In this document: positions 1 through 64,000 of the stretch, in pieces
How positions within the stretch are numbered: position 1 is the first letter of the stretch
Layout: the number at the start of each line of letters is the position of its first letter
NCBI RefSeq assembly: GCF_055900595.2
Contig: NZ_CM148325.1
DNA: 64,000 nucleotides
Reading direction: 5' to 3' (one strand)
The notes under the pieces: generated by a model
The model's input: only the letters and a program-made list of their open reading frames with translations
Database searches by the model: none
What the model was told of the DNA's origin: nothing
Made by a program: the position numbers and the translations under genes

Positions 1-171
1 CGGTGCCATAGACTGGAAACTCACGCCAGCAGCACAATCCACCATTGGCGCATAGCCGTGGCAACCTTCTTCTTTCAGTACGGTTGGAACGATTTTAGCA
101 AACTGATCCAACACTGCCTGACGGTGATGTTGACCAGGACGAGTACGGATTTCTGCGATTACTGTAATCAT
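1..171 (-). CDS. ygiN: Quinol monooxygenase YgiN, N-terminal part (3' end lies outside the window)
   Basis: Minus-strand translation from ATG at 169-171 gives MITVIAEIRTRPGQHHRQAVLDQFAKIVPTVLKEEGCHGYAPMVDCAAGVSFQSMAP, recognised as YgiN; sits directly upstream of mdaB as in E. coli. Confidence 0.8.
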   Translation of the reverse strand, partial: MITVIAEIRTRPGQHHRQAVLDQFAKIVPTVLKEEGCHGYAPMVDCAAGVSFQSMAP

Positions 172-201
172 GGTTAACTCCTTCTAAAGCCAGAGCTCTA
201 G

Positions 202-783
202 TTAACCAAAAATTTCCACAAGATGCTTGCGATATTCTTCAGTATAGCGGGGAACATCAGGCATTTTTATCACGTCATTAGCGATAAATGTCGGCAGCGG
301 TTCCATACCAAGGAATTGGTTTGCTTTATGGAATGGTAGATACACACCGTCAACGCCAACCCCGTGGAAGAACTGATCTTTTTCGGTGAAAGCTTCCATT
401 GGTGCGTTCCAGGTCAGGGAAAGCATATATTTTTTACCTTGTACCAGACCGCCAGAACCGTATTTTTTCGACGGATCTTTGCGGGTACGACCATCGCTGG
501 CATACAGCGTACCGTGACCTTCGGTGAATACATCATCAATGTATTTTTTCACCGTCCACGGCGCGCCCATCCACCAGCCTGGCATCTGCCAGATCACCAC
601 ATCAGCCCAGAGAAAGTTTTGTACTTCCGCTTTGACATCGTAGTCGCTGTCGGCGCGAACGATGCGGACATCATGCCCGAGGTCGCGCAGCGTGCCATCC
701 GCGACTTCGGTCAGGGTGTCGTTCAGTTGACCATTGGAGTGGGCGAATTTTTTCGCGCCGTTGATAATCAGGATGTTGCTCAT
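202..783 (-). CDS. mdaB: NADPH:quinone oxidoreductase MdaB
   Basis: 193-aa ORF starting MSNILIINGAKKFAHSNGQLN, flavodoxin-like quinone reductase recognised as MdaB. Confidence 0.93.
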   Translation of the reverse strand: MSNILIINGAKKFAHSNGQLNDTLTEVADGTLRDLGHDVRIVRADSDYDVKAEVQNFLWADVVIWQMPGWWMGAPWTVKKYIDDVFTEGHGTLYASDGRTRKDPSKKYGSGGLVQGKKYMLSLTWNAPMEAFTEKDQFFHGVGVDGVYLPFHKANQFLGMEPLPTFIANDVIKMPDVPRYTEEYRKHLVEIFG

Positions 784-1099
784 TTTTTAACCTCAAGGTG
801 AGACGTTTGCCGACTATAGTACGTCACAGAGCGGTACGGTGAAATTAGCAAAATGTGCAAACTCTTTTGCGAATTTAGCAAAAGTCTGATCTTGCTCCGA
901 TTCACCGATGCAGGATAAATATTTTCTGAAAATGACAATACTGATAGCCATTCCTCATAATTCCTACTCGCACCGGATTAATTTACAGGTTTGGTTCGGT
1001 TTTTTGGGGATTAAAAATATGGCGTTGGATAAGTAAAAATGAAAATATCAACGCGTCACGTTGATAATTATAAATGGATTTTTATGAGCGTGCTAACAT

Positions 1100-1432
1100 A
1101 TGTTAAAGCATAAAATTCAAACAATATTTGAAGCTCTGTTATATATAATGCTTACTTATTGGTTAATAGATGCTTTTTTTGCATTCAATAAGTATGACTG
1201 GATGCTTGAGTCGGGAGACAATATTTGCAGTATACCTTCCGTTTCAGGCGAAGATCGTATATTGCAAACAATGATTGCAGCATTTTTTCTTCTGACGCCA
1301 CTTATTATTATTATCTTAAGAAAACTCTTTGTGCGAGAAATGTTTGAGTTTTGGTTATATGTAATCTCGCTCGTTATTTGTTTGGTTTGTGGTTGGTGGC
1401 TTTTTTGGGGACGGTTTATATTTTGCTATTAA
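1100..1432 (+). CDS. ygiZ: Small inner-membrane protein YgiZ
   Basis: 110-aa hydrophobic ORF in the expected position between mdaB and qseC; AT-rich, several predicted TM segments. Confidence 0.7.
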   Translation: MLKHKIQTIFEALLYIMLTYWLIDAFFAFNKYDWMLESGDNICSIPSVSGEDRILQTMIAAFFLLTPLIIIILRKLFVREMFEFWLYVISLVICLVCGWWLFWGRFIFCY

Positions 1433-1477
1433 TAAAATCTATGAGAGTCGTTTTAACGGCTCTCATAGACAGAGAAG

Positions 1478-2827
1478 TTACCAGCTTACTTTCGCCTCAA
1501 ATCCACCTTGTTCCGCATTCCCAAACTCAACATTCATGCCATGCAGCTTGGCGATTCGCTGGACAATTGAAAGCCCAAGTCCACTGCCGGTAGCGGTTTG
1601 TCCGGGTGGGCGATAGAAGCGTTCGCCAATTCTCGCCAGTGCCTCTGGTGTCACACCGGGGCCGTTATCCCTCACGATGAAATTATCGGCATTCAGCGTG
1701 ACGTCCACCACGCTACCTTGTGGACTGTAGCGCACGGCGTTATCCAGCAAATTTCGCACCAACAAACTTAGCAATAGCGGTTGTCCGGTGCGTTTGATGC
1801 CGTGGGCATTGAGTGTCAGTCGCACGTCAATTTTCGCCTGCTGCGCCGTGTGGTAAATATCCATCACCGACGATTGCAGGAGATCTTCAAGCGGGATCTC
1901 CGCGACGTCCTGAAGGTTATCCAGTGAGTCCAGCCGCGATAGCGTGAGCAGTTGATCAACCAGACGAGTAGCACGATCGATTCCGGAATGTAATTGAAGC
2001 AGCGCTTTTTTCCGCGCCTGCGGATCATCGTCAGAGAGCTGCGCAACTTCGGTTTGCACTTTCAGCGCCGTTAACGGGCTACGAAGTTCGTGAGCTGCGT
2101 CGGAGGTAAAGCGTCGTTCACGAACCATCATCGCATGTGTGCGGGCGAACAGTTGATTCAACGACTCAACCAGTGGACGCACTTCGCTGGGTACGCCCGT
2201 CGCGTTTAGTGGTTTTTCCGAGTCAGGGTCACGCATACGTAGTGCCAGCGCCAGTTTGTTCAGCGGCGCGAGTTCACGACCCAGTAGTACCATCATGATG
2301 ATTAACATAATCGGCAGTGCGACAAGCCACGGGATCAATTGCCCGGCAACAATTGCCAGCGCCATGTCTTCGCGGTATTCCCATTCCTGACCAACAACGA
2401 TGCGATATTTGCCATCAGGTGAGGTCATCCAGACAAAACGCCAGGGATCGTCTTCACCGACCAGTTGCCCGTCAGCAAAACCTTCCCGTTGATAGCTATA
2501 GGGAATATCTTCTCCGTTATCGCCATCGTTAAGGACCATTCTGCCGTCGTGGGTAAAGATGGCAAAGGTCAGCGCATCGTCATCAACATGACCGTGTTTT
2601 AATTTATTTGGCGTCTGTGCCATGCGATCCGCCGCGTTGATTTCGTTGAGATCGAGCGTACTTAACCGTTTGGCAAACAGCATCAGTTGGGTGTCGAACA
2701 ACTCATCGACGTTATCCGTTGTTTGTTTCCAGGCGACAAAGCTGGAAAGCAGCCAGGTCACCGAGGCCAGAATTAAAAAGATTAGCGTCAGCCTGACTCG
2801 CAGACTAAGACGTTGGGTAAATTTCAT
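1478..2827 (-). CDS. qseC: Quorum-sensing/adrenergic sensor histidine kinase QseC
   Basis: 449-aa ORF with two TM segments, H-box (AAHELRSPL) and ATPase G-boxes; overlaps qseB stop by 4 nt. Confidence 0.95.
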
Positions 2828-3483
2828 TTCTCACCTAATGTGTAGCCAATACCATGCACGGTACGAATAAAATCACTACCGAGTTTGCGTCGCAGATGAT
2901 GCACATGCACTTCAACGGCATTACTGGTGACCTCTTCGTCCCAGGTATACAGTTTCTCTTCAATCAGTTTGCGCGGCAGTACTCGACCAGCGTTACGCAT
3001 CAGTAATTCCAGCAGGGCAAATTCTTTTGGTTTCAGCGTTAAGGGTTCGCCAGCCAGCGTGGCGATACGTTTGCCGGGGTCGAGCATGACGTTGCCGTGG
3101 CGCAGCTCGTTGCTGGCCTGGCCGTTGGTTCGGCGCATCAGAGCTTCCAGCCTGGCGGCGACTTCTATCAACGCAAAAGGTTTACACAGATAATCGTCAG
3201 CTCCCAGACGCAGCCCTTCTACACGTTCCGCCAGCGCATCGCGCGCAGTCAGGATTAATACCGGCTCACGCTGACCTTTTTCTCGCCATTCGCGCAAAAT
3301 ATCGCGACCATCCATGCCCGGTAAGGTTAAATCCAGGATCACCGCATCATAAGGTGCGCTATATAGCGCCTCTTTTCCCTGACGACCTTGTGTAAACCAG
3401 TCGACGCTAAAACCCATTTTACTAAGGCCCGTTTTGATGCCGTCGCCAATCAGCATGTCATCTTCTATCAGTAAAATTCGCAT
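2824..3483 (-). CDS. qseB: OmpR-family response regulator QseB
   Basis: 219-aa ORF starting [20 protein letters not shown] with receiver and winged-helix domains; coupled to qseC. Confidence 0.95.
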
Positions 3484-3634
3484 TTTTTCATCCCTGCGAT
3501 AACCATATTTGCTGCCAGTAAACCGTGTTGTAACGCGCTCTGTACAGCACTAAATTTTATTTTTTTCCCTTAAGAAGTTGTTAAGGACTATCTTGTTAAA
3601 TGCTCGAAAACAGACATTAAAGGGAGTAATAAAC

Positions 3635-4027
3635 ATGAAAAAATTCGCAGCAGTAATCGCAGTAATGGCCCTGTGCAGTGCACCGGTGATGGCAGCAGAG
3701 CAGGGCGGTTTTTCTGGTCCATCGGCAACACAAAGTCAGGCCGGAGGATTCCAGGGGCCGAATGGCAGCGTAACGACCGTAGAAAGCGCAAAATCCCTGC
3801 GTGATGACACTTGGGTCACCCTGCGCGGCAATATCGTTGAACGTATCTCTGACGATCTCTACGTGTTCAAAGATGCCAGCGGTACTATCAATGTTGATAT
3901 CGACCACAAACGCTGGAACGGCGTGACGGTGACCCCGAAAGATACCGTTGAGATTCAGGGTGAAGTCGATAAAGACTGGAACTCTGTTGAAATTGACGTC
4001 AAACAGATCCGCAAAGTAAATCCGTAA
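3635..4027 (+). CDS. ygiW: Periplasmic OB-fold (BOF) stress protein YgiW/VisP
   Basis: ATG at 3635 with upstream AGGGAG; signal peptide MKKFAAVIAVMALCSAPVMA; 130 aa. Confidence 0.85.
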   Translation: MKKFAAVIAVMALCSAPVMAAEQGGFSGPSATQSQAGGFQGPNGSVTTVESAKSLRDDTWVTLRGNIVERISDDLYVFKDASGTINVDIDHKRWNGVTVTPKDTVEIQGEVDKDWNSVEIDVKQIRKVNP

Positions 4028-4079
4028 TTGTTAGCGCTCCCGGGACACGTTCCCGGGAATAATTTCGCAGGGAGGCAAA

Positions 4080-4562
4080 ATGAAAAACCTGACACTGGAT
4101 GTAAATATTATCGATTTCCCATCAATCCCTGTGGCGATGTTGCCACATCGCTGTAGCCCTGAATTGCTCAACTACAGCGTGGCGAAATTTATCATGTGGC
4201 GTAAAGAAACGGGGCTTTCTCCTGTTAACCAAAGCCAGACTTTTGGTGTCGCCTGGGATGACCCTGCCACCACCGTACCGGAAGCGTTTCGCTTTGATAT
4301 CTGCGGCAGCGTTAACGAACCGATTCCCGATAATCGTTATGGCGTGAGTAATGGTGAACTTACCGGTGGACGTTATGCCGTGGCCCGCCACGTTGGCGAG
4401 CTGGACGATATTTCACATACGGTATGGGGCATCATTCGCCACTGGCTGCCTGCAAGCGGCGAGAAAATGCGTAAAGCACCGATTCTGTTTCACTACACCA
4501 ATCTTGCCGAAGGGGTAACAGAGCAGCGACTGGAAACGGATGTTTATGTGCCGTTGGCGTGA
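4080..4562 (+). CDS. ygiV: GyrI-like small-molecule-binding protein YgiV
   Basis: 160-aa ORF in the expected position next to ygiW; GyrI-like effector-binding fold by sequence character. Confidence 0.8.
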   Translation: MKNLTLDVNIIDFPSIPVAMLPHRCSPELLNYSVAKFIMWRKETGLSPVNQSQTFGVAWDDPATTVPEAFRFDICGSVNEPIPDNRYGVSNGELTGGRYAVARHVGELDDISHTVWGIIRHWLPASGEKMRKAPILFHYTNLAEGVTEQRLETDVYVPLA

Positions 4563-4899
4563 TGAAGAATCTTTACCGGAGTGTGAGTCAAATCACTCGC
4601 TATCAGTTTAAGTTAACGATGCCACAGGCGTAATGTTGTCCGCTCAGACTCTGACGGCACAGGATTTTGTCCTTCCACACAGAAACCGCCATTGGCGGTT
4701 TTCCGCTGCATAATCCTCAGGATTATGTCTATAGCAAAGAGTTGTATATAAAGGCACATTGGTGCCTTTATCGCCGTCGGAGCACGTCCGGCGGCGCTAT
4801 TCACGCTGATCTCCTGTGACTCGACGCGGCAGATAATGTAGTATCTCCGGCAATATTGCCCCTTTGAAGGCTGGCGAATAAGTTGAGGAATCAGAATTA

Positions 4900-7158
4900 A
4901 TGAGCGATATGGCAGAGCGCCTTGCGCTACATGAATTTACGGAAAACGCCTACTTAAATTACTCCATGTACGTAATCATGGACCGTGCGTTGCCGTTTAT
5001 TGGTGATGGTCTGAAACCTGTTCAGCGCCGCATTGTGTATGCGATGTCTGAACTGGGACTAAATGCCAGCGCCAAATTTAAAAAATCGGCCCGTACCGTC
5101 GGTGACGTACTGGGTAAATACCATCCGCACGGTGATAGCGCCTGTTATGAAGCGATGGTCCTGATGGCACAGCCGTTCTCTTACCGTTATCCGCTGGTTG
5201 ATGGTCAGGGGAACTGGGGCGCGCCGGACGATCCGAAATCGTTCGCAGCAATGCGTTACACCGAATCCCGGTTGTCGAAATATTCCGAGCTGCTATTGAG
5301 CGAGCTGGGGCAGGGGACGGCTGACTGGGTGCCAAACTTCGACGGCACTTTGCAGGAGCCGAAAATGCTGCCTGCCCGTCTGCCAAACATTTTGCTTAAC
5401 GGCACCACCGGTATTGCCGTCGGTATGGCGACCGATATTCCACCGCATAACCTGCGTGAAGTGGCTCAGGCAGCAATCGCATTAATCGACCAGCCGAAAA
5501 CCACGCTCGACCAGCTGCTGGATATCGTGCAGGGGCCGGATTATCCGACTGAAGCGGAAATCATCACTTCGCGCGCCGAGATCCGTAAAATTTACGAGAA
5601 CGGACGTGGTTCAGTGCGTATGCGCGCGGTGTGGAAGAAAGAAGATGGCGCGGTGGTTATCAGCGCATTGCCGCATCAGGTTTCAGGTGCGCGTGTACTG
5701 GAGCAAATTGCTGCGCAAATGCGCAACAAAAAGCTGCCGATGGTTGACGATCTGCGCGATGAATCTGACCACGAGAATCCGACCCGTCTGGTGATTGTGC
5801 CGCGTTCCAACCGTGTGGATATGGATCAGGTGATGAACCACCTCTTCGCAACCACCGATCTGGAAAAGAGCTATCGTATTAACCTCAATATGATCGGTCT
5901 GGATGGGCGTCCGGCGGTGAAAAACCTGCTGGAAATCCTTTCCGAATGGCTGGTGTTCCGCCGTGATACCGTGCGCCGCCGTCTGAACTATCGTCTGGAG
6001 AAAGTCCTCAAGCGCCTGCATATTCTGGAAGGTTTGCTGGTGGCGTTTCTCAATATCGACGAAGTGATTGAGATCATTCGCAATGAAGATGAACCGAAAC
6101 CGGCGCTGATGTCGCGCTTTGGCCTCACGGAAACTCAGGCGGAAGCGATCCTCGAACTGAAACTGCGTCATCTCGCCAAACTGGAAGAGATGAAGATTCG
6201 CGGTGAGCAGAGTGAGCTGGAAAAAGAGCGCGACCAGTTGCAAGGCATTCTGGCGTCCGAGCGTAAAATGAATAACCTGCTGAAGAAAGAACTGCAGGCA
6301 GACGCGCAAGCCTATGGTGACGATCGTCGTTCGCCGTTGCAGGAACGCGAAGAAGCGAAAGCGATGAGCGAGCACGACATGTTGCCGTCTGAACCTGTCA
6401 CCATTGTGCTGTCGCAGATGGGCTGGGTACGCAGCGCTAAAGGCCATGACATCGACGCGCCGGGCCTGAATTATAAAGCGGGTGATAGTTTCAAAGCAGC
6501 GGTGAAAGGTAAGAGCAACCAACCGGTAGTGTTTGTTGACTCCACCGGTCGTAGCTATGCTATCGACCCGATTACGCTGCCGTCGGCACGTGGTCAGGGC
6601 GAGCCGCTCACCGGCAAATTGACGTTGCCGCCTGGGGCGACCGTTGACCATATGCTGATGGAAAGCGACGATCAGAAACTGTTGATGGCTTCCGATGCGG
6701 GTTACGGTTTCGTCTGCACCTTTAACGATCTGGTGGCGCGTAACCGTGCAGGTAAGGCCTTAATCACTTTACCGGAAAATGCCCATGTTATGCCGCCTGT
6801 GGTGATTGAGGACGCTTCTGATATGCTGCTGGCAATCACTCAGGCAGGCCGTATGTTGATGTTCCCGGTAAGCGATCTGCCGCAGCTGTCGAAGGGCAAA
6901 GGCAACAAGATTATCAACATTCCATCGGCAGAAGCCGCGCGTGGAGAAGATGGTCTGGCGCAACTGTACGTTCTGCCGCCGCAAAGCACGCTGACCATTC
7001 ATGTTGGGAAACGCAAAATTAAACTGCGTCCGGAAGAGCTACAGAAAGTCACTGGCGAACGTGGACGCCGCGGTACGTTGATGCGCGGTTTGCAGCGTAT
7101 CGATCGTGTCGAGATCGACTCTCCTCGCCGCGCCAGCAGCGGCGATAGCGAAGAGTAG
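4900..7158 (+). CDS. parC: DNA topoisomerase IV subunit A
   Basis: 752-aa ORF with GyrA/ParC N-terminal breakage-reunion domain (active-site region [10 protein letters not shown]) and C-terminal beta-pinwheel. Confidence 0.97.
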
Positions 7159-7391
7159 TATGCCGGGGAGGGTATTGCTTCCTCCCGCTTGCAAGGAACG
7201 CCGGATGAAACGTTAAGTCGTCATCCGGCAGCATATTCAACCCCCGGAAACGATAAAAATTCCCTTGAAACCGTTGTTTATTCATGCGTTGCGATTAACA
7301 ATACGCTTTTCCAGAGAGCGGCTTTTAACAATGCCCTAACCTGATTTCAGGTGACGTACAATGCCAGTCTCTCAGACCTTCAGAGGGTGTT

Positions 7392-8129
7392 ATGCTATAT
7401 ATCTTTCGTCTTATTATTACCGTGATTTACAGCATCTTAGTCTGTGTATTCGGCTCCATTTACTGCCTTTTCAGCCCGCGTAACCCGAAACATGTAGCCA
7501 CCTTTGGGCATATGTTTGGTCGTCTTGCGCCGCTGTTCGGCCTGAAAGTTGAGTGTCGCAAACCTGCAGATGCTGAAAGCTACGGCAATGCTATTTATAT
7601 TGCTAACCACCAGAACAACTATGACATGGTGACAGCATCGAACATTGTGCAACCGCCGACGGTGACGGTAGGTAAAAAGAGTTTGCTGTGGATCCCCTTC
7701 TTTGGTCAGTTGTACTGGCTAACCGGCAACTTATTGATCGACAGAAATAACCGCACTAAAGCTCACGGCACCATTGCAGAAGTAGTGAATCACTTCAAAA
7801 AACGCCGTATTTCCATCTGGATGTTCCCGGAAGGTACCCGCAGCCGTGGTCGCGGCCTGCTGCCGTTCAAGACCGGAGCATTTCACGCGGCAATTGCGGC
7901 GGGCGTCCCGATTATTCCCGTGTGCGTCTCTACAACTTCGAATAAGATTAATCTTAATCGGCTACACAACGGTCTGGTGATTGTCGAAATGCTGCCGCCA
8001 ATTGACGTCAGTCAGTATGGCAAAGATCAGGTTCGCGAGTTGGCTGCCCATTGTCGTTCGATAATGGAACAAAAAATCGCTGAGCTCGATAAAGAAGTCG
8101 CAGAACGCGAAGCCGCCGGAAGAGTTTAA
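7392..8129 (+). CDS. plsC: 1-acyl-sn-glycerol-3-phosphate acyltransferase
   Basis: 245-aa ORF with acyltransferase HX4D motif (ANHQNNYD) and FPEGTR motif. Confidence 0.95.
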   Translation: MLYIFRLIITVIYSILVCVFGSIYCLFSPRNPKHVATFGHMFGRLAPLFGLKVECRKPADAESYGNAIYIANHQNNYDMVTASNIVQPPTVTVGKKSLLWIPFFGQLYWLTGNLLIDRNNRTKAHGTIAEVVNHFKKRRISIWMFPEGTRSRGRGLLPFKTGAFHAAIAAGVPIIPVCVSTTSNKINLNRLHNGLVIVEMLPPIDVSQYGKDQVRELAAHCRSIMEQKIAELDKEVAEREAAGRV

Positions 8130-8202
8130 GTCGGCAATCTGTATTTTTGCGGGAACACTTTCCTGCACGGTATTACTTTAGCCAGTTTTACATGGAGCAA
8201 AT

Positions 8203-9615
8203 ATGTCACTCAGTCGGCGTCAGTTCATTCAGGCATCGGGGATTGCACTTTGTGCAGGCGCTGTTCCCCTGAAGGCCAGCGCAGCCGGGCAACAGCAACC
8301 GCTACCCGTTCCGCCGCTGCTTGAATCTCGCCGTGGGCAACCGCTGTTTATGACTGTACAACGTGCGCACTGGTCATTTACGCCAGGAACGCGCGCATCG
8401 GTCTGGGGAATCAATGGTCGTTACCTGGGGCCGACTATCCGCGTCTGGAAGGGCGATGATGTTAAGCTGATCTACAGTAACCGCCTGACAGAAAATGTCT
8501 CAATGACGGTGTCTGGTTTACAGGTGCCTGGCCCGCTGATGGGCGGTCCGGCACGGATGATGTCGCCAAACGCTGACTGGGCACCCGTATTACCCATTCG
8601 CCAGAACGCAGCGACATTGTGGTATCACGCTAATACCCCCAATCGCACGGCTCAGCAGGTCTATAATGGCCTTGCCGGAATGTGGCTGGTGGAAGATGAA
8701 GTCAGCAAGTCGCTGCCTATCCCCAACCATTATGGTGTGGATGATTTTCCGGTCATTATCCAGGATAAACGGCTGGATAATTTTGGTACGCCAGAATACA
8801 ACGAACCGGGAAGCGGCGGCTTTGTTGGAGATACGCTGCTGGTCAACGGTGTACAAAGCCCGTACGTTGAAGTCTCGCGTGGCTGGGTGCGCTTGCGTCT
8901 GTTGAACGCGTCGAACTCTCGTCGCTATCAACTACAGATGAGCGATGGTCGCCCGTTACATGTGATTTCTGGCGATCAGGGATTCTTGCCTGCTCCTGTA
9001 TCGGTGAAGCAACTTTCGCTGGCACCGGGCGAGCGCCGCGAGATTCTGGTGGATATGAGCAACGGTGATGAAGTGTCGATCACCTGTGGCGAAGCGGCGA
9101 GCATTGTTGATCGTATTCGTGGCTTCTTTGAGCCATCCAGCATTCTGGTTTCTACGCTGGTGCTCACGTTGCGCCCGACCGGGCTACTGCCGCTGGTTAC
9201 TGACAGCCTGCCGATGCGCCTGCTGCCAACTGAAATTATGGCCGGTTCGCCGATTCGCAGTCGCGATATCAGTCTGGGTGATGACCCGGGTATCAATGGG
9301 CAGCTGTGGGACGTCAACCGTATTGATGTCACCGCGCAGCAAGGAACGTGGGAACGCTGGACGGTACGCGCGGACGAGCCGCAAGCGTTCCATATTGAAG
9401 GCGTGATGTTCCAGATCCGTAACGTGAATGGCGCGATGCCGTTCCCGGAAGACAGAGGCTGGAAAGATACCGTTTGGGTTGACGGACAAGTGGAGCTGCT
9501 TGTTTATTTCGGTCAGCCTTCCTGGGCGCACTTCCCGTTCTACTTCAACAGTCAGACGCTGGAAATGGCGGACCGTGGCTCGATTGGGCAATTGTTGGTC
9601 AATCCGGTACCGTAA
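8203..9615 (+). CDS. ftsP: Cell-division protein FtsP (SufI), multicopper-oxidase fold, Tat-exported
   Basis: 470-aa ORF with twin-arginine signal SRRQFIQASGIALCAGA and cupredoxin-like domains. Confidence 0.95.
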   Translation: MSLSRRQFIQASGIALCAGAVPLKASAAGQQQPLPVPPLLESRRGQPLFMTVQRAHWSFTPGTRASVWGINGRYLGPTIRVWKGDDVKLIYSNRLTENVSMTVSGLQVPGPLMGGPARMMSPNADWAPVLPIRQNAATLWYHANTPNRTAQQVYNGLAGMWLVEDEVSKSLPIPNHYGVDDFPVIIQDKRLDNFGTPEYNEPGSGGFVGDTLLVNGVQSPYVEVSRGWVRLRLLNASNSRRYQLQMSDGRPLHVISGDQGFLPAPVSVKQLSLAPGERREILVDMSNGDEVSITCGEAASIVDRIRGFFEPSSILVSTLVLTLRPTGLLPLVTDSLPMRLLPTEIMAGSPIRSRDISLGDDPGINGQLWDVNRIDVTAQQGTWERWTVRADEPQAFHIEGVMFQIRNVNGAMPFPEDRGWKDTVWVDGQVELLVYFGQPSWAHFPFYFNSQTLEMADRGSIGQLLVNPVP

Positions 9616-9618
9616 TCG

Positions 9619-9656
9619 CCATACTCGCCCGAGAGGGCGAGTATGGAATACTTTTC
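9619..9656 (+). terminator. Rho-independent terminator after ftsP
   Basis: 12-bp perfect stem CCATACTCGCCC/GGGCGAGTATGG with GAGA loop followed by a T-rich tract. Confidence 0.55.
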
Positions 9657-9724
9657 GATTTCTCTTTCGTTCCGGCTTATAATCCCCGGCCTTTGATTAT
9701 TTTTTTATCATTTCTGGAAGCAAA

Positions 9725-11944
9725 ATGAGCTCTATCTCCCTGATCCAACCGGATCGCGACCTGTTCTCCTGGCCGCAGTACTGGGCCGCCTGTTTTGGAC
9801 CGGCACCGTTTTTGCCGATGTCTCGTGAAGAGATGGATCAACTTGGCTGGGATAGCTGCGACATCATTTTGGTTACTGGCGACGCGTATGTCGATCACCC
9901 CAGCTTTGGGATGGCGATTTGCGGTCGTATGCTTGAAGCGCAGGGCTTTCGTGTCGGGATCATCGCCCAGCCAGACTGGAGCAGCAAAGACGACTTTATG
10001 CGTCTGGGCAAACCGAATCTGTTTTTCGGCGTTACCGCAGGCAACATGGACTCGATGATCAACCGTTACACTGCCGATCGCCGTTTGCGTCATGACGATG
10101 CCTACACGCCAGATAACGTCGCGGGTAAGCGCCCGGATCGCGCCACCCTGGTTTATACCCAACGCTGTAAAGAGGCGTGGAAAGATGTGCCGGTGATCCT
10201 CGGCGGTATTGAGGCTAGTTTGCGTCGTACCGCGCATTATGATTACTGGTCTGATACCGTGCGCCGTTCCGTGCTGGTGGATTCCAAAGCCGACATGCTG
10301 ATGTTCGGTAACGGTGAGCGTCCGCTGGTGGAAGTGGCGCATCGTCTGGCGATGGGTGAGCCGATTAGTGAAATCCGCGATGTGCGTAATACCGCGATTA
10401 TCGTAAAAGAGGCGTTGCCAGGCTGGAGCGGTGTGGATTCCACCCGTCTTGATACTCCTGGGAAAATCGACCCGATCCCGCATCCGTATGGTGAAGATTT
10501 GCCGTGCGCGGATAACAAACCGGTGGCCCCGAAAAAGCAGGAAGCGAAAGCCGTAACCGTGCAGCCACCGCGCCCGAAACCGTGGGAAAAAACTTACGTA
10601 TTGCTGCCTTCTTTCGAGAAAGTGAAGGGCGATAAAGTGCTGTACGCTCATGCTTCGCGTATTCTGCACCATGAAACCAACCCAGGCTGCGCGCGTGCGC
10701 TGATGCAAAAACATGGCGACCGCTATGTATGGATCAACCCGCCTGCCATCCCGCTTTCTACCGAAGAGATGGACAGCGTCTTTGCGCTGCCGTACAAGCG
10801 CGTGCCGCATCCGGCTTACGGTAATGCCCGAATTCCGGCTTACGAAATGATCCGTTTCTCTGTCAACATTATGCGCGGCTGCTTTGGCGGCTGCTCTTTC
10901 TGCTCTATTACCGAGCATGAAGGTCGCATTATTCAGAGCCGTTCGGAAGATTCGATCATCAACGAGATTGAAGCGATCCGCGACACCGTGCCAGGCTTTA
11001 CGGGCGTGATTTCCGATCTCGGTGGGCCAACTGCCAACATGTATATGTTGCGCTGCAAATCGCCGCGCGCCGAGCAGACTTGCCGCCGTTTATCGTGCGT
11101 TTACCCGGATATTTGTCCTCATATGGACACTAACCACGAACCGACGATCAACCTCTATCGCCGCGCGCGTGATCTGAAAGGCATTAAAAAGATCCTCATC
11201 GCTTCCGGCGTGCGTTATGACATCGCCGTGGAAGATCCGCGCTATATCAAAGAGCTGGCGACCCATCACGTTGGCGGTTATCTGAAGATTGCCCCGGAAC
11301 ATACCGAAGAAGGGCCGTTGTCGAAGATGATGAAGCCGGGCATGGGCAGCTATGACCGCTTTAAAGAGCTGTTCGATACCTACTCGAAACAGGCAGGTAA
11401 AGAGCAATATCTGATCCCGTATTTCATCTCGGCACACCCCGGTACGCGTGATGAAGATATGGTGAATCTGGCGCTGTGGCTGAAAAAGCATCGCTTCCGT
11501 CTCGACCAGGTACAGAACTTCTACCCGTCGCCGTTGGCTAACTCCACCACCATGTATTACACCGGGAAAAACCCGCTGGCGAAGATCGGTTACAAGAGTG
11601 AAGACGTCTTCGTACCGAAGGGCGACAAACAGCGTCGTTTGCATAAAGCGTTGTTGCGTTACCACGATCCGGCAAACTGGCCGTTAATCCGTCAGGCGCT
11701 GGAAGCGATGGGTAAAAAGCATCTGATTGGCAGCCGTCGTGATTGCTTAGTGCCTGCGCCAACCATTGAAGAGATGCGCGAAGCCCGCCGTCAGAACCGC
11801 AATACCCGTCCGGCGTTGACTAAACATACGCCGATGGCGACCCAGCGTCAGACGCCTGCTACGGCAAAAAAAGCGTCGTCTACGCCATCTCGCCCGGTGA
11901 ATGCTGGTGCAAAGAAACGGCCTAAAGCGGCGGTTGGTCGTTAA
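9725..11944 (+). CDS. ygiQ: Radical SAM protein YgiQ (UPF0313)
   Basis: 739-aa ORF with radical-SAM cysteine cluster (CFGGCSFC) and basic Lys/Arg-rich C-terminal tail. Confidence 0.9.
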
Positions 11945-11954
11945 GTGAAATGTG

Positions 11955-11978
11955 CCCGGCAGCAATGATACTGCCGGG
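11955..11978. terminator. Hairpin between convergent ygiQ and the Lpp-like gene (possible bidirectional terminator)
   Basis: 8-bp stem CCCGGCAG/CTGCCGGG with 8-nt loop; flanking T-run is weak on both strands. Confidence 0.35.
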
Positions 11979-11982
11979 AAAT

Positions 11983-12213
11983 TTATAACCTTGGTTTATA
12001 AGGACTGTTACGAACGTCTAAGCGGTAATGCGCTCTTGCTGTTTCGTCTTTAACTTGCTGAATTTCCGGACGCAGGGCGTCAATATCCTGTTGCAGTTGA
12101 TTAATTTTGTTATTCAATGCCTGAATATCATGTTCCAGGTGTTCAATTTTGGCATTGCTGGTACAGCCAACAAGATACAGCGCCAGCGGAATGGATAAGA
12201 TAAGTTTGTTCAT
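11983..12213 (-). CDS. Lpp-like coiled-coil lipoprotein (76 aa)
   Basis: ATG at 12213; signal peptide plus lipobox (LVGCTSN); heptad-repeat alpha-helical body resembling Braun lipoprotein. Confidence 0.6.
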   Translation of the reverse strand: MNKLILSIPLALYLVGCTSNAKIEHLEHDIQALNNKINQLQQDIDALRPEIQQVKDETARAHYRLDVRNSPYKPRL

Positions 12214-12230
12214 TATGAATTCCAGAACCG

Positions 12231-12488
12231 TCATTCCGCATACATACGCAAGCAGCGCAGGCAATCAAAATAGTCCTGAGCATCAAGACGCGTATTGGCT
12301 CTGTTAGCTTCGGATTTTGCCGCATAGATTTGCGGGCGTAATGCTTTCATATCCTGCTCAAGCCGGGCGATTTTGGCATTTAATGTTTGCACATTGCTCG
12401 CCAGCTGATTGACCTTTTGCTCATTGACGCAGCCGCTGAGCAAGCAGGTTGCCAGAACAACAGCCCCCACGGTGAAAATCGTTTTCAT
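12231..12488 (-). CDS. yqhH: Lpp-like outer-membrane lipoprotein YqhH
   Basis: 85-aa ORF with lipobox LSGCVNE and coiled-coil body; position matches yqhH next to yqhG. Confidence 0.75.
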
Positions 12489-12538
12489 ATAGTATTCCCT
12501 TTTATTTATTGTTCCGGCTAATTGTTATTTAATTCAGC

Positions 12539-13465
12539 TCATTGCTTTAATCTGGCGGCGGTTTTCACCTCAATCTGTTTAAGTAGGCTGCCGCTGTTCG
12601 GGCGGATAAAATCAGCGATTTCCCACTTACCTTCGCGCCGCTGTAAAACCAGTTCTTGCTCTTCGTTGTTGCCATTGGTCAGCGTAAAACGAACATGAAT
12701 GCGGGCGGAATCGGTGGTTTTCTCCAGGACACGGATTTCATCAACGCGTGAAAATAGCGACTCTTCGCCAAAACAGATCGGATTGTCGTAAATAAATTGC
12801 CGTTCTATTTGCATATCTTCATCGGGATTGTTGGCAGTCTTGAAGGTGGTTTTATAGAAGGCATTGACCGCCTGGCGGTAAGAGTCGGAAACCACCCACG
12901 TCCACGGCCAGCTATAATCAGCAATATGTTCAAAGAGTTCGGCAACAAAGGCTTCCGGCTGTTCTTTTTGCAACGAAGCTACAGCGGCCAGCGTTTTTTC
13001 ATTCTCGCTATTAACTGCTTGTAAGACGCTGCCATGATTGCTGACAATATCGTCAATGACCCAACGACCATTTTCCGCCACCATTTTCAGTGTCTGCGTG
13101 GTCTTTTCTTTATCGTCTTTAAAGATACGAAAGCGCACAACGGCATCGGCATGATCGGCGTCAGGTTGGGTTATCGCTACGCTTTCTAACACCAGATCGC
13201 CAAAATCCTGACAATCACAAACCGGATCATAATCCAGCCAGCCAATATTGCCCGGCAGCGTAAGATTGTCGTTCAGGGTAAGCGCCTGTTGAATACGCGC
13301 AGAAGTTATCGCTCGCTCTCCGGTTTCACCAAAATAAGGCGTACTGGCATCTGATTTATAGTTCTGATAAATCTGCCGGACTGTTTGTTCTACGGTCTGT
13401 GAAGGAGGCTGCGCGTGTACGGTAAAACTTGCCAGGGCTGCTAAAAACAGAAGTATTATTTTCAT
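12539..13465 (-). CDS. yqhG: Secreted DUF3828-type protein YqhG
   Basis: 308-aa ORF with N-terminal signal peptide (MKIILLFLAALASFTVHA). Confidence 0.8.
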   Translation of the reverse strand: MKIILLFLAALASFTVHAQPPSQTVEQTVRQIYQNYKSDASTPYFGETGERAITSARIQQALTLNDNLTLPGNIGWLDYDPVCDCQDFGDLVLESVAITQPDADHADAVVRFRIFKDDKEKTTQTLKMVAENGRWVIDDIVSNHGSVLQAVNSENEKTLAAVASLQKEQPEAFVAELFEHIADYSWPWTWVVSDSYRQAVNAFYKTTFKTANNPDEDMQIERQFIYDNPICFGEESLFSRVDEIRVLEKTTDSARIHVRFTLTNGNNEEQELVLQRREGKWEIADFIRPNSGSLLKQIEVKTAARLKQ

Positions 13466-13664
13466 CTGTTTTTCACCTCTCCGTTGCGTTTATCCCGGGT
13501 GTAGATGAATTGTTCCTTTAAGAGCTTCCTGCTCTGCATGATGATGTCCTTATATTTGGCATTCCTGAACAAGGAAGAGTAACAATGGGCAGGACGCGAG
13601 GGGAATAAATGATTTCTGAAAAGTCCGGTAGCGGAACATTACCGCCACCGGGAGAATTTGCGCG

Positions 13665-14492
13665 TTAGCCGCCGAACTGGTCGGGATCGGGGCCGAGGCG
13701 TTTGCCCTGGTCGAGTTTGGCAATTTCACCTAGCTCGTCTTTGTCGAGACGGAAATCCCAGACATCAAAGTTTTCGGCAATACGTGAAGGTGTTACCGAT
13801 TTCGGGATCACCACCAGGCCGTTATCCAGATGCCAGCGGATAACAATCTGCGCCGGGGTTTTGCCGTATTTATCTGCCAGATCGCGAATGACTTTCTGAT
13901 CGAAAACGCCTTTCCCACCTTGCGCTAATGGGCTCCAGGATTCGGTCTGGATTTTGTGTGTCGCGTTCCAGGCGTGAAGCTGGCGTTGCTGCATCAGCGG
14001 GTGGAGTTCAATCTGGTTTATCACCGGCGTCACGCCAGTTTCATCAATCAGGCGTTGCAGGTGGTGGATCTGGAAGTTGCACACGCCGATGCTTTTGATT
14101 AAGCCCTCTTTTTGCAATTCGATCATGCCCTTCCATGCTTCGACATAATGGTCAATAGCAGGAACGGGCCAGTGCATTAAGTAAAGGTCGACATAATCAA
14201 GCTGGAGTTTTTTCAGGCTGTCGAGCAGGGCTTCGCGGGGGCGCTTGTGGTCGTCGTTCCACAGTTTAGTGGTGATGAACAGTTCTTCTCTGTTAACTGA
14301 GGCATTTTTCAGGGCTTTGCCGACACCTTCTTCGTTCTTATAGGCCGCGGCGGTATCAATCGAGCGATAACCCACGTCTAACGCTTTTTGAATGGCAGTG
14401 ATTACTTCCTCATTACTTGCTTGCCAGACGCCCAGTCCCAACTGGGGCATGACATTGCCATCCTGTAGCTTAATAACGGTTGGATTAGCCAT
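13665..14492 (-). CDS. dkgA: Aldo-keto reductase DkgA (2,5-diketo-D-gluconate reductase A / methylglyoxal reductase)
   Basis: 275-aa ORF starting MANPTVIKLQDGNVMPQLGLGVWQ, AKR family signature. Confidence 0.95.
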   Translation of the reverse strand: MANPTVIKLQDGNVMPQLGLGVWQASNEEVITAIQKALDVGYRSIDTAAAYKNEEGVGKALKNASVNREELFITTKLWNDDHKRPREALLDSLKKLQLDYVDLYLMHWPVPAIDHYVEAWKGMIELQKEGLIKSIGVCNFQIHHLQRLIDETGVTPVINQIELHPLMQQRQLHAWNATHKIQTESWSPLAQGGKGVFDQKVIRDLADKYGKTPAQIVIRWHLDNGLVVIPKSVTPSRIAENFDVWDFRLDKDELGEIAKLDQGKRLGPDPDQFGG

Positions 14493-14596
14493 ACGTTCCT
14501 CCTTTATATGAACTCACCGGAGCAGGCTCCGGTGAGGTGTTGTGAACTTAAGTCTGGACGAAATGCCCGAAAACGAAAGTTTGAGGCGTAAAAAGC

Positions 14597-15760
14597 TTAG
14601 CGGGCGGCTTCGTATATGCGGCGGCTGACATCCAGCGTAATGTCATGATTTTCGCCCAGTTGGGTCATACCGTGCTCTTCCAGTTTTTTCAACAAAGCCG
14701 GGATGGAGCTGCCGTCCAGACCGTAGTCGGAGAGGTGGGTCGGCACGCCTAATTGCTCAAAGAAATTGCGGGTTGCGGCAATCGCGGCGTCAATACGCTC
14801 ATCGTCAGAACCTTCTGTGATGTTCCAGACGCGTTCAGCATATTGCAGCAGTTTAGCGCGTTTAGTGTCGCGTTTCTCATTCCACAGTGCAGGCAGGACG
14901 ATAGCCAGCGTTTGCGCGTGATCCAGACCGTGCATCGCAGTCAGTTCGTGGCCCAGCATATGCGTTGCCCAATCCTGGGGTACACCTGCGCCAATTAAAC
15001 CGTTCAGCGCCTGAGTCGCCGCCCACATAACGTTGGCGCGTACATCGTAGTTTTCTGGCTCTTTCAGGGCTTTCGGACCATCTTCGATCAGCGTCAGCAA
15101 AATGCCTTCTGCGAAACGGTCCTGAATTTTGGCATCAACCGGTTTGGTAACATACTGTTCCACGGTGTGCACAAAGGCATCCACTACACCGTTAGCCACC
15201 TGACGCGGCGGCAGAGTGTAGGTATAAACCGGATCGAGCACGGCAAATACCGGCTGAACATGGGCAGAATGGAACGCCTGCTTGTCGCCTGTAGTTTTAC
15301 GGGAGATGACCGCACCTGCGTTGGATTCTGAACCGGTTGCTGGCAGCGTCAGCACACAGCCCATCGGGATGGCGCTTTTAATCTCTTTACCGCCCGTTTG
15401 TAGAATGTGCCACGGATCGATATTTTCTGGATAGTTAGCCGCCGCAGCGATAAATTTGGTGCCGTCCAGTACAGAACCGCCGCCAACCGCCAGCAGGAAG
15501 GTTACTTTCTGTTCGCGAACCAGTTTCACGGCATTCATCAGCGTTTCATAAGCCGGGTTTGGCTCAATACCGCCAAATTCCAGCACGTCCATGCCTTTCA
15601 GGGCATCCAGAACTTGATCGAGAACGCCGGTTTTTTTCACGCTGCCGCCGCCGTAGGTAATCAATACGCGTGCATCGTGAGGAATTTGCTCGCGTAAACA
15701 AGCGATTGCGCCTTTACCAAACAGAATGCGGGTTGGGGTGTGCAGATTAAAGTTGTTCAT
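14597..15760 (-). CDS. yqhD: NADPH-dependent aldehyde reductase YqhD (iron-type alcohol dehydrogenase)
   Basis: Start set at internal ATG 15760 ([17 protein letters not shown]) matching the known YqhD N-terminus; Fe-ADH fold. Confidence 0.93.
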
Positions 15761-15896
15761 TACTTGCTCCCTTTGCTGGGTCAATATGAGGGCAGAGATC
15801 GGTCTGCCTGATGTTTTTCATTGTGGTCGCCAGCGCCGTACCTCTCAATGCTCATTTCTGCCAATGTCTTGCCTATTTCTCCAGAGTGCTGGAGAA

Positions 15897-16853
15897 ATGC
15901 TACAAAATTGCGCACAATCAAATTGCCGCATTATTCCTAAGAAATTACGCGATATGAAACGTGAAGAGATTTGCCGCTTGCTGGCGGGTAAAGTTAATAA
16001 ACTGAAAAATAAAGAAAATAGTTTGTCAGAGCTATTGCCCGATGTGCGTTTGTTGTATGGCGAGACGCCTTTCGCACGTACGCCGGTGATGTACGAGCCC
16101 GGCATCATAATTCTCTTTTCTGGGCATAAAATCGGTTATATCAATGAACGCGTGTTTCGTTATGATGCCAATGAATATCTGCTGCTGACGGTGCCGTTGC
16201 CGTTTGAGTGCGAAACTTATGCAACGTCAGAGGTACCGCTGGCAGGGTTGCGTCTCAATGTCGATGTTTTGCAGTTACAAGAGCTGTTGATGGACATTGG
16301 CGAAGATGAGCATTTTCGTCCGTCGATGGCAGCCAGCGGGATTAACTCTGCCACGTTATCAGAAGAGATTTTATGTGCGGCGGAGCGGTTACTCGACGTG
16401 ATGGAGCGACCGCTGGATGCGCGTATTCTCGGCAAACAGATCATCCGCGAAATTCTGTACTACGTGCTGACCGGACCTTGCGGTGGCGCGTTACTGGCGC
16501 TGGTCAGCCGTCAGACCCACTTCAGCCTGATTAGTCGTGTGCTGAAACGAATTGAGAATAAATACACCGAAAACCTGAGCGTCGAGCAACTGGCGGCAGA
16601 AGCCAACATGAGCGTATCGGCGTTCCACCATAATTTTAAGTCTGTCACTAGCACCTCGCCGTTGCAGTATTTGAAGAATTACCGTCTGCATAAGGCGCGG
16701 ATGATGATTATCCACGACGGCATGAAGGCCAGTGCAGCAGCGATGCGCGTCGGCTACGAAAGCGCGTCGCAATTTAGCCGTGAGTTTAAACGTTACTTTG
16801 GTGTGACACCGGGGGAGGATGCGGCAAGAATGCGGGCGATGCAGGGGAGTTAA
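15897..16853 (+). CDS. yqhC: AraC-family activator YqhC
   Basis: Start chosen at ATG 15897 (318 aa); C-terminal AraC HTH; divergent from yqhD-dkgA. Confidence 0.85.
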
Positions 16854-16857
16854 ATGC

Positions 16858-16881
16858 GTTCCCGGTACCGCAACCGGGAAC
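16858..16881. terminator. Hairpin between convergent yqhC and yghB
   Basis: Stem GTTCCCGG/CCGGGAAC with 8-nt loop just after the yqhC stop. Confidence 0.4.
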
Positions 16882-16892
16882 GGGGGAAATTG

Positions 16893-17552
16893 TCAGGCGT
16901 TACAGTATTTCTTTTTAATCACCACAAACAGCGTGCCTAACAAGCCTGCAGTTAACAAGGCAATCGGCAGGATCATCAGGAATGTCATTACCTGATCTTC
17001 ATGCCGTTTAACGAACGGAATCATGCTTAAGGCATAGCCGAAACTGGTTACTACGCTGACCCACAGCAATCCGCTTAGCCAGTTGAAAAACTGGAAGCGA
17101 CGGTTTGGTAGACCGGAAATACCCGCCATGGTTGGCAACAGCGTACGGACAAATGCGAGAAAACGTCCAGCCAGCAGCGCCAGCAGACCGTGACGGTCAA
17201 ACATACAGGTAGCACGCTGGTGATATTTGGCAGGAAGCTGTGCCAGCCAGCCTTTCACCGTTTTAGTATTCCCTAACCAGCGCCCCTGAATATAACTTAA
17301 CCAGCAGCCCAAACTTGCTGCGGCGGTCAGAATCGCAATCGTTGGCAGAAAATCCATAACCCCCTGGGCAATCAATGCGCCTGCCAGTATCAACAAGCTG
17401 TCGCCTGGCAAAAATGAGGCGGGCAGCAGGCCGTTTTCTAAAAACAGCGTGGCAAACATGACAAAGTAAACAACGCTAACAATATGAGGATCCGCCAGCG
17501 CGGCAAAGTCGTGTTGCCAGAGCGCAGCGATGATATCTTGAATAACAGCCAT
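16893..17552 (-). CDS. yghB: DedA-family inner-membrane protein YghB
   Basis: 219-aa multi-TM ORF with DedA/SNARE-associated character. Confidence 0.9.
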
Positions 17553-17690
17553 GGACTTTCCTGTGGAACAGCGTTTAAGCCTTTATCTGCCTATTGTACT
17601 CCTGAATCACCCGGGACGCCTTGATCCCGGACGCAACAATTTAAGACTTTTCACAATTAAATGTCTGCAAATTTGTCCAAACTGGCAACA

Positions 17691-18878
17691 TTACACAATT
17701 CGCGCAAAACCGGCGTCCAGATCGGCAATCAAATCGTCGACATCTTCCAGACCAATATGCAGGCGAATCAAGGTCCCGCTAAAATCGATCTCGCCTTGTG
17801 GACGAATGGCGGCGATATGTTCTGGTTGATTTGCCAGGATCAACGATTCATAACCGCCCCACGAGTAGGCCATGCTGAATAAACTGAAGTTATCCAGATA
17901 GTTCGCCAGCTCTTCATCATTGAGTTTTTTCTTAAGCACAAAGGAAAATAGCCCGCTGCTACCTGTAAAGTCTCGTTGCCAGAATTCGTGACCTTTACTG
18001 CCAGGCAGAGCAGGGTGGTTAACTCGTGCTACTTGCGGATGTTCCGCCAGCCATTTAGCTACTTTCAGGCTACTTTCGTGATGTTGACGCAGGCGAACAC
18101 CCAAAGTGCGCAGGCCACGGCTGGTTATATAGGCGGTATCGGCATCGACCATCTGCCCCATCAGATAGGCATTCTCCCGTAGCTGCTCCCAGCAACGGGC
18201 ATTGCATACGGCAGTACCAATCATCGCATCTGAATGCCCAACCAGATATTTGGTAGCGGCCTGAATGGAAACATCAATGCCAAAATCCAGCGCCTTAAAC
18301 AGCACGCCGGCCGCCCAGGTGTTATCGATCATAATGATGGCATCTGGCACTACACTGCGCACGGCGGCAACAATCGCCGGAACGTCGTGGACTTCCATGG
18401 TGATGGAGCCCGGCGATTCCAGAAATACAATTTTAGTGTTTGGCTGCACATGTTTAACAATATTCGCGCCAATCAGCGGATCAAACCACGATGTCGTTAC
18501 GCCCAGTTTGCTGAGGATTTTGCTACAGAAATCCTGACTCGGTTCATAGGCGGTGTTGGTCATCAACACATGATCGCCCTGTTCGACAAAAGCAAGAATG
18601 GAATTAGCAACCGCTGCTGCTCCGCAGGGGAACAGCACGCAGCCTGCGCCACCTTCCAGTTCGCACATCGCTTCTTGTAAGGAGAAATGGGTTAACGTTC
18701 CACGCCGTCCATAAAACAACTCGCCATTGGCGCGATTGCGTGTCGCGTGTTTTTTGGCTTCCACACTGTCAAAGACCAGCGAAGAAGCGCGCTGAATCAC
18801 GCTATTTACCGCGCCGAGAGTGTATTTTTTGCTGCGTCCTGCGTTGACCAGTTGAGTATCAAGCTTGTTTTCCGCCAT
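17691..18878 (-). CDS. metC: Cystathionine beta-lyase MetC
   Basis: Start set at ATG 18878 ([15 protein letters not shown]..., 395 aa); PLP-dependent Cys/Met-metabolism family. Confidence 0.95.
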
Positions 18879-18896
18879 GTCCGGATTCCTGTTTTT

Positions 18897-18920
18897 ATAC
18901 GTCTGGATGTCTAAACTAGC
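18897..18920. promoter_or_regulatory. Possible MetJ-box tandem upstream of metC
   Basis: ATACGTCTGGATGTCTAAACTAGC resembles tandem 8-bp met boxes (consensus AGACGTCT) and lies 19-42 bp upstream of the metC start; by-eye match only. Confidence 0.3.
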
Positions 18921-19129
18921 ATGAATATTCGCGGGCGCATCCTGAAGAATTGGCATAAAGCAGAAAATTTTTGCAAATGGCGTGCTGGTGACTTTTTTAC
19001 TGCGTAAACGCAAGGAAAAGAAAGCAAAGGTACGGCAGTATGCAAATAGTAATGAGAACGACTATCAATTCGACGCCGTTTTGATATTATTATGCGCAGA
19101 TTTTGTGACTTGCGTCCTGGAGATACACA

Positions 19130-19864
19130 GTGGGTAATAATTTAATGCAGACGGACCTTTCCGTCTGGGGTATGTATCAGCACGCCGATATTGTCGTTAA
19201 GTGCGTGATGATTGGGCTTATTTTGGCCTCCGTAGTCACTTGGGCAATCTTCTTCAGTAAGAGCGTTGAGTTCTTCAATCAGAAGCGTCGCCTGAAACGC
19301 GAACAGCAACTGCTGGCCCAAGCGCGTTCCTTGAACCAGGCCAACGATATCGCCGCTGATTTTGGTAGCAAAAGCTTAAGCCTGCATTTGCTCAATGAAG
19401 CGCAGGATGAGCTGGAACTGTCAGAAGGCAGCGACGATAACGAAGGTATTAAAGAACGTACCAGCTTCCGTCTGGAGCGTCGGGTCGCCGCCGTGGGGCG
19501 TCAAATGGGCCGCGGTAACGGCTACCTTGCAACCATCGGCGCGATTTCGCCGTTTGTGGGCCTCTTTGGTACGGTCTGGGGCATCATGAACAGCTTTATC
19601 GGTATTGCGCAAACGCAGACCACTAATCTGGCTGTCGTTGCGCCGGGTATCGCAGAAGCTCTGTTAGCAACGGCAATCGGCCTCGTGGCAGCGATTCCAG
19701 CGGTCGTTATCTATAACGTATTTGCACGTCAGATTGGCGGCTTTAAAGCGATGCTGGGTGATGTCGCAGCGCAGGTATTATTGCTGCAAAGTCGTGACCT
19801 GGATCTGGAAGCCAGCGCCGCTGCGCATCCGGTTCGTGTCGCCCAAAAATTACGCGCAGGATAA
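19130..19864 (+). CDS. exbB: TonB-system proton channel ExbB
   Basis: 244-aa ORF with three TM segments, MotA/TolQ/ExbB family. Confidence 0.95.
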   Translation: MGNNLMQTDLSVWGMYQHADIVVKCVMIGLILASVVTWAIFFSKSVEFFNQKRRLKREQQLLAQARSLNQANDIAADFGSKSLSLHLLNEAQDELELSEGSDDNEGIKERTSFRLERRVAAVGRQMGRGNGYLATIGAISPFVGLFGTVWGIMNSFIGIAQTQTTNLAVVAPGIAEALLATAIGLVAAIPAVVIYNVFARQIGGFKAMLGDVAAQVLLLQSRDLDLEASAAAHPVRVAQKLRAG

Positions 19865-19870
19865 TGTTCG

Positions 19871-20296
19871 ATGGCAATGCATCTTAACGAAAACCTCGAC
19901 GATAACGGCGAAATGCATGATATCAACGTGACGCCGTTTATCGACGTGATGTTGGTTCTGCTGATTATCTTTATGGTGGCAGCGCCGTTAGCGACGGTAG
20001 ATGTGAAGGTGAACTTGCCTGCTTCTACCAGCACGCCGCAGCCTCGTCCGGAAAAACCGGTTTATCTGTCGGTGAAGGCGGACAACTCGATGTTTATCGG
20101 TAACGATCCGGTCACCGATGAAACAATGGTTACAGCGCTGAATGCGTTAACCGAAGGTAAGAAAGATACCACTATCTTCTTCCGTGCGGATAAAACCGTC
20201 GATTACGAGACGTTGATGAAGGTAATGGATACGCTGCATCAGGCGGGTTACCTGAAGATAGGTCTGGTCGGCGAAGAAACTGCCAAAGCGAAGTAA
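19871..20296 (+). CDS. exbD: TonB-system protein ExbD
   Basis: 141-aa ORF with single TM (FIDVMLVLLIIFMV), ExbD/TolR family. Confidence 0.95.
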   Translation: MAMHLNENLDDNGEMHDINVTPFIDVMLVLLIIFMVAAPLATVDVKVNLPASTSTPQPRPEKPVYLSVKADNSMFIGNDPVTDETMVTALNALTEGKKDTTIFFRADKTVDYETLMKVMDTLHQAGYLKIGLVGEETAKAK

Positions 20297-20304
20297 AGAC
20301 AATT

Positions 20305-20403
20305 GCCTGATGCGCTACGCTTATCAGGCCTACAAAATATATTGCAACATATTGAATTTGCATGACATGTAGGCCGGATAAGGCGTTTAGACCGCATCCG
20401 GCA
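20305..20403. repeat. REP (repetitive extragenic palindromic) elements downstream of exbD
   Basis: Two inverted REP-like units (GCCTGATGCGCTACGCTTATCAGGCCTAC and GTAGGCCGGATAAGGCGTTTAGACCGCATCCGGCA). Confidence 0.6.
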
Positions 20404-20421
20404 AGAGTTAAATGCATAATG

Positions 20422-20457
20422 ATGCCCGGTTGCTTTTCGCAACCGGGCATTTTTTTA
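20422..20457 (+). terminator. Rho-independent terminator for exbBD
   Basis: 12-bp stem ATGCCCGGTTGC/GCAACCGGGCAT, 5-nt loop, followed by TTTTTT. Confidence 0.6.
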
Positions 20458-21339
20458 GCCTAAATGCTCGCCGCCGCACACGCCGTGCACTTCTGCGGTG
20501 ACATAGCTCGACTCCTGACTTGCTAGATAAACATATACAGGGGCCAGTTCCGCCGGTTGCCCCGCACGTTTCATTGGTGTTTGCTGACCAAACTGCGGGA
20601 TCTTATCCTGCGTTTGTCCACCGGAAATTTGCAGTGCTGTCCAGATAGGGCCTGGTGCGACAATGTTCACTCGAATGCCTTTTTCTGCGACCTGTTTTGC
20701 CAGGCCACGGCTGTAGTTCAGAATCGCCGCCTTCGTAGCCGCATAGTCCAGCAAATGTGGGCTTGGCTGGTACGCCTGGATTGACGAAGTGGTGATGATA
20801 CTGGCACCTTTCGGTAGCAGGGGGATCGCTTCCTGGGTGAGCCAGAACAGTGCGAAAACGTTAATGGCAAACGTCTTTTGAAACTGTTCGCTGGTGAGGT
20901 CTGCAATATCAGGAATAGCAACCTGTTTCCCGGCGACCAGCGCCATAATATCCAGCCCGCCTAACGCCTTATGCGCTTCGTGAACCAGCGAACGGGCAAA
21001 CTTCTCATCGCTTAAATCGCCAGGCAGCAGGACGGCTTTGCGTCCGCATTCTTCAATGATCTTTTTCACATCCTGAGCGTCTTCTTCTTCCACGGGAAGA
21101 TAACTGATCGCTACGTCAGCGCCTTCACGCGCGTAAGCGATGGCGGCAGCACGACCGATTCCGGAATCGCCCCCTGTCACCAGTGCTTTACGATCTTTCA
21201 GGCGACCGCTACCAACATAGGTTTTCTCGCCGCAATCCGGCACCGGTGTCATTTTCGCCTGGATGCCTGGCGTCGGTTGTTTCTGTTTGGGATATTCACC
21301 AGTGTAATACTGCGTGGTCGGGTCTTTTAAATGAGACAT
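20455..21339 (-). CDS. yghA: Short-chain dehydrogenase/reductase YghA
   Basis: 294-aa ORF with TGGxxGIG Rossmann motif ([10 protein letters not shown]) and SDR catalytic motif. Confidence 0.9.
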
Positions 21340-21460
21340 TGTTTTTCTCCCTTCAGGTTCAACGTCCTTTAAGGGTAGACGCTCTCGATGCGTTGATAAG
21401 GGAACCAGGAAGATCCCTAAACCTCGGATTTATGCGACAAAGGTTTAACGGATATGTTGA

Positions 21461-22024
<564 letters not shown>

Positions 22025-22063
22025 TCTGATTCGGGCGCGGTTCTCGCGCCCGTTATTAACAGG

Positions 22064-23104
22064 TCATTTATCGGAAGACGCCTGCCACAGATTCAGCTCG
22101 CCATCGGCGATATGCTGATCAATCTGCGCCAGCTCCTCGGTGCTAAATGTCAGATTATTTAGTGCCTGCACATTCTCTTCCAGTTGCTCCGCGCGGCTGG
22201 CACCAATCAATACCGACGTCACTCGCTCATCTTTCAGCAACCAGCTTAACGCCATTTGCGCCATTGATTGTCCACGCTGCTGTGCCATTTCATTCAATAA
22301 CCGCAGGCTGTTGAGGTTGGCTTCGGTGAGCATTTTCGGCGTCAGGCCACGAACTTTATTCCCTTCACGATGCATACGTGAATTTTCAGGAATACCGTTG
22401 AGATATTTGCCGGTCAGCAATCCCTGAGCCAGAGGAGTAAAGGCAATGCAGCCCACGCCGTTATGTTGCAGGGTATCCAGCAGGCCGCTTTTATCCACCC
22501 AGCGGTTCAGCAAATTGTACGAAGGTTGATGAATTAACAGCGGAATTTTCCACTCGCGCAGCAACTCGACCATTTTTTGCGTCCGCTCTGGCGAGTAAGA
22601 GGAGATCCCGACATAAAGCGCCTTACCGCTTTGTACCACATGAGCCAGCGCAGAGGCGGTTTCTTCCATCGGCGTATTTTCATCGACGCGATGAGAGTAA
22701 AAGATATCGACATACTCAAGCCCCATCCGCTTCAGGCTTTGGTCGAGGCTGGCGAGCAGGTATTTACGTGAGCCGCCAGAGCCGTACGGGCCGGGCCACA
22801 TATCGTATCCGGCTTTGGTAGAGATAATCAGTTCATCGCGATAAGCGGCAAAATCCTCCCGCAGCAGGCGACCAAAGTTCTCTTCTGCGCTTCCTGGAGG
22901 CGGCCCGTAATTGTTGGCTAAATCAAAGTGCGTAATGCCCAAATCAAACGCTTTGCGCAGGATCGCACGCTGTGATTCCAGTGCGTTAACGTGACCGAAA
23001 TTGTGCCATAAACCGAGCGATAACGCGGGCAGGCGTAAACCGCTTTTTCCGCAATAGCGGTATTGCATCTGCCCGTAACGTTCGGGATTCGCTAACCAGA
23101 CCAT
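22064..23104 (-). CDS. yghZ: Aldo-keto reductase YghZ
   Basis: Start at ATG 23104 (MVWLANPERYGQMQYRYCGKSGL, 346 aa); AKR family. Confidence 0.9.
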   Translation of the reverse strand: MVWLANPERYGQMQYRYCGKSGLRLPALSLGLWHNFGHVNALESQRAILRKAFDLGITHFDLANNYGPPPGSAEENFGRLLREDFAAYRDELIISTKAGYDMWPGPYGSGGSRKYLLASLDQSLKRMGLEYVDIFYSHRVDENTPMEETASALAHVVQSGKALYVGISSYSPERTQKMVELLREWKIPLLIHQPSYNLLNRWVDKSGLLDTLQHNGVGCIAFTPLAQGLLTGKYLNGIPENSRMHREGNKVRGLTPKMLTEANLNSLRLLNEMAQQRGQSMAQMALSWLLKDERVTSVLIGASRAEQLEENVQALNNLTFSTEELAQIDQHIADGELNLWQASSDK

Positions 23105-23257
23105 GACCTCTCCTTTCCACCATTCAATTTCGAAACAATGTTTCCAGTTTAGCGATTTACCAGGGGGGATCCCGTAGCATCGCTCACAGTGTGACGAAAA
23201 ACTGGGCAAAAACACGTGCTTATGCTTTGCTTAAAAAAACACCAATTAAGGAGTGCA

Positions 23258-23800
23258 ATGATGCCGCGTCTGACCGCTAAAGATTTCCCACAAGAGTTGC
23301 TGGATTACTACGACTATTACGCTCACGGGAAAATTTCGAAACGTGAGTTCCTCAACCTTGCGGCGAAGTATGCGGTGGGCGGGATGACGGCATTAGCGTT
23401 GTTTGATTTGCTCAAGCCAAATTATGCGCTGGCGACTCAGGTAGAGTTTACCGACCCGGAAATTGTTGCTGAGTACATCACGTATTCTTCGCCAAATGGT
23501 CACGGCGAGGTACGGGGTTATCTGGTGAAGCCCGCAAAGATGAGCGGCAAAACGCCAGCCGTGGTGGTGGTGCATGAGAATCGTGGACTGAATCCGTATA
23601 TCGAAGATGTGGCACGGCGAGTAGCGAAGGCGGGGTATATCGCCCTGGCACCTGACGGCTTAAGTTCCGTTGGAGGTTATCCGGGTAATGATGATAAAGG
23701 TCGTGAGCTGCAACAGCAGGTTGATCCAACCAAACTGATGAATGATTTCTTTGCCGCAATTGAGTTTATGCAACGCTATCCGCAAGCGACAGGCAAAGTG
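23258..23800 (+). pseudogene. yghX: yghX 5' segment (dienelactone-hydrolase-family protein) interrupted by IS10
   Basis: ORF from ATG 23258 (MMPRLTAKDFPQELLDYYDYY...) reads in frame into the IS10 end at 23801. Confidence 0.8.
23792..23800. repeat. IS10 target-site duplication, left copy (GGCAAAGTG)
   Basis: Identical 9-bp GGCAAAGTG directly flanks both IS10 ends (23792-23800 and 25130-25138). Confidence 0.9.
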
Positions 23801-25129
23801 CTGAGAGATCCCCTCATAATTTCCCCAAAACGTAACCATGTGTGAATAGATTTTGAGTAAGCAGGGTTGCAGCCACGAGTGAGTCTTCCCTTGTTATTGT
23901 GTAGCCAGAATGCCGCAAAACTTCCATGCCTAAGCGAACTGTTGAGAGTACGTTTCGATTTCTGACTGTGTTAGCCTGGAAGTGCTTGTCCCAACCTTGT
24001 TTCTGAGCATGAACGCCCGCAAGCCAACATGTTAGTTGAAGCATCAGGGCGATTAGCAGCATGATATCAAAACGCTCTGAGCTGCTCGTTCGGCTATGGC
24101 GTAGGCCTAGTCCGTAGGCAGGACTTTTCAAGTCTCGGAAGGTTTCTTCAATCTGCATTCGCTTCGAATAGATATTAACAAGTTGTTTGGGTGTTCGAAT
24201 TTCAACAGGTAAGTTAGTTGCTAGAATCCATGGCTCCTTTGCCGACGCTGAGTAGATTTTAGGTGACGGGTGGTGACAATGAGTCCGTGTCGAGCGCTGA
24301 TTTTTTCGGCCTTTAGAGCGAGATTTATACAATAGAATTTGGCATGAGATTGGATTGCTTTTAGTCAGCCTCTTATAGCCTAAAGTCTTTGAGTGACTAG
24401 ATGACATATCATGTAAGTTGCTGATAGGTTTCCAGTTTTCCGCTCCTAGGTCTGCATATTGTACTTTTCCTCTTACTCGACTTAACCAGTACCAACCCAG
24501 CTTCTCAACGGATTTATACCATGGCACTTTAAAGCCAGCATCACTGACAATGAGCGGTGTGGTGTTACTCGGTAGAATGCTCGCAAGGTCGGCTAGAAAT
24601 TGGTCATGAGCTTTCTTTGAACATTGCTCTGAAAGCGGGAACGCTTTCTCATAAAGAGTAACAGAACGACCGTGTAGTGCGACTGAAGCTCGCAATACCA
24701 TAAGCCGTTTTTGCTCACGGATATCAGACCAGTCAACAAGTACAATGGGCATCGTATTGCCCGAACAGATAAAGCTAGCATGCCAACGGTATACAGCGAG
24801 TCGCTCTTTGTGGAGGTGACGATTACCTAACAATCGGTCGATTCGTTTGATGTTATGTTTTGTTCTCGCTTTGGTTGGCAGGTTACGGCCAAGTTCGGTA
24901 AGAGTGAGAGTTTTACAGTCAAGTAAGGCGTGGCAAGCCAACGTTAAGCTGTTGAGTCGTTTTAAGTGTAATTCGGGGCAGAATTGGTAAAGAGAGTCGT
25001 GTAAAATATCGAGTTCGCACATTTTGTTGTCTGATTATTGATTTTTGGCGAAACCATTTGATCATATGACAAGATGTGTATCCACCTTAACTTAATGATT
25101 TTTACCAAAATCATTAGGGGATTCATCAG
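23801..25129 (-). mobile_element. IS10 (IS4 family), complete 1329-bp copy
   Basis: Ends CTGAGAGATCCCCTCATAATTTCCCC (inside end, 23801) and CTGATGAATCCCCTAATGATTTTGG (outside end, reverse at 25129); contains the 402-aa transposase; 9-bp direct repeats flank it. Confidence 0.95.
23814..25022 (-). CDS. IS10 transposase
   Basis: 402-aa ORF MCELDILHDSLYQFCPELHLKRLNSLTLACHALLDCKTLTLTELGRNLPTK... recognised as IS10/Tn10 transposase. Confidence 0.95.
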   Translation of the reverse strand: MCELDILHDSLYQFCPELHLKRLNSLTLACHALLDCKTLTLTELGRNLPTKARTKHNIKRIDRLLGNRHLHKERLAVYRWHASFICSGNTMPIVLVDWSDIREQKRLMVLRASVALHGRSVTLYEKAFPLSEQCSKKAHDQFLADLASILPSNTTPLIVSDAGFKVPWYKSVEKLGWYWLSRVRGKVQYADLGAENWKPISNLHDMSSSHSKTLGYKRLTKSNPISCQILLYKSRSKGRKNQRSTRTHCHHPSPKIYSASAKEPWILATNLPVEIRTPKQLVNIYSKRMQIEETFRDLKSPAYGLGLRHSRTSSSERFDIMLLIALMLQLTCWLAGVHAQKQGWDKHFQANTVRNRNVLSTVRLGMEVLRHSGYTITREDSLVAATLLTQNLFTHGYVLGKL

Positions 25130-25138
25130 GGCAAAGTG
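25130..25138. repeat. IS10 target-site duplication, right copy (GGCAAAGTG)
   Basis: Direct repeat of 23792-23800. Confidence 0.9.
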
Positions 25139-25486
25139 GGTATTACCGGATTTTGCTATGGCGGTGGTGTATCGAACGCGGCGGCTGTCGCGTATCCGGA
25201 ACTGGCCTGCGCGGTGCCGTTTTATGGTCGTCAGGCACCCACTGCCGATGTGGCGAAGATTGAAGCGCCTTTACTGCTCCACTACGCGGAACTGGATACC
25301 CGAATCAACGAGGGCTGGCCCGCTTACGAGGCGGCGTTGAAAGCCAATAATAAGGTCTATGAGGCGTATATCTATCCGGGGGTTAATCACGGATTCCATA
25401 ATGATTCCACGCCCCGTTATGACAAATCTGCCGCCGATCTTGCCTGGCAAAGGACGCTGAAATGGTTCGATAAATATCTCTCCTGA
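25130..25486 (+). pseudogene. yghX: yghX 3' segment (dienelactone hydrolase C-terminal part)
   Basis: Continues the yghX frame after the IS10/TSD (...GKV|[15 protein letters not shown]...). The IS plus one TSD copy is 1338 bp, which is divisible by 3, so the two segments are in phase. Confidence 0.78.
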
Positions 25487-25604
25487 TAGGTTTATCTCTT
25501 ACGGGATTACGTCTTAAACAAGCATGAAAAAATAGCGTGCGCAAAAGTCGTTCTTTGCCTAAAATATCGCTATATATGACAATATATAGCGAATGAGGTG
25601 AACG

Positions 25605-25892
25605 ATGAATAACCATTTTGGTAAAGGCTTAATGGCGGGATTAAAAGCAACGCATGCCGACAGTGCGGTTAATGTGACAAAATACTGTGCCGGTTATAAA
25701 CGCGGTTTTGTATTAGGCTACTCACACCGGATGTACGAAAAGACCGGAGATCGCCAGCTTAGCGCCTGGGAAGCGGGGATTCTGACGCGCCGCTATGGAC
25801 TGGATAAAGAGATGGTAATGGATTTCTTTCGTGAGAATAATTCCTGTTCTACGTTGCGCTTTTTTATGGCCGGTTATCGCCTCGAAAATTGA
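25605..25892 (+). CDS. yghW: DUF2623 protein YghW
   Basis: 95-aa [27 protein letters not shown]... immediately upstream of hybO. Confidence 0.75.
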
Positions 25893-26080
25893 TCAAACAT
25901 ACGTATTATCTTGCTTTAATTAATTACACTAATGCTTATTCCCTTCGTTTTAGTGCCCCGCCGCAGTATCATGATATCGATAACCATAATAAATGTGTGG
26001 TAAATGGCGCATCGATCGCATTATTGATTTTGCGATTGAGGCAAAATATATGCCAGGTCTTCGCAACGGAATAACTATAA

Positions 26081-27199
26081 ATGACTGGAGATAACACCCT
26101 CATCCATTCTCACGGCATTAACCGTCGTGATTTCATGAAGCTTTGTGCAGCATTAGCCGCCACCATGGGGTTAAGTAGCAAAGCCGCTGCAGAGATGGCC
26201 GAATCGGTTACTAACCCGCAGCGTCCGCCAGTTATCTGGATTGGCGCGCAGGAGTGCACCGGTTGTACGGAATCTCTGCTTCGTGCAACGCATCCAACGG
26301 TAGAAAACCTCATGCTGGAGACGATCTCTCTGGAGTATCACGAAGTGCTTTCCGCCGCCTTCGGTCATCAGGTCGAAGAGAACAAACATAACGCTCTTGA
26401 GAAGTACAAAGGGCAGTATGTGTTAGTGGTAGATGGTTCCATCCCATTAAAAGATAATGGTATTTATTGCATGGTTGCTGGTGAGCCGATTGTGGATCAC
26501 ATCCGCAAAGCGGCGGAAGGCGCAGCAGCCATTATCGCTATCGGTTCCTGCTCTGCGTGGGGCGGTGTTGCTGCAGCTGGAGTTAACCCAACTGGCGCTG
26601 TCAGCCTGCAAGAAGTTCTGCCGGGCAAAACCGTTATCAACATTCCGGGCTGCCCACCGAACCCGCACAACTTCCTCGCGACCGTTGCGCACATCATCAC
26701 TTACGGCAAACCGCCGAAACTGGATGACAAAAACCGTCCGACTTTCGCCTATGGCCGTCTGATTCACGAACACTGCGAACGCCGCCCGCACTTCGATGCT
26801 GGTCGTTTTGCCAAAGAGTTCGGTGATGAAGGCCACCGCGAAGGCTGGTGCCTGTACCACCTCGGCTGTAAAGGGCCAGAAACTTACGGCAACTGCTCAA
26901 CGCTGCAATTCTGCGATGTTGGTGGTGTGTGGCCGGTGGCGATTGGTCACCCGTGCTATGGCTGTAACGAAGAAGGTATCGGCTTCCATAAAGGCATCCA
27001 TCAGCTTGCCAACGTCGAAAACCAGACTCCGCGTTCGCAGAAACCGGATGTTAACGCTAAAGAGGGCGGCAACGTCTCTGCGGGCGCTATCGGTTTGCTC
27101 GGCGGTGTGGTTGGGCTGGTTGCCGGTGTCAGCGTGATGGCGGTGCGTGAACTGGGTCGTCAGCAAAAGAAAGATAACGCTGACTCACGGGGAGAATAA
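26081..27199 (+). CDS. hybO: Hydrogenase-2 small subunit HybO
   Basis: 372-aa ORF with Tat signal ([13 protein letters not shown]), [NiFe]-hydrogenase small-subunit Cys clusters and C-terminal TM anchor. Confidence 0.95.
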
Positions 27200-27201
27200 C
27201 C

Positions 27202-28188
27202 GTGAACAGACGTAATTTTATTAAAGCAGCCTCCTGCGGGGCATTGCTGACGGGCGCGTTGCCGTCTGTCAGTCATGCGGCTGCTGAAAACCGCCCGCCA
27301 ATTCCGGGATCGCTGGGGATGTTGTATGACTCGACGCTGTGCGTAGGCTGCCAGGCTTGCGTCACTAAGTGTCAGGATATCAACTTCCCTGAACGTAACC
27401 CACAAGGGGAACAGACCTGGTCGAATAACGACAAACTGTCGCCGTACACCAATAACATTATCCAGGTGTGGACCAGCGGCACGGGAGTCAACAAAGACCA
27501 GGAAGAGAACGGCTATGCGTACATTAAGAAACAGTGTATGCACTGCGTCGATCCGAACTGTGTCTCCGTGTGCCCGGTCTCCGCGCTGAAAAAAGATCCG
27601 AAAACCGGCATTGTCCATTACGACAAAGATGTGTGCACCGGCTGCCGTTACTGCATGGTCGCCTGCCCGTACAACGTGCCGAAGTACGACTACAACAACC
27701 CGTTTGGTGCGCTGCATAAGTGCGAGCTGTGCAACCAGAAAGGTGTGGAACGTCTTGATAAAGGCGGTCTGCCTGGCTGCGTAGAAGTGTGCCCGGCGGG
27801 CGCGGTGATTTTTGGTACGCGTGAAGAGCTGATGGCGGAGGCGAAAAAACGTCTGGCGCTGAAGCCTGGCAGCGAATACCACTATCCGCGTCAGACGCTG
27901 AAATCTGGCGACACTTACCTGCATACGGTGCCGAAATATTATCCGCATCTGTACGGCGAGAAAGAGGGCGGCGGTACTCAGGTACTGGTACTGACGGGTG
28001 TGCCTTATGAAAATCTCGACCTGCCGAAACTGGACGATCTTTCTACTGGTGCGCGTTCCGAACATGTTCAACACACCCTGTATAAAGGCATGATGCTACC
28101 ACTGGCTGTGCTGGCGGGCTTAACCGTGCTGGTTCGTCGCAACACCAAAAACGACCATCACGACGGAGGAGACGATCATGAGTCATGA
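27202..28188 (+). CDS. hybA: Hydrogenase-2 ferredoxin-type subunit HybA
   Basis: GTG start; Tat-like signal RRNFIKAAS; multiple 4Fe-4S CxxCxxCxxxCP motifs. Confidence 0.93.
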
Positions 28189-29356
28189 TCCACAACCGCT
28201 GGGCGGCAAAATCATCAGTAAACCGGTCATGATTTTTGGACCGTTAATCGTCATCTGTATGCTCCTGATTGTGAAGCGTCTGGTGTTCGGTCTGGGCTCT
28301 GTCTCTGACCTGAACGGCGGCTTCCCGTGGGGCGTGTGGATCGCGTTTGACCTGTTGATCGGCACCGGCTTCGCCTGTGGCGGCTGGGCGCTGGCGTGGG
28401 CGGTATACGTCTTTAACCGTGGGCAATACCATCCGCTGGTACGTCCGGCACTGTTGGCAAGTCTGTTTGGTTACTCACTGGGTGGCTTGTCGATCACTAT
28501 CGACGTGGGGCGCTACTGGAACCTGCCGTACTTCTACATTCCGGGTCACTTCAACGTGAACTCGGTACTGTTCGAGACGGCGGTCTGTATGACCATCTAC
28601 ATCGGCGTGATGGCACTGGAGTTTGCTCCGGCACTGTTTGAACGTCTGGGCTGGAAAGTGTCGCTACAGCGTCTGAACAAGGTGATGTTCTTCATCATCG
28701 CGCTCGGCGCGCTGCTGCCAACTATGCACCAGTCTTCAATGGGGTCGCTGATGATCTCGGCGGGCTACAAGGTGCATCCGCTGTGGCAAAGCTATGAAAT
28801 GTTGCCGCTGTTCTCGCTGTTGACGGCGTTCATCATGGGCTTCTCGATTGTCATCTTTGAAGGTTCGCTGGTGCAGGCGGGTCTGCGTGGCAACGGTCCG
28901 GATGAAAAGAGCCTGTTCGTCAAACTGACCAACACCATCAGTGTGTTGCTGGCGATTTTCATCGTGTTGCGCTTTGGCGAGCTGATCTATCGCGACAAGC
29001 TGTCGTTAGCGTTTGCCGGTGACTTCTACTCCGTGATGTTCTGGATTGAAGTCCTGCTGATGCTCTTCCCGCTGGTTGTTCTGCGTGTGGCGAAGCTGCG
29101 TAATGATTCCCGCATGCTGTTCCTGTCAGCATTGAGCGCACTGTTAGGTTGTGCAACCTGGCGTCTGACCTATTCGCTGGTGGCATTCAACCCGGGCGGC
29201 GGTTACGCCTACTTCCCGACCTGGGAAGAACTGTTGATTTCTATTGGTTTTGTGGCTATTGAGATTTGCGCTTACATCGTACTCATTCGTCTACTGCCGA
29301 TACTTCCTCCTTTAAAACAAAACGATCATAATCGTCATGAGGCGAGCAAAGCATGA
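28178..29356 (+). CDS. hybB: Hydrogenase-2 membrane subunit HybB (NrfD/PsrC-like)
   Basis: 392-aa polytopic membrane protein; overlaps hybA by 11 nt and hybC by 4 nt. Confidence 0.95.
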
Positions 29357-31056
29357 GCCAGAGAATTACTATTGATCCGGTAACCCGAATTGAAGGGCAT
29401 TTACGCATCGATTGCGAAATCGAAAATGGCGTCGTTTCGAAAGCATGGGCTTCCGGTACCATGTGGCGCGGCATGGAAGAGATCGTGAAAAACCGCGATC
29501 CGCGCGATGCATGGATGATTGTGCAACGTATCTGTGGCGTATGTACTACCACTCACGCGCTGTCTTCTGTCCGTGTGGCAGAGAGCGCGCTGAATATCGA
29601 CGTTCCGGTTAACGCGCAATACATCCGTAACATCATTCTGGCTGCGCACACCACGCATGACCATATCGTTCATTTCTATCAGCTTTCAGCGCTGGACTGG
29701 GTGGACATCACTTCTGCACTGCAAGCTGACCCAACCAAAGCCTCGGAAATGCTGAAAGGCGTTTCGACCTGGCATCTGAACAGCCCGGAAGAGTTCACTA
29801 AAGTTCAGAACAAGATCAAAGATCTGGTTGCCAGCGGTCAGTTGGGTATTTTCGCTAATGGCTACTGGGGGCACCCGGCAATGAAACTGCCGCCGGAAGT
29901 GAACCTGATTGCGGTAGCGCACTACCTGCAGGCGCTGGAGTGCCAGCGTGACGCTAACCGCGTCGTGGCGCTGCTGGGCGGTAAAACGCCGCACATTCAG
30001 AACCTGGCGGTAGGTGGTGTCGCGAACCCGATCAACCTCGACGGTCTGGGTGTGCTGAACCTTGAGCGCCTGATGTACATCAAGTCTTTCATCGACAAAC
30101 TGAGCGACTTTGTTGAGCAGGTTTACAAGGTTGATACCGCGGTTATCGCCGCGTTCTATCCGGAATGGCTGACGCGCGGCAAAGGTGCGGTGAACTACCT
30201 GAGCGTGCCGGAATTCCCGACCGACAGCAAAAACGGCAGCTTCCTGTTCCCGGGCGGCTACATTGAGAATGCGGATCTGTCCTCGTATCGCCCGATCACT
30301 TCCCACTCCGATGAATACCTGATCAAAGGCATTCAGGAAAGCGCGAAGCACTCCTGGTATAAAGACGAAGCGCCGCAGGCACCGTGGGAAGGTACCACCA
30401 TTCCGGCTTATGATGGTTGGTCTGACGACGGGAAATATTCCTGGGTGAAATCACCGACTTTCTACGGCAAAACGGTAGAAGTGGGTCCGCTGGCTAATAT
30501 GCTGGTGAAACTGGCGGCAGGTCGCGAATCTACCCAGAATAAACTGAATGAAATCGTTGCGATTTATCAGAAACTGACTGGCAACACGCTGGAAGTGGCG
30601 CAGCTGCACTCCACGCTGGGCCGTATTATTGGTCGTACCGTTCACTGCTGCGAATTGCAGGATATCCTGCAAAACCAATACAGTGCACTGATCACCAATA
30701 TCGGCAAAGGCGATCACACCACCTTCGTGAAACCGAACATTCCGGCAACGGGTGAGTTCAAAGGTGTTGGCTTCCTCGAAGCGCCGCGCGGTATGCTCTC
30801 TCACTGGATGGTTATTAAAGACGGTATCATCAGCAACTACCAGGCGGTTGTTCCATCAACCTGGAACTCTGGCCCGCGTAACTTCAATGATGACGTCGGT
30901 CCTTACGAGCAGTCGCTGGTGGGTACGCCGGTTGCCGATCCGAATAAACCGCTGGAAGTGGTGCGTACCATTCACTCCTTCGACCCGTGCATGGCCTGTG
31001 CGGTACACGTAGTGGATGCCGACGGCAACGAAGTGGTTTCAGTGAAGGTTCTGTAA
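29353..31056 (+). CDS. hybC: Hydrogenase-2 large subunit HybC
   Basis: 567-aa ORF with N-terminal RICGVC and C-terminal DPCMACAVH Ni-Fe ligand motifs. Confidence 0.97.
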   Translation: MSQRITIDPVTRIEGHLRIDCEIENGVVSKAWASGTMWRGMEEIVKNRDPRDAWMIVQRICGVCTTTHALSSVRVAESALNIDVPVNAQYIRNIILAAHTTHDHIVHFYQLSALDWVDITSALQADPTKASEMLKGVSTWHLNSPEEFTKVQNKIKDLVASGQLGIFANGYWGHPAMKLPPEVNLIAVAHYLQALECQRDANRVVALLGGKTPHIQNLAVGGVANPINLDGLGVLNLERLMYIKSFIDKLSDFVEQVYKVDTAVIAAFYPEWLTRGKGAVNYLSVPEFPTDSKNGSFLFPGGYIENADLSSYRPITSHSDEYLIKGIQESAKHSWYKDEAPQAPWEGTTIPAYDGWSDDGKYSWVKSPTFYGKTVEVGPLANMLVKLAAGRESTQNKLNEIVAIYQKLTGNTLEVAQLHSTLGRIIGRTVHCCELQDILQNQYSALITNIGKGDHTTFVKPNIPATGEFKGVGFLEAPRGMLSHWMVIKDGIISNYQAVVPSTWNSGPRNFNDDVGPYEQSLVGTPVADPNKPLEVVRTIHSFDPCMACAVHVVDADGNEVVSVKVL

Positions 31057-31550
31057 TGCGTATTTTAGTCTTAGGGGTTGGCAATATTTTGCTGACCGAT
31101 GAAGCCATCGGTGTGCGGATTGTCGAAGCGTTAGAGCAACGATATATTCTGCCAGATTATGTTGAGATCCTCGATGGCGGCACGGCGGGAATGGAGCTGC
31201 TTGGCGACATGGCAAATCGTGATCATCTGATCATTGCGGATGCCATTGTGTCGAAGAAGAGCGCGCCGGGAACGATGATGATCCTGCGGGATGAAGAAGT
31301 TCCGGCGTTGTTTACCAACAAAATCTCTCCGCATCAGCTTGGCCTGGCCGACGTATTGTCGGCCCTGCGCTTCACCGGTGAGTTTCCGAAAAAGCTGACC
31401 CTGGTCGGCGTGATCCCGGAATCGCTGGAGCCACACATCGGCTTAACGCCGACGGTTGAAGCAATGATTGAACCTGCGCTTGAGCATGTTCTGGCTGCGC
31501 TGCGCGAATCAGGCGTGGAAGCCATCCCACGGGAGGCGATTCATGACTGA
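31056..31550 (+). CDS. hybD: Hydrogenase-2 maturation endopeptidase HybD
   Basis: ATG overlaps the hybC stop (TAATG); MRILVLGVGNILLTDEAIG... 164 aa. Confidence 0.9.
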   Translation: MRILVLGVGNILLTDEAIGVRIVEALEQRYILPDYVEILDGGTAGMELLGDMANRDHLIIADAIVSKKSAPGTMMILRDEEVPALFTNKISPHQLGLADVLSALRFTGEFPKKLTLVGVIPESLEPHIGLTPTVEAMIEPALEHVLAALRESGVEAIPREAIHD

Positions 31551-32031
31551 AGAGATAGCAGGTTTCCAGACCTCCCCGAAGGCGCAAGTACAGGCAGCGT
31601 TTGAAGAAATTGCCCGGCGTTCGATGCACGATCTCTCTTTTCTGCATCCTTCAATGCCGGTGTATGTTTCTGACTTTACGCTGTTCGAAGGTCAGTGGAC
31701 GGGGTGTGTGATCACCCCGTGGATGCTGAGTGCGGTTATCTTCCCCGGCCCGGATCAACTCTGGCCACTGCGCAAAGTGAGTGAAAAAATTGGTCTGCAA
31801 CTGCCGTATGGCACCATGACCTTTACCGTTGGCGAACTGGACGGTGTTTCGCAATACCTCTCCTGCTCGCTGATGTCGCCGCTTTCGCACAGCATGTCGA
31901 TTGAAGAGGGCCAACGCCTGACGGATGACTGCGCACGAATGATCCTTTCGCTGCCAGTCACGAATCCGGATGTACCACACGCAGGGCGTCGCGCCCTGCT
32001 GTTTGGCCGCAGGAGTGGCGAAAATGCATGA
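31543..32031 (+). CDS. hybE: Hydrogenase-2 operon chaperone HybE
   Basis: ATG at 31543 (MTEEIAGFQTSPKAQ..., 162 aa), overlaps the hybD stop. Confidence 0.85.
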   Translation: MTEEIAGFQTSPKAQVQAAFEEIARRSMHDLSFLHPSMPVYVSDFTLFEGQWTGCVITPWMLSAVIFPGPDQLWPLRKVSEKIGLQLPYGTMTFTVGELDGVSQYLSCSLMSPLSHSMSIEEGQRLTDDCARMILSLPVTNPDVPHAGRRALLFGRRSGENA

Positions 32032-32365
32032 GTTGTCGCTTTGCCAGAGCGCCGTTGAAATTATCCAACGGCAGGCGGAGCAGCACGATGTTAAGCGCGT
32101 CACCGCCGTGTGGCTGGAAATTGGCGCGCTCTCCTGCGTTGAGGAGAGCGCCGTCCGTTTTAGTTTTGAAATTGTCTGCCACGGAACGGTGGCGCAAGGG
32201 TGCGATTTACATATCGTCTATAAACCCGCCCAGGCCTGGTGCTGGGATTGCAGCCAGGTGGTGGAGATTCATCAGCACGATGCGCAGTGTCCGCTCTGTC
32301 ATGGCGAGCGGTTGCGTGTCGATACCGGCGATTCGCTGATCGTCAAAAGTATTGAAGTTGAATAA
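32024..32365 (+). CDS. hybF: Hydrogenase nickel-insertion protein HybF (HypA paralogue)
   Basis: MHELSLCQSAVEII... with CxxC...CPxC zinc motif, 113 aa. Confidence 0.9.
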   Translation: MHELSLCQSAVEIIQRQAEQHDVKRVTAVWLEIGALSCVEESAVRFSFEIVCHGTVAQGCDLHIVYKPAQAWCWDCSQVVEIHQHDAQCPLCHGERLRVDTGDSLIVKSIEVE

Positions 32366-32377
32366 CCGGAGTTAACA

Positions 32378-32626
32378 ATGTGTATTGGCGTTCCAGGCCA
32401 GGTGCTGGCTGTCGGTGAAGATATTCACCAGCTTGCGCAGGTTGAAGTATGTGGTATCAAGCGCGACGTGAATATCGCCCTGATTTGTGAAGGTAACCCT
32501 GCCGATCTGCTGGGCCAGTGGGTGCTGGTACACGTCGGATTTGCCATGAGCATCATCGACGAAGATGAAGCCAAAGCCACATTAGACGCGCTGCGCCAAA
32601 TGGATTACGACATTACCAGCGCGTGA
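32378..32626 (+). CDS. hybG: Hydrogenase maturation factor HybG (HypC family)
   Basis: 82-aa ORF starting MCIGVPGQV (HypC N-terminal Cys2 motif). Confidence 0.9.
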
Positions 32627-32635
32627 TGATTAGCT

Positions 32636-32822
32636 TTCGTAGGCCTGATAAGACGCGACAGCGTCGCATCAGGCATTGTGCACGATTGCCGGATGCGGCG
32701 TGAACGCCTTATCCGGCCTACCGTTCGGGTGCCGATTGTAGGCCTGATAAGACGCGGCAGCGTCGCATCAGGCATTATGCACGATTGCCGGATGCGGCGT
32801 GAACGCCTTTTCCGGCCTACCT
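32636..32822. repeat. Tandem REP/BIME elements between convergent hybG and yghU
   Basis: Two near-identical ~85-bp units (GTAGGCCTGATAAGACGCG.CAGCGTCGCATCAGGCATT.TGCACGATTGCCGGATGCGGCGTGAACGCCTT.TCCGGCCTAC). Confidence 0.7.
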
Positions 32823-32857
32823 CGGCCTGGATGGCTTGCTGCGACGAACACCAACCC

Positions 32858-33724
32858 TTACCCCTGACGCTTATCTTCCGTATTCGTCTCGAAATCACTG
32901 GCGTCATGGCGTTCATGCAACTGCTCGTTCAGCGGTCCGTTGGTGCGGTTAACAATACGCCCACGCTTCACCGCCGGACGTTCGCCCACTTCTTTCGCCC
33001 AGCGTTGCACATGTTTATAACTTCCCGCATCCAGAAACTCTGCGGCATCATACACGCCGCCGAGCACCACGTTGCCAAACCACGGCCAAATCGCCATATC
33101 CGCAATGGTGTACTCATCGCCCGCAACAAACTTATGCTGCGCCAGTTGCTTATCCAGCACGTCGAGCAGGCGCTTGGCTTCCATAGTAAAGCGGTTGATG
33201 GCGTACTCAATTTTCACCGGCGCGTAATGGTAAAAGTGACCAAAACCACCGCCGAGGAACGGCGCGGCACCCTGTAACCAGAACAGCCAGTTCAGCGTTT
33301 CAGTCCGTTTTGCCAGATCCTGCGGCAGGAAGTAGCCAAATTTCTCCGCCAGATAAAGCAGAATCGATCCAGACTCAAACACGCGGATCGGCGGAGTATG
33401 GGTATGGTCGCGCAGCGCCGGGATCTTCGAGTTTGGGTTCACTTCGACAAAGCCGCTGGAGAATTGATCGCCATCGCCAATACGAATCAGCCAGGCGTCG
33501 TACTCTGCACCAGTAACGCCCAGCGCCAGCAGCTCCTCAAGCATAATCGTTACTTTCTGACCGTTCGGCGTTCCCAGTGAATAGAGTTGCAGCGGATGTT
33601 TGCCCACCGGCAGCGTTTTTTCATGCGTCGGACCAGAAACCGGGCGATTGATATTGGCGAACGCGCCGCCAGCGGATTTATCCCACGTCCAGACTTTCGC
33701 GGGCTGATAAGTATTGTCTGTCAT
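32858..33724 (-). CDS. yghU: Nu-class glutathione S-transferase-like protein YghU
   Basis: Start at ATG 33724 (MTDNTYQPAKVWTWDKSAGG..., 288 aa). Confidence 0.9.
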   Translation of the reverse strand: MTDNTYQPAKVWTWDKSAGGAFANINRPVSGPTHEKTLPVGKHPLQLYSLGTPNGQKVTIMLEELLALGVTGAEYDAWLIRIGDGDQFSSGFVEVNPNSKIPALRDHTHTPPIRVFESGSILLYLAEKFGYFLPQDLAKRTETLNWLFWLQGAAPFLGGGFGHFYHYAPVKIEYAINRFTMEAKRLLDVLDKQLAQHKFVAGDEYTIADMAIWPWFGNVVLGGVYDAAEFLDAGSYKHVQRWAKEVGERPAVKRGRIVNRTNGPLNEQLHERHDASDFETNTEDKRQG

Positions 33725-33928
33725 AGTGAGTTGCCTTCTCAGTGGTAGTGTTGAAGCAGTGTAGCAGGTCACTTGCTGTACAGAATGTGAATTTTTTAAC
33801 CCTTTGCGCCAGCCGCTGCGATGAGGTGTATGATTAGTCTGACCTCTGTCCGGTTAATGTCGCTGAGCAGGTAATCAGAGCACAACAATTACGCCAACTG
33901 CTTAGGTTGTATTGTTAAAGGTAAAGTG

Positions 33929-35788
33929 ATGAGCAAAGGAACGACCAGCCAGGATGCCCCGTTCGGGACATTATTGGGCTACGCCCCAGGTGGGGTAGCA
34001 ATCTACTCTTCAGATTACAGTTCTCTCGATCCGCAGGAATACGAAGATGACGCCGTATTCCGTAGCTATATCGACGACGAATATATGGGCCACAAATGGC
34101 AATGCGTTGAATTTGCTCGCCGTTTTCTCTTTCTGAATTACGGTGTGGTCTTCACTGACGTGGGTATGGCGTGGGAGATTTTCTCGCTGCGCTTCCTGCG
34201 TGAAGTGGTTAATGACAACATCCTGCCATTGCAGGCATTTCCTAATGGCTCGCCGCGTGCACCGGTCGCGGGCGCGCTTCTTATCTGGGATAAAGGCGGT
34301 GAATTTAAAGACACTGGCCATGTCGCCATCATTACCCAATTGCATGGCAACAAAGTCCGTATTGCGGAACAGAACGTGATTCATTCCCCGTTACCGCAAG
34401 GGCAACAGTGGACACGCGAGCTGGAGATGGTGGTCGAAAACGGCTGCTATACCCTTAAAGACACGTTTGATGACACCACCATTCTGGGCTGGATGATCCA
34501 GACGGAAGATACTGAATACAGCTTACCGCAGCCGGAAATTGCAGGCGAGCTGCTGAAAATCAGCGGAGCGCGCCTGGAAAACAAAGGTCAGTTTGACGGT
34601 AAATGGCTGGATGAAAAAGATCCGCTACAAAACGCCTATGTGCAGGCCAACGGTCAGGTGATCAATCAGGATCCGTATCATTACTACACCATTACCGAGA
34701 GTGCCGAGCAGGAGCTGATTAAAGCCACCAACGAACTGCACCTGATGTATCTTCACGCCACCGACAAGGTGCTGAAAGATGACAACCTGCTGGCGCTGTT
34801 CGACATTCCGAAAATCCTCTGGCCACGTTTGCGTCTCTCCTGGCAGCGTCGCCGTCACCATATGATCACCGGTCGTATGGATTTCTGTATGGACGAACGT
34901 GGCCTGAAGGTCTACGAATACAACGCCGATTCCGCCTCCTGTCATACCGAAGCGGGCTTGATCCTCGAACGTTGGGCGGAGCAGGGCTATAAAGGCAACG
35001 GCTTCAATCCGGCGGAAGGGCTGATTAACGAACTGGCTGGTGCCTGGAAACACAGTCGTGCACGTCCGTTTGTCCATATCATGCAGGACAAAGATATCGA
35101 GGAAAACTATCACGCGCAGTTTATGGAGCAGGCGCTGCACCAGGCGGGCTTTGAAACGCGTATCTTGCGCGGGCTGGATGAACTGGGCTGGGATGCTGCC
35201 GGGCAACTGATTGATGGGGAAGGGCGACTGGTTAACTGCGTGTGGAAAACCTGGGCGTGGGAAACCGCGTTTGATCAGATTCGTGAAGTTAGCGACCGTG
35301 AGTTTGCTGCGGTGCCGATCCGTACCGGTCATCCGCAAAATGAAGTGCGTCTTATCGACGTATTGCTGCGCCCGGAAGTGCTGGTCTTTGAACCTCTGTG
35401 GACAGTGATCCCCGGCAACAAAGCGATTCTGCCGATCCTCTGGTCGCTGTTCCCGCACCATCGTTACCTGCTGGATACCGATTTCACTGTTAATGATGAA
35501 CTGGTAAAAACAGGTTACGCAGTGAAACCGATCGCCGGTCGCTGTGGCAGTAACATCGACCTCGTCAGCCATCATGAAGAGGTGCTGGACAAAACCAGCG
35601 GTAAATTTGCCGAGCAGAAAAACATCTATCAGCAACTGTGGTGTTTGCCGAAAGTGGACGGTAAATACATTCAGGTATGTACCTTCACCGTTGGCGGCAA
35701 CTACGGTGGGACGTGTTTGCGCGGTGATGAATCACTGGTCATTAAAAAAGAGAGTGATATTGAACCGTTAATTGTGGTGAAAGAGTAA
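33929..35788 (+). CDS. gss: Bifunctional glutathionylspermidine synthetase/amidase
   Basis: 619-aa ORF MSKGTTSQDAPFGTLLGYAPGG... with N-terminal CHAP amidase and C-terminal ATP-grasp synthetase. Confidence 0.95.
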   Translation: MSKGTTSQDAPFGTLLGYAPGGVAIYSSDYSSLDPQEYEDDAVFRSYIDDEYMGHKWQCVEFARRFLFLNYGVVFTDVGMAWEIFSLRFLREVVNDNILPLQAFPNGSPRAPVAGALLIWDKGGEFKDTGHVAIITQLHGNKVRIAEQNVIHSPLPQGQQWTRELEMVVENGCYTLKDTFDDTTILGWMIQTEDTEYSLPQPEIAGELLKISGARLENKGQFDGKWLDEKDPLQNAYVQANGQVINQDPYHYYTITESAEQELIKATNELHLMYLHATDKVLKDDNLLALFDIPKILWPRLRLSWQRRRHHMITGRMDFCMDERGLKVYEYNADSASCHTEAGLILERWAEQGYKGNGFNPAEGLINELAGAWKHSRARPFVHIMQDKDIEENYHAQFMEQALHQAGFETRILRGLDELGWDAAGQLIDGEGRLVNCVWKTWAWETAFDQIREVSDREFAAVPIRTGHPQNEVRLIDVLLRPEVLVFEPLWTVIPGNKAILPILWSLFPHHRYLLDTDFTVNDELVKTGYAVKPIAGRCGSNIDLVSHHEEVLDKTSGKFAEQKNIYQQLWCLPKVDGKYIQVCTFTVGGNYGGTCLRGDESLVIKKESDIEPLIVVKE

Positions 35789-35803
35789 TACATGTTGTAG
35801 CAA

Positions 35804-35838
35804 CCCCGCACTGATTATGAAGAATAATCAGTGCGGGG
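35804..35838 (+). terminator. Hairpin terminator after gss
   Basis: 15-bp stem CCCCGCACTGATTAT/ATAATCAGTGCGGGG with 5-nt loop, followed by an A/T-rich tract. Confidence 0.5.
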
Positions 35839-36079
35839 ATTAATCAAAATATTCAATATTTATATATTCAAATATTTATTCATTTCATGTGTGAATGTAT
35901 TAACCAGTGGAATGCCTGTGTTTTGATTATTTCTAAAGGTTTTGAATGAATGCTTATTATCTGATACACAAGAAATAACACTCTTTTTATCGTTAAAAAA
36001 TGATATTTCACTTTGCCCACGCCGTTAAAGTCACTGATAATGCGTCCGTTCGTAAATTCAAAATGGCGTAATCTAATAT

Positions 36080-37579
36080 ATGCTAAATTTATTTGTTGGC
36101 CTTGATATATACACAGGGCTTTTGTTATTACTTGCTCTGGCATTTGTGTTGTTCTACGAAGCAATCAATGGTTTTCATGACACGGCGAATGCGGTGGCAA
36201 CCGTTATTTATACTCGTGCCATGCAACCACAACTTGCTGTGGTGATGGCGGCATTTTTTAACTTTTTTGGCGTATTGCTAGGCGGACTTAGCGTTGCCTA
36301 TGCCATTGTCCATATGTTACCAACCGATTTGCTATTGAATATGGGGTCAACCCACGGTCTGGCGATGGTCTTTTCCATGCTGCTGGCGGCGATTATCTGG
36401 AACCTGGGAACGTGGTTCTTTGGTTTACCTGCTTCCAGTTCGCACACCTTGATTGGCGCGATTATCGGCATCGGTTTAACCAACGCGCTGTTAACCGGCT
36501 CATCGGTGATGGATGCGTTAAACCTGCGTGAAGTGACCAAGATTTTCTCCTCGCTGATTGTCTCCCCCATCGTCGGCCTGGTCATTGCAGGAGGACTGAT
36601 TTTCCTGCTGCGCCGTTTCTGGAGCGGGACGAAAAAGCGTGACCGCATTCACCGTATTCCTGAAGATCGCAAAAAGAAAAAGGGCAAACGTAAGCCGCCA
36701 TTCTGGACGCGTATTGCCCTCATTGTTTCCGCTGCGGGCGTGGCATTTTCGCACGGTGCGAATGACGGGCAGAAAGGGATCGGTCTGGTGATGCTGGTAC
36801 TGGTGGGGATTGCCCCTGCTGGTTTCGTCGTCAATATGAATGCGTCTGGCTATGAAATTACCCGTACCCGCGATGCAGTGACTAACTTCGAACACTATCT
36901 GCAACAGCATCCTGAACTGCCGCAGAAGTTGATCGCGATGGAACCGCCATTGCCTGCGGCATCGACTGATGGCACGCAAGCGACGGAGTTTCACTGTCAT
37001 CCGGCAAATACCTTTGATGCGATTGCGCGCGTTAAAACGATGCTGCCAGGCAATATGGAAAGTTACGAGCCGTTAAGCGTGAGTCAGCGCAGCCAGCTGC
37101 GCCGCATTATGCTGTGCATCTCTGATACCTCCGCGAAGCTGGCGAAACTGCCAGGCGTCAGTAAAGAAGACCAGAACCTGCTGAAAAAACTGCGCAGCGA
37201 TATGTTAAGCACCATTGAGTACGCTCCGGTGTGGATCATCATGGCAGTAGCTCTGGCGCTCGGCATTGGCACCATGATTGGCTGGCGTCGTGTAGCGATG
37301 ACCATCGGTGAGAAGATTGGTAAGCGCGGCATGACGTATGCGCAAGGCATGGCGGCACAAATGACGGCGGCAGTGTCTATCGGCCTTGCCAGTTATATTG
37401 GGATGCCCGTCTCCACAACACACGTACTCTCATCTGCCGTAGCAGGGACGATGGTGGTGGACGGCGGTGGGTTACAGCGTAAAACGGTAACCAGCATCCT
37501 GATGGCGTGGGTATTTACTTTACCGGCGGCGATTTTTCTTTCTGGTGGGTTGTACTGGATAGCATTGCAGTTGATTTAA
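36080..37579 (+). CDS. pitB: Low-affinity inorganic phosphate transporter PitB
   Basis: 499-aa polytopic ORF of the PiT family; the gss-adjacent paralogue in E. coli is pitB. Confidence 0.88.
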
Positions 37580-37590
37580 CCTTCCTGAAA

Positions 37591-37626
37591 ATGCCCGGTC
37601 CTGGCGATCGGGCATTTCCATTTTTG
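37591..37626. terminator. Hairpin between convergent pitB and yghT
   Basis: ATGCCCG...CGGGCAT stem followed by TTCCATTTTT. Confidence 0.4.
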
Positions 37627-37627
37627 A

Positions 37628-38320
37628 CTAGTGATAACCACGCGCGGTCATAAAATCCGTAATCGCTTTTTCTGCATCAACCAGCACCTTTTCCAGTGGC
37701 TGATTAGCATCGATATCAACCAGTTGTGCACCGCCAAAGGTTAACTGTGGCGTTATGGCAATCTTCCTCGCCAGCGATTCCCGTTTATGGTCGGGTTTAC
37801 GCGCGCAGGCAACTTCAAGGTCAACATTGAGTTTGATGACCAGATCAGGTTTATGGCTCGCCATCCAGTGAAACGCTTTACGTTCCTGGCTTGCCAGCCA
37901 TGAGACAAACCGGCCGCCTTCAACGTTAGGCGGGAACACTGTACCATCGTAAGCGCCAGGAATTTGGTCCTGAGGATAACGGTCGGTTAGAACAATTAAC
38001 CCGCGACGACGACAGGCAAGCATATGACGAAAGCGCAGTAAGCGACGGGCGACAAACGCTGTAATTACCAGCGCCGGAACTGGCCCAGGCAATTTTTTTG
38101 CTGTTTTCACCTGATTTCGTTCAATTGTTTTATGTAAGGATTTTCCCATCAACGGTAATTTTGTCACTGCACGACCGACATTTCCGGCCTGTTTTCCTAA
38201 ATGAACTCTTTCGGCAGCACCATATTTTTCGACAACGGTAATGAGATGTTCACACACCGTTGACTTGCCTGAACCATCGCTACCAATAACGGCAATTAAT
38301 GGAGGTGTTATTGACTGCAT
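37628..38320 (-). CDS. yghT: P-loop kinase-like protein YghT (thymidylate-kinase-like fold)
   Basis: 230-aa ORF; Walker [13 protein letters not shown]-type motif (LTDRYPQ); paralogous to the next two genes. Confidence 0.8.
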
Positions 38321-38493
38321 GAATATATCCTTTAATTTAAATATCCATTAAAAATATTTATTTGGTTAATATGTTTTTATGAAAGCGTAATTCAGGTCAA
38401 TGTCACAATTAACCATTGTCACAATAAGGTTGAACGGATATTCTGAGCACGGACCACGTAATATTCAATACATTATTTGCTGCCGGGTTTTTC

Positions 38494-39207
38494 GTGAATC
38501 AACGTAATATGTCAATAATTAATTCCACGCCAGTGCGTGTTATTGCCATTGTAGGATGTGATGGTTCAGGTAAATCGACCCTCACGGCAAGCCTGGTAAA
38601 TGAACTGGCAGCAAGAATGCCAACAGAACACATTTATCTCGGGCAATCGTCCGGGCGAATTGGCGAATGGATTTCACAGCTCCCTGTTATTGGCGCACCT
38701 TTTGGGCGTTATTTGCGAAGTAAAGCGGCACATGTGCACGAAAAGCCCTTAACACCGCCTGGCAATATTACTGCGCTGGTTATCTATCTGCTTTCCTGCT
38801 GGCGGGCGTACAAGTTTCGCAAAATGTTGTGTAAAAGCCAGCAAGGCTATCTGCTCATCACCGACCGCTACCCGCAGGTTGAAGTGCCGGGTTTTCGCTT
38901 TGATGGCCCGCAATTGGCAAAAACCACGGGCGGTAACGGCTGGATAAAAATGTTAAGGCAGCGCGAGCTGAAGCTGTACCAATGGATGGCGTCTTATTTG
39001 CCCGTATTGTTGATTCGTCTTGGCATTGATGAACAAACCGCGTTTTCGCGTAAACCTGACCATCAACTGGCGGCGTTACAGGAAAAAATCGCCGTTACGC
39101 CGCAACTGACATTCAATGGCGCCGGGATCCTTGAACTGGATGGTCGGCAACCAGCCGATGAAATTATGCAAGCGTCACTACGCGCAATTCACGCCGCGCT
39201 TTCCTGA
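38494..39207 (+). CDS. yghS: P-loop kinase-like protein YghS
   Basis: 237-aa ORF; Walker A GCDGSGKST, ITDRYPQ; paralogue of YghT/YghR. Confidence 0.8.
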   Translation: MNQRNMSIINSTPVRVIAIVGCDGSGKSTLTASLVNELAARMPTEHIYLGQSSGRIGEWISQLPVIGAPFGRYLRSKAAHVHEKPLTPPGNITALVIYLLSCWRAYKFRKMLCKSQQGYLLITDRYPQVEVPGFRFDGPQLAKTTGGNGWIKMLRQRELKLYQWMASYLPVLLIRLGIDEQTAFSRKPDHQLAALQEKIAVTPQLTFNGAGILELDGRQPADEIMQASLRAIHAALS

Positions 39208-39238
39208 TCACCAAAATGGATAGGGGATGATTTAACGA

Positions 39239-39997
39239 ATGGATGCACTACAAACACAAACTGTTAATAGTACAACCGTGCCGCAGCCCAACTACATTCC
39301 GGGGCTGATTGCGGTGGTCGGGTGTGATGGCACCGGTAAATCCACGCTGACCACCGACCTGGTGAAATCGCTGCAACAACACTGGCAAACCGAGCGCCGC
39401 TATTTGGGGCTGCTCTCCGGCGAAGACGGCGACAAAATCAAACGATTGCCGTTGGTTGGCGTCTGGCTGGAACGGCGACTGGCGGCCAAATCCTCGAAAA
39501 CCCAAAGCATGAAAACCAAATCTCCAGCGCTATGGGCGGCGGTGATTATGTACTGCTTCTCGCTGCGAAGAATGGCGAATCTACGCAAGGTTCAGCGACT
39601 GGCGCAAAGTGGCGTTCTGGTGGTCAGCGATCGCTTCCCGCAGGCTGAAATTTCGGGCTTTTATTATGACGGACCGGGGATTGGCGTCGAGCGCGCGACC
39701 GGGAAAATCAACCAATTTCTGGCGCAGCGCGAGCGACAGTTATACCAACAAATGGCGCAGTATCGTCCTGAATTAATCATTCGTTTGGGGATTGATATTG
39801 ATACTGCCATCTCCCGCAAGCCTGACCATGACTATGCCGAGCTGCAGGACAAAATCGGCGTCATGTCGACGATTGGCTATAACGGCACAAAAATTCTTGA
39901 GATTGATTCCAGAGCGCCCTACAGCGAAGTGCTGGAACAGGCACAGAAGGCGGTTTCTCTGGTTGCCATCGTTTCTGACCGCCGAAGTTTAACTTAA
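39239..39997 (+). CDS. yghR: P-loop kinase-like protein YghR
   Basis: 252-aa ORF; Walker A GCDGTGKST, VSDRFPQ; paralogue of YghS/YghT. Confidence 0.8.
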   Translation: MDALQTQTVNSTTVPQPNYIPGLIAVVGCDGTGKSTLTTDLVKSLQQHWQTERRYLGLLSGEDGDKIKRLPLVGVWLERRLAAKSSKTQSMKTKSPALWAAVIMYCFSLRRMANLRKVQRLAQSGVLVVSDRFPQAEISGFYYDGPGIGVERATGKINQFLAQRERQLYQQMAQYRPELIIRLGIDIDTAISRKPDHDYAELQDKIGVMSTIGYNGTKILEIDSRAPYSEVLEQAQKAVSLVAIVSDRRSLT

Positions 39998-40042
39998 GGC
40001 TGGCGGGATACTTTTTACTATCAACGATAAGGTCAGGCTGAA

Positions 40043-41392
40043 TTGGCGGGTTTTAACATCAAACATTGGTTTGCAGATGGCGCGTTTCGCACCATTATTC
40101 GCAATAGCGCCTGGTTAGGCTCCAGTAATGTCGTGAGCGCTTTGCTGGGTCTGTTGGCGCTCTCGTGTGCCGGTAAAGGGATGACGCCCGCCATGTTTGG
40201 CGTACTGGTGATTGTGCAATCGTACGCCAAGTCGATCAGCGATTTTATTAAGTTTCAGACATGGCAGTTGGTGGTGCAGTACGGAACGCCAGCCTTGACC
40301 AACAATAATCCGCAGCAATTTCGCAATGTCGTCTCATTTTCCTTCTCGTTGGATATCGTCAGCGGCGCGGTGGCGATTGTCGGCGGCATTGCCTTACTCC
40401 CTTTTCTTTCCCATTCATTAGGTCTGGATGACCAAAGCTTTTGGCTGGCAGCGCTGTATTGCACGCTCATTCCTTCAATGGCTTCCTCCACGCCGACCGG
40501 CATTCTGCGTGCGGTAGATAGCTTCGACTTAATTGCTGTACAGCAGGCGACGAAACCTTTTCTGCGCGCAGCGGGGAGCGTCGTTGCCTGGTATTTTGAC
40601 TTTGGTTTTGCGGGTTTTGTTATTGCCTGGTACGCCTCGAATCTTGTTGGCGGCACCATGTACTGGTGGTTTGCCGCACGTGAATTACGCCGCAGAAATA
40701 TCCATAACGCGTTCAAATTGAATCTGTTTGAGTCTGCCCGACACATCAAAGGCGCGTGGAGTTTTGTCTGGTCAACCAACATTGCCCATTCCATCTGGTC
40801 GGCGCGTAATTCGTGCAGCACAGTGTTGGTGGGGATCGTGTTAGGACCCGCTGCCGCCGGGTTATTTAAAATCGCCATGACATTCTTCGACGCCGCCGGA
40901 ACGCCAGCGGGTTTACTAGGTAAAAGTTTTTACCCAGAGGTGATGCGTTTAGATCCGCGCACCACCAGACCGTGGTTGTTAGGCGTGAAGTCCGGTTTAC
41001 TGGCGGGCGGAATCGGTATTCTGGTGGCGCTCGCGGTGTTGATCGTCGGCAAGCCGCTCATTTCGCTGGTGTTTGGCGTTAAGTATCTCGAAGCGTATGA
41101 CCTGATTCAGGTGATGCTGGGCGCAATTGTGATTTCGATGCTGGGCTTCCCACAGGAGTCATTGCTATTGATGGCGGGAAAACAGCGTGCTTTTCTCGTG
41201 GCGCAAACCATCGCCTCAATCGGCTACATCGTATTGCTGTTCATGTTCTGTCATCTGTTTGGCGTGCTGGGGGCTGCATTTGCTTACTTCGCTGGGCAAT
41301 GTCTGGATGTGGTGCTCTCGCTAATTCCAACCTTAAAGGCATTTTTTCAGCGCCATTCCTTGCTTTATAACGCAGCCGGAGAGAAATCCTGA
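40043..41392 (+). CDS. yghQ: Polytopic membrane protein YghQ (MOP/Wzx-like flippase family), full length here
   Basis: 449-aa ORF with about 12 predicted TM helices; TTG start as given by the ORF track (true start uncertain); stop overlaps the next ORF (TGATG). Confidence 0.75.
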   Translation: MAGFNIKHWFADGAFRTIIRNSAWLGSSNVVSALLGLLALSCAGKGMTPAMFGVLVIVQSYAKSISDFIKFQTWQLVVQYGTPALTNNNPQQFRNVVSFSFSLDIVSGAVAIVGGIALLPFLSHSLGLDDQSFWLAALYCTLIPSMASSTPTGILRAVDSFDLIAVQQATKPFLRAAGSVVAWYFDFGFAGFVIAWYASNLVGGTMYWWFAARELRRRNIHNAFKLNLFESARHIKGAWSFVWSTNIAHSIWSARNSCSTVLVGIVLGPAAAGLFKIAMTFFDAAGTPAGLLGKSFYPEVMRLDPRTTRPWLLGVKSGLLAGGIGILVALAVLIVGKPLISLVFGVKYLEAYDLIQVMLGAIVISMLGFPQESLLLMAGKQRAFLVAQTIASIGYIVLLFMFCHLFGVLGAAFAYFAGQCLDVVLSLIPTLKAFFQRHSLLYNAAGEKS

Positions 41393-42228
41393 TGATGAGA
41401 AAATATTTCCCGCTTGAGGCTAGCGAGCGTCTATTTGTTGCGATTGAAGAAGATGATGTCGTTGATGCACAGGTCAGTTTGCCGCCGACTATCGCACTAA
41501 GTTGTACCACCGAAATCATCCATGATAATTACGCGTTATGCCTGAAATTCTGGCTGGATGGTGTTAATCGTCAGGAGCTACTGCGTTTAATCCGCAAACA
41601 GGCGAAAGGCGATGAGCTGACGACAGACGAGCGCAAAAAGTATAAATACATGCGAGCGCGCTACAAGCATCTGCGCTTTGCGCAACGGCTGTATTTAAAG
41701 AAGCATCAGGCCGGATTTTTATTCGGCAAAACGACCGTTTTTTTGGGGCGTTTTCAGGACGGCTTTCGTAACGGTAAGAAAAATATTGTGTCGTATTACG
41801 GCAACCTGTTACGGGTTTATTTAAGCTCTCCGGTCTGGTCGTTGGTGAACTATTCATTACGCCATAGCCAGTTAGAAAGCGTAAGCGGTTTTATTGCCTA
41901 TCGGCAAAAGCAAATGCATACCCTGAAAGAGATAATTGCCAAACCGCGACTAACTGGCAGGGAATTTCATGATGTGCGAAAAATCATCAGCCAGCAGGTT
42001 TCTTATTACGACACCCTAAGATCGCTTGATCCTGAAAATAAAGAGGCGTTACAGATTTCCCGCTTCCTCGCCGCCATTAATGGCCTGATGGGGGATAAAC
42101 ACGACGACATGGTGGCGGATGATATGGAAAACCGCCAGTCGTATGATGCACCGATGGCGCTGGATAGCGATATTCGTCAGCGCTTAGAACTGCTGATTTC
42201 GCGTTTCCCACTCTATCCGGAGCAATAA
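41392..42228 (+). CDS. Hypothetical soluble protein (278 aa), coupled to yghQ
   Basis: Start overlaps the yghQ stop; stop overlaps the next start (TAATG); no motif recognised by eye. Confidence 0.6.
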   Translation: MMRKYFPLEASERLFVAIEEDDVVDAQVSLPPTIALSCTTEIIHDNYALCLKFWLDGVNRQELLRLIRKQAKGDELTTDERKKYKYMRARYKHLRFAQRLYLKKHQAGFLFGKTTVFLGRFQDGFRNGKKNIVSYYGNLLRVYLSSPVWSLVNYSLRHSQLESVSGFIAYRQKQMHTLKEIIAKPRLTGREFHDVRKIISQQVSYYDTLRSLDPENKEALQISRFLAAINGLMGDKHDDMVADDMENRQSYDAPMALDSDIRQRLELLISRFPLYPEQ

Positions 42229-42788
42229 TGCCATCTCGTTGGATTTTCGCTCTGATCATCGCACTCTTAGCGCCAGGCGCGGTGGCACACAATTTCGTCA
42301 CTGGTAAAACGGTTACCCCTGTTTATATCCAGGAAGGCGGTGAGTTGCTTCTGAATAGCGACGACGAAATTCACTACCAAAAGTGGAACAGCACACAGCT
42401 GGCGGGAAAAGTCCGCATTATTCAGTATATCGCCGGGCGTAAGTCGGCGAAGAAAAAGAACTCACTGTTAATTAAAGCGGTTGAAGCGGCAAACTTTCCG
42501 CAGGATCGTTTTCAGCCCACCACCATTGTGAACACCGATGATGCCATCTTTGGTACCGACTATTTTGTCGTTGGCAAAATCGAAAAAAATAAACGCCGCT
42601 ATCCATGGGCGCAATTCGTTATTGACGGCAATGGACAGGGACGTGTTGCCTGGCGCTTGCCGGAGCAGAGTTCAACCATTCTGGTGCTGAATAAAAACGG
42701 GCAAATTCAGTGGGCAAAGGACGGCAGCCTGACGCCGGAAGAGGTAGATCATGTCATTGCGCTGGCGCAGAAGCTGATCAATGAATAA
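42228..42788 (+). CDS. Secreted/periplasmic protein (186 aa), possibly YtfJ-like
   Basis: Cleavable signal peptide MPSRWIFALIIALLAPGAVAHN; translationally coupled to the upstream ORF. Confidence 0.6.
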   Translation: MPSRWIFALIIALLAPGAVAHNFVTGKTVTPVYIQEGGELLLNSDDEIHYQKWNSTQLAGKVRIIQYIAGRKSAKKKNSLLIKAVEAANFPQDRFQPTTIVNTDDAIFGTDYFVVGKIEKNKRRYPWAQFVIDGNGQGRVAWRLPEQSSTILVLNKNGQIQWAKDGSLTPEEVDHVIALAQKLINE

Positions 42789-42818
42789 AAAACTCAAAGG
42801 ATTGAGGGCGTTAGTGAG

Positions 42819-43889
42819 ATGAAGCTGGTTGAACACTACATCATGCGTGGTACGCGCCGTCTGGTGCTGATTATCGTCGGTTTTCTGATCTTTATTTTCG
42901 CCAGCTACTCCGCACAGCGTTATCTGACCGAAGCGGCAAATGGGACATTAGCTCTTGATGTTGTGCTGGATATCGTTTTCTACAAAGTGCTGATTGCACT
43001 GGAGATGCTGTTACCTGTTGGACTATATGCTTCAGTTGGCGTGACGCTAGGGCAAATGTATACCGACTCGGAAATTACCGCTATCTCCGCGGCGGGGGGC
43101 AGTCCGGGACGCTTGTACAAAGCCGTTCTTTATCTGGCGATACCGCTAAGTATTTTTGTCACCCTTCTGTCGATGTATGGTCGTCCGTGGGCTTATGCGC
43201 AGATTTATCAACTGGAGCAACAGTCACAGTCGGAGCTGGATGTTCGCCAGTTGCGGGCAAAGAAATTTAACACTAACGATAACGGACGAATGATCCTTTC
43301 GCAGACGGTTGATCAGGATAATAATCGCCTGACTGACGCGCTGATTTATACTTCTACTGCCAATCGAACCCGCATTTTCCGCGCCCGTTCGGTTGATGTG
43401 GTTGACCCATCACCTGAGAAACCGACCGTTATGTTGCATAACGGGACCGCCTATCTTCTCGATCATCAGGGGCGTGACGACAACGAACAGATCTACCGTA
43501 ATCTGCAATTACATCTGAATCCGCTGGATCAAAGCCCTAACGTCAAACGCAAAGCAAAATCGGTCACGGAGCTGGCGCGCTCCGCCTTTCCTGCCGATCA
43601 TGCCGAACTGCAATGGCGACAAAGCCGTGGCCTGACAGCATTGTTGATGGCGCTGCTGGCCATTTCATTAAGTCGGGTAAAACCGCGGCAAGGGCGATTT
43701 TCAACGTTATTGCCACTGACGTTGCTGTTTATTGCCATTTTTTATGGCGGCGACGTCTGCCGTACGCTGGTGGCTAACGGCGCGATTCCCCTCATTCCTG
43801 GTTTGTGGTTAGTACCCGGACTCATGCTAATGGGCCTGCTGATGCTGGTCGCACGCGACTTCTCTTTGCTGCAGAAATTTTCCCGATGA
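42819..43889 (+). CDS. LptF/LptG-family (YjgP/YjgQ) permease paralogue, first of a pair
   Basis: 356-aa ORF with N-terminal MKLVEHYIMRGTRRLVLIIVGFLIFIF resembling LptF/LptG; predicted TM helices flanking a periplasmic domain. Confidence 0.7.
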   Translation: MKLVEHYIMRGTRRLVLIIVGFLIFIFASYSAQRYLTEAANGTLALDVVLDIVFYKVLIALEMLLPVGLYASVGVTLGQMYTDSEITAISAAGGSPGRLYKAVLYLAIPLSIFVTLLSMYGRPWAYAQIYQLEQQSQSELDVRQLRAKKFNTNDNGRMILSQTVDQDNNRLTDALIYTSTANRTRIFRARSVDVVDPSPEKPTVMLHNGTAYLLDHQGRDDNEQIYRNLQLHLNPLDQSPNVKRKAKSVTELARSAFPADHAELQWRQSRGLTALLMALLAISLSRVKPRQGRFSTLLPLTLLFIAIFYGGDVCRTLVANGAIPLIPGLWLVPGLMLMGLLMLVARDFSLLQKFSR

Positions 43890-44965
43890 ATGTTTTCAGC
43901 CGCTATTTAATCCGTCATCTCTTTCTCGGTTTTGCCGCCGCCGCAGGGCTATTGCTGCCGCTTTTTACCACCTTCAACCTGATTAACGAACTGGATGATG
44001 TCGGCCCGGGCGGTTATCGCTGGACCCAGGCGGTGCTGGTGGTGCTGATGACCTTACCGCGCACACTGGTCGAACTTTCGCCGTTTATCGCCTTATTGGG
44101 AGGGATTGTCGGCCTGGGGCAACTATCGAAAAACAGTGAGCTTACCGCCATTCGCAGCACGGGGTTTTCTATCTTCCGTATTGCACTGGTGGCGCTGGTT
44201 GCCGGGATATTGTGGACTGTTTCGTTAGGCGCGATAGATGAGTGGGTGGCGTCGCCATTGCAGCAACAGGCGCTGCAAATCAAATCGACTGCCACCGCGT
44301 TGGGGGAGGACGATGACATTACCGGCAATATGCTTTGGGCCAGGCGCGGTAATGAATTTGTGACGGTGAAATCGCTGAACGAGCAGGGCCAGCCTGTGGG
44401 CGTGGAGATATTTCATTATCGCGACGATCTCTCGCTCGAATCCTACATTTTTGCACGCAGTGCCTCCATTGAAGACGACAAAACATGGATCCTGCATGGT
44501 GTGAATCATAAAAAATGGTTGAATGGCAAAGAAACGCTGGAAACATCAGATAATCTTACCTGGCAATCGGCCTTCACCAGTATGAATCTTGAAGAGTTAT
44601 CGATGCCGGGAAATACTTTTTCTGTCCGTCAACTTAATCATTACATCCATTATTTGCAGGAAACTGGGCAACCCAGCAGCGAATACCGCCTTGCACTGTG
44701 GGAAAAACTGGGACAACCCATCCTGACCCTGGCGATGATTTTGCTGGCTGTGCCGTTTACCTTTAGTGCCCCGCGTTCGCCTGGGATGGGTAGCCGTCTC
44801 GCTGTAGGCGTCATCGTGGGCTTACTTACCTGGATCAGCTATCAAATCATGGTCAATCTGGGATTGCTATTTGCGTTGAGCGCACCTGTTACCGCGCTCG
44901 GTTTACCGGTAGCGTTTGTGCTGGTGGCGTTGAGCCTGGTGTATTGGTATGACAGACAACATTAA
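43886..44965 (+). CDS. LptF/LptG-family (YjgP/YjgQ) permease paralogue, second of a pair
   Basis: ATG at 43886 overlaps the upstream stop (ATGA); MNVFSRYLIRHLFLGFAAAAGLLLPLFT... typical LptG-like N-terminus; 359 aa. Confidence 0.7.
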   Translation: MNVFSRYLIRHLFLGFAAAAGLLLPLFTTFNLINELDDVGPGGYRWTQAVLVVLMTLPRTLVELSPFIALLGGIVGLGQLSKNSELTAIRSTGFSIFRIALVALVAGILWTVSLGAIDEWVASPLQQQALQIKSTATALGEDDDITGNMLWARRGNEFVTVKSLNEQGQPVGVEIFHYRDDLSLESYIFARSASIEDDKTWILHGVNHKKWLNGKETLETSDNLTWQSAFTSMNLEELSMPGNTFSVRQLNHYIHYLQETGQPSSEYRLALWEKLGQPILTLAMILLAVPFTFSAPRSPGMGSRLAVGVIVGLLTWISYQIMVNLGLLFALSAPVTALGLPVAFVLVALSLVYWYDRQH

Positions 44966-44999
44966 ACCCGCCGTGGCGCAACACCACAGCGGGCTCACA

Positions 45000-46172
45000 T
45001 TACTGCTTCAGAGTAGCGAACGCTTGAATGATGGCATCAATTTGCTCACGACTGTGGGCAGCGTTTACGCTACAGCGCAGCAGCGTGATGCCTGCAGGCG
45101 CGGCAGGTGGCAGGATAAGATTCACATAAACGCCCAGCGAAATAAGCTCGCGCCAGATGCGTAAACCTTCCTCTTTCGAACCGATTATTACTGGCACTAC
45201 CGGGCTAATATGTGAACTTAACTCATAATCCAGTTTTTGCAGACCGTCATACAGATGGTTGGCATTATCCATCAGCTTTTGCCGCAACTCTGGTTGTGAG
45301 GCAATGGTTCTTAACGACGAGCGCACGGTCGCAATGCAGGACGGAGAAGGAGAGGCGGTAAAAATATACGGGCGGCTGCCGTAGCGCAACACTTCCATCG
45401 CTTCCGAACCGACAGCAAAACCGCCAATCGAGGCCAGACTTTTACTGAAGGTACCAACGATAATATCCACATCATCTTCAACGCCAACGGCTTCAGCCAG
45501 TCCGCGCCCCGTTGCGCCTAACACGCCAAACGAATGCGCTTCATCGACAATCAAATAACCACCGAGACGACGTTTGATATCAACAATTTCCGCCAGCGGC
45601 GCAACGTCACCGAGCATACTGTAGATGCCTTCAACGATGATAATCGCCTCTTTTGCCCGTTCACCGAGGCGAACCATGCGCCGTTCCAGATCTTTAGCAT
45701 CGTTATGGCGGAAACGAATAATTTCCGCGCCACCGAGAGAACAGGCGTCATAAATACTGGCGTGGCTGTCGGCATCCAGTAACACCACGGCGTTATGGTC
45801 GGCAAGTGCGCTGATGACGCCTAAATTAGCGGTATAACCGGTTGAAAAAACGATAGCGGTAGGGCGATTAAAAAACTCGGCGATCTCTTTCTCTAACGCC
45901 AGATGCGGCGCATAACTGCCGTTTGCCATACGAGAACCGGTGGTGCCGGTGCCTTGGGCCGCTAACGCTGCCTGACCTTCGGCGATGGCATCATGATTAA
46001 AGGTTAAACCGAGATAATTATTGGTCCCGGCCAGAATCACTTTTTTATTGCCGATCCGACCTTCGGTGGCGGAATACACTTCATCAATACAGGTGCCAAA
46101 CGGTGTTAACCCGTTGTCACTAAATTGCAGTCGCTCGCCAGCAAGGCGCGCATATTTATCGTATAGCCCCAT
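45000..46172 (-). CDS. PLP-dependent alpha-oxoamine synthase, serine-palmitoyltransferase-like
   Basis: 390-aa ORF with PLP-lysine motif GTFSKSLASIGG and DEAHSFG motif characteristic of SPT/KBL/BioF enzymes. Confidence 0.8.
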   Translation of the reverse strand: MGLYDKYARLAGERLQFSDNGLTPFGTCIDEVYSATEGRIGNKKVILAGTNNYLGLTFNHDAIAEGQAALAAQGTGTTGSRMANGSYAPHLALEKEIAEFFNRPTAIVFSTGYTANLGVISALADHNAVVLLDADSHASIYDACSLGGAEIIRFRHNDAKDLERRMVRLGERAKEAIIIVEGIYSMLGDVAPLAEIVDIKRRLGGYLIVDEAHSFGVLGATGRGLAEAVGVEDDVDIIVGTFSKSLASIGGFAVGSEAMEVLRYGSRPYIFTASPSPSCIATVRSSLRTIASQPELRQKLMDNANHLYDGLQKLDYELSSHISPVVPVIIGSKEEGLRIWRELISLGVYVNLILPPAAPAGITLLRCSVNAAHSREQIDAIIQAFATLKQ

Positions 46173-46420
46173 TATTTATTCTCCAGCCATGGAAGTAGTG
46201 TTTCCATTAATTGCGCAGGGGTTTTGACATCCAGCAGAATATTAATAGGAATGGAAATATCGAATCTGTCTTCCAGCATCATTAAGAGATCCATCACTTT
46301 GATCGACTCCAGGCCAAGATCGTTGACGAGATCGCTGTCGGGCTTAATTTCCACACCGTTTTCGACCAAATCCTGTAAACAGGAAAGGATGTAATCCATT
46401 ACTATTTCACGATTTACCAT
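46172..46420 (-). CDS. Dedicated acyl carrier protein
   Basis: 82-aa acidic ORF with phosphopantetheine-site motif DLGLESI; stop overlaps the SPT-like gene start. Confidence 0.75.
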   Translation of the reverse strand: MVNREIVMDYILSCLQDLVENGVEIKPDSDLVNDLGLESIKVMDLLMMLEDRFDISIPINILLDVKTPAQLMETLLPWLENK

Positions 46421-46451
46421 AGAAACGTTAACACACCTTTAAACAAGACAA

Positions 46452-47366
46452 TCAAAATAGCCCGTTGCGTAATGCGTGTTCCAGGCTAATCCCGGGAAAC
46501 CAATTAATATCTTCAGAAATACGGTTATTACTTGCTGACCAGTCGGCGTGGGTTAATTCACGGATTTTCGAGCGGGTCAGCATAGGTTCTTTACCTGCCA
46601 GGCGACTCAACGCGGTACTGATATCCGCAAGGCAGGTGAGTACCGACAGAGGAATACCAACCATTCGAACGGAACCGCAACGGGCGTCGGCGGCAAGTTG
46701 CTGTACGCGTTGCCAGTCATAGCCGCCGGCGACGCCATCGCATAATTCATAGGTTTGCGTCTGTACAGTTTCGGCGCTTAACCACTGCCCCACGGCTTGC
46801 GCGAAATCGGTGACGTGCAGGAAAGAGAGCTGTGTATCTGGCGCACCAAGTCGTGGCAGCAGGCCGCGCAGCATCCAGTCAAACAGCGGTTTTAACTCTT
46901 TATCGCCGGGACCATACACGGCTGTCGGGCGAAAAATGCCCAGCGTAATTTCGTCAGCCATTGCGGTCAGTCGTTGTTCGGCGACGTGTTTGGAATTTGC
47001 GTACCAGGAGAGTTCGGGATGACGCGCCGCCAGCGAAGAGATAAACAGAAAACGTTGGCAAAAGCCGCTCTCTTTTGCCGCTTGCATCAGGCGCAGGCTG
47101 CCGTCAACGTTACAGCGGGTAAAAATCTCTTCTTTGTGTCCGCGCACTTGTCCGGCGCAATGGACCACCGCGCTGGCTCCGGCAACCAGTTCGCTAAGCG
47201 AATGTGTATCTTCCAGCGAACCGCGCACCCAGATGAGATTATCATTGACGTGAGCGCGGGCAGTACGCGTCAATGCGCGAACGTGAAAGCCGCGGGCGAG
47301 CAGGTTATCGATAATATATTTACCGATAAACCCGGTAGCGCCCGTCACCGCGACAGTTTGATTCAT
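46452..47366 (-). CDS. NAD(P)-dependent epimerase/dehydratase-family reductase (extended SDR)
   Basis: 304-aa ORF with Rossmann motif VTGATGFIGKYI and YxxxK motif (YANSK); start overlaps the FAAL stop (ATGA). Confidence 0.75.
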   Translation of the reverse strand: MNQTVAVTGATGFIGKYIIDNLLARGFHVRALTRTARAHVNDNLIWVRGSLEDTHSLSELVAGASAVVHCAGQVRGHKEEIFTRCNVDGSLRLMQAAKESGFCQRFLFISSLAARHPELSWYANSKHVAEQRLTAMADEITLGIFRPTAVYGPGDKELKPLFDWMLRGLLPRLGAPDTQLSFLHVTDFAQAVGQWLSAETVQTQTYELCDGVAGGYDWQRVQQLAADARCGSVRMVGIPLSVLTCLADISTALSRLAGKEPMLTRSKIRELTHADWSASNNRISEDINWFPGISLEHALRNGLF

Positions 47367-49084
47367 GCCAGGGATTCCTGCACATGAAGGCTTGCAGCAT
47401 AAGCCTTCTGATAACGTTTTTTCGCTTCCGCACGGGCAGGCTTGCCGGAGGACGTTCGGGGAATACTGTGGGGCGGCAACAGATCGATAGCCGCGGTTAC
47501 GCCAAATTCGCTTTGGATCCGTGCTGCCAGTGCGTGGATAAGCTGCCCACGACGTTCTTCGTCGCTGATCCTACACTGGATCTGCAGAATGATTTTTTCC
47601 TGGGCGGTAACAAAAGCAATCGCATCGCCAGAATGAATTTCCGGTTCCTGTTCCGCAATATATTCAATATCCTGCGGCCAGATATTACGGCCACGAATAA
47701 TAATCAGATCTTTAATGCGTCCGGTGACATACAGATAACCGTCCAGCAGATAACCGAGGTCGCCGGTATCTAACCAGCCCGTCGCGGCAATCTCGTCTTG
47801 CGAAACCTGGTCGCCAAAGTAACCGCTCATCAGGCTGGGGCCGGAGATGCAAATATGGCCTACCACACGTTCCGCGACCGGCATACCTGCTTCATTGCGG
47901 ATTTCAATGCCATGTTCCGGCAACGCTTTACCGCAGTTGACGAAAGTCGATACGGCGCGTGTTTCAGCACCCGGCGCGACGGCTTTGCCCTGATATTCAA
48001 GGATGTCGCGATCCACTTCGTTAACCACAACCCCGGAGGCTTCATCAGAGAAGCTGACAGCCAGCGCATTTTCTGCCAGTCCGTAGCACGGCATGAACGT
48101 TTTATCGTCAAAGTTAACCTGACGGAAACATTCAGCGAATTGATGGAGTTGTTCTGCGGAGATGGGTTCTGCACCAATACCAGCGACGCGCCAGCAGGAA
48201 AGATCCAGTTCAGCGAGATCTTTTTCATTCACGCGGCGCTGGCACAATTCATAGCCAAACGGCGGCGCAACGGAAACGGTGCCGCGATTTTTACTGATCA
48301 ATTTAAGCCATTGCAGAGGACGCATGGCAAAATCCTGAGTGCGCAAATAATCTACTGAAAGCTGCGTGGCGACGGGGGTCAGGAGAAAGCCGACCAGTCC
48401 CATATCATGGTAGAAAGGCAGCCAGGAGACGCAGCGGTCGCCAGGGCGTAATTTAATGCCATCGTGGCTTATAGCACGTAGATTAGCCATCACTTCGCGA
48501 TGGGTGATAATGACGCCACGGGGAAAACGGGTGCTGCCGGAGGTGTACTGGAGGTAGGCGATATCGTTCGGAACTGGATGCTGGAGTGCAACATCGGCTT
48601 CCGGTAATGCCTTAAACCAGGCGTGGCTTAAAACATGTAATTCGGGGTTGTTATGCGTAGCGGCATTGACCAGTGGCAACCACTCATCACCAGTGATAAT
48701 GGCTGCGGGCTGGCAACTTGCCAGTAAACCCTGCAGTTTGGCGCTCCAGGAATCCCGCTGACCGATGCCCATTGGAATCGCCAACGGGACGGCGACTAAG
48801 CCGGCATACTGGCAGGAAAAAAAAGCCTCTACGAACCCGCTACTGGTTTCGGCAATCAGCGCCACGCGATCGCCTTTTTTCAGGTTCAGCGATAACAACC
48901 GCTTCGCACCAGCTTCGGCACGCGCTTTTAACGTCTGATATTCCAGTTGATCTTCAAGTTGGCAACGTCTGTCATAAAAATTCATTCCGGCGCTACTCAG
49001 AGCGGCGTAGTCCAAAGCATCAACCAGCGTTGGAAAATCGGCATAGCGCATAGGTAGGGAATGCGTAAAGATTTTATTAGACAT
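47363..49084 (-). CDS. Fatty acyl-AMP ligase / acyl-ACP synthetase (FAAL-type adenylating enzyme)
   Basis: Start set at ATG 49084 (MSNKIFTHSLPMRYADFPTL...; the ORF track's 49111 start is TTG); AMP-binding motif YTSGSTRFPRGV resembling FadD32-type FAALs. Confidence 0.8.
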   Translation of the reverse strand: MSNKIFTHSLPMRYADFPTLVDALDYAALSSAGMNFYDRRCQLEDQLEYQTLKARAEAGAKRLLSLNLKKGDRVALIAETSSGFVEAFFSCQYAGLVAVPLAIPMGIGQRDSWSAKLQGLLASCQPAAIITGDEWLPLVNAATHNNPELHVLSHAWFKALPEADVALQHPVPNDIAYLQYTSGSTRFPRGVIITHREVMANLRAISHDGIKLRPGDRCVSWLPFYHDMGLVGFLLTPVATQLSVDYLRTQDFAMRPLQWLKLISKNRGTVSVAPPFGYELCQRRVNEKDLAELDLSCWRVAGIGAEPISAEQLHQFAECFRQVNFDDKTFMPCYGLAENALAVSFSDEASGVVVNEVDRDILEYQGKAVAPGAETRAVSTFVNCGKALPEHGIEIRNEAGMPVAERVVGHICISGPSLMSGYFGDQVSQDEIAATGWLDTGDLGYLLDGYLYVTGRIKDLIIIRGRNIWPQDIEYIAEQEPEIHSGDAIAFVTAQEKIILQIQCRISDEERRGQLIHALAARIQSEFGVTAAIDLLPPHSIPRTSSGKPARAEAKKRYQKAYAASLHVQESLA

Positions 49085-49454
49085 ATACACCACGAAAAAA
49101 TTGGATATCAAAAATAAAATGACAATAATGCGGTGGATTATATAGGCATAAAAGATAAATGAGATAGTATTTTCATCAGTGTGAAAATGAACATTGATTT
49201 AAATAATGAGTTTGAGTTTTTTGTTTTTATTGTGAATGATATTTAATTTATGAATGTATTAAGAAGAAGCCTTGTCCGGTCGCCTTAAATCGACAAAAGG
49301 CATTGTGGCGCTTCTGTGTAGTCTCTGACCTTATCGTAATCATTAATAAATGCTATTTATTCGTCGTTTGTATTCATTGGGTTGATTATTAAGGTGCCGT
49401 TCGTTGCTGTTGCAACCTGTTTGTCACCGTTAATTATTTGTTACCCACAGAACT
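49085..49454. promoter_or_regulatory. AT-rich divergent intergenic region (probable promoters for the FAAL operon and yghO)
   Basis: 370 bp of strongly AT-rich sequence with poly-A/T tracts between divergent genes; no individual promoter element is called. Confidence 0.4.
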
Positions 49455-50597
49455 ATGGAATGCGATCTGCTGATGATTAAAATTGAAAAAGTAATTAATA
49501 AAAATGACCTTAAGGCATTTATCGCTTTTCCGTCATCACTTTATCCCGACGATCCAAACTGGATACCCCCTTTATTCATTGAACGCAACGAGCATTTGTC
49601 TGCGAAAAATCCGGGGACGGACCATATCATCTGGCAGGCGTGGGTGGCAAAAAAAGCCGGGCAGATAGTTGGGCGAATTACCGCGCAAATCGATACCTTG
49701 CACCGTGAGCGTTACGGTGAAGATACCGGTCATTTCGGCATGATTGACGCCATTGATGATCCGCAGGTTTTTGCCGCGTTGTTTGGCGCAGCGGAAGCGT
49801 GGTTGAAGTCACAAGGTGCAAGTAAGATCAGCGGTCCTTTCAGCCTGAATATCAATCAGGAAAGCGGATTACTGATTGAAGGTTTCGATACACCACCCTG
49901 TGCGATGATGCCGCACGGTAAACCGTGGTATGCCGCGCATATTGAACAATTGGGTTATCACAAAGGCATTGATTTACTAGCGTGGTGGATGCAGCGAACC
50001 GATCTCACTTTCTCTCCGGCGCTAAAAAAACTGATGGATCAGGTGCGTAAGAAGGTGACCATTCGCTGCATCAATCGCCAGCGGTTTGCCGAAGAGATGC
50101 AGATCCTGCGTGAGATTTTCAACTCTGGCTGGCAGCACAACTGGGGATTTGTGCCGTTTACCGAACATGAATTCGCGACTATGGGCGATCAACTTAAATA
50201 TCTGGTGCCGGACGATATGATCTACATCGCTGAGATTGATTCTGCACCCTGCGCGTTTATTGTTGGCTTGCCAAACATCAACGAGGCGATTGCCGATCTG
50301 AACGGATCGCTCTTTCCCTTCGGCTGGGCAAAATTGCTGTGGCGTTTAAAAGTCAGCGGTGTGCGAACTGCGCGAGTACCGCTGATGGGCGTGCGGGACG
50401 AGTATCAGTTTAGCCGCATCGGCCCGGTGATTGCGCTGTTATTGATTGAAGCCTTACGCGATCCGTTTGCCCGCCGGAAGATCGATGCGCTGGAAATGTC
50501 ATGGATCCTCGAAACCAATACAGGCATGAATAACATGCTGGAACGCATTGGGGCAGAGCCGTACAAGCGTTACCGATTGTATGAAAAGCAGATTTGA
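49455..50597 (+). CDS. yghO: YghO, acyl-CoA N-acyltransferase-like protein, apparently full length
   Basis: 380-aa ORF (alternative start at ATG 49473); recognised as the full-length counterpart of the K-12 yghO remnant. Confidence 0.7.
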   Translation: MECDLLMIKIEKVINKNDLKAFIAFPSSLYPDDPNWIPPLFIERNEHLSAKNPGTDHIIWQAWVAKKAGQIVGRITAQIDTLHRERYGEDTGHFGMIDAIDDPQVFAALFGAAEAWLKSQGASKISGPFSLNINQESGLLIEGFDTPPCAMMPHGKPWYAAHIEQLGYHKGIDLLAWWMQRTDLTFSPALKKLMDQVRKKVTIRCINRQRFAEEMQILREIFNSGWQHNWGFVPFTEHEFATMGDQLKYLVPDDMIYIAEIDSAPCAFIVGLPNINEAIADLNGSLFPFGWAKLLWRLKVSGVRTARVPLMGVRDEYQFSRIGPVIALLLIEALRDPFARRKIDALEMSWILETNTGMNNMLERIGAEPYKRYRLYEKQI

Positions 50598-50603
50598 TGG
50601 CAG

Positions 50604-51368
50604 TCACCCCTGCTTCATCTCCAGCGGCACCGCCGAGCGAATCAAATGGTGGCCTTCCAGCTCGATATCGTGGAGATTCTTTTTCACGGTCCGCACATGA
50701 TCGCGTGCTGCGCGCTGGGCGACGTGCGGCAGCCGCTGCAACACCGCGTTGTAGATCCGCGCATGCTGGCGATCGATCTGCTTTTTTTGCTGTGGTCGAT
50801 GGTAGAGATTATTTACGCTGGCAAACACTGAATTAAACATCAGATCGGTCAATGATTGCAGCGTAAACACCAACACCTGATTGTGAGAAGCCTGACAAAT
50901 GGCGAGATGGAAAGCGTGATCCAACTGCGCATGTTCGATCAGCGAAATCTCTTTGTTGTTCTCACTGGCGGCGAGCATTTTTTCATAACAGCGGGTTATC
51001 ACAACAAAATCAGCCTGGGTTCCCAGCGTTGCCGCAAGCCTTGCCGATTCCCCCTCCAGCAATGCGCGAACGTCGAGCAGATCGTACAGCGTTCGCGGCT
51101 GCGTGCTGAACAGATGAATTAGCGGGCTGGTATCCTGCACCCGATTAAGCCGTGCGACACGAGAATCGCGACCCTGCGCTGTTTCAATAATCCCGCGCCC
51201 GCGCAGCACGGTCAGCCCTTCACGCAGTGCGGAGCGTGAGAAGCCGAGCTTTTCACACAGTCGACGTTCCGAGGGAAGCGGCTGACCGACCTTCAGTACG
51301 CCGTCGATAATTAACCGTTCGATACTCTCTGCAACCACTTCGCAAATAGGGCGACGTTCATCTTTCAT
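50604..51368 (-). CDS. glcC: GntR/FadR-family glycolate operon activator GlcC
   Basis: Start at ATG 51368 (MKDERRPICEVVAESIERLII..., 254 aa). Confidence 0.95.
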   Translation of the reverse strand: MKDERRPICEVVAESIERLIIDGVLKVGQPLPSERRLCEKLGFSRSALREGLTVLRGRGIIETAQGRDSRVARLNRVQDTSPLIHLFSTQPRTLYDLLDVRALLEGESARLAATLGTQADFVVITRCYEKMLAASENNKEISLIEHAQLDHAFHLAICQASHNQVLVFTLQSLTDLMFNSVFASVNNLYHRPQQKKQIDRQHARIYNAVLQRLPHVAQRAARDHVRTVKKNLHDIELEGHHLIRSAVPLEMKQG

Positions 51369-51618
51369 TCCCGGACCTCGTGCACAGGTAGGACCAATTT
51401 TTCTGTTCTTAACTCGCAAAACACGCACATCACGTAAGTGATTATGTTACATCAATTTAACATTAAGTTAACCAAGGCAAGGTCACAGAGCTGGAAAAAA
51501 AATGGTCTGACCGGTAGCTAAAGAGATAGACGAAAACGAAAAGCCCGCTTAATAACTGTTCACAGAAGCAGCGCGCAAAAATCAGCTGCCACACAACACA
51601 ACAAAGCGAAGCCTACTC

Positions 51619-53118
51619 ATGAGCATCTTGTACGAAGAGCGTCTTGATGGCGCTTTACCCGATGTCGACCGCACATCGGTACTGATGGCACTGCGTGAGC
51701 ATGTCCCTGGACTTGAGATCCTGCATACCGATGAGGAGATCATTCCTTACGAGTGTGACGGGTTGAGCGCGTATCGCACGCGTCCATTACTGGTTGTTCT
51801 GCCTAAGCAAATGGAACAGGTGACAGCGATTCTGGCTGTTTGTCACCGCCTGCGTGTATCGGTGGTGACCCGTGGTGCAGGCACCGGGCTTTCTGGTGGC
51901 GCGCTGCCGCTGGAAAAAGGTGTGTTGTTGGTGATGGCGCGCTTTAAAGAGATCCTCGACATTAACCCCATTGGTCGCCGCGCGCGCGTGCAGCCGGGCG
52001 TGCGTAACCTGGCGATCTCCCAGGCCGTTGCGTCGCATAATCTCTATTACGCTCCGGATCCTTCCTCACAAATCGCCTGTTCGATTGGCGGCAACGTGGC
52101 GGAAAATGCCGGTGGCGTTCACTGCCTGAAATATGGTCTGACCGTACATAACCTGCTGAAAATTGAAGTGCAAACGCTGGACGGCGAGGCGCTGACGCTG
52201 GGATCGGATGCGCTGGATTCGCCTGGTTTTGACCTGCTGGCGCTGTTCACCGGATCGGAAGGTATGCTCGGCGTGACCACCGAAGTGACGGTAAAACTGC
52301 TGCCGAAGCCGCCCGTGGCGCGGGTTCTGTTAGCCAGCTTTGACTCGGTAGAAAAAGCCGGACTTGCGGTTGGTGACATCATCGCCAATGGCATTATCCC
52401 CGGCGGGCTGGAGATGATGGATAACCTGTCGATCCGCGCAGCGGAAGATTTTATACATGCCGGTTATCCCGTCGACGCCGAAGCGATTTTGTTATGCGAG
52501 CTGGACGGCGTGGAGTCTGACGTACAGGAAGACTGCGAGCGGGTTAACGACATCTTGTTGAAAGCGGGCGCGACTGACGTCCGGCTGGCACAGGACGAAG
52601 CAGAGCGCGTACGTTTCTGGGCCGGTCGCAAAAATGCGTTCCCTGCGGTAGGACGAATCTCCCCGGATTACTACTGCATGGATGGCACCATCCCGCGCCG
52701 TGCCCTGCCTGGCGTACTGGAAGGCATTGCCCGTTTATCGCAGCAATATGATTTACGTGTTGCTAACGTCTTTCATGCCGGAGACGGCAACATGCACCCG
52801 TTAATCCTTTTCGATGCCAACGAACCCGGTGAATTTGCCCGCGCGGAAGAGCTGGGCGGGAAGATCCTCGAACTCTGCGTTGAAGTTGGCGGCAGCATCA
52901 GTGGGGAACATGGCATCGGGCGCGAAAAAATCAATCAAATGTGCGCCCAGTTCAACAGCGATGAAATCACGACCTTCCATGCGGTCAAGGCGGCGTTTGA
53001 TCCCGATGGTTTGCTGAACCCTGGGAAAAACATTCCCACGCTACACCGCTGTGCTGAATTTGGTGCCATGCATGTGCATCACGGTCATTTACCTTTCCCT
53101 GAACTGGAGCGTTTCTGA
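51619..53118 (+). CDS. glcD: Glycolate oxidase FAD-binding subunit GlcD
   Basis: 499-aa ORF with FAD-binding PCMH domain. Confidence 0.95.
   Translation: MSILYEERLDGALPDVDRTSVLMALREHVPGLEILHTDEEIIPYECDGLSAYRTRPLLVVLPKQMEQVTAILAVCHRLRVSVVTRGAGTGLSGGALPLEKGVLLVMARFKEILDINPIGRRARVQPGVRNLAISQAVASHNLYYAPDPSSQIACSIGGNVAENAGGVHCLKYGLTVHNLLKIEVQTLDGEALTLGSDALDSPGFDLLALFTGSEGMLGVTTEVTVKLLPKPPVARVLLASFDSVEKAGLAVGDIIANGIIPGGLEMMDNLSIRAAEDFIHAGYPVDAEAILLCELDGVESDVQEDCERVNDILLKAGATDVRLAQDEAERVRFWAGRKNAFPAVGRISPDYYCMDGTIPRRALPGVLEGIARLSQQYDLRVANVFHAGDGNMHPLILFDANEPGEFARAEELGGKILELCVEVGGSISGEHGIGREKINQMCAQFNSDEITTFHAVKAAFDPDGLLNPGKNIPTLHRCAEFGAMHVHHGHLPFPELERF

Positions 53119-64000: not shown

Follow-up and report, generated by a model that had tools for sequence, protein, structure and literature searches.

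The five plus-strand genes yghQ, orf278, ytfJ2, lptF2, and lptG2 (positions 40043–44965 of the analyzed 64-kb stretch of DNA, hereafter the window) probably form one half of the sphingolipid locus of E. coli, the half for export, which would move a ceramide-based lipid, and not LPS, to the outer membrane. In this analysis, the proposal is based on gene content, homology, residue patterns, synteny, and purifying selection. Published work covers the first enzymatic steps (in E. coli B) and, for Caulobacter, the genetics of LptF2/G2 and their binding to LptB. The interpretation given in the initial annotation, a possible dedicated lipid export route, is supported, yet the idea has already been published for Caulobacter.

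Organization of the transport and synthesis operons

The open reading frames matched the five co-oriented genes described in the initial annotation (Table 1), and PGAP called the same five CDS in FDAARGOS_448, a 100% identical strain. The claim that the genes are linked by overlapping stop and start codons held for three of four junctions. In the sequence, the yghQ/orf278 (TGATG) and orf278/ytfJ2 (TAATG) junctions had 1-nt overlaps and the lptF2/lptG2 junction (ATGA) had a 4-nt overlap; ytfJ2 and lptF2 were separated by a 30-nt gap. Of 40 lptF2/lptG2 junctions compared across genera, 38 overlapped by 4 nt and two by 1 nt, and the yghQ/orf278 overlap was kept in 42 of 56 loci. For lptG2, the longest open reading frame opens at a GTG further upstream of the ATG used here.

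The genes yghS and yghR lie upstream of yghQ on the same strand, with gaps of 31 and 45 nt, and the transport operon probably reaches upstream to include this pair in addition to the five genes. This extension did not appear in the initial annotation. The operon's only promoter-like site, upstream of yghS, is a weak promoter candidate, because the count of such sites in the region was not above that in shuffled sequence. The hairpin downstream of lptG2 is a probable bidirectional terminator. No ABC ATPase, LptB-type ATPase, or other NBD was annotated in the record over the whole window, which extends the earlier remark that no LptB-type ATPase is found nearby.

The transport operon converges on the minus-strand genes spt, acpR, cerR, and aasR, with yghO beyond them. 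The convergent amino-lipid operon noted earlier proved to encode a rhodobacterial-type ceramide pathway, with Spt, AcpR, an NAD-dependent reductase, and a fatty acyl-AMP ligase; the lipid class (sphingolipid) had not been named. PGAP places the aasR start at 49051. YghO gave no match in NCBIfam, and its gene co-clusters in 36 of 63 loci. Co-expression of AasR, AcpR, and SPT of E. coli B yielded 3-oxo-sphinganine and SPT activity was demonstrated, the E. coli enzymes being assayed solely under overexpression (PMC9386255).

Table 1. Features of the transport and synthesis operons, with window positions
Feature	Position	Strand	Evidence or description
yghT, P-loop kinase-like, 230 aa	37628–38320	-	divergent from yghS; Walker A and DRYPQ motifs
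sigma-70-like promoter match, TTGTCA-17-TATTCT	38416–38444	+	upstream of yghS; 9/12 consensus positions
yghS, P-loop kinase-like paralogue, 237 aa	38494–39207	+	Walker-A-level matches only
yghR, P-loop kinase-like paralogue, 252 aa	39239–39997	+	34% identical to YghT
yghQ, MOP/Wzx-like inner-membrane protein, 449 aa, TTG start	40043–41392	+	Pfam PF13440, NF007773
orf278 (Ybl138 in UniProt entries), 278 aa	41392–42228	+	cytoplasmic, basic, all-helical, CHAD-like fold
ytfJ2, periplasmic YtfJ-family protein, 186 aa	42228–42788	+	signal peptide MPSRWIFALIIALLAPGAVA, followed by HN; cysteine-free thioredoxin fold
lptF2, diverged LptF paralogue, 356 aa	42819–43889	+	TIGR04407; full-length LptF alignment
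lptG2, diverged LptG paralogue, 359 aa from ATG	43886–44965	+	TIGR04408; full-length LptG alignment
G+C-rich hairpin, 16 bp	44963–44997		16 pairs, 9 G-C; between convergent lptG2 and spt stops
spt, serine palmitoyltransferase	45000–46172	-	NF047599 595.8 bits (cutoff 500); PMC9386255
acpR, specialized acyl carrier protein	46172–46420	-	PMC9386255
epi/cerR, NAD-dependent reductase of ceramide pathway	46452–47366	-	ECD_02852 in PMC9386255
aasR, fatty acyl-AMP ligase / acyl-AcpR synthetase	47363–49111	-	NF006624 874.6 bits (cutoff 600); PMC9386255
yghO, N-acyltransferase (aca/bCerS homologue)	49455–50597	+	ECD_02850 in PMC9386255

The permease pair

LptF2 and LptG2 belong to the same family as the housekeeping LptB2FG(C) complexes of E. 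coli and its relatives (PDB 6mhu, 6mit, 6s8g, 5x5y; PMC6744409). LptF2 scored 317.5 bits against TIGR04407 (cutoff 230) and LptG2 307.2 bits against TIGR04408 (cutoff 240), and the solved chains of authentic LptF and LptG aligned with them over the full length. Hydropathy showed 3 + 3 TM segments in each protein with a hydrophilic insert of ~150 aa, as in the known complexes, where each subunit has 6 TM segments and a periplasmic domain separates TM3 from TM4. The adjacent F–G genes with the ATGA overlap and the coupling-helix Glu residues are also shared. Identity to the K-12 proteins was only 29% for LptF2 and 28% for LptG2, and the canonical lptFG pair adjoins pepA at another locus in 5425 of 5426 E. 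coli genomes. We therefore rejected the possibility that the permeases are the housekeeping pair, and the second LptFG-like pair recognized earlier is genuine. Unlike housekeeping lptFG, lptF2G2 does not adjoin pepA; it is accessory, occurring in 75% of strains, and has ceramide-synthesis genes as neighbors.

The residue patterns were compared with the LPS-contact residues listed for LptF and LptG in PMC6744409. The coupling-helix Glu equivalent to LptF E84 was kept in 41 of 41 orthologues and that equivalent to LptG E88 in 40 of 41. In contrast to the housekeeping proteins, several LPS contacts were lost or charge-reversed, some of them to acidic residues: K34, K40, K41, R133, and D37 of LptG, and K322, Q248, and R263 of LptF. 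The LptG2 changes in the 41 orthologues were K34 to N/D/T, K40 to D/E, K41 to D, and R133 to L; in LptG itself, K34E is lethal (PMC6744409). The basic cavity residues R33 and K317(R) of LptF and K62(R) and R136(K) of LptG were retained. The position of LptF R212 is occupied by A/S/G/T in LptF2; we take this residue to be tied to LptC dependence. The remaining basic and the new acidic cavity residues do not point to a particular head group.

The closest LptG2 relatives outside Enterobacterales (45, 44, 37, and 36% identity) were all members of LptF/LptG pairs within sphingolipid loci, carrying spt/ACP/reductase/ligase genes and/or ceramide kinase, CDP-alcohol transferase, Tam41, and Metallophos genes (six neighborhoods, P0252 and P0254 being uninformative). 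Together with the altered LPS contacts, this supports the non-LPS lipid proposed earlier as the substrate. The proposed orthology to Caulobacter LptF2/G2 is based on the neighborhoods of these intermediate relatives.

Partner genes, distribution, and selection

YghQ matched Pfam PF13440 (Polysacc_synt_3, E = 3.9e-7) and, over residues 18–436, NF007773 ('MOP flippase family', E = 1.4e-8). The latter match was weak (34 bits), far under the equivalog cutoff. With its at least 10 hydrophobic segments, YghQ conforms to the multi-TM MOP/Wzx-like protein of the initial annotation, and it is a candidate sphingolipid flippase. The gene is directly upstream of orf278 in 56 loci and is truncated by IS5 in K-12. 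The orf278 product has a CHAD-like fold, with no sequence-level match to Pfam CHAD. Its comparators are PF05235, the Ricinus CHAD (6qv5), Streptomyces PptA (6rn5), and the C-terminal domain of E. coli YgiF (5a61); unlike these, orf278 sits in a lipid locus, where its translation is coupled to that of a membrane flippase gene.

The protein encoded by ytfJ2, correctly described before as periplasmic with a signal peptide, is a paralogue of YtfJ. It shares a full-length family match (PF09695, the K-12 YtfJ (b4216)/HI0045 family), a signal peptide, and 54% identity with K-12 YtfJ, from which it differs as a second copy inside the sphingolipid transport operon. Its thioredoxin-like fold contains no cysteine, and a redox role is therefore excluded for this copy. 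YtfJ2 was found in 43 of 63 loci, in every case beside yghQ–orf278. YghT gave only remote matches to dTMP kinase (E = 1e-5, 25 bits; cutoff 83) and is 34% identical to YghR; its gene, part of the cluster's conserved kinase block, co-clusters in 56 of 63 loci. An ABC ATPase assignment for YghS was rejected, its matches being at the level of Walker A only.

The transport operon is complete, with intact reading frames, in 4091 of 5426 E. coli genomes (about three quarters of strains), and 4067 carry a complete spt operon. A single IS5-associated deletion removed both from K-12. All 13 genes stay together in ~40 Enterobacterales species with the blocks rearranged, and the block of P-loop kinases, yghQ, and CHAD-like gene is conserved out to Sphingomonadales. 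In Xanthomonadales and Sphingomonadales, loci with the yghQ–orf278 core adjoin MdtABC-like RND pumps and have no LptF2G2 within 10 kb of the core; the module therefore does not always go with the LptF2G2 route. Every cluster gene had a dN/dS of 0.03–0.15 (between Escherichia species, and against Pseudocitrobacter), comparable to the neighboring pitB; purifying selection acts on all of them.

Proposed export route and alternatives

LptC2/F2/G2 and a flippase have been predicted for Caulobacter (PMC11324152). A 2026 preprint found that Caulobacter LptF2/G2 are required while sphingolipid is synthesized, deletion of their genes succeeding only in spt or cpgB mutants; the single LptB co-purified with them and LptC2 did not. 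In its Figure 2B, the loci of E. coli UTI89 and Caulobacter appear side by side (10.64898/2026.04.12.717747). In Caulobacter crescentus, LptF2/LptG2 are CCNA_01214/CCNA_01213 (CC_1156/CC_1155) and the flippase candidate is CC_1166. Both loci combine overlapping lptF2/lptG2 genes with spt, acpR, cerR, aasR, and bcerS, contain a Wzx-type flippase candidate (yghQ; CC_1166), and lack lptB; the role proposed for both is sphingolipid extraction from the inner membrane via the housekeeping LptB. Unlike Caulobacter, the E. coli cluster has neither LptC2 nor the CPG2 head-group genes (ceramide kinase CC_1160, CC_1159, CC_1161, CC_1158, CC_1152/53). It contains instead the three P-loop kinase-like genes, the CHAD-like protein, and the YtfJ paralogue.

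In the proposed route, AasR, AcpR, Spt, CerR, and YghO would make ceramide or a derivative on the cytoplasmic side, and YghQ would flip this lipid across the inner membrane to its periplasmic leaflet. As a heterodimeric extractor, LptF2/LptG2 would pull the lipid from the membrane, with the conserved coupling-helix glutamates docking the cell's single LptB2 ATPase. The periplasmic β-jellyroll domains would pass the lipid towards the outer membrane, probably via the shared LptC/A/D/E bridge. The CHAD-like protein, YtfJ paralogue, and kinases YghT/S/R would be accessory factors that most likely recognize or act on a phosphorylated head group, standing in for the Caulobacter Cpg enzymes and LptC2.

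The cluster could also be a silent accessory island with no present physiological output in E. coli, the permeases being passengers without a role. It is missing from K-12 and about a quarter of strains at no obvious cost, its promoter-like matches are weak, and we found no report of a native sphingolipid from wild-type E. coli in the searched literature. However, the constraint on every gene, the 4091 genomes with intact frames, the stop/start overlaps conserved across genera, and the active E. coli B enzymes make this unlikely. We consider it a still slimmer chance that LptF2G2 works without LptB and the Lpt bridge, with YtfJ2 as a soluble carrier in a shuttle of the Lol or Mla type, or that it serves retrograde or maintenance transport instead of export. 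The constant position of YtfJ2 beside yghQ–orf278, the lack of LptC2 and LptA2 in the cluster, the substitutions at LptF R212, and the absence of LptC2 from the Caulobacter co-purification would fit such a system. Against it stand the conserved LptB-contacting glutamates, the LptB bound by Caulobacter LptF2/G2, and the window free of any other NBD. Moreover, YtfJ2 has a basic loop on a thioredoxin fold in which no lipid-binding cavity was demonstrated, and some genera keep YtfJ2 with yghQ while lptF2G2 is divergently transcribed.

A second LPS exporter, either redundant or serving a modified LPS/lipid A variant, with YghQ as an O-antigen or oligosaccharide flippase, seems the most improbable. 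The equivalog scores, the four retained basic cavity residues, and the RefSeq/PGAP names ('LPS export ABC transporter permease LptF/LptG'; 'lipopolysaccharide biosynthesis protein' for yghQ) suggest it, but the real LptFG is only 28–29% identical, and at the inner-core contacts and three phosphate contacts LptG2 has lost the LptG residue or carries Asp/Glu; K34E in LptG is lethal. The operon also co-occurs and is co-deleted with spt and not with LPS genes, its closest relatives reside in sphingolipid loci, and glycosyltransferase and Und-PP genes are absent from the annotated cluster.

For sphingolipid export, the present analysis adds the CHAD-like fold of orf278, the cysteine-free paralogue YtfJ2, and the conservation of the kinase–yghQ–CHAD-like block to Sphingomonadales. 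Also new are the loss or reversal of several LPS contacts in LptG2 with the coupling glutamates kept, its closest non-enterobacterial relatives in sphingolipid loci, and the purifying selection on the cluster.

Locus layout and distribution in E. coli

Over the five genes from yghQ to lptG2, the sequence was 100% identical to that of E. coli strain FDAARGOS_448. The gene order was pitB, yghT (minus strand), yghS, yghR, yghQ, a 278-aa ORF (orf278), a 186-aa ORF (ytfJ2), and the LptF-like and LptG-like genes (lptF2 and lptG2). Beyond these, a convergent operon encodes spt, an acyl carrier protein, an NAD-dependent reductase, and a fatty acyl-AMP ligase, followed by yghO and glcC. The initial annotation described the five genes as linked by overlapping stop and start codons. 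This was the case for three of the four junctions (TGATG, TAATG, and, at the last one, ATGA), while a 30-nt spacer separates ytfJ2 from lptF2. yghS and yghR share the strand with the five genes at gaps of 31 and 45 nt, and the sole promoter-like match of the region in a consensus scan precedes yghS. Therefore, the transcription unit may comprise seven genes, not five. Consensus scans for promoters and terminators gave no more matches than shuffled controls, and these matches were taken as hints only. The exception was a hairpin between the convergent lptG2 and spt stops, which is probably a bidirectional terminator. The Rfam scan of positions 35500-51000 (E up to 0.1) gave one match, to the Listeria sRNA rli38, which lay below the gathering score and is probably due to chance. 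An IS3-family element is also present upstream in this strain.

Features of the locus and of related loci from other genomes and metagenomes (L-numbers)
Feature	Sequence	Coordinates	Strand	Remarks
IS1397 copy (IS3 family)	window	~31321-32669		between hybG and yghU
rli38 match	window	35759-35888	-	upstream of pitB; 36.4 bits vs gathering score 49, E 0.056
yghT	window	37628-38320	-	P-loop kinase-like
yghS	window	38494-39207	+	P-loop kinase-like
yghR	window	39239-39997	+	P-loop kinase-like
yghQ	window	40043-41392	+	compared with L066
orf278	window	41392-42228	+	CHAD-like
ytfJ2	window	42228-42788	+	YtfJ family
lptF2	window	42819-43889	+
lptG2	window	43886-44965	+
Hairpin	window	44963-44997		16 bp, 9 G-C pairs, G+C-rich; looks perfect; takes up nearly all of the 34-nt spacer between the lptG2 and spt stops
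Region of the truncated yghQ	L066 (K-12 derivative J53)	6001-8195		truncated by IS5
ytfJ (b4216)	L067 (K-12)	4709-5263		housekeeping copy
RND system	L046 (Rhodanobacter)	10804-19619		adaptor + two ORFs of ~1050-1090 aa (RND-permease size)
RND system	L050 (Novosphingobium)	14714-19267		adaptor + one ORF of ~1050-1090 aa (RND-permease size)
OlsC/LpxO-like gene	L046	3525-4283		223.6 bits vs cutoff 450
CHAD-like matches	L047 (Luteibacter)	9152 and 10001		tblastn; ~850 nt apart
MsbA-like half-transporter	L074 (metagenomic)	15010-16722		ABC_membrane + ABC_tran
MsbA-like half-transporter	L075 (metagenomic)	4144-5895		ABC_membrane + ABC_tran

The convergent operon, originally read as an amino-lipid synthesis operon, proved to be a ceramide pathway. 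Its PLP enzyme scored as a serine palmitoyltransferase (595.8 bits, cutoff 500), and its ligase as a fatty acyl-AMP ligase. The gene identities are available for BL21(DE3): ECD_02851 aasR, ECD_02852 epi, ECD_02853 acpR, ECD_02854 spt, and ECD_02850 yghO, an N-acyltransferase (PMC9386255). E. coli AasR, AcpR, and SPT jointly formed 3-oxo-sphinganine (PMC9386255). Of the 5426 complete E. coli genomes, 4091 have the entire five-gene operon and 4067 have the spt operon. In the K-12 lineage, IS5 is inserted at nt ~1065 of yghQ, and the sequence onward to the aasR gene is missing; yghO survives. The K-12 'yghQ' is thus a truncated remnant of 355 aa, and phenotypes published for K-12 yghQ (e.g., chlorhexidine, PMC8170033) do not pertain to the intact gene. 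Consequently, the K-12 yghQ literature (chlorhexidine adaptation, mlaA screen) was set aside as evidence on the intact operon.

The permease pair and its relatives

LptF2 and LptG2 are full-length, above-threshold members of the LptF/LptG permease family (PF03739). LptF2 scored 317.5 bits with the LptF model (TIGR04407, cutoff 230) and LptG2 307.2 bits with the LptG model (TIGR04408, cutoff 240), as compared with only 64 and 84 bits against each other's model. Both could be aligned over their full length to LptF and LptG chains of known structure. The hydropathy profile of both proteins showed six hydrophobic segments, with a hydrophilic insert of ~150 residues between the third and the fourth. 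The insert aligned with the periplasmic domain of the solved chains, in agreement with six transmembrane segments and a beta-jellyroll between TM3 and TM4. The identity to the K-12 proteins was 29% for LptF2 and 28% for LptG2, and the canonical lptFG was located beside pepA, at another locus, in 5425 of the 5426 genomes. The possibility that the pair is simply the housekeeping lptFG was therefore eliminated, and the pair is not orthologous with the essential genes next to pepA. These results established the suspected LptF/LptG-like paralogues as a second, diverged LptFG. The proposed lack of an LptB-type ATPase nearby was also borne out, as no ABC ATPase is annotated across the 64-kb window.

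A synteny scan with the 278-aa protein as the query, using one genome per species, yielded 63 loci. All 13 genes from yghT to yghO occurred together in ~40 Enterobacterales species, rearranged in the blocks yghT-yghS-yghR, yghQ-orf278-ytfJ2, lptF2-lptG2, aasR-epi-acpR-spt, and yghO. The arrangement of LptF2G2 beside spt-acpR-cerR-aasR-bcerS, without an lptB copy, was kept in these species. The 4-nt overlap of lptF2 and lptG2 was conserved in 38 of 40 loci. In 56 loci, yghQ lay directly 5' of the CHAD-like gene, with an overlap between the two in 42 of these. The Sphingomonadales (Novosphingobium, Sphingomonas, and Altericroceibacterium) have two P-loop kinase genes, yghQ, and the CHAD-like gene on the same strand. 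The order in the Xanthomonadales (Rhodanobacter, Luteibacter, and Dyella) was yghT, yghS, yghR, aasR, epi, acpR, spt, yghQ, and the CHAD-like gene. lptF2G2 and ytfJ2 were absent within 10 kb in both groups.

In the two annotated loci of these orders, from Novosphingobium and Rhodanobacter, an MdtABC-like RND system adjoins the block. In Rhodanobacter, it includes an outer-membrane factor gene and is flanked by the CHAD-like gene and the yghO homologue. The RND system may be an alternative sphingolipid export route where LptF2G2 is missing. Between its kinase genes and aasR, the Rhodanobacter locus also carries a gene for an OlsC/LpxO-like lipid acyl 2-hydroxylase; this suggests a sphingolipid with 2-hydroxylated acyl chains.

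LptG2 was also searched against 1.84 billion representative proteins. The full-length matches had identities of 51, 45, and 44%, followed by a continuum from 37% down. Of six contigs inspected, two had uninformative neighbourhoods. In the other four (45, 44, 37, and 36% identity; 307-203 bits), the gene occupied the second position in an LptF/LptG pair. Two of these loci also contained spt, PP-binding, epimerase, and AMP-binding genes, and all four carried some of the DAGK-type kinase, CDP-alcohol transferase, Tam41, Metallophos, and nucleotidyltransferase genes. This gene set matches the one described for the Caulobacter ceramide-phosphoglycerate locus. LptG structures from E. coli and its close relatives scored ~151 bits, as compared with 307-203 bits for the relatives at sphingolipid loci; LptG2 is thus nearer to sphingolipid-locus LptG than to housekeeping LptG. 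Orthology to Caulobacter LptF2/G2 was judged indirectly, through the neighbourhoods of these intermediate relatives. In two metagenomic loci with LptF2G2-like pairs (L074 and L075), an MsbA-like ABC half-transporter gene was found nearby, and neither locus has a MOP flippase gene. The flippase step may be performed by different families in different lineages.

Other proteins of the cluster

YghQ had been described as a MOP/Wzx-like protein with ~12 transmembrane segments. The MOP/Polysacc_synt assignment was confirmed at the superfamily level through PF13440 (E 3.9e-7) and NF007773 (residues 18-436, E 1.4e-8), the latter scoring 34 bits against a cutoff of 273. YghQ is polytopic, with at least 10 hydrophobic segments.

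Pfam and NCBIfam provided no family for orf278, yghO, or YghR/S/T past P-loop-level matches. For orf278, no Pfam match, including CHAD (PF05235), was obtained at E < 0.05. PDB sequence searches with orf278 and YtfJ2 gave no match, and fold comparison alone was informative. It revealed a CHAD fold of two four-helix bundles with conserved basic and His residues for orf278. In the Luteibacter locus, the CHAD-like protein had two tblastn matches, the downstream one of which looks like a tandem second copy; in the relatives, a single gene directly follows yghQ. Pluralibacter (L018 and L025) has a second, orphan CHAD-like copy of 301 aa, with an N-terminal extension, away from the cluster genes.

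YtfJ2 belongs to the YtfJ_HI0045 family (210.8 bits with TIGR01626, cutoff 151.1; PF09695, E 4.9e-59). A signal peptide read from the sequence marks it as secreted. It is cysteine-free and lacks the CxxC active site of the TlpA/DsbE/ResA-type thiol-disulfide oxidoreductases. Three core envelope genes, lptF, lptG, and ytfJ, thus have paralogues in the cluster. The housekeeping K-12 ytfJ, which has no known function, is 54% identical to YtfJ2. The presence of such a paralogue inside a lipid-export operon is a lead to the function of the YtfJ family.

YghT, YghS, and YghR are remotely thymidylate-kinase-like and carry a DRY motif. They contain no ABC_tran domain with a signature motif, only Walker A-level matches of ~25-30 residues (E at least 1e-3), and were rejected as a substitute for LptB. 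In the PGAP annotation of NZ_CP023960.1, yghS and yghT are named 'dTMP kinase', despite ~25 bits against a cutoff of 83, and the pair at 42819-44965 is named 'LPS export ABC transporter permease LptF/LptG'. RefSeq assigns the names lptF and lptG because both proteins pass the NCBI curated models. As a result, lptF and lptG are each annotated twice in ~75% of E. coli genomes. This naming is probably over-annotation and claims more than is known.

Proposed export mechanism and rival explanations

A precedent is available in Caulobacter. CC_1168, CC_1156, and CC_1155 were proposed to be LptC2, LptF2, and LptG2, which together with the proposed flippase CC_1166 would move phosphosphingolipids to the outer membrane (PMC11324152, 2024). 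According to a preprint of April 2026 (10.64898/2026.04.12.717747), lptF2, lptG2, and lptC2 are deletable only in spt or cpgB mutant backgrounds, and LptF2 and LptG2 were co-purified with one another and with the only LptB. Figure 2B of the preprint shows the E. coli UTI89 locus and asserts homology with CCNA_01213 and CCNA_01214. The E. coli locus is therefore an unstudied example of the recently described LptF2/G2 type, the export concept itself being already in print. The literature searched contained no transport experiments in E. coli and no mention of the CHAD-like protein, the YtfJ paralogue, or YghR/S/T in a sphingolipid context. Unlike Caulobacter, the E. coli cluster has neither the head-group enzymes nor LptC2. 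For this reason, its gene content suggests that the kinases and the CHAD-like protein handle a different, probably phosphorylated, head group. Leads to this head group come from the CHAD-like protein, the cysteine-free YtfJ paralogue, and the three P-loop kinases.

We regard as the most likely mechanism, and with good confidence, that YghQ would first flip a ceramide-derived lipid, which LptB2F2G2 would then extract. The main rivals are a conditionally silent island, a route through YtfJ2 that would avoid the Lpt bridge, and a second LPS exporter. Against a silent or decaying island, dN/dS was 0.03-0.15 for each of the 13 genes from yghT to yghO, relative to two other Escherichia species and Pseudocitrobacter; all of them are under purifying selection. 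As for the Lpt machinery, LptF E84 and LptG E88, the coupling-helix glutamates that dock LptB, are conserved in 41/41 LptF2 and 40/41 LptG2 orthologues. LptB binding itself was demonstrated for the Caulobacter LptF2/LptG2 only (10.64898/2026.04.12.717747).

A second LPS exporter is the least likely of the three rivals. Using the LPS-contact residues enumerated in PMC6744409, we found that the 41 orthologues retain LptF R33 and K317 (as Arg), and LptG K62 (as Arg) and R136 (as Lys). However, the LptG contacts K34 (to N/D/T), K40 (to D/E), K41 (to D), and R133 (to L) are lost or reversed, and D37 is changed to N; the K34E mutation is lethal in LptG (PMC6744409). The inner-core contacts are lost in LptF2 as well, with K322 replaced by N and Q248 by A/S, and with R263 variable. 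The lipid A phosphate and inner-core contacts are thus not conserved. We infer from these substitutions that LptF2G2 would keep the ATPase interface and a reduced basic patch but would no longer accommodate a bis-phosphorylated, core-bearing lipid A. Together with the synteny and the relatives, the pocket residues support the dedicated export route for a non-LPS lipid envisaged in the initial annotation, which was correct in substance.

The block of kinases, YghQ, and the CHAD-like protein (Ybl138) is conserved across Sphingomonadales, Xanthomonadales, and Enterobacterales; Acetobacteraceae have homologues of Ybl138 as well. A wider reading, which we put forward only tentatively as a rather improbable one, is that the two to three TMPK-like P-loop kinases, YghQ, and Ybl138 form an unrecognised bacterial sphingolipid head-group module. 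E. coli and its relatives would then make a (poly)phosphorylated ceramide, not the Caulobacter CPG2. The role of Ybl138 would be to recognise the phosphate-rich head group and deliver it to the flippase. Proteins of the YtfJ family would be periplasmic partners of Lpt-type extractors, providing the first functional lead for the housekeeping YtfJ.

E. coli serves as the reference for work on outer-membrane biogenesis, and the LptB ATPase is an antibiotic target. Since K-12 has deleted the cluster, an additional Lpt-type extractor and the ceramide pathway have gone essentially unstudied in this species. About 75% of the sequenced E. coli strains carry the cluster, among them BL21, UTI89, and clinical isolates. 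If the model is correct, a lipid that is neither LPS nor a glycerophospholipid could be delivered to the outer membrane in most E. coli. This would be relevant to permeability, to the tolerance of polymyxin and detergents, to recognition by the host, and to competition for LptB as a shared ATPase.

Follow-up and report, generated by a model that had tools for sequence, protein, structure and literature searches.

Hairpins shared by convergent genes form a described and prevalent class in Escherichia coli. Among them are the 'overlapping bidirectional terminators', which lack canonical features and for which a mechanism based on polymerase collisions has been proposed (Ju et al. 2019, as summarised in bioRxiv 10.1101/2022.10.23.513370). 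The junction between the lptG2 and spt genes resembles these elements by its convergent gene pair and its single shared hairpin. In such elements canonical features are not required on both strands; at the lptG2/spt junction one strand does look canonical. The 3′-end overlap, the Rho-independence and the collision dependence are properties attributed to the overlapping bidirectional terminators.

Classical bidirectional terminators, made of an A-tract, a hairpin and a U-tract (e.g. the pitB/yghT junction and the spt junctions of Pantoea A4 and Citrobacter youngae), likewise comprise one hairpin in a spacer of less than 50 bp. Unlike them, the lptG2/spt junction carries different sequences on its two flanks and is therefore only a half-symmetric element. 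In the spt sense, it is similar to E. coli Rho-independent terminators by its GC-rich 12-bp stem, short loop and immediate U-rich tail, as well as by its location, since it directly follows the stop codon that closes an operon. It differs from them in that only three U residues are contiguous, the tract is templated by the neighbouring gene and the opposite strand is devoid of U-tract. A GC-rich imperfect palindrome between convergent genes is also reminiscent of REP/BIME elements. This reading was rejected on the basis of the copy number, since the sequence is single copy both in the window (the whole 64,000-nucleotide stretch of DNA analysed here) and in the genomes, and is without similarity to a repeated family. 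A single match was found in the window at up to 3 mismatches, and the 54-mer of the window occupies a median of one place per genome.

The sphingolipid locus and its convergent junction

The window belongs to E. coli, and several complete genomes match it at 100% identity over a 2-kb stretch spanning the junction. On the plus strand, lptG2 (43886-44965; stop codon TAA at 44963-44965) is the last gene of its operon, while spt (45000-46172; stop codon TAA, reading TTA at 45000-45002) ends the operon of the minus strand. The two stop codons are separated by a 34-bp spacer (44966-44999; ACCCGCCGTGGCGCAACACCACAGCGGGCTCACA), so that the gene ends and the gap given by the first-pass annotation were exact. 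The identities that it had proposed, an LptG-like and a serine palmitoyltransferase (SPT)-like gene, were confirmed by profile searches, with scores above cut-off for LptG (NCBIfam TIGR04408, 307 bits for a cut-off of 240, plus a match to Pfam LptF_LptG) and for serine palmitoyltransferase (NCBIfam NF047599, 596 bits for a cut-off of 500).

Upstream of lptG2, RefSeq annotation and profile searches placed four tightly packed plus-strand genes, coding for a YghQ-like MOP flippase (40043-41392), an unknown protein of 278 amino acids (41392-42228), a YtfJ family protein (42228-42788) and LptF2 (42819-43889; LptF profile match of 317 bits). The minus-strand operon comprises, upstream of spt, the genes acpR (acyl carrier protein, 46172-46420), epi (SDR/epimerase-family reductase, 46452-47366) and aasR (fatty acyl-AMP ligase, 47363-49051). 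The locus is flanked by pitB, yghT and yghS on one side and by yghO and glcC on the other. This context, together with the assignment of the two transport genes as the paralogues lptF2 and lptG2, led us to discard the housekeeping lptFG genes as an explanation. The convergence of lptF2-lptG2 on aasR-epi-acpR-spt is that of a known accessory sphingolipid/ceramide locus. In BL21(DE3), the synthesis genes aasR, epi, acpR, spt and aca (yghO) have been characterised, and the acpR-spt operon ends with spt (PMC9386255). The LptF/LptG paralogues lptF2 and lptG2 have been tied to sphingolipid export in Caulobacter, where cells survive the loss of lptF2/G2 only if spt is deleted, and the locus of E. coli UTI89 is drawn beside the Caulobacter one (bioRxiv 10.64898/2026.04.12.717747).

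We found the junction in 4111 of 5426 complete E. coli genomes (about 76%). In K-12 MG1655, the entire segment is absent, and an IS5 is found between yghO and a truncated yghQ; therefore, the published 3′-end maps of K-12 cannot address this junction, and a literature search for Term-seq data yielded no dataset covering the spt/lptG2 locus. Several other features of the locus were noticed. It is present as a whole in the window, from the yghQ-like flippase gene through yghO/aca (40043-50597), and one copy of the junction is plasmid-borne. The 278-amino-acid ORF (41392-42228, plus strand) is translationally coupled between the flippase gene and the YtfJ-family gene and matched nothing in Pfam or NCBIfam; it may correspond to the LptC-like component described for Caulobacter, or be something different. 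In strain BS-04 the locus has decayed: yghQ is truncated, only frameshifted fragments remain of lptF2/lptG2 and of most of spt/epi/aasR, and the hairpin is deleted.

Folding and terminator features of the two strands

The imperfect palindrome that had been noted in the spacer is present at positions 44967-44993. Its arms CCCGCCGTGG (44967-44976) and CCACAGCGGG (44984-44993) differ from perfect complementarity by one C·A mismatch (C44972/A44988), and the palindrome can be lengthened to 12-nt arms (44967-44978 and 44982-44993) around a 3-nt centre at the cost of a second C·A mismatch (C44977/A44983). The longest exact run between the arms is 5 nt in the window allele, under the limit of an inverted-repeat search requiring an exact seed of at least 6 nt, which returned no pair at the spacer.

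Folding of both RNA strands, which the first-pass annotation had proposed as a check of its shared hairpin, gave a hairpin on each strand, with strongly unequal stabilities (-27.7 kcal/mol on the minus strand versus -15.7 kcal/mol on the plus strand). In the spt-sense RNA (minus strand, 44967-44993), the core hairpin is a 12-bp stem (arms 44993-44982 and 44978-44967) including two U·G pairs and closed by a UUG loop (44981-44979), with a core energy of -22.0 kcal/mol. The UUUA found at 44963-44966 on this strand, complementary to the lptG2 stop codon and one adjacent base, can pair with UGAG (44997-44994), bringing the minus-strand stem to up to 16 bp. This uninterrupted stem has a z-score of -5.3, and none of 200 shuffled sequences was as stable. 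In the lptG2-sense RNA (plus strand, 44967-44993), the U·G pairs turn into two C·A mismatches and the hairpin consists of 5 + 4 bp with an effective 7-nt loop (core energy -14.6 kcal/mol; z = -3.2; 1 of 200 shuffles as stable). When all 46-nt windows of both strands of the 64 kb were folded, the minus-strand structure ranked as the third most stable locus (top 0.02%), whereas the value of the plus-strand structure was equalled by 4.9% of these windows.

The sequences following the stem are also different on the two strands. In a scan for the terminator consensus, no hit in 12 kb ranked above this site, which was called terminator-like on the minus strand and not on the plus strand. The U-rich tail of the spt-sense RNA (44956-44966, minus strand; UUUAAUGUUGU) is templated by the stop and last codons of lptG2. 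The part right after the stem, UUUAAUGUU, contains 6 U out of 9 residues, in accordance with the scan rule, and no more than three of its U residues are contiguous; its tail score nT is 3.03. The lptG2-sense tail CUCACAUUACUG is not U-rich (nT = 0.69), nor is the CTCACA which follows the stem on that strand (44994-44999). The symmetric A-tract/U-tract layout is thus absent, with AAA on the lptG2 side only and CTCACA on the spt side. A d'Aubenton-Carafa-type discriminant, computed with modern energies, was +16.9 for the spt-sense strand versus -52 for the lptG2-sense strand. A search of the region 43500-46500 against Rfam (E ≤ 10) gave no match in or near the spacer.

With its strong stem and U-rich tail, the spt-sense strand is predicted to be a canonical intrinsic terminator. 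Since the U-tract is templated by the stop and last codons of lptG2, the 3′ ends of the spt operon would be located at about 44958-44960, inside lptG2. The compact bidirectional terminator initially suggested for this spacer is therefore partly supported: in the spt sense the stem, the U-rich tail and the positive discriminant speak for it, whereas in the lptG2 sense the stem contains C·A mismatches, the U-tract is missing and the discriminant is negative. As canonical parts are lacking on the lptG2-sense strand, bidirectional termination would need a non-canonical route, which may be collision-driven or involve Rho or a pausing hairpin.

Translation may also bear on these structures. In the lptG2 sense, the stem begins 1 nt past the stop codon, compared with 6 nt for the core stem in the spt sense. 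A ribosome located at a stop codon would cover the 5′ arm, which should matter most on the lptG2 side. On the other side, the distance of 6 nt between the spt stop codon and the core stem is such that a closely coupled ribosome could interfere with the spt terminator.

Variation of the hairpin in Escherichia and in other genera

The variation of the junction was examined in eleven E. coli alleles, together with four further Escherichia lineages identified by means of the Spt protein. Most of the differences fall in the stem, and hardly any change is seen in the flanks of the spacer. At the 44972/44988 site, the C·A mismatch is replaced by C-G in the BL21-type allele and by T-A in another strain, while C-G or T-A are found at the 44977/44983 site in other strains. 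E. whittamii and a divergent E. coli lineage carry double changes, from G-C to A-T and from C-G to T-A, at two further pairs. In total, four pairs of the given stem structure have undergone compensatory changes on both sides. Pairing was maintained in 96.3% of the cells for the 16 pairs of the minus strand versus 90.2% for the 12 pairs of the plus strand, with slid controls at 31-53%. The RNAalifold consensus of 13 Escherichia sequences reached -31.3 kcal/mol (23 pairs) on the minus strand versus -14.9 kcal/mol (9 pairs) on the plus strand. On the spt side, UUUA(A/G)U... is kept in every Escherichia variant, and the TAAA belonging to this tail region is invariant; on the lptG2 side, no U-tract was found among the 13 Escherichia variants. 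The lptG2-sense hairpin is stable in all 13 of them, with energies from -14.6 to -24.6 kcal/mol.

The exact 54-mer of the window allele was found in 652 genomes and the BL21 allele in 1384. With a plus-strand stem of -20.8 kcal/mol for the BL21 allele, the plus-strand version of the window ranks among the weakest. Most E. coli genomes have the first mismatch repaired, as in the BL21 variant, so that the asymmetry in stem strength is smaller there than in the window.

The hairpin (44967-44993) appears as a polymorphism hot spot, since its 28 columns contain 7 of the 11 variable columns in a 102-column alignment of nine E. coli sequences. The polymorphisms include single-base indels in the loop and in the stem, and most of them make the palindrome more perfect. 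Quasipalindrome template-switch mutation would also yield changes of this kind. As these polymorphisms fit template switching too, the covariation is not a clean proof of selection on the RNA. In about 360 genomes (e.g. strains 3045 and A38), we also observed a divergent allele of the lptG2 3′ end (88-89% identity, 211-bp junction query; window 44930-44957). The divergence ends abruptly about 8 nt before the stop codon, after which the spacer and the end of spt are identical, which suggests a recombination breakpoint adjoining the hairpin.

In Citrobacter amalonaticus, C. youngae, three Pseudocitrobacter and Hafnia paralvei, spt and lptG2 also converge, across spacers of 44-90 bp. Each of these spacers contains one strong hairpin (-17 to -32 kcal/mol) with a sequence unrelated to that of the Escherichia hairpin. 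The arrangement is also kept in a Pluralibacter MAG with a spacer of 799 bp, which was left out of the folding. Where a different gene lies downstream of spt (Sodalis, Serratia, Mangrovibacter, Rosenbergiella and Pantoea, as well as Pseudomonas LS-2 and P. bohemica), a 12-16 bp hairpin was found within a few tens of nucleotides 3′ of spt in most of the enterobacterial loci that could be folded and in the two Pseudomonas. Some of these hairpins are bordered by canonical A/U tracts and some by none. The fact that a structure is maintained at the junction while its sequence changes favours a role in the RNA over a protein-binding site. A protein operator was accordingly regarded as unlikely, the junction hairpins of the other genera being unrelated in sequence. 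In Sodalis, Serratia sp. M24T3 and Rosenbergiella, lptG2 does not converge on spt but follows it, in the same orientation, at a distance of about 4.6 kb, and therefore the two modules of the locus have been rearranged during evolution.

Comparison with other convergent junctions of the window was restricted to the mappable ones, the annotation strain FDAARGOS_448 differing from the window upstream. The yqhA/gpr (39 bp), yqhC/yghB (39 bp) and pitB/yghT (48 bp) junctions each contain a single GC-rich hairpin of -19 to -24 kcal/mol, that of pitB/yghT having symmetric A/T tracts. The genes yghO (plus strand) and glcC (minus strand) also converge, with 6 bp between their stop codons (50598-50603). 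Of the short convergent junctions examined in the window, this is the only one lacking a hairpin (about -1 to -2 kcal/mol).

Models for termination at the junction

The hairpin of the junction is real and conserved, and it almost certainly has a function. We see in it an ordinary terminator hairpin, and for the spt operon a convincing one. We regard as likely, on the grounds of its predicted structure, that the element acts as the intrinsic terminator of aasR-epi-acpR-spt, whereas the stem with which it closes the lptF2-lptG2 operon is only weak and non-canonical. One GC-rich stem-loop would thus mark the 3′ boundary shared by the export-side operon ending in lptF2-lptG2 (plus strand) and the synthesis operon aasR-epi-acpR-spt (minus strand), with Rho-independent termination of the latter as its main function. 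RNA polymerase would be released about 7-9 nt past the spt-sense stem, inside the last codons of lptG2. The efficiency of this terminator may be modest, because its U-tract has only three contiguous U. In the lptG2 sense, the hairpin would probably be only a pause site or a stem protecting the 3′ end. Something else would then define where the lptG2 transcript ends, either collision with polymerases transcribing the opposite strand or Rho acting on the untranslated RNA antisense to spt; on the lptG2-sense strand, a stretch richer in C than in G, a possible Rho loading region, lies 120-240 nt downstream. The net result would be an asymmetric insulator, which efficiently prevents the synthesis operon from reading antisense into the exporter and restrains transcription in the opposite direction to a lesser extent. 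By analogy with Caulobacter, where lptF2/G2 can be lost only if spt has been deleted, we infer such an insulating role, and preventing the synthesis operon from being read antisense into an exporter gene would make biological sense.

The hairpin could instead be a true bidirectional element of the overlapping type, at which polymerases coming from both sides pause and are released by head-on and trailing collisions. No U-tract would be needed on the lptG2 side, and the model partly overlaps with the asymmetric terminator described above. The architecture described by Ju et al. 2019, as summarised in bioRxiv 10.1101/2022.10.23.513370, is also that of our junction, where two convergent genes share one hairpin within a very short spacer. 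The stability of the hairpin on both strands in all 13 Escherichia variants is in agreement with such a model, as are the junction hairpins of several other genera, which lack a U-tract on either side. However, the model works best for highly expressed pairs according to the same preprint, and the plus-strand stem of the window is unexceptional compared to the background (top 5%). In addition, the persistent U·G/C·A asymmetry and the one-sided U-tract point to selection acting mainly on the spt-sense RNA, and we consider a true bidirectional element to be a possible but rather doubtful explanation. Stable 3′ stem-loops are known stabilisers of mRNA in E. coli, and the hairpin might be non-terminating and only shield the 3′ ends of one or both mRNAs from 3′-5′ exonucleases, with termination or processing taking place further downstream. 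The C-rich stretch mentioned above, which could load Rho in the lptG2 sense, is compatible with this proposal. Yet the spt-sense stem is directly followed by a U-rich tail such as the terminator rules describe, and protection and termination are not mutually exclusive; a purely protective role therefore seems unlikely to us.

Least probable of all is a DNA-level feature devoid of RNA function, either a neutral quasipalindrome maintained by template switching or a palindromic protein-binding site. The clustering of 7 of 11 polymorphic columns in the hairpin, mostly perfecting the palindrome, is in its favour. Such palindrome-perfecting polymorphism is indeed the signature expected of quasipalindrome mutagenesis. 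On the other hand, other genera have hairpins of unrelated sequence at this junction, the palindrome lies precisely between two stop codons, an asymmetry of the G·U type is meaningful only in RNA, and neither a repeated copy nor a known motif was found. Returning to the asymmetric terminator, an extended version of it would be an insulator between synthesis and export that stops spt transcripts from running antisense into lptG2 while letting lptG2 transcription run on, or collide, and dampen spt, its strength being tuned between E. coli lineages by quasipalindrome mutations at the two mismatch sites. Stopping spt read-through would matter because loss of the exporter in the presence of active synthesis is toxic in Caulobacter. 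Taken as a whole, this scenario is speculative and very unlikely.

Considered alone, the element is of little importance, except that it marks the 3′ boundaries of two operons in the sphingolipid locus of E. coli, a locus under active study for both the biochemistry of spt/acpR/aasR and the transport function of lptF2/lptG2. For the cloning or expression of these operons, the predicted spt terminator overlaps the lptG2 stop codon and the junction is polymorphic, with several alleles differing in predicted stem strength. Elsewhere in the window, two tandem small ORFs coding for Lpp-like lipoproteins were noticed downstream of ygiQ (11983-12488, minus strand), one of them reading MNKLILSIPLALYLVGC... 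As only 41 bp separate ygiQ from yqhH in FDAARGOS_448, the first Lpp-like copy is variably present.

Follow-up and report, generated by a model that had tools for sequence, protein, structure and literature searches.

The closest described systems are those of Caulobacter crescentus and Escherichia coli BL21(DE3). In Caulobacter, CC_1162-CC_1165 (CCNA_01220-01223) are arranged in the order spt-acpR-epi/cerR-aasR, with an N-acyltransferase (CC_1154, bCerS), LptF2/LptG2 and a flippase nearby, and the pathway leads from free fatty acid through acyl-AcpR to condensation with serine. In BL21(DE3), ECD_02850-ECD_02854 (yghO/aca, aasR, epi, acpR and spt) lie between glcC and yghQRST/pitB, and ECD_02851-02854 form an AasR/AcpR/Spt system that makes 3-oxo-sphinganine, its AasR, AcpR and Spt having been cloned and assayed (Padilla-Gomez et al. 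2022, PMC9386255) and the products being identified mainly by TLC co-migration. The same study found 34-53% identity between the five-gene set and CC_1154 plus CC_1162-1165. Its authors regarded the SDR as orthologous to the ceramide reductase of Caulobacter and the divergently oriented yghO as orthologous to the N-acyltransferase, noting only that the E. coli genes "might" encode those activities.

The window, the whole 64,000-nucleotide stretch of DNA analyzed here, carries four minus-strand genes at 45000-49084, all intact on ORF translation (Table 1). These genes are very probably the aasR-cerR(epi)-acpR-spt operon of E. coli, which encodes the central part of a bacterial ("rhodobacterial") sphingolipid pathway. 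Judged by sequence, this operon is the published BL21(DE3) system and not a novel one: the locus is the same, gene order and overlaps are identical, and the differences are strain-level substitutions only, the window nowhere departing from the published system. An earlier note on this DNA had already recognized the FAAL-SDR-ACP-SPT-like set, and the motifs it quoted (YTSGSTRFPRGV, GATGFIG, YANSK, DLGLESI, GTFSKSLASIGG and DEAHSFG) all occur in the translations. Its likening of the reductase and the enzyme set to those of Caulobacter also stands, with the gene order of CC_1162-1165 retained and the SDR 34% identical to CC_1164 (E = 7e-38; PMC9386255 Table S2), and K-12, whose membranes the note described as not known to have such an amino-lipid, does lack the set. 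The novelty that it implied has to be given up: orthologues 97-100% identical are present in BL21(DE3), those of AasR, AcpR and Spt were assayed in PMC9386255, and RefSeq already annotates the alpha-oxoamine synthase gene as "spt".

Coupling between the genes is less uniform than the earlier note had it. The aasR stop and cerR start overlap (ATGA) and the acpR stop and spt start share 1 nt (TAATG), whereas cerR and acpR are separated by a 31-nt spacer with an AAAGGTG ribosome-binding site inside it; Hafnia and Erwinia likewise keep the two genes 30-31 nt apart. The longest aasR ORF begins at a TTG (49111) and RefSeq places the start at 49051; the intermediate ATG (49084), the start chosen in the earlier note, is backed by the 3PBK construct and by a stretch, THSLPMRYADF, that Hafnia and Erwinia conserve. 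The hairpin beyond spt is probably a terminator shared with the convergent lptG2, a function that we only infer because the hairpin is without a clear T-run. On the other side of the operon, the presumed control region has a GC content of 0.32 over 49085-49454 (~0.42 in the 1-kb composition windows there), and a consensus scan of the aasR-yghO intergenic region found no minus-strand sigma-70 match.

Table 1. Features of the sphingolipid locus and its neighborhood in the window.
Feature	Coordinates	Strand	Length	Basis
yghT	37628-38320	minus		family matches
yghS	38494-39207			family matches
yghR	39239-39997			family matches
yghQ, full-length MOP-type flippase	40043-41392			family matches
hypothetical	41392-42228		278 aa	
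YtfJ-family protein	42228-42788			family matches
lptF2	42819-43889	plus		TIGR04407, 317.5 bits
lptG2	43886-44965	plus		TIGR04408, 307.2 bits
hairpin, GC-rich, 16 paired positions, between convergent spt and lptG2	44963-44997	.		terminator-like scan
spt, serine palmitoyltransferase (PLP-dependent alpha-oxoamine synthase)	45000-46172	minus	390 aa	
acpR, specialised acyl carrier protein	46172-46420	minus	82 aa	
cerR/epi, NDUFA9-like extended SDR, presumed pathway 3-keto reductase	46452-47366	minus	304 aa	
aasR, fatty acyl-AMP ligase (EcFAAL), specialised acyl-ACP synthetase	47363-49084	minus	573 aa from ATG	
aasR-yghO divergent intergenic region, AT-rich, presumed control region	49085-49472	.		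composition
yghO, tandem-GNAT N-acyltransferase	49473-50597	plus		structure model and CC_1154 likeness

In the proposed pathway, AasR adenylates a free long-chain fatty acid and passes the acyl group to the phosphopantetheine arm of AcpR, not to CoA, and Spt converts acyl-AcpR and L-serine into 3-oxo-sphinganine and CO2. YghO would add a second acyl chain, and the NDUFA9-like SDR would reduce the 3-keto group to give dihydroceramide. The order of N-acylation and 3-keto reduction is disputed for Caulobacter. The flippase-like YghQ, LptF2/LptG2 and other convergent neighbors probably carry the product to the outer membrane. What we infer is the part that the SDR and YghO play in E. coli and, likewise, native expression of the operon, the identity of the final lipid and its export.

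AasR scores 874.7 bits against the FAAL model NF006624 (cut-off 600, E = 2.4e-263) and 101 bits against the FadD model NF006523, in keeping with the earlier reading of a FAAL that loads a dedicated ACP and against a CoA ligase of fatty-acid degradation. Over its full length of 573 residues it is ~99% identical to EcFAAL (PDB 3PBK) and is therefore the same protein; it is 98.2% identical to ECD_02851 of BL21(DE3). EcFAAL has been co-crystallised with C12/C14 acyl-adenylates (PMC11837247) and loads an E. coli ACP in vitro ("EcACP", which may or may not be AcpR), and FAALs reject CoA (PMC8460268). Acylation of AcpREc by AasREc is implied by in vivo co-expression, and the direct CoA-versus-ACP test was made with the Caulobacter enzyme (PMC9386255). 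The word "sphingolipid" is absent from both FAAL papers (PMC8460268 and PMC11837247), and the structural and sphingolipid literatures on EcFAAL therefore appear unconnected.

Spt passes the NCBI curated beta-proteobacterial SPT model NF047599 (595.8 bits, cut-off 500, E = 2.9e-179) and lies under the cut-offs of the alpha-proteobacterial (426 vs 670) and CFB (337 vs 640) SPT models. It also falls below those of the models for BioF (TIGR00858, 333.3 bits, cut-off 426.45), Kbl (NF005394, 294.4 bits, cut-off 460) and CqsA (NF005526, 218.9 bits, cut-off 428), and this profile check bears out the SPT-type assignment made in the earlier note. Among solved structures, SPTs score 372 bits, the Sphingomonas SPTs being best, compared with 201.6 bits for cysteate acyltransferase, at most 199 for Kbl/BioF and 122 for CqsA. 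Spt is 46.6% identical to the SPT of S. paucimobilis (SpSPT) over 382 aligned residues and has the PLP lysine and H/D/H/R set in common with the S. paucimobilis and S. wittichii enzymes (PDB 2JG2, 2X8U), its H137, D210, H213, K244 and R366 aligning with SpSPT H159, D231, H234, K265 and R390. We take K265 to be the PLP Schiff-base lysine, H159/D231/H234 the PLP-binding set and R390 the family arginine. The position of SpSPT Arg378, a residue reported to make contact with the carboxylate of serine within the external aldimine, is occupied in the alignment by Leu354 of Spt. This leucine is compatible with activity, since a 99%-identical enzyme has been assayed with L-[14C]serine: ECD_02854 of BL21(DE3), 99.0% identical to Spt, makes 3-oxo-sphinganine from L-serine and an acyl-thioester (PMC9386255).

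AcpR is a small PP-binding protein that scores 22-36 bits against ACP models, reaching none of the curated housekeeping-ACP cut-offs. Ser39, within DLGLES, is its phosphopantetheine serine, its gene lies directly upstream of spt, and the protein is 100% identical to ECD_02853, with which it shares the accession WP_000248097.1. The SDR, 97.0% identical to ECD_02852, matches the Pfam families Epimerase, NmrA and NAD_binding_10 and carries GATGFIG (GxxGxxG) at residues 9-15 and YANSK (YxxxK) at residue 122. Complex I 39-kDa/NDUFA9 subunits are among its best solved relatives, a likeness also reported for CerR, which in Caulobacter is described as periplasmic (PMC11087976). The N-terminus of the SDR (MNQTVAVTGATGFIG), by contrast, runs directly into the Rossmann motif, with no obvious signal peptide.

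YghO is presumed from sequence and structural likeness to be orthologous to aca/bCerS, the ceramide synthase of Caulobacter, and would complete the dihydroceramide set as its fifth gene. It has no Pfam or NCBIfam match, and its AF2 model (pLDDT 97.4) has a GNAT fold, the top Foldseek matches being the tandem GNATs 2WPW, 7Q3A, 5KF1, MshD and Eis (E = 1e-16 to 1e-9). It is 44% identical to CC_1154 (E = 1e-107; PMC9386255 Table S2) and 99.7% identical to ECD_02850. Its start is probably 49473, not 49455, because the orthologues are 374 aa long.

LptF2 and LptG2 make up a second set of LPS-export permeases and are candidate exporters of the sphingolipid: LptF2/G2 are present in the Caulobacter sphingolipid cluster (PMC11324152), and LptF/G paralogues adjoin distant YghO homologues too. 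LptC2 was not identified in the E. coli cluster. YghR, YghS and YghT are three P-loop kinase-like paralogues, and a P-loop kinase fold is seen in the predicted structure of YghR. The E. coli cluster yielded no homologue of CpgABC, the genes that build the head group in Caulobacter and among which CpgB is an LCB5-type ceramide kinase; it has instead YghR/S/T, a YtfJ-like protein and the 278-aa hypothetical. The genes from yghT to the YtfJ-family protein may conceivably take part in sphingolipid modification or export. Together with lptF2/lptG2 they accompany the operon in Hafnia alvei, and they do so in Erwinia as well, where their order differs.

A more far-reaching possibility, which we put forward tentatively, is that the four-gene operon forms the core of a conserved unit of about 13 genes (yghT, yghS, yghR, yghQ, the 278-aa hypothetical, ytfJ-like, lptF2, lptG2, spt, acpR, cerR, aasR and yghO). 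A sphingolipid would then be made, under as-yet-unfound conditions, by the majority of E. coli and by many Enterobacterales, with YghR/S/T perhaps phosphorylating the head group and a dedicated Lpt-like route leading to the outer membrane. There is no report of such a sphingolipid from any enterobacterium.

The most serious rival is that the cluster is cryptic, its enzymes working when over-expressed but the operon never being usefully expressed, so that sphingolipid has no place in E. coli biology. When BL21(DE3), which carries the chromosomal cluster, was grown in LB at 30 °C with empty vectors or with single genes over-expressed, 3-oxo-sphinganine did not appear (PMC9386255 section 8). There is no report of a sphingolipid made natively by E. 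coli, and a 2023 review lists none; in LB the chromosomal copy is silent, which explains why none has been seen. The low GC content of the control region is typical of silenced loci and might reflect silencing. K-12 lost the operon through an IS5-associated deletion that corresponds to 41112-49494 of the window, yet shows no obvious handicap, and roughly one in four complete genomes of E. coli also lacks it. Conservation argues the other way. Of 5426 complete E. coli genomes, 4061 (75%) carry the operon intact, and the full gene set is kept across Enterobacterales genera, between which YghO is 80-87% identical. All nine genes tested are under strong purifying selection (dN/dS 0.0-0.15), the four operon genes giving 0.0-0.13 against BL21(DE3). 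A cryptic cluster seems unlikely, though it is the best of the alternatives.

Much less probable is a native product other than a serine-derived base, in which Spt would take glycine, alanine or cysteate to form a deoxy-sphingoid or sulfonolipid-type base. Bacterial SPTs are able to accept amino acids other than the cognate one (review PMC10191378), and both the leucine at the Arg378 position and the detectable relationship to cysteate acyltransferase are in line with such a shift. Spt nevertheless passes an SPT equivalog model, and the solved SPTs outscore the cysteate enzyme by a wide margin.

CqsA, BioF and Kbl have fold type I PLP chemistry in common with Spt, and their scores lie well below those of the SPTs. 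A module for a CqsA/LqsA-like alpha-hydroxyketone autoinducer would use the same PLP fold type and an acyl-thioester substrate, and CqsA is a detectable relative, but the model and structure scores together with the published assays refute it, and there is no cqsS-like sensor near the operon. The idea of a paralogue of BioF or Kbl that works with a CoA ligase of fatty-acid degradation is refuted as well: BioF and Kbl are the next-best families for Spt, yet both models stay under their cut-offs, and the partner ligase is the structurally defined EcFAAL.

The four minus-strand genes at 45000-49084 that the earlier note had described are present and all intact, and every motif quoted there is found in the ORF translations. 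They encode a fatty acyl-AMP ligase (aasR), an extended SDR (cerR/epi), an acyl carrier protein (acpR), and an alpha-oxoamine synthase (spt). The overlaps claimed for them exist between ligase and SDR, which overlap in ATGA, and between ACP and synthase, which share one base in TAATG, but not between SDR and ACP, which are separated by a 31-nt spacer. This spacer contains a ribosome-binding site (AAAGGTG) and measures 30-31 nt in Hafnia and Erwinia too. The ligase and the divergent gene yghO share an AT-rich upstream region of 370 bp (GC 0.32); a scan for consensus promoters detected none on the minus strand ahead of aasR.

Window positions of the operon genes, the hairpin at their downstream end, and the yghR/S/T paralogues
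Feature	Position	Strand	Remark
Adenylate-forming ligase, 573 aa	47363-49084	-	intact ORF
Extended SDR, 304 aa	46452-47366	-	intact ORF
Carrier protein (ACP), 82 aa	46172-46420	-	intact ORF
PLP-dependent alpha-oxoamine synthase, 390 aa	45000-46172	-	intact ORF
GC-rich hairpin, 16 paired positions	44963-44997		between synthase and convergent lptG-like gene
yghT	37628-38320	-	P-loop paralogue
yghS	38494-39207	+	P-loop paralogue
yghR	39239-39997	+	P-loop paralogue

The synthase belongs with the serine palmitoyltransferases (SPTs), as the earlier note had proposed, rather than with BioF, Kbl, or CqsA. It scores 595.8 bits against the NCBI curated SPT equivalog NF047599 (cut-off 500) and stays below the cut-offs for BioF (333 vs 426), Kbl (294 vs 460), and the CqsA-type autoinducer synthase (219 vs 428). 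Among solved structures, Sphingomonas SPTs rank first at 372 bits, with Kbl and BioF at 199 or less and CqsA at 122. The curated cut-offs and PDB scores together rule out the BioF, Kbl, and CqsA readings. Alignment to the Sphingomonas paucimobilis enzyme SpSPT (46.6% identity) indicates that this SPT-type synthase keeps the PLP lysine, K244, and the His/Asp/His/Arg set H137, D210, H213, and R366, the last corresponding to the conserved SpSPT Arg390. SpSPT Arg378, which contacts the serine carboxylate, is replaced by Leu354.

The ligase is a fatty acyl-AMP ligase (FAAL), again in agreement with the first reading. It scores 874.7 bits against the FAAL subfamily model (cut-off 600), with FadD at 101 bits, and is ~99% identical across its full length to PDB 3PBK, 'EcFAAL'; together these rule out a CoA ligase of fatty-acid degradation. 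RefSeq starts the protein at 49051 (562 aa), within a start region of 49051-49111. Hafnia and Erwinia conserve the THSLP residues that precede the RefSeq Met, and the construct used for 3PBK starts at SNKIF; the ATG at 49084 (573 aa) is therefore preferable as the start. A crystal structure of EcFAAL has been available for more than 10 years. The enzyme has been crystallised with lauroyl- and myristoyl-adenylate, i.e. C12 and C14 (PMC11837247), and loads an E. coli ACP in vitro (PMC8460268). The word 'sphingolipid' occurs in neither of these two papers, and 'AasR' is likewise absent from PMC11837247. A single E. coli protein thus seems to appear under two names, AasR and EcFAAL, in literatures without cross-reference.

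The SDR carries the GATGFIG and YANSK motifs and Pfam Epimerase/NmrA domains. Its best solved relatives include NDUFA9 and complex I 39-kDa subunits, matching the NDUFA9 relationship published for Caulobacter CerR (PMC11087976). The ACP has its phosphopantetheine serine at Ser39 and scores under every housekeeping ACP cut-off.

YghO has no sequence match in Pfam, NCBIfam, or the PDB. An AlphaFold model built with 119 diverse homologues (pLDDT 97.4) has a tandem GNAT fold, whose top structural matches are the tandem GNAT acyltransferases 2WPW, 7Q3A, MshD, and Eis. This predicted fold fits an N-acyltransferase and disagrees with the annotation 'putative DNA-binding transcriptional regulator' that YghO carries in K-12. 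Across Enterobacterales genera, YghO is more conserved (80-87% identical) than the SDR (65-72%). Its orthologues are 374 aa long; the true start of the window ORF (49455-50597) is therefore probably the ATG at 49473, not 49455. Distant homologues (45-50% identity) on two metagenome contigs (L008, 59-4296; L009, 2473-7560) are flanked by LptF/LptG paralogues. These flanks also contain an NTP_transf_3 nucleotidyltransferase, to which L009 adds a fatty-acid hydroxylase and a metallophosphoesterase.

The pathway with the best support begins with adenylation of a free fatty acid by AasR and its loading onto holo-AcpR, bypassing CoA, after which Spt forms 3-oxo-sphinganine from acyl-AcpR and L-serine. 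Both steps are in print for near-identical proteins (PMC9386255). The base would then be N-acylated by YghO and its 3-keto group reduced by the SDR to give dihydroceramide, two steps suggested by homology to Caulobacter genes needed for ceramide synthesis. The order of N-acylation and 3-keto reduction is disputed (PMC9386255, PMC11087976). Finally, the lipid would probably be exported to the outer membrane, a step to which the gene neighbourhood points.

The observation is confirmed and its interpretation supported; the finding as stated was already known, since the SPT-type nature of the E. coli genes was recognised years ago, their biochemistry dates from 2022, the ligase structure is solved, and RefSeq already uses the name spt. 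Earlier reviews, cited in PMC9386255, had placed the E. coli B SPT among rhodobacterial SPTs, and the E. coli genes were cloned and biochemically characterised by Padilla-Gomez et al. 2022 (PMC9386255). According to that study, AcpR-type ACPs bear 4'-phosphopantetheine, SPTEc prefers acyl-AcpR over acyl-CoA, and AasREc, judged from in-vivo results, pairs with its own AcpR and not with Caulobacter AcpR. It also contains the five-gene comparison with Caulobacter CC_1162-1165 and CC_1154, with identities of 53, 41, 34, 42, and 44% (PMC9386255 Table S2). BL21(DE3) has the same locus in the same gene order, with identities to the window proteins of 99.0% for Spt (ECD_02854), 100% for ACP (02853), 97.0% for SDR (02852), 98.2% for the ligase (02851), and 99.7% for YghO (02850). 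The RefSeq names in the operon are fatty acyl-AMP ligase, NAD-dependent epimerase/dehydratase family protein, acyl carrier protein, and 'spt: serine palmitoyltransferase'.

Convergent plus-strand genes encode a second LptF and a second LptG, a member of the YtfJ family, a protein of 278 aa that matches no Pfam or NCBIfam family, and a full-length MOP-type flippase, YghQ. With yghT, yghS, and yghR, they occupy 37628-44965. Both Hafnia alvei (L006, 12441-20016) and Erwinia (L007, 12418-19971) have this neighbour set together with the spt operon; in Erwinia the order is rearranged and the content kept. Together with the operon and yghO, these genes look like one functional unit of ~13 genes. The Caulobacter cluster likewise has LptC2/F2/G2 and a flippase, proposed for sphingolipid transport (PMC11324152).

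YghT, YghS, and YghR are 31-40% identical to one another and share invariant GxDGxGKST, DRYPQ, YDG, and RKPDH motifs. YghR is modelled with a P-loop NMP-kinase-like fold, in which residues 55-100 form an insertion of low confidence. RefSeq calls YghS and YghT 'dTMP kinase', an over-annotation, as the three proteins score 25-32 bits where the model's cut-off is 83. Homology to CpgB, the Caulobacter ceramide kinase, is also rejected, because CpgB is of the LCB5/DAG-kinase type and YghR/S/T are P-loop NMP-kinase-like. The yghO homologue adjoins an Sfp-type phosphopantetheinyl transferase gene (PF17837 and PF01648) in Hafnia (L006, 6011-6736) and a prokaryotic diacylglycerol kinase gene in Erwinia (L007, 5944-6303), both of which the E. 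coli locus lacks.

The operon is flanked by glcC-yghO on one side and the yghQRST-pitB region on the other, and window 44900-49500 is 100% identical to E. coli strain KY 1497. Matches occur in 4213 of 5426 complete E. coli genomes, and in 4061 they cover 80% or more of the 4.6-kb query. In K-12 MG1655, an IS5 element replaces exactly 41112-49494 (8.4 kb), a stretch that includes part of yghQ (left truncated), the 278-aa hypothetical, the ytfJ-like gene, lptF2, lptG2, all four operon genes, and the first 40 nt of yghO. The expectation that K-12 would lack the lipid agrees with this loss of the whole operon. All nine genes tested have dN/dS of 0.0-0.15 vs BL21(DE3). The operon is chromosomal, not plasmid-borne; a mobile origin is rejected, as the four plasmid-collection matches (three E. 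coli records, two of them chromosome-sized and the third of 354 kb, and a 468-kb Rahnella replicon) are all non-mobilizable and the GC content is ordinary.

To our knowledge, there is no report of a native sphingolipid from E. coli, and textbooks give E. coli only three membrane lipids. BL21(DE3), with its chromosomal cluster, yielded no new lipid when it carried empty vectors or one gene alone (PMC9386255), and a 2023 review describes bacterial sphingolipid detection as largely in Bacteroidota and some alpha-proteobacteria (PMC10191378). That its genes are under purifying selection and conserved between genera argues for the cluster being in use somewhere. About three-quarters of complete E. 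coli genomes, K-12 not among them, encode what would be a full ceramide-type pathway and also a second copy of the LPS exporter permeases, and the remaining interest lies in the as yet unobserved native lipid and the co-conserved export and modification genes.

Elsewhere in the window, a 1.3-kb insertion relative to KY 1497 (23801-25129) lies between yghX and yghW. It contains a 402-aa ORF (23814-25022, minus strand) and an Rfam RNA-OUT match (25015-25084, 97.3 bits), and looks like an IS10-type element. A copy of the IS3-family element IS1397, also found in KY 1497, lies within 31321-32817, with two or three naRNA4/REP-type repeats behind it at 32642-32817. Rfam also matches two known E. coli small RNAs unrelated to the operon, ES173 at 14531-14594 (99 bits) and C0719 at 58061-58282 (294.5 bits).

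Follow-up and report, generated by a model that had tools for sequence, protein, structure and literature searches.

The 370-bp spacer that separates aasR from yghO is a divergent control region serving the E. coli ceramide genes known from the literature, with the operon aasR-epi-acpR-spt on one side and yghO on the other. It is made of two very different parts: the 94 bp adjoining aasR are almost invariant, while the centre of the spacer is hypervariable. The contrast between the core and the centre, a candidate aasR promoter within the core and the corrected start codons are new; the ceramide genes themselves had been described before, and there is nothing unusual in a region of this type. 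With modest confidence we adopt a joint reading, in which the two sets of genes share one regulatory region with weak promoters and a conserved core, and H-NS is a probable contributor to their control. The spacer occupies positions 49085–49454 of a 64,000-nucleotide stretch of the E. coli chromosome, which we refer to in full as the window. The chromosome of E. coli KY1497 matches the window at 100% identity, and the gene layout was taken from the RefSeq annotation of that record. The operon runs leftward from the spacer and yghO runs rightward:

47363–49084, minus strand: aasR (the FAAL gene), first gene of the operon, fatty acyl-AMP ligase / acyl-ACP synthetase (annotation, Pfam AMP-binding, NCBIfam)
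46452–47366, minus strand: epi, NAD-dependent epimerase/dehydratase family (annotation, Pfam Epimerase)
46172–46420, minus strand: acpR, specialised acyl carrier protein, 40.6% GC (annotation, Pfam PP-binding)
45000–46172, minus strand: spt, serine palmitoyltransferase (NCBIfam equivalog, Pfam aminotransferase domain)
49455–50597, plus strand: yghO, proposed N-acyltransferase and homologue of bacterial ceramide synthase (annotation)

The product of spt scores 596 bits against the NCBIfam equivalog NF047599 (cut-off 500) and that of aasR 875 bits against the fatty acyl-AMP ligase subfamily NF006624 (cut-off 600), while no Pfam or NCBIfam model matched yghO. As in ceramide clusters of the Rhodobacteria type, acpR precedes spt, and aasR and an epimerase-family reductase lie nearby. 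In BL21(DE3) the sphingolipid genes are ECD_02850–02854 (Padilla-Gomez et al., 2022, Geiger laboratory, PMC9386255), where aasR is described as a specialised acyl-ACP synthetase, acpR as a specialised acyl carrier protein and epi as a proposed keto-sphinganine/ceramide reductase. The same work regards yghO ('aca', ECD_02850) as homologous to Caulobacter crescentus CC_1154 and proposes that it is an N-acyltransferase; it also demonstrates serine palmitoyltransferase activity for the BL21 Spt protein (PMC9386255). The corresponding set of Caulobacter crescentus consists of CC_1154 and CC_1162–1165 (Olea-Ozuna et al., 2021, as cited in PMC9386255). Gene content and order are the same in BL21(DE3) as in the window, and the BL21 spacer is nearly identical to ours. 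The ceramide papers on these two organisms (that on Caulobacter crescentus as far as it is cited in PMC9386255) treat the enzymes and are silent on the spacer, its promoters and regulation.

Several features of the surroundings deserve a record. Within an operon of otherwise 52–55% GC, acpR and the 31-bp gap that follows it (32% GC) form a local dip in GC at 46172–46451. Second copies of lptF and lptG lie at 40043–44965, convergent to spt, and are accompanied by a YtfJ-family gene, a hypothetical gene and a 'lipopolysaccharide biosynthesis protein' gene at the yghQ position; these genes could form a dedicated export route for the lipid of the cluster. Elsewhere in the window strain, the IS3-family element IS1397 adjoins hybG (31321–32669), and yghX (23166–24050) is frameshifted according to the annotation.

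The divergent arrangement is widespread. A scan of one genome per species for relatives of yghO gave 45 loci. In 42 of these, from Enterobacterales and Pseudomonas, a divergent ligase gene lies upstream of yghO, and wherever the retrieved flank is long enough epi, acpR and spt then follow the ligase gene. The genera with this layout include Serratia, Erwinia, Pantoea, Citrobacter, Hafnia, Rosenbergiella, Tatumella and Pseudomonas. The 42 spacers are 303–1128 bp long and their GC content is 6–24 points below that of the flanking genes; between genera they align poorly except near both start codons.

These alignments bear directly on where the spacer begins and ends. In RefSeq the FAAL gene starts at 49051, and the initial annotation had placed its ATG at 49084. 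Alignments from Pseudomonas to Escherichia show in-frame conservation of the 11 codons that the ATG at 49084 adds upstream of the RefSeq start (MSxxxxTHSLPMRYADFP), and the alignment to the NF006624 profile begins six residues upstream of the RefSeq methionine. The boundary at 49085 is therefore correct, and the RefSeq gene is probably 33 nt too short (lacking 49052–49084 on the minus strand). On the other side, nearly all other genera start yghO at an ATG that aligns to 49473 and is preceded by a TAAGG ribosome-binding site. Escherichia has GCGAT at that place, and the annotated start of the gene is the ATG at 49455, 18 nt farther upstream, which has no obvious ribosome-binding site. The ATG at 49473 is thus probably the ancestral start, and yghO may be poorly translated in Escherichia, given the lack of an obvious ribosome-binding site at the annotated ATG. 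With its start codons backed by cross-genus alignment, the spacer separates two divergent genes and contains no further gene.

A separate observation concerns the genera with long spacers, in which the start of aasR carries the block GGTGATTTTGAATCTATGGCTnnnTTTGTmTATGTCTGAAACAAG, whose conservation between Pseudomonas and Serratia extends to the nucleotide sequence. The block spans about 60 nt around the aasR start (loci L008–L048, for example ~3263–3330 of L008), and the Escherichia version differs. Depending on the species, the upstream ATG of the block is in frame or, as in Serratia marcescens and Klebsiella indica, frameshifted.

The composition of the spacer sets it apart. The initial annotation described it as a strongly AT-rich divergent control region of 370 bp, and profiling of AT content upholds this description together with its coordinates: the flanking genes diverge, and the non-coding DNA between them has 32.2% GC, compared with 51.3% in the window, 53.2% in the FAAL gene and 49.4% in yghO. 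Of the 370-bp windows across the 64 kb, no more than 0.8% reach this AT content, and the 100 bp at 49151–49250, with 20% GC, are the most AT-rich of the whole window. The window has 22 annotated intergenic regions that are 80 bp or longer, and four of them, the spacer included, form a class apart at 30–32% GC; the remaining 18 range from 40 to 61%. The other members of this class are yghT/yghS (38321–38493), qseB/ygiW (1080–1230) and glcA/sslE (60044–60526).

What could such a composition mean? It falls in the range favoured by H-NS, and bgl, proU and hlyE are E. coli promoter regions of this AT-rich kind that are silenced by H-NS/StpA. The spacer resembles them in being long, AT-rich, non-coding and placed upstream of genes that seem to be poorly expressed. 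One reading, which we consider unlikely, is therefore that of a curved promoter pair rich in A-tracts, with silencing by H-NS (and StpA) as the main control that keeps the cluster off in the laboratory; the extended AT-rich DNA, down to its 100-bp minimum, speaks for it. Another reading, somewhat improbable in our view, if less so than the previous one, is that of an ordinary divergent region with weak, activator-dependent promoters, where H-NS has no meaningful role and the AT-richness comes from the composition of promoters and upstream elements together with relaxed, AT-biased change in non-coding DNA. AT-rich spacers at the same position in genera that differ widely in GC agree with this second reading, and the gap between the spacer and the 18 GC-richer intergenic regions of the window goes against it.

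Intrinsic curvature and phased A-tracts are a classical, though not obligatory, trait of H-NS-silenced promoters, and our calculations find neither in the spacer. Within 403 bp we counted 10 homopolymer A/T runs that are 4 nt or longer, which is in the top 2.4% for the window; however, dinucleotide shuffles of the spacer yield 9.0 ± 2.1 such runs, so the multiple A/T tracts that were noted initially are indeed present but do not constitute a feature independent of composition. A 10–11 bp phasing of AA/TT dinucleotides was looked for in the spacer and is absent. We calculated curvature with our own implementation of a wedge model, the parameters of which follow Bolshoy et al. (1991) and are approximate; in this model phased A6 tracts, as a control, give 26 degrees per turn and unphased or random DNA 5–7. 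The mean for the spacer is 6.0 degrees per turn versus 6.2 for the window, with local peaks of 14.7 at 49102 and 16.7 at 49163. The initial description of the region as curved is thus not supported, and the reading with H-NS silencing as the main control loses with it both the tracts and the bend on which it drew.

The strongest signal in the spacer comes from comparison within Escherichia. Six lineages were aligned (KY1497, CFT073, E. whittamii, two cryptic-clade genomes and one divergent E. coli), with third codon positions as the neutral proxy (37% variable columns; codon bias ignored) and first and second codon positions, with 5% variable columns, as the reference for constraint. Although six lineages are few, counts over 4145 genomes agree in direction. 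The following segments were distinguished, none of them assigned to a strand:

49085–49178: conserved core adjoining the aasR start, 26.6% GC; 5 of 94 columns vary (5%), P = 6e-13 below the proxy
49179–49335: fast-evolving centre (alignment of the six Escherichia lineages)
49266–49335: hypervariable part of the centre, split into two classes of haplotype and containing indels; 44 of 70 columns vary (63%), P = 1e-5 above the proxy
49384–49411: moderately conserved yghO-proximal block (GATTATTAAGGTGCCGTTCGTTGCTGTT); 5 of 28 columns vary (18%), P = 0.025 below the proxy

The core is under purifying selection of a strength equal to that on first and second codon positions, which is the constraint beyond neutral that is expected of a promoter/operator region, and the centre evolves faster than third codon positions. 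Of 5426 complete E. coli genomes 4145 carry the core, and in 2945 of these carriers (71%) its identity is 99% or higher. An equally long central segment (49242–49335) finds a match in 3633 genomes, of which only 203 (5.6%) attain that identity, and about 500 genomes that bear the core have no match to this segment. The core can also be aligned in part to Pseudocitrobacter, Citrobacter and Hafnia. The two divergent haplotypes at 49266–49335 suggest either recombinational replacement or very relaxed constraint. A centre that varies at or above the neutral proxy is in line with an ordinary divergent region, while silencing by H-NS alone would leave unexplained why 94 invariant bp stand beside equally AT-rich, fast-evolving DNA.

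Among individual strains, the spacers of CFT073 and BL21(DE3) are identical to each other despite the different lineages of the two strains, and differ from that of the window by 3 substitutions and 2 indels; in CFT073 the spacer lies at 3,544,845–3,545,253. Relative to the window, these two strains have an extra ACAGA copy at 49446–49447, directly upstream of the yghO start, and one more T in the T-run at 49216–49222. Some part of 48600–50000 is matched by 4555 of the 5426 complete genomes and most of it by 4091. K-12-type strains match from ~49495 on, without the spacer and without the 5' end of yghO.

Can promoters be recognised in this DNA? We scanned both strands with a simple position-weight matrix (PWM), for which the hexamer frequencies are approximate, and searched for transcription factor sites with 20 consensus strings, also approximate, each of which was tested against shuffles. 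The sites of interest are:

49137–49142, minus strand: perfect −10 element TATAAT of the predicted aasR promoter, the top PWM site in the spacer (9.2), in the invariant core
49160–49165, minus strand: weak −35-like element ATCTCA (3 of 6), 17 bp from the TATAAT, predicted from the PWM scan
49101–49129, plus strand: promoter-like site directed toward yghO, TTGGAT-17-AATAAT, inside the core (consensus and PWM, 8.3; speculative)
49410–49437, plus strand: yghO-proximal promoter-like site, TTGCAA-16-AATTAT, with a predicted start at ~49444 (PWM 7.9; speculative)
49429–49443, plus strand: ArcA-box-like direct repeat GTTAATTATTTGTTA, 13 of 15 matches to an approximate consensus (a weak lead)

The candidate aasR promoter in the core, for which a hexamer match and conservation argue together, would start transcription at ~49130 and give a leader of ~45 nt. 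In Pseudocitrobacter a TATAAC in a similar context is aligned to its TATAAT (TTTACCTTTTATGACAATATAAC). On the other hand, its −35 element has only 3 of 6 matches, and AT-rich DNA yields many promoter-like sites by chance: sites scoring at least 8 occur at 16 per kb in the spacer versus 2.1 per kb in the window, and on neither strand of the spacer does any site score 10 or more. The promoters predicted on the two strands are thus all weak: on the minus strand the perfect TATAAT is paired with a poor −35, and the plus-strand sites score lower still. Basal transcription in both directions should therefore be low and should need an activator or derepression. The plus-strand −10 of the 49101–49129 site is just 7 bp from the minus-strand −10, and the two predicted promoters would therefore overlap and compete. 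Divergent sigma-70 promoters that overlap within one regulatory region form a general class, and the spacer resembles it in having two genes 370 bp apart with opposed −10 elements in one conserved block. It differs from this class in that both sites here are predicted and weak and the one facing yghO would need a leader of ~320 nt. The yghO-proximal site at 49410–49437 is disrupted in the E1V33/SCPM haplotype. That the sigma-70-like sites are all weak and the core is conserved also speaks for the reading as an ordinary divergent region.

None of the 20 transcription factor motifs was significant in the spacer after correction. The ArcA-like site had P = 0.01 uncorrected, which was lost after correction for 20 motifs, and its first repeat varies among haplotypes; a FadR-like site had P = 0.02, which likewise fails correction for 20 tests, and it is not kept across haplotypes. 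A sigma-54 pattern was uninformative, with 332 matches in the window against 334 expected, and at 49384–49411 the GG-GC spacing, judged by eye, is 11 nt rather than 10. The search for repeats in the spacer gave just short, low-identity pairs of the kind that AT-rich DNA would give.

Control could in principle reside in RNA instead, with a long leader of yghO or aasR acting as riboswitch, attenuator or thermosensor, and two structural features point that way, along with the spacers of up to 1.1 kb in other genera. In Erwinia persicina a long hairpin followed by a T-run lies upstream of yghO, and in the window there is one comparable element:

49403–49416, plus strand: small terminator-like hairpin GTTGC/GCAAC followed by a T-rich run (pattern match; a 7-nt deletion in one haplotype)

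That deletion removes half of the hairpin in one Escherichia haplotype, and the leader around it shows no significant fold (z = −0.5). Searches with Rfam, at permissive E-values for the spacer and at the gathering score for 15 related loci, returned only two chance snoRNA matches, and RNAalifold found zero consensus pairs in 16 yghO leader sequences. Fold z-scores were about 0 in 42 of 43 leaders, and the E. coli leaders fold like their shuffles (z = −0.07 and −0.49). The spacer thus contains neither a known family nor a conserved structure of cis-regulatory RNA, and control by RNA, which these results largely refute, is in our judgement highly improbable. We give just as little credence to a gene for a small protein or small RNA hidden in the spacer. 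Many promoter-like sites are on offer for such a gene, as are four short ORFs of 21–32 codons; these ORFs, however, lie in the variable, indel-rich part, and none is kept across the 42 related spacers. A small RNA gene finds no match in Rfam and no stable fold. The spacer is non-coding.

We now return to H-NS. Matches to the high-affinity H-NS motif (of the type TCGATAAATT) are not enriched, with 76 in the window against 67 ± 8 expected, and the spacer has a single match with two mismatches; a nucleation motif of the kind that marks H-NS-silenced regions was not found there. ChIP-seq of H-NS and StpA in CFT073 was deliberately analysed over coding regions, with intergenic DNA left unscored (Hustmyer et al., 2022, PMC9765446). 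In the order of its list of H-NS-bound genes, c3698 (kpsM) is followed by c3714, yghS, yghT and c3752 (PMC9765446). We identify c3714, which is 249 nt long, as acpR, because acpR is the sole unnamed 249-nt gene from yghD to yqhG and counting genes back fits kpsM as c3698. On this identification, and for coding regions only, acpR, yghS and yghT are bound by H-NS/StpA in CFT073, while aasR, epi, spt and yghO are not listed (PMC9765446). The spacer between yghS and yghT (173 bp, 30% GC) is in the same low-GC class as ours, and both of its flanking genes, ~700 bp each, are bound.

This pattern cuts in both directions. Binding of acpR within the operon and of the neighbouring yghS and yghT gives the locus a likeness to H-NS-controlled regions, speaks for silencing by H-NS as the main control and goes against an ordinary region where H-NS plays no part. 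The absence of aasR and yghO from a list on which yghS and yghT appear argues against a broad H-NS filament at the spacer and agrees with the ordinary-region reading. The case for H-NS binding is thereby weakened, and a peak confined to the 400-bp spacer could have been diluted in flanking genes of 1.1–1.7 kb. The spacer further differs from H-NS-silenced regions in its lack of predicted curvature and of motif enrichment, and in the nature of the cluster that it serves, which has a host-like GC of ~52% and is ancestral to Escherichia rather than recently acquired; it is therefore not a typical foreign target. In the literature searched we found nothing that ties H-NS or another regulator to the ceramide locus, no paper on H-NS and serine palmitoyltransferase in E. 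coli, and none on expression of the locus in hns mutants. H-NS silencing of the spacer is plausible rather than shown. That H-NS acts as a contributor, neither demonstrated nor the sole mechanism, we regard as evenly balanced.

How silent, then, is the cluster? In BL21(DE3) grown at 30 °C in complex medium, empty vectors or spt alone gave no new lipid, and formation of 3-oxo-sphinganine required plasmid copies of aasR, acpR and spt together (PMC9386255). These data fit weak native expression of the operon, and they are consistent with the reading that makes H-NS the main control. Sphinganine-like and ceramide-like spots were seen as well, for which the authors suggest chromosomal ECD_02852 (epi) and ECD_02850 (yghO) as the source (PMC9386255). 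If chromosomal epi and yghO do convert 3-oxo-sphinganine, silence may be incomplete, with both directions partly transcribed. The initial proposal that the cluster may be silent under laboratory conditions thus gains indirect support from the need for plasmid-borne aasR, acpR and spt, and the suggested activity of chromosomal epi and yghO speaks against complete silence.

The joint reading that we adopt brings these observations together as follows. The conserved core would carry the aasR promoter and probably also a site for protein binding, which remains putative. The promoters predicted in the spacer are weak both ways and would give low basal transcription that requires an activator or derepression. 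H-NS/StpA are likely to bind or nucleate at 49085–49260, where the DNA is very AT-rich, and this would add to low expression in ordinary culture.

Viewed as a sequence feature, the spacer is of an ordinary kind, a divergent promoter region rich in AT, and its regulatory core is what makes it useful. The spacer and the ceramide genes are present together in roughly three quarters of complete E. coli genomes; because both the spacer and the 5' end of yghO are missing from K-12, the locus has escaped the standard regulatory maps. We found no account in the literature of the activation of native ceramide genes or of natural sphingolipid production by E. coli. The 94-bp core offers a small, defined target for the study of this regulation, and the value of the spacer is practical rather than conceptual. 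A more far-reaching idea, which we hold to be doubtful, is that the core comprises the putative operator and promoter of a signal-responsive switch, through which most E. coli would make ceramide only under a particular host or environmental condition. Were this so, the belief that E. coli is free of sphingolipids would reflect the loss of the locus from K-12 and the fact that the right condition was never tried.

Follow-up and report, generated by a model that had tools for sequence, protein, structure and literature searches.

Which reaction is catalyzed by the product of yghO, a gene that adjoins a set of sphingolipid-type biosynthesis genes in E. coli? We addressed this question in a window of 64,000 nucleotides (contig NZ_CM148325.1 of assembly GCF_055900595.2), which is the whole stretch of DNA that was analyzed. 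An earlier note, made from the sequence alone, had put YghO forward as a candidate for the amide-forming enzyme of a ceramide-like pathway. This proposal is supported by the conserved gene neighbourhood, a tandem-GNAT model and the published orthology to CC_1154 from Caulobacter crescentus, since the checks of fold and of co-occurrence both came out in its favour. We therefore consider YghO of E. coli to be very probably orthologous to the bacterial ceramide synthase (named CerS, bCerS or Aca) and a predicted amide-forming N-acyltransferase. The finding is not new, because the assignment is already in print: both the role of yghO, by homology, and the idea of a sphingolipid cluster in E. coli have been published (PMC9386255). 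Added here, as supporting evidence only, are the tandem-GNAT model, neighbourhood counts across phyla, the distribution in 5426 genomes, the issue of the start codon and the exact nature of the lesion in K-12.

The yghO gene and its divergent neighbours

The yghO coding sequence occupies positions 49455..50597 on the plus strand, as indicated by the ORF list, the RefSeq name, a comparison of start sites, the modelled fold and the published orthology to CC_1154. Read from the first ATG, the six-frame ORF list gives 380 amino acids, and RefSeq labels the identical stretch in E. coli strain KY 1497 as 'yghO: protein YghO'. The full-length ORF described previously is thereby confirmed, with an uncertain start codon for which Met7 is the alternative. 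Orthologues from Serratia, Pluralibacter, Erwinia, Hafnia and others comprise 374 amino acids and begin at the position equivalent to M7 (49473). In the non-Escherichia orthologues this start is preceded by the Shine-Dalgarno sequence AAGG, and in the comparison of orthologues the six-residue N-terminal extension MECDLL was found in Escherichia only. Judging from these alignments, M7 is probably the conserved start, which would leave a conserved core of 374 residues.

Four genes are located directly upstream of yghO on the opposite strand, all of them within 4.5 kb. The divergent arrangement of yghO and a FAAL-SDR-ACP-SPT operon, as claimed before, is consequently real, and ORF coordinates, NCBIfam matches and RefSeq agree on it. 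Closest to yghO is the gene of a fatty acyl-AMP ligase (FAAL; 47363..49051 by RefSeq, minus strand), the orthologue of the specialised acyl-ACP synthetase AasR. Its product scores 874.6 bits against NCBIfam NF006624 (cutoff 600), and its ORF could be extended to 49111. Next comes an SDR of the NAD-dependent epimerase/dehydratase family (46452..47366, minus strand; NCBIfam SDR matches), the orthologue of the 3-keto reductase CerR/Epi, whose Rossmann motif begins at residue 9 and which lacks a signal peptide. It is followed by a specialised acyl carrier protein of 82 amino acids (46172..46420, minus strand; ACP family matches), which is orthologous to AcpR, and by the PLP enzyme serine palmitoyltransferase (SPT; 45000..46172, minus strand). 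The latter is named 'spt' by RefSeq and reaches 595.8 bits against the equivalog NF047599, above the curated NCBI cutoff of 500. Between the RefSeq start of the FAAL gene and yghO lies an AT-rich intergenic region (49052..49454; 34% GC in the bin 49000-49499). This spacer of about 340-400 bp presumably contains both promoters, and a scan of it for promoter and terminator consensus sequences yielded scores no better than those of shuffled sequence.

Farther from yghO, a series of genes on the plus strand completes the cluster. Paralogues of LptG (LptG2, 43886..44965; TIGR04408 306.8 bits, RefSeq coordinates) and of LptF (LptF2, 42819..43889; TIGR04407 317.5 bits, co-occurrence) lie beside SPT, and LptG2 is probably one half of a dedicated lipid export permease. 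A YtfJ-family protein with a signal-peptide-like N-terminus (42228..42788; TIGR01626 210.8 bits) is encoded adjacent to them, and its gene is kept beside the cluster in Shimwellia, Pluralibacter, Citrobacter, Pseudocitrobacter, Hafnia and Rosenbergiella. A conserved hypothetical protein of 278 amino acids (41392..42228) travels together with the cluster and was without a family match in NCBIfam or Pfam. Its homologues near relatives of yghO occur in Enterobacterales and, at about 50% identity, in Luteibacter and Dyella. Finally, yghQ (40043..41392) codes for a MOP-family flippase-like protein, with a weak NCBIfam match to MOP flippases and the RefSeq name 'lipopolysaccharide biosynthesis protein'. 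Retained along with the cluster elsewhere, it is a truncated pseudogene in K-12. YghQ is a candidate for moving the lipid across the inner membrane.

Predicted fold of YghO

YghO itself matched no model of Pfam-A or NCBIfam, PF00583 included, and a phmmer search against PDB sequences gave chance matches only. The family is nevertheless large: in a protein library clustered at 50%, 6489 representatives reach E<=1e-3, and 1128 reach E<=1e-30. Nearly all members are 370-390 amino acids long and align from end to end. The clusters of ten representatives with about 44% identity belong to Kiloniellales and Dongiaceae and none comes from Caulobacter; likewise, the top AFDB50 matches include no Caulobacter entry.

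An AlphaFold2 model calculated from an alignment of 56 sequences has a mean pLDDT of 95.2 and a pTM of 0.92 and is free of disordered segments. The modelled protein is globular, of the alpha/beta type and with the GNAT fold, and Foldseek matched it to GNAT structures at E values of 1e-15 to 1e-11. According to model and structure searches, two GNAT domains account for the whole chain at high confidence, and transmembrane segments are not predicted. Thus, the acyltransferase fold that had been assumed in the earlier note is borne out as a tandem GNAT. In the model, YghO is a protein of about 374 amino acids composed of two fused GNAT domains and would be soluble or peripherally attached to the membrane.

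Traces of this fold are also present at the sequence level. Of the 56 relatives, 5 matched PF00583 at E<=1e-3, a number that rises to 20 at E<=0.1, and when the profile of the 56 homologues was compared with PDB sequences, 8 of the 11 matches were GNAT structures, all of them below threshold. Sub-threshold HMM matches place the conserved C-terminal stretch G306-V-R-x3-Q312-x2-R315-x-G317 on the acyl-CoA-binding motif A of 3tt2 and 7q3a. Gly306 is invariant among the 11 closer homologues, and Gln312 and Gly317 are at least 90% conserved in this set. The canonical pyrophosphate-binding motif A of GNATs (Q/R-x-x-G-x-G/A) is present only in part. Similarity between the N-terminal and C-terminal halves was not detectable in the sequence. 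Hence, the tandem nature of YghO is visible in the structure only.

The fold also bears on a legacy annotation. Several database entries of the family bear the title 'DNA-binding protein' or 'DNA-binding transcriptional regulator', and YghO could accordingly be read as a regulator that controls the operon next to it or the glc genes. A check for a DNA-binding or otherwise unrelated fold was negative: the model is GNAT throughout, its two domains fill the whole chain, and Pfam showed neither a helix-turn-helix nor any other DNA-binding domain in YghO or its relatives. Moreover, a regulator of the GntR family, GlcC, is encoded by a separate gene next door. The predicted fold effectively refutes a role as transcriptional regulator, to which we assign a negligible probability.

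Conservation of the neighbourhood and distribution in E. coli

If YghO acts on a product of the SPT operon, the two should travel together. For this comparison, yghO homologues with 44-96% identity were collected from one genome per species by means of an 11-sequence alignment, and 10 kb around each homologue were searched by tblastn with the proteins of the window. The resulting 80 loci span Enterobacterales, Pseudomonas, Salinicola, Nitrococcus, Nitrosomonas, Nitrosospira, Nitrospira, Gemmatimonadota, Desulfobacterales, Rhodobacteraceae, Methylomirabilis and others. Represented among them are Gamma-, Beta-, Alpha- and Deltaproteobacteria, Nitrospirota, Gemmatimonadota and Methylomirabilis. 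An SPT homologue was present within this distance of 10 kb in 38 of the 80 loci, at least one of FAAL, SDR, ACP and SPT in 45, and the pair of LptF and LptG paralogues in 48. Taken together, pathway genes, LptF2/G2 or both were found in 70 of the 80 loci, which answers the question of co-occurrence in favour of the proposed role. Neither was found within this distance in the remaining 10 loci, four of which are contigs shorter than 10 kb. Serratia liquefaciens has the identical divergent layout of yghO and FAAL-SDR-ACP-SPT. In Nitrosomonas the yghO homologue resides beside LptF2/G2 and the spt genes elsewhere, in line with the separate positions of Neut_1100 and Neut_0458-0461 in N. eutropha (PMC9386255).

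Across Enterobacterales, YghO is 75-84% identical, compared to 74-88% for SPT and 60-74% for the SDR. A conservation similar to that of SPT and above that of the SDR indicates strong purifying selection. One family member carries the source name 'Hypothetical protein associated with Serine palmitoyltransferase'. Two apparent fusions were also observed. One joins a YghO-like part to a FAAL (P0191, 940 amino acids), but is no strong evidence and possibly a frameshift artefact because many genes on its contig are split. The other is a 752-residue AFDB entry titled LptF/LptG family permease, one half of which is YghO-like (A0A9E6RH89). Shimwellia pseudoproteus has a second yghO copy (75% identity), located between der and an enterochelin-esterase-like gene with an ABC transporter. 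In view of this copy and of the 10 loci lacking pathway genes within 10 kb, the YghO family is perhaps not strictly mono-functional.

Such a paralogue outside the SPT context would also fit an ordinary acetyl-CoA-dependent N-acetyltransferase that modifies protein lysines or a small amine and is adjacent to the SPT operon by chance. Database names such as 'N-acetyltransferase' and 'GNAT family N-acetyltransferase' point in this direction, and the nearest solved structural relatives of YghO are acetyltransferases. In addition, a screen for lysine acetyltransferases included YghO, overexpressed from the ASKA clone of K-12, as one of its GNAT candidates (PMC6199490). The new enzymes from that screen were RimI, YiaC, YjaB and PhnO only (PMC6199490), so the K-12 YghO was not one of the four, a result of little weight for YghO since the K-12 allele has an altered N-terminus. 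Incidental adjacency is at odds with a neighbourhood of sphingolipid genes that is conserved across phyla, and the gene to which yghO is orthologous is genetically required for dihydroceramide. We thus regard an ordinary N-acetyltransferase as quite improbable and prefer the ceramide synthase.

Within the species, the distribution was determined in 5426 complete E. coli genomes, with a feature counted at a coverage of at least 80%. The yghO gene is present in 4529 of these genomes, spt in 4092, and the whole region 44900-50700 in 4065. Hence, the intact cluster is the majority state in E. coli (about 75%). About 440 genomes, including the K-12 lineage, have yghO without spt, and both genes are absent from about 880 of the 5426. 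In K-12 the loss of spt is due to a deletion associated with IS5, which extends from the 3' part of yghQ through the FAAL gene and includes the whole SPT operon. At the IS5 junction, the first ~13 codons of yghO have been replaced and the promoter region has been lost. The annotated CDS in K-12 (BW2952) still comprises 378 amino acids and retains residues 15-380 at 98% identity. The view that K-12 has only a remnant of yghO is therefore imprecise: the 5' end, promoter and operon are missing, but the remaining part of the gene is not small.

Proposed pathway and comparison with known ceramide synthases

The proposed function builds on published work on the orthologous proteins. Dihydroceramide formation in Caulobacter needs CC_1154 (PMC11324152). 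The legend of Figure 9 in Padilla-Gomez et al. 2022 equates the two genes ("aca: CC_1154, yghO ECD_02850"; PMC9386255), and the yghO product was proposed to convert sphinganine to dihydroceramide (PMC9386255). In the BLAST comparison of that study (PMC9386255, Table S2), CC_1154 (Aca) and ECD_02850 (YghO) share 44% identity and 61% similarity over 98% coverage (E 1e-107). The corresponding values are 53% identity and 96% coverage for CC_1162 (Spt) and ECD_02854 (E 4e-144), 42% and 97% for CC_1165 (AasR) and ECD_02851 (E 1e-155), 34% and 94% for CC_1164 (Epi) and ECD_02852 (E 7e-38), and 41% and 61% for CC_1163 (AcpR) and ECD_02853 (E 3e-08). Biochemically, E. coli AcpR (ECD_02853) was shown to bear 4'-phosphopantetheine and to be acylated by E. 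coli AasR, and the assayed SPT from E. coli BL21 preferred acyl-AcpR over acyl-CoA (PMC9386255). In BL21 overexpressing AcpR, AasR and SPT, compounds appeared whose migration resembled that of sphinganine or ceramide. Their formation was ascribed 'possibly' to 'intrinsic enzymes', with ECD_02850 as the named candidate (PMC9386255). Our literature search returned no paper in which E. coli YghO was deleted, purified or assayed, and the screen for lysine acetyltransferases was the sole experiment with YghO that it brought up.

On the basis of orthology, fold and synteny, YghO very probably adds the second fatty chain of a ceramide-type lipid in E. coli. In the proposed pathway, AasR activates a fatty acid and loads it onto the dedicated carrier AcpR, and SPT condenses acyl-AcpR with serine to 3-oxo-sphinganine; both steps were shown for the E. 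coli proteins (PMC9386255). An acyl thioester, most likely acyl-CoA, would then supply the second acyl chain, which YghO would attach to the C2 amine of the long-chain base, thereby forming the amide bond of (oxo-)dihydroceramide. The motif alignment suggests that catalysis takes place in the C-terminal GNAT half. Reduction of the 3-keto group by the SDR (CerR) may precede or follow this acylation, and YghQ together with LptF2/LptG2 would probably direct the product toward the outer membrane. What we infer is the reaction of YghO itself, the acyl donor that it uses, whether acylation or reduction comes first, the route of export and the expression of the pathway in wild-type E. coli.

Concerning the donor, YghO could also form the amide with acyl-AcpR, so that the pair of FAAL and ACP feeds both chains of the ceramide. 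This would agree with the divergent pairing of yghO and the FAAL gene, which is seen both in E. coli and in Serratia. In most of the clustered loci, no gene is closer to the yghO homologue than that of the FAAL. Also in favour are the possible YghO-FAAL fusion protein and the preference of SPTs of the same group for acyl-AcpR over acyl-CoA (PMC9386255). However, CoA thioesters are typical for GNAT enzymes, and the Caulobacter enzyme is called an acyl-CoA N-acyltransferase in the literature (PMC9386255). Furthermore, the fusion is encoded on an error-prone contig, and the Nitrosomonas homologue lies apart from the FAAL gene, next to LptF2/G2. We consider acyl-AcpR an unlikely donor and retain acyl-CoA in the proposed mechanism.

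If YghO works as proposed, a complete sphingolipid pathway is present in approximately three quarters of sequenced E. coli and absent from the laboratory strain K-12. The major membrane lipids given for E. coli in reviews are PE, PG and cardiolipin only (PMC10191378), and the textbook view of this envelope would then change. Since bacterial sphingolipids signal to the host, the lipid may also be relevant for host interaction. A more far-reaching and rather doubtful reading is that most natural E. coli and many other Enterobacterales can make a ceramide-based envelope lipid. It would have escaped notice because the locus is deleted in K-12 and the AT-rich promoter region stays silent under laboratory conditions. 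In that case, YghO would make the amide bond, possibly from acyl-AcpR, and a head group different from that of Caulobacter would be added by the trio of dTMP-kinase-like proteins YghR/S/T, which travel with the cluster, or by a DgkA-like kinase. Export would proceed by a private route of YghQ and LptF2/LptG2. A gene for a DgkA-like kinase follows yghO in Serratia, Erwinia and Tatumella.

The closest known system is the ceramide synthase of C. crescentus (CC_1154 = CCNA_01212, UniProt A0A0H3C8X0), which is similar in length to YghO and homologous over the full length. Both proteins lack predicted transmembrane segments, and bCerS is described as a cytoplasmic, peripherally membrane-associated acyltransferase that is placed ahead of the reductase (PMC11087976). 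Both genes cluster with spt, acpR, aasR, cerR, paralogues of LptF and LptG and a flippase gene. LptF2, LptG2 and yghQ of the window thus parallel the second copies of LptC, LptF and LptG and the putative flippase in the Caulobacter cluster (PMC11324152). The layouts differ in that yghO divergently adjoins the E. coli operon, whereas CC_1154 is, by locus number, eight genes away from spt (CC_1162). Caulobacter CerR was reported to be periplasmic (PMC11087976), in contrast to the E. coli SDR without signal peptide, a difference that bears on the order of acylation and reduction. In the E. coli cluster no homologue of a Cpg head-group gene was seen, and yghQRST, the YtfJ-family gene and the gene of the 278-residue protein are found instead. 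YghR, YghS and YghT were considered as homologues of the ceramide kinase CpgB and rejected, as CpgB is a lipid kinase with a GGDG motif (PMC10331486) and the three proteins weakly match dTMP-kinase types.

Solved tandem-repeat GNATs (MAB_4324 7q3a, 5kf1, 2wpw, 1ozp and 2p6e) are only 11-14% identical to YghO in sequence, without a significant match at the sequence level. Of these, 5kf1 is a glucosamine N-acetyltransferase, 2wpw is Orf14 of clavulanate biosynthesis, 1ozp is the mycothiol synthase MshD and 2p6e is an N-myristoyltransferase. Mostly, these enzymes use acetyl-CoA and soluble substrates, whereas YghO is predicted to transfer a long-chain acyl group to a lipid amine. With the eukaryotic ceramide synthases (Lag1/CerS, TLC domain), YghO would share the reaction, in which a sphingoid base is N-acylated with an acyl thioester as the donor, but they are intrinsic membrane proteins (PMC11087976), and the GNAT protein YghO is unrelated to them in fold and topology. 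An identity of YghO as a TLC/Lag1-type synthase was accordingly rejected, given the globular alpha/beta model and no match to the Pfam TLC domain. Convergence of bacterial and eukaryotic ceramide synthesis is stated in the title of Stankeviciute et al. 2022.

Neighbours and fusion partners of YghO homologues

Among the 80 loci in which neighbours were counted, yghO homologues are most commonly accompanied by a second LptF/LptG pair (48 loci), which is thus a commoner neighbour than SPT. This pair is located at 42819-44965 in the window and was also found at L017, L020-L062 and others. In addition, the AFDB entry A0A9E6RH89 (752 aa) appears to be a fusion of a YghO-like domain with an LptF/LptG permease. 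The frequent LptF/LptG neighbourhood and this apparent fusion together suggest that the YghO-type acyltransferase is coupled to a dedicated Lpt-type export route.

Although the diverse representatives of the YghO family number more than 1000, it is covered by neither Pfam nor NCBIfam models, and its members carry a range of annotations ('dATP pyrophosphohydrolase', 'DNA-binding protein', 'N-acetyltransferase' and 'YghO'; P0271, P0299, P0301 and AFDB matches). Two further representatives look like multi-domain proteins. P0121 (784 aa) is an apparent tandem of two YghO-like units, and P0191 (940 aa; L085 8001-10823) combines a YghO-like domain with a fatty acyl-AMP ligase. Since the P0191 contig carries many fragmented genes, the latter fusion could be an artefact of sequencing. 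Directly downstream of P0191 there is a gene for an MGDG-synthase-type glycosyltransferase.

Shimwellia pseudoproteus, the genome of which also contains the canonical cluster (L006), possesses a second yghO paralogue with 75% identity (L015 10001-11152). It is flanked by der (engA) on one side and by an enterochelin-esterase-like gene and a fused MsbA-like ABC transporter on the other; no sphingolipid genes were found near this paralogue.

Possible head-group genes and other companions of the cluster

In Serratia, Erwinia, Tatumella, Rosenbergiella and Mangrovibacter a 120-aa protein of the DgkA family (prokaryotic diacylglycerol kinase) is encoded about 50-230 bp downstream of yghO (L003 11354-11716; also in L004, L008, L009, L010, L013, L014 and L019). 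In E. coli this place is occupied by glcC. Ceramide is an in vitro substrate of the E. coli DgkA kinase, so the DgkA-family gene could, by analogy, encode a ceramide kinase in these five genera.

The genes yghT, yghS, yghR and yghQ (window 37628-41392) accompany the SPT cluster in Serratia, Erwinia, Rosenbergiella, Mangrovibacter and one betaproteobacterial MAG (L041). YghQ is MOP-flippase-like, and YghR, YghS and YghT are three paralogous P-loop proteins. Homology of the latter to the Caulobacter ceramide kinase CpgB was considered and rejected, their matches being weak and of the dTMP-kinase type. Possibly, they function in head-group chemistry. Between yghQ and ytfJ lies a gene for a 278-aa protein (window 41392-42228), which is kept alongside the SPT cluster in Enterobacterales and for which no Pfam or NCBIfam match was found. 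Relatives with about 50% identity occur in Luteibacter and Dyella, about 10 kb from yghO homologues.

The yghO 5' end, the K-12 lesion and the SDR

Only Escherichia has the six-codon extension MECDLL (window 49455-49472) upstream of the conserved start. In other genera translation starts at the equivalent of window 49473, preceded by an AAGG Shine-Dalgarno motif that is absent at that spacing in E. coli. Either 49455 or 49473 may be the true E. coli start.

In E. coli K-12 BW2952 an IS5 copy lies between the 3'-truncated yghQ and yghO (L001 4952-7103, the counterpart of window ~41100-49495). About 8.4 kb are absent, comprising the gene for the 278-aa protein, ytfJ, lptF2, lptG2, spt, acp, the SDR and FAAL genes and yghO codons 1 to ~13. 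The K-12 yghO is an orphan with an N-terminus derived from the junction.

The CerR-like SDR (window 46452-47366) contains a GxxGxxG Rossmann motif from residue 9. Its location matters for a point in dispute, whether acylation precedes or follows reduction. For Caulobacter CerR a periplasmic location was reported (PMC11087976). Judging from its sequence, the E. coli SDR would be either cytoplasmic or else exported non-classically, as it has no signal peptide.
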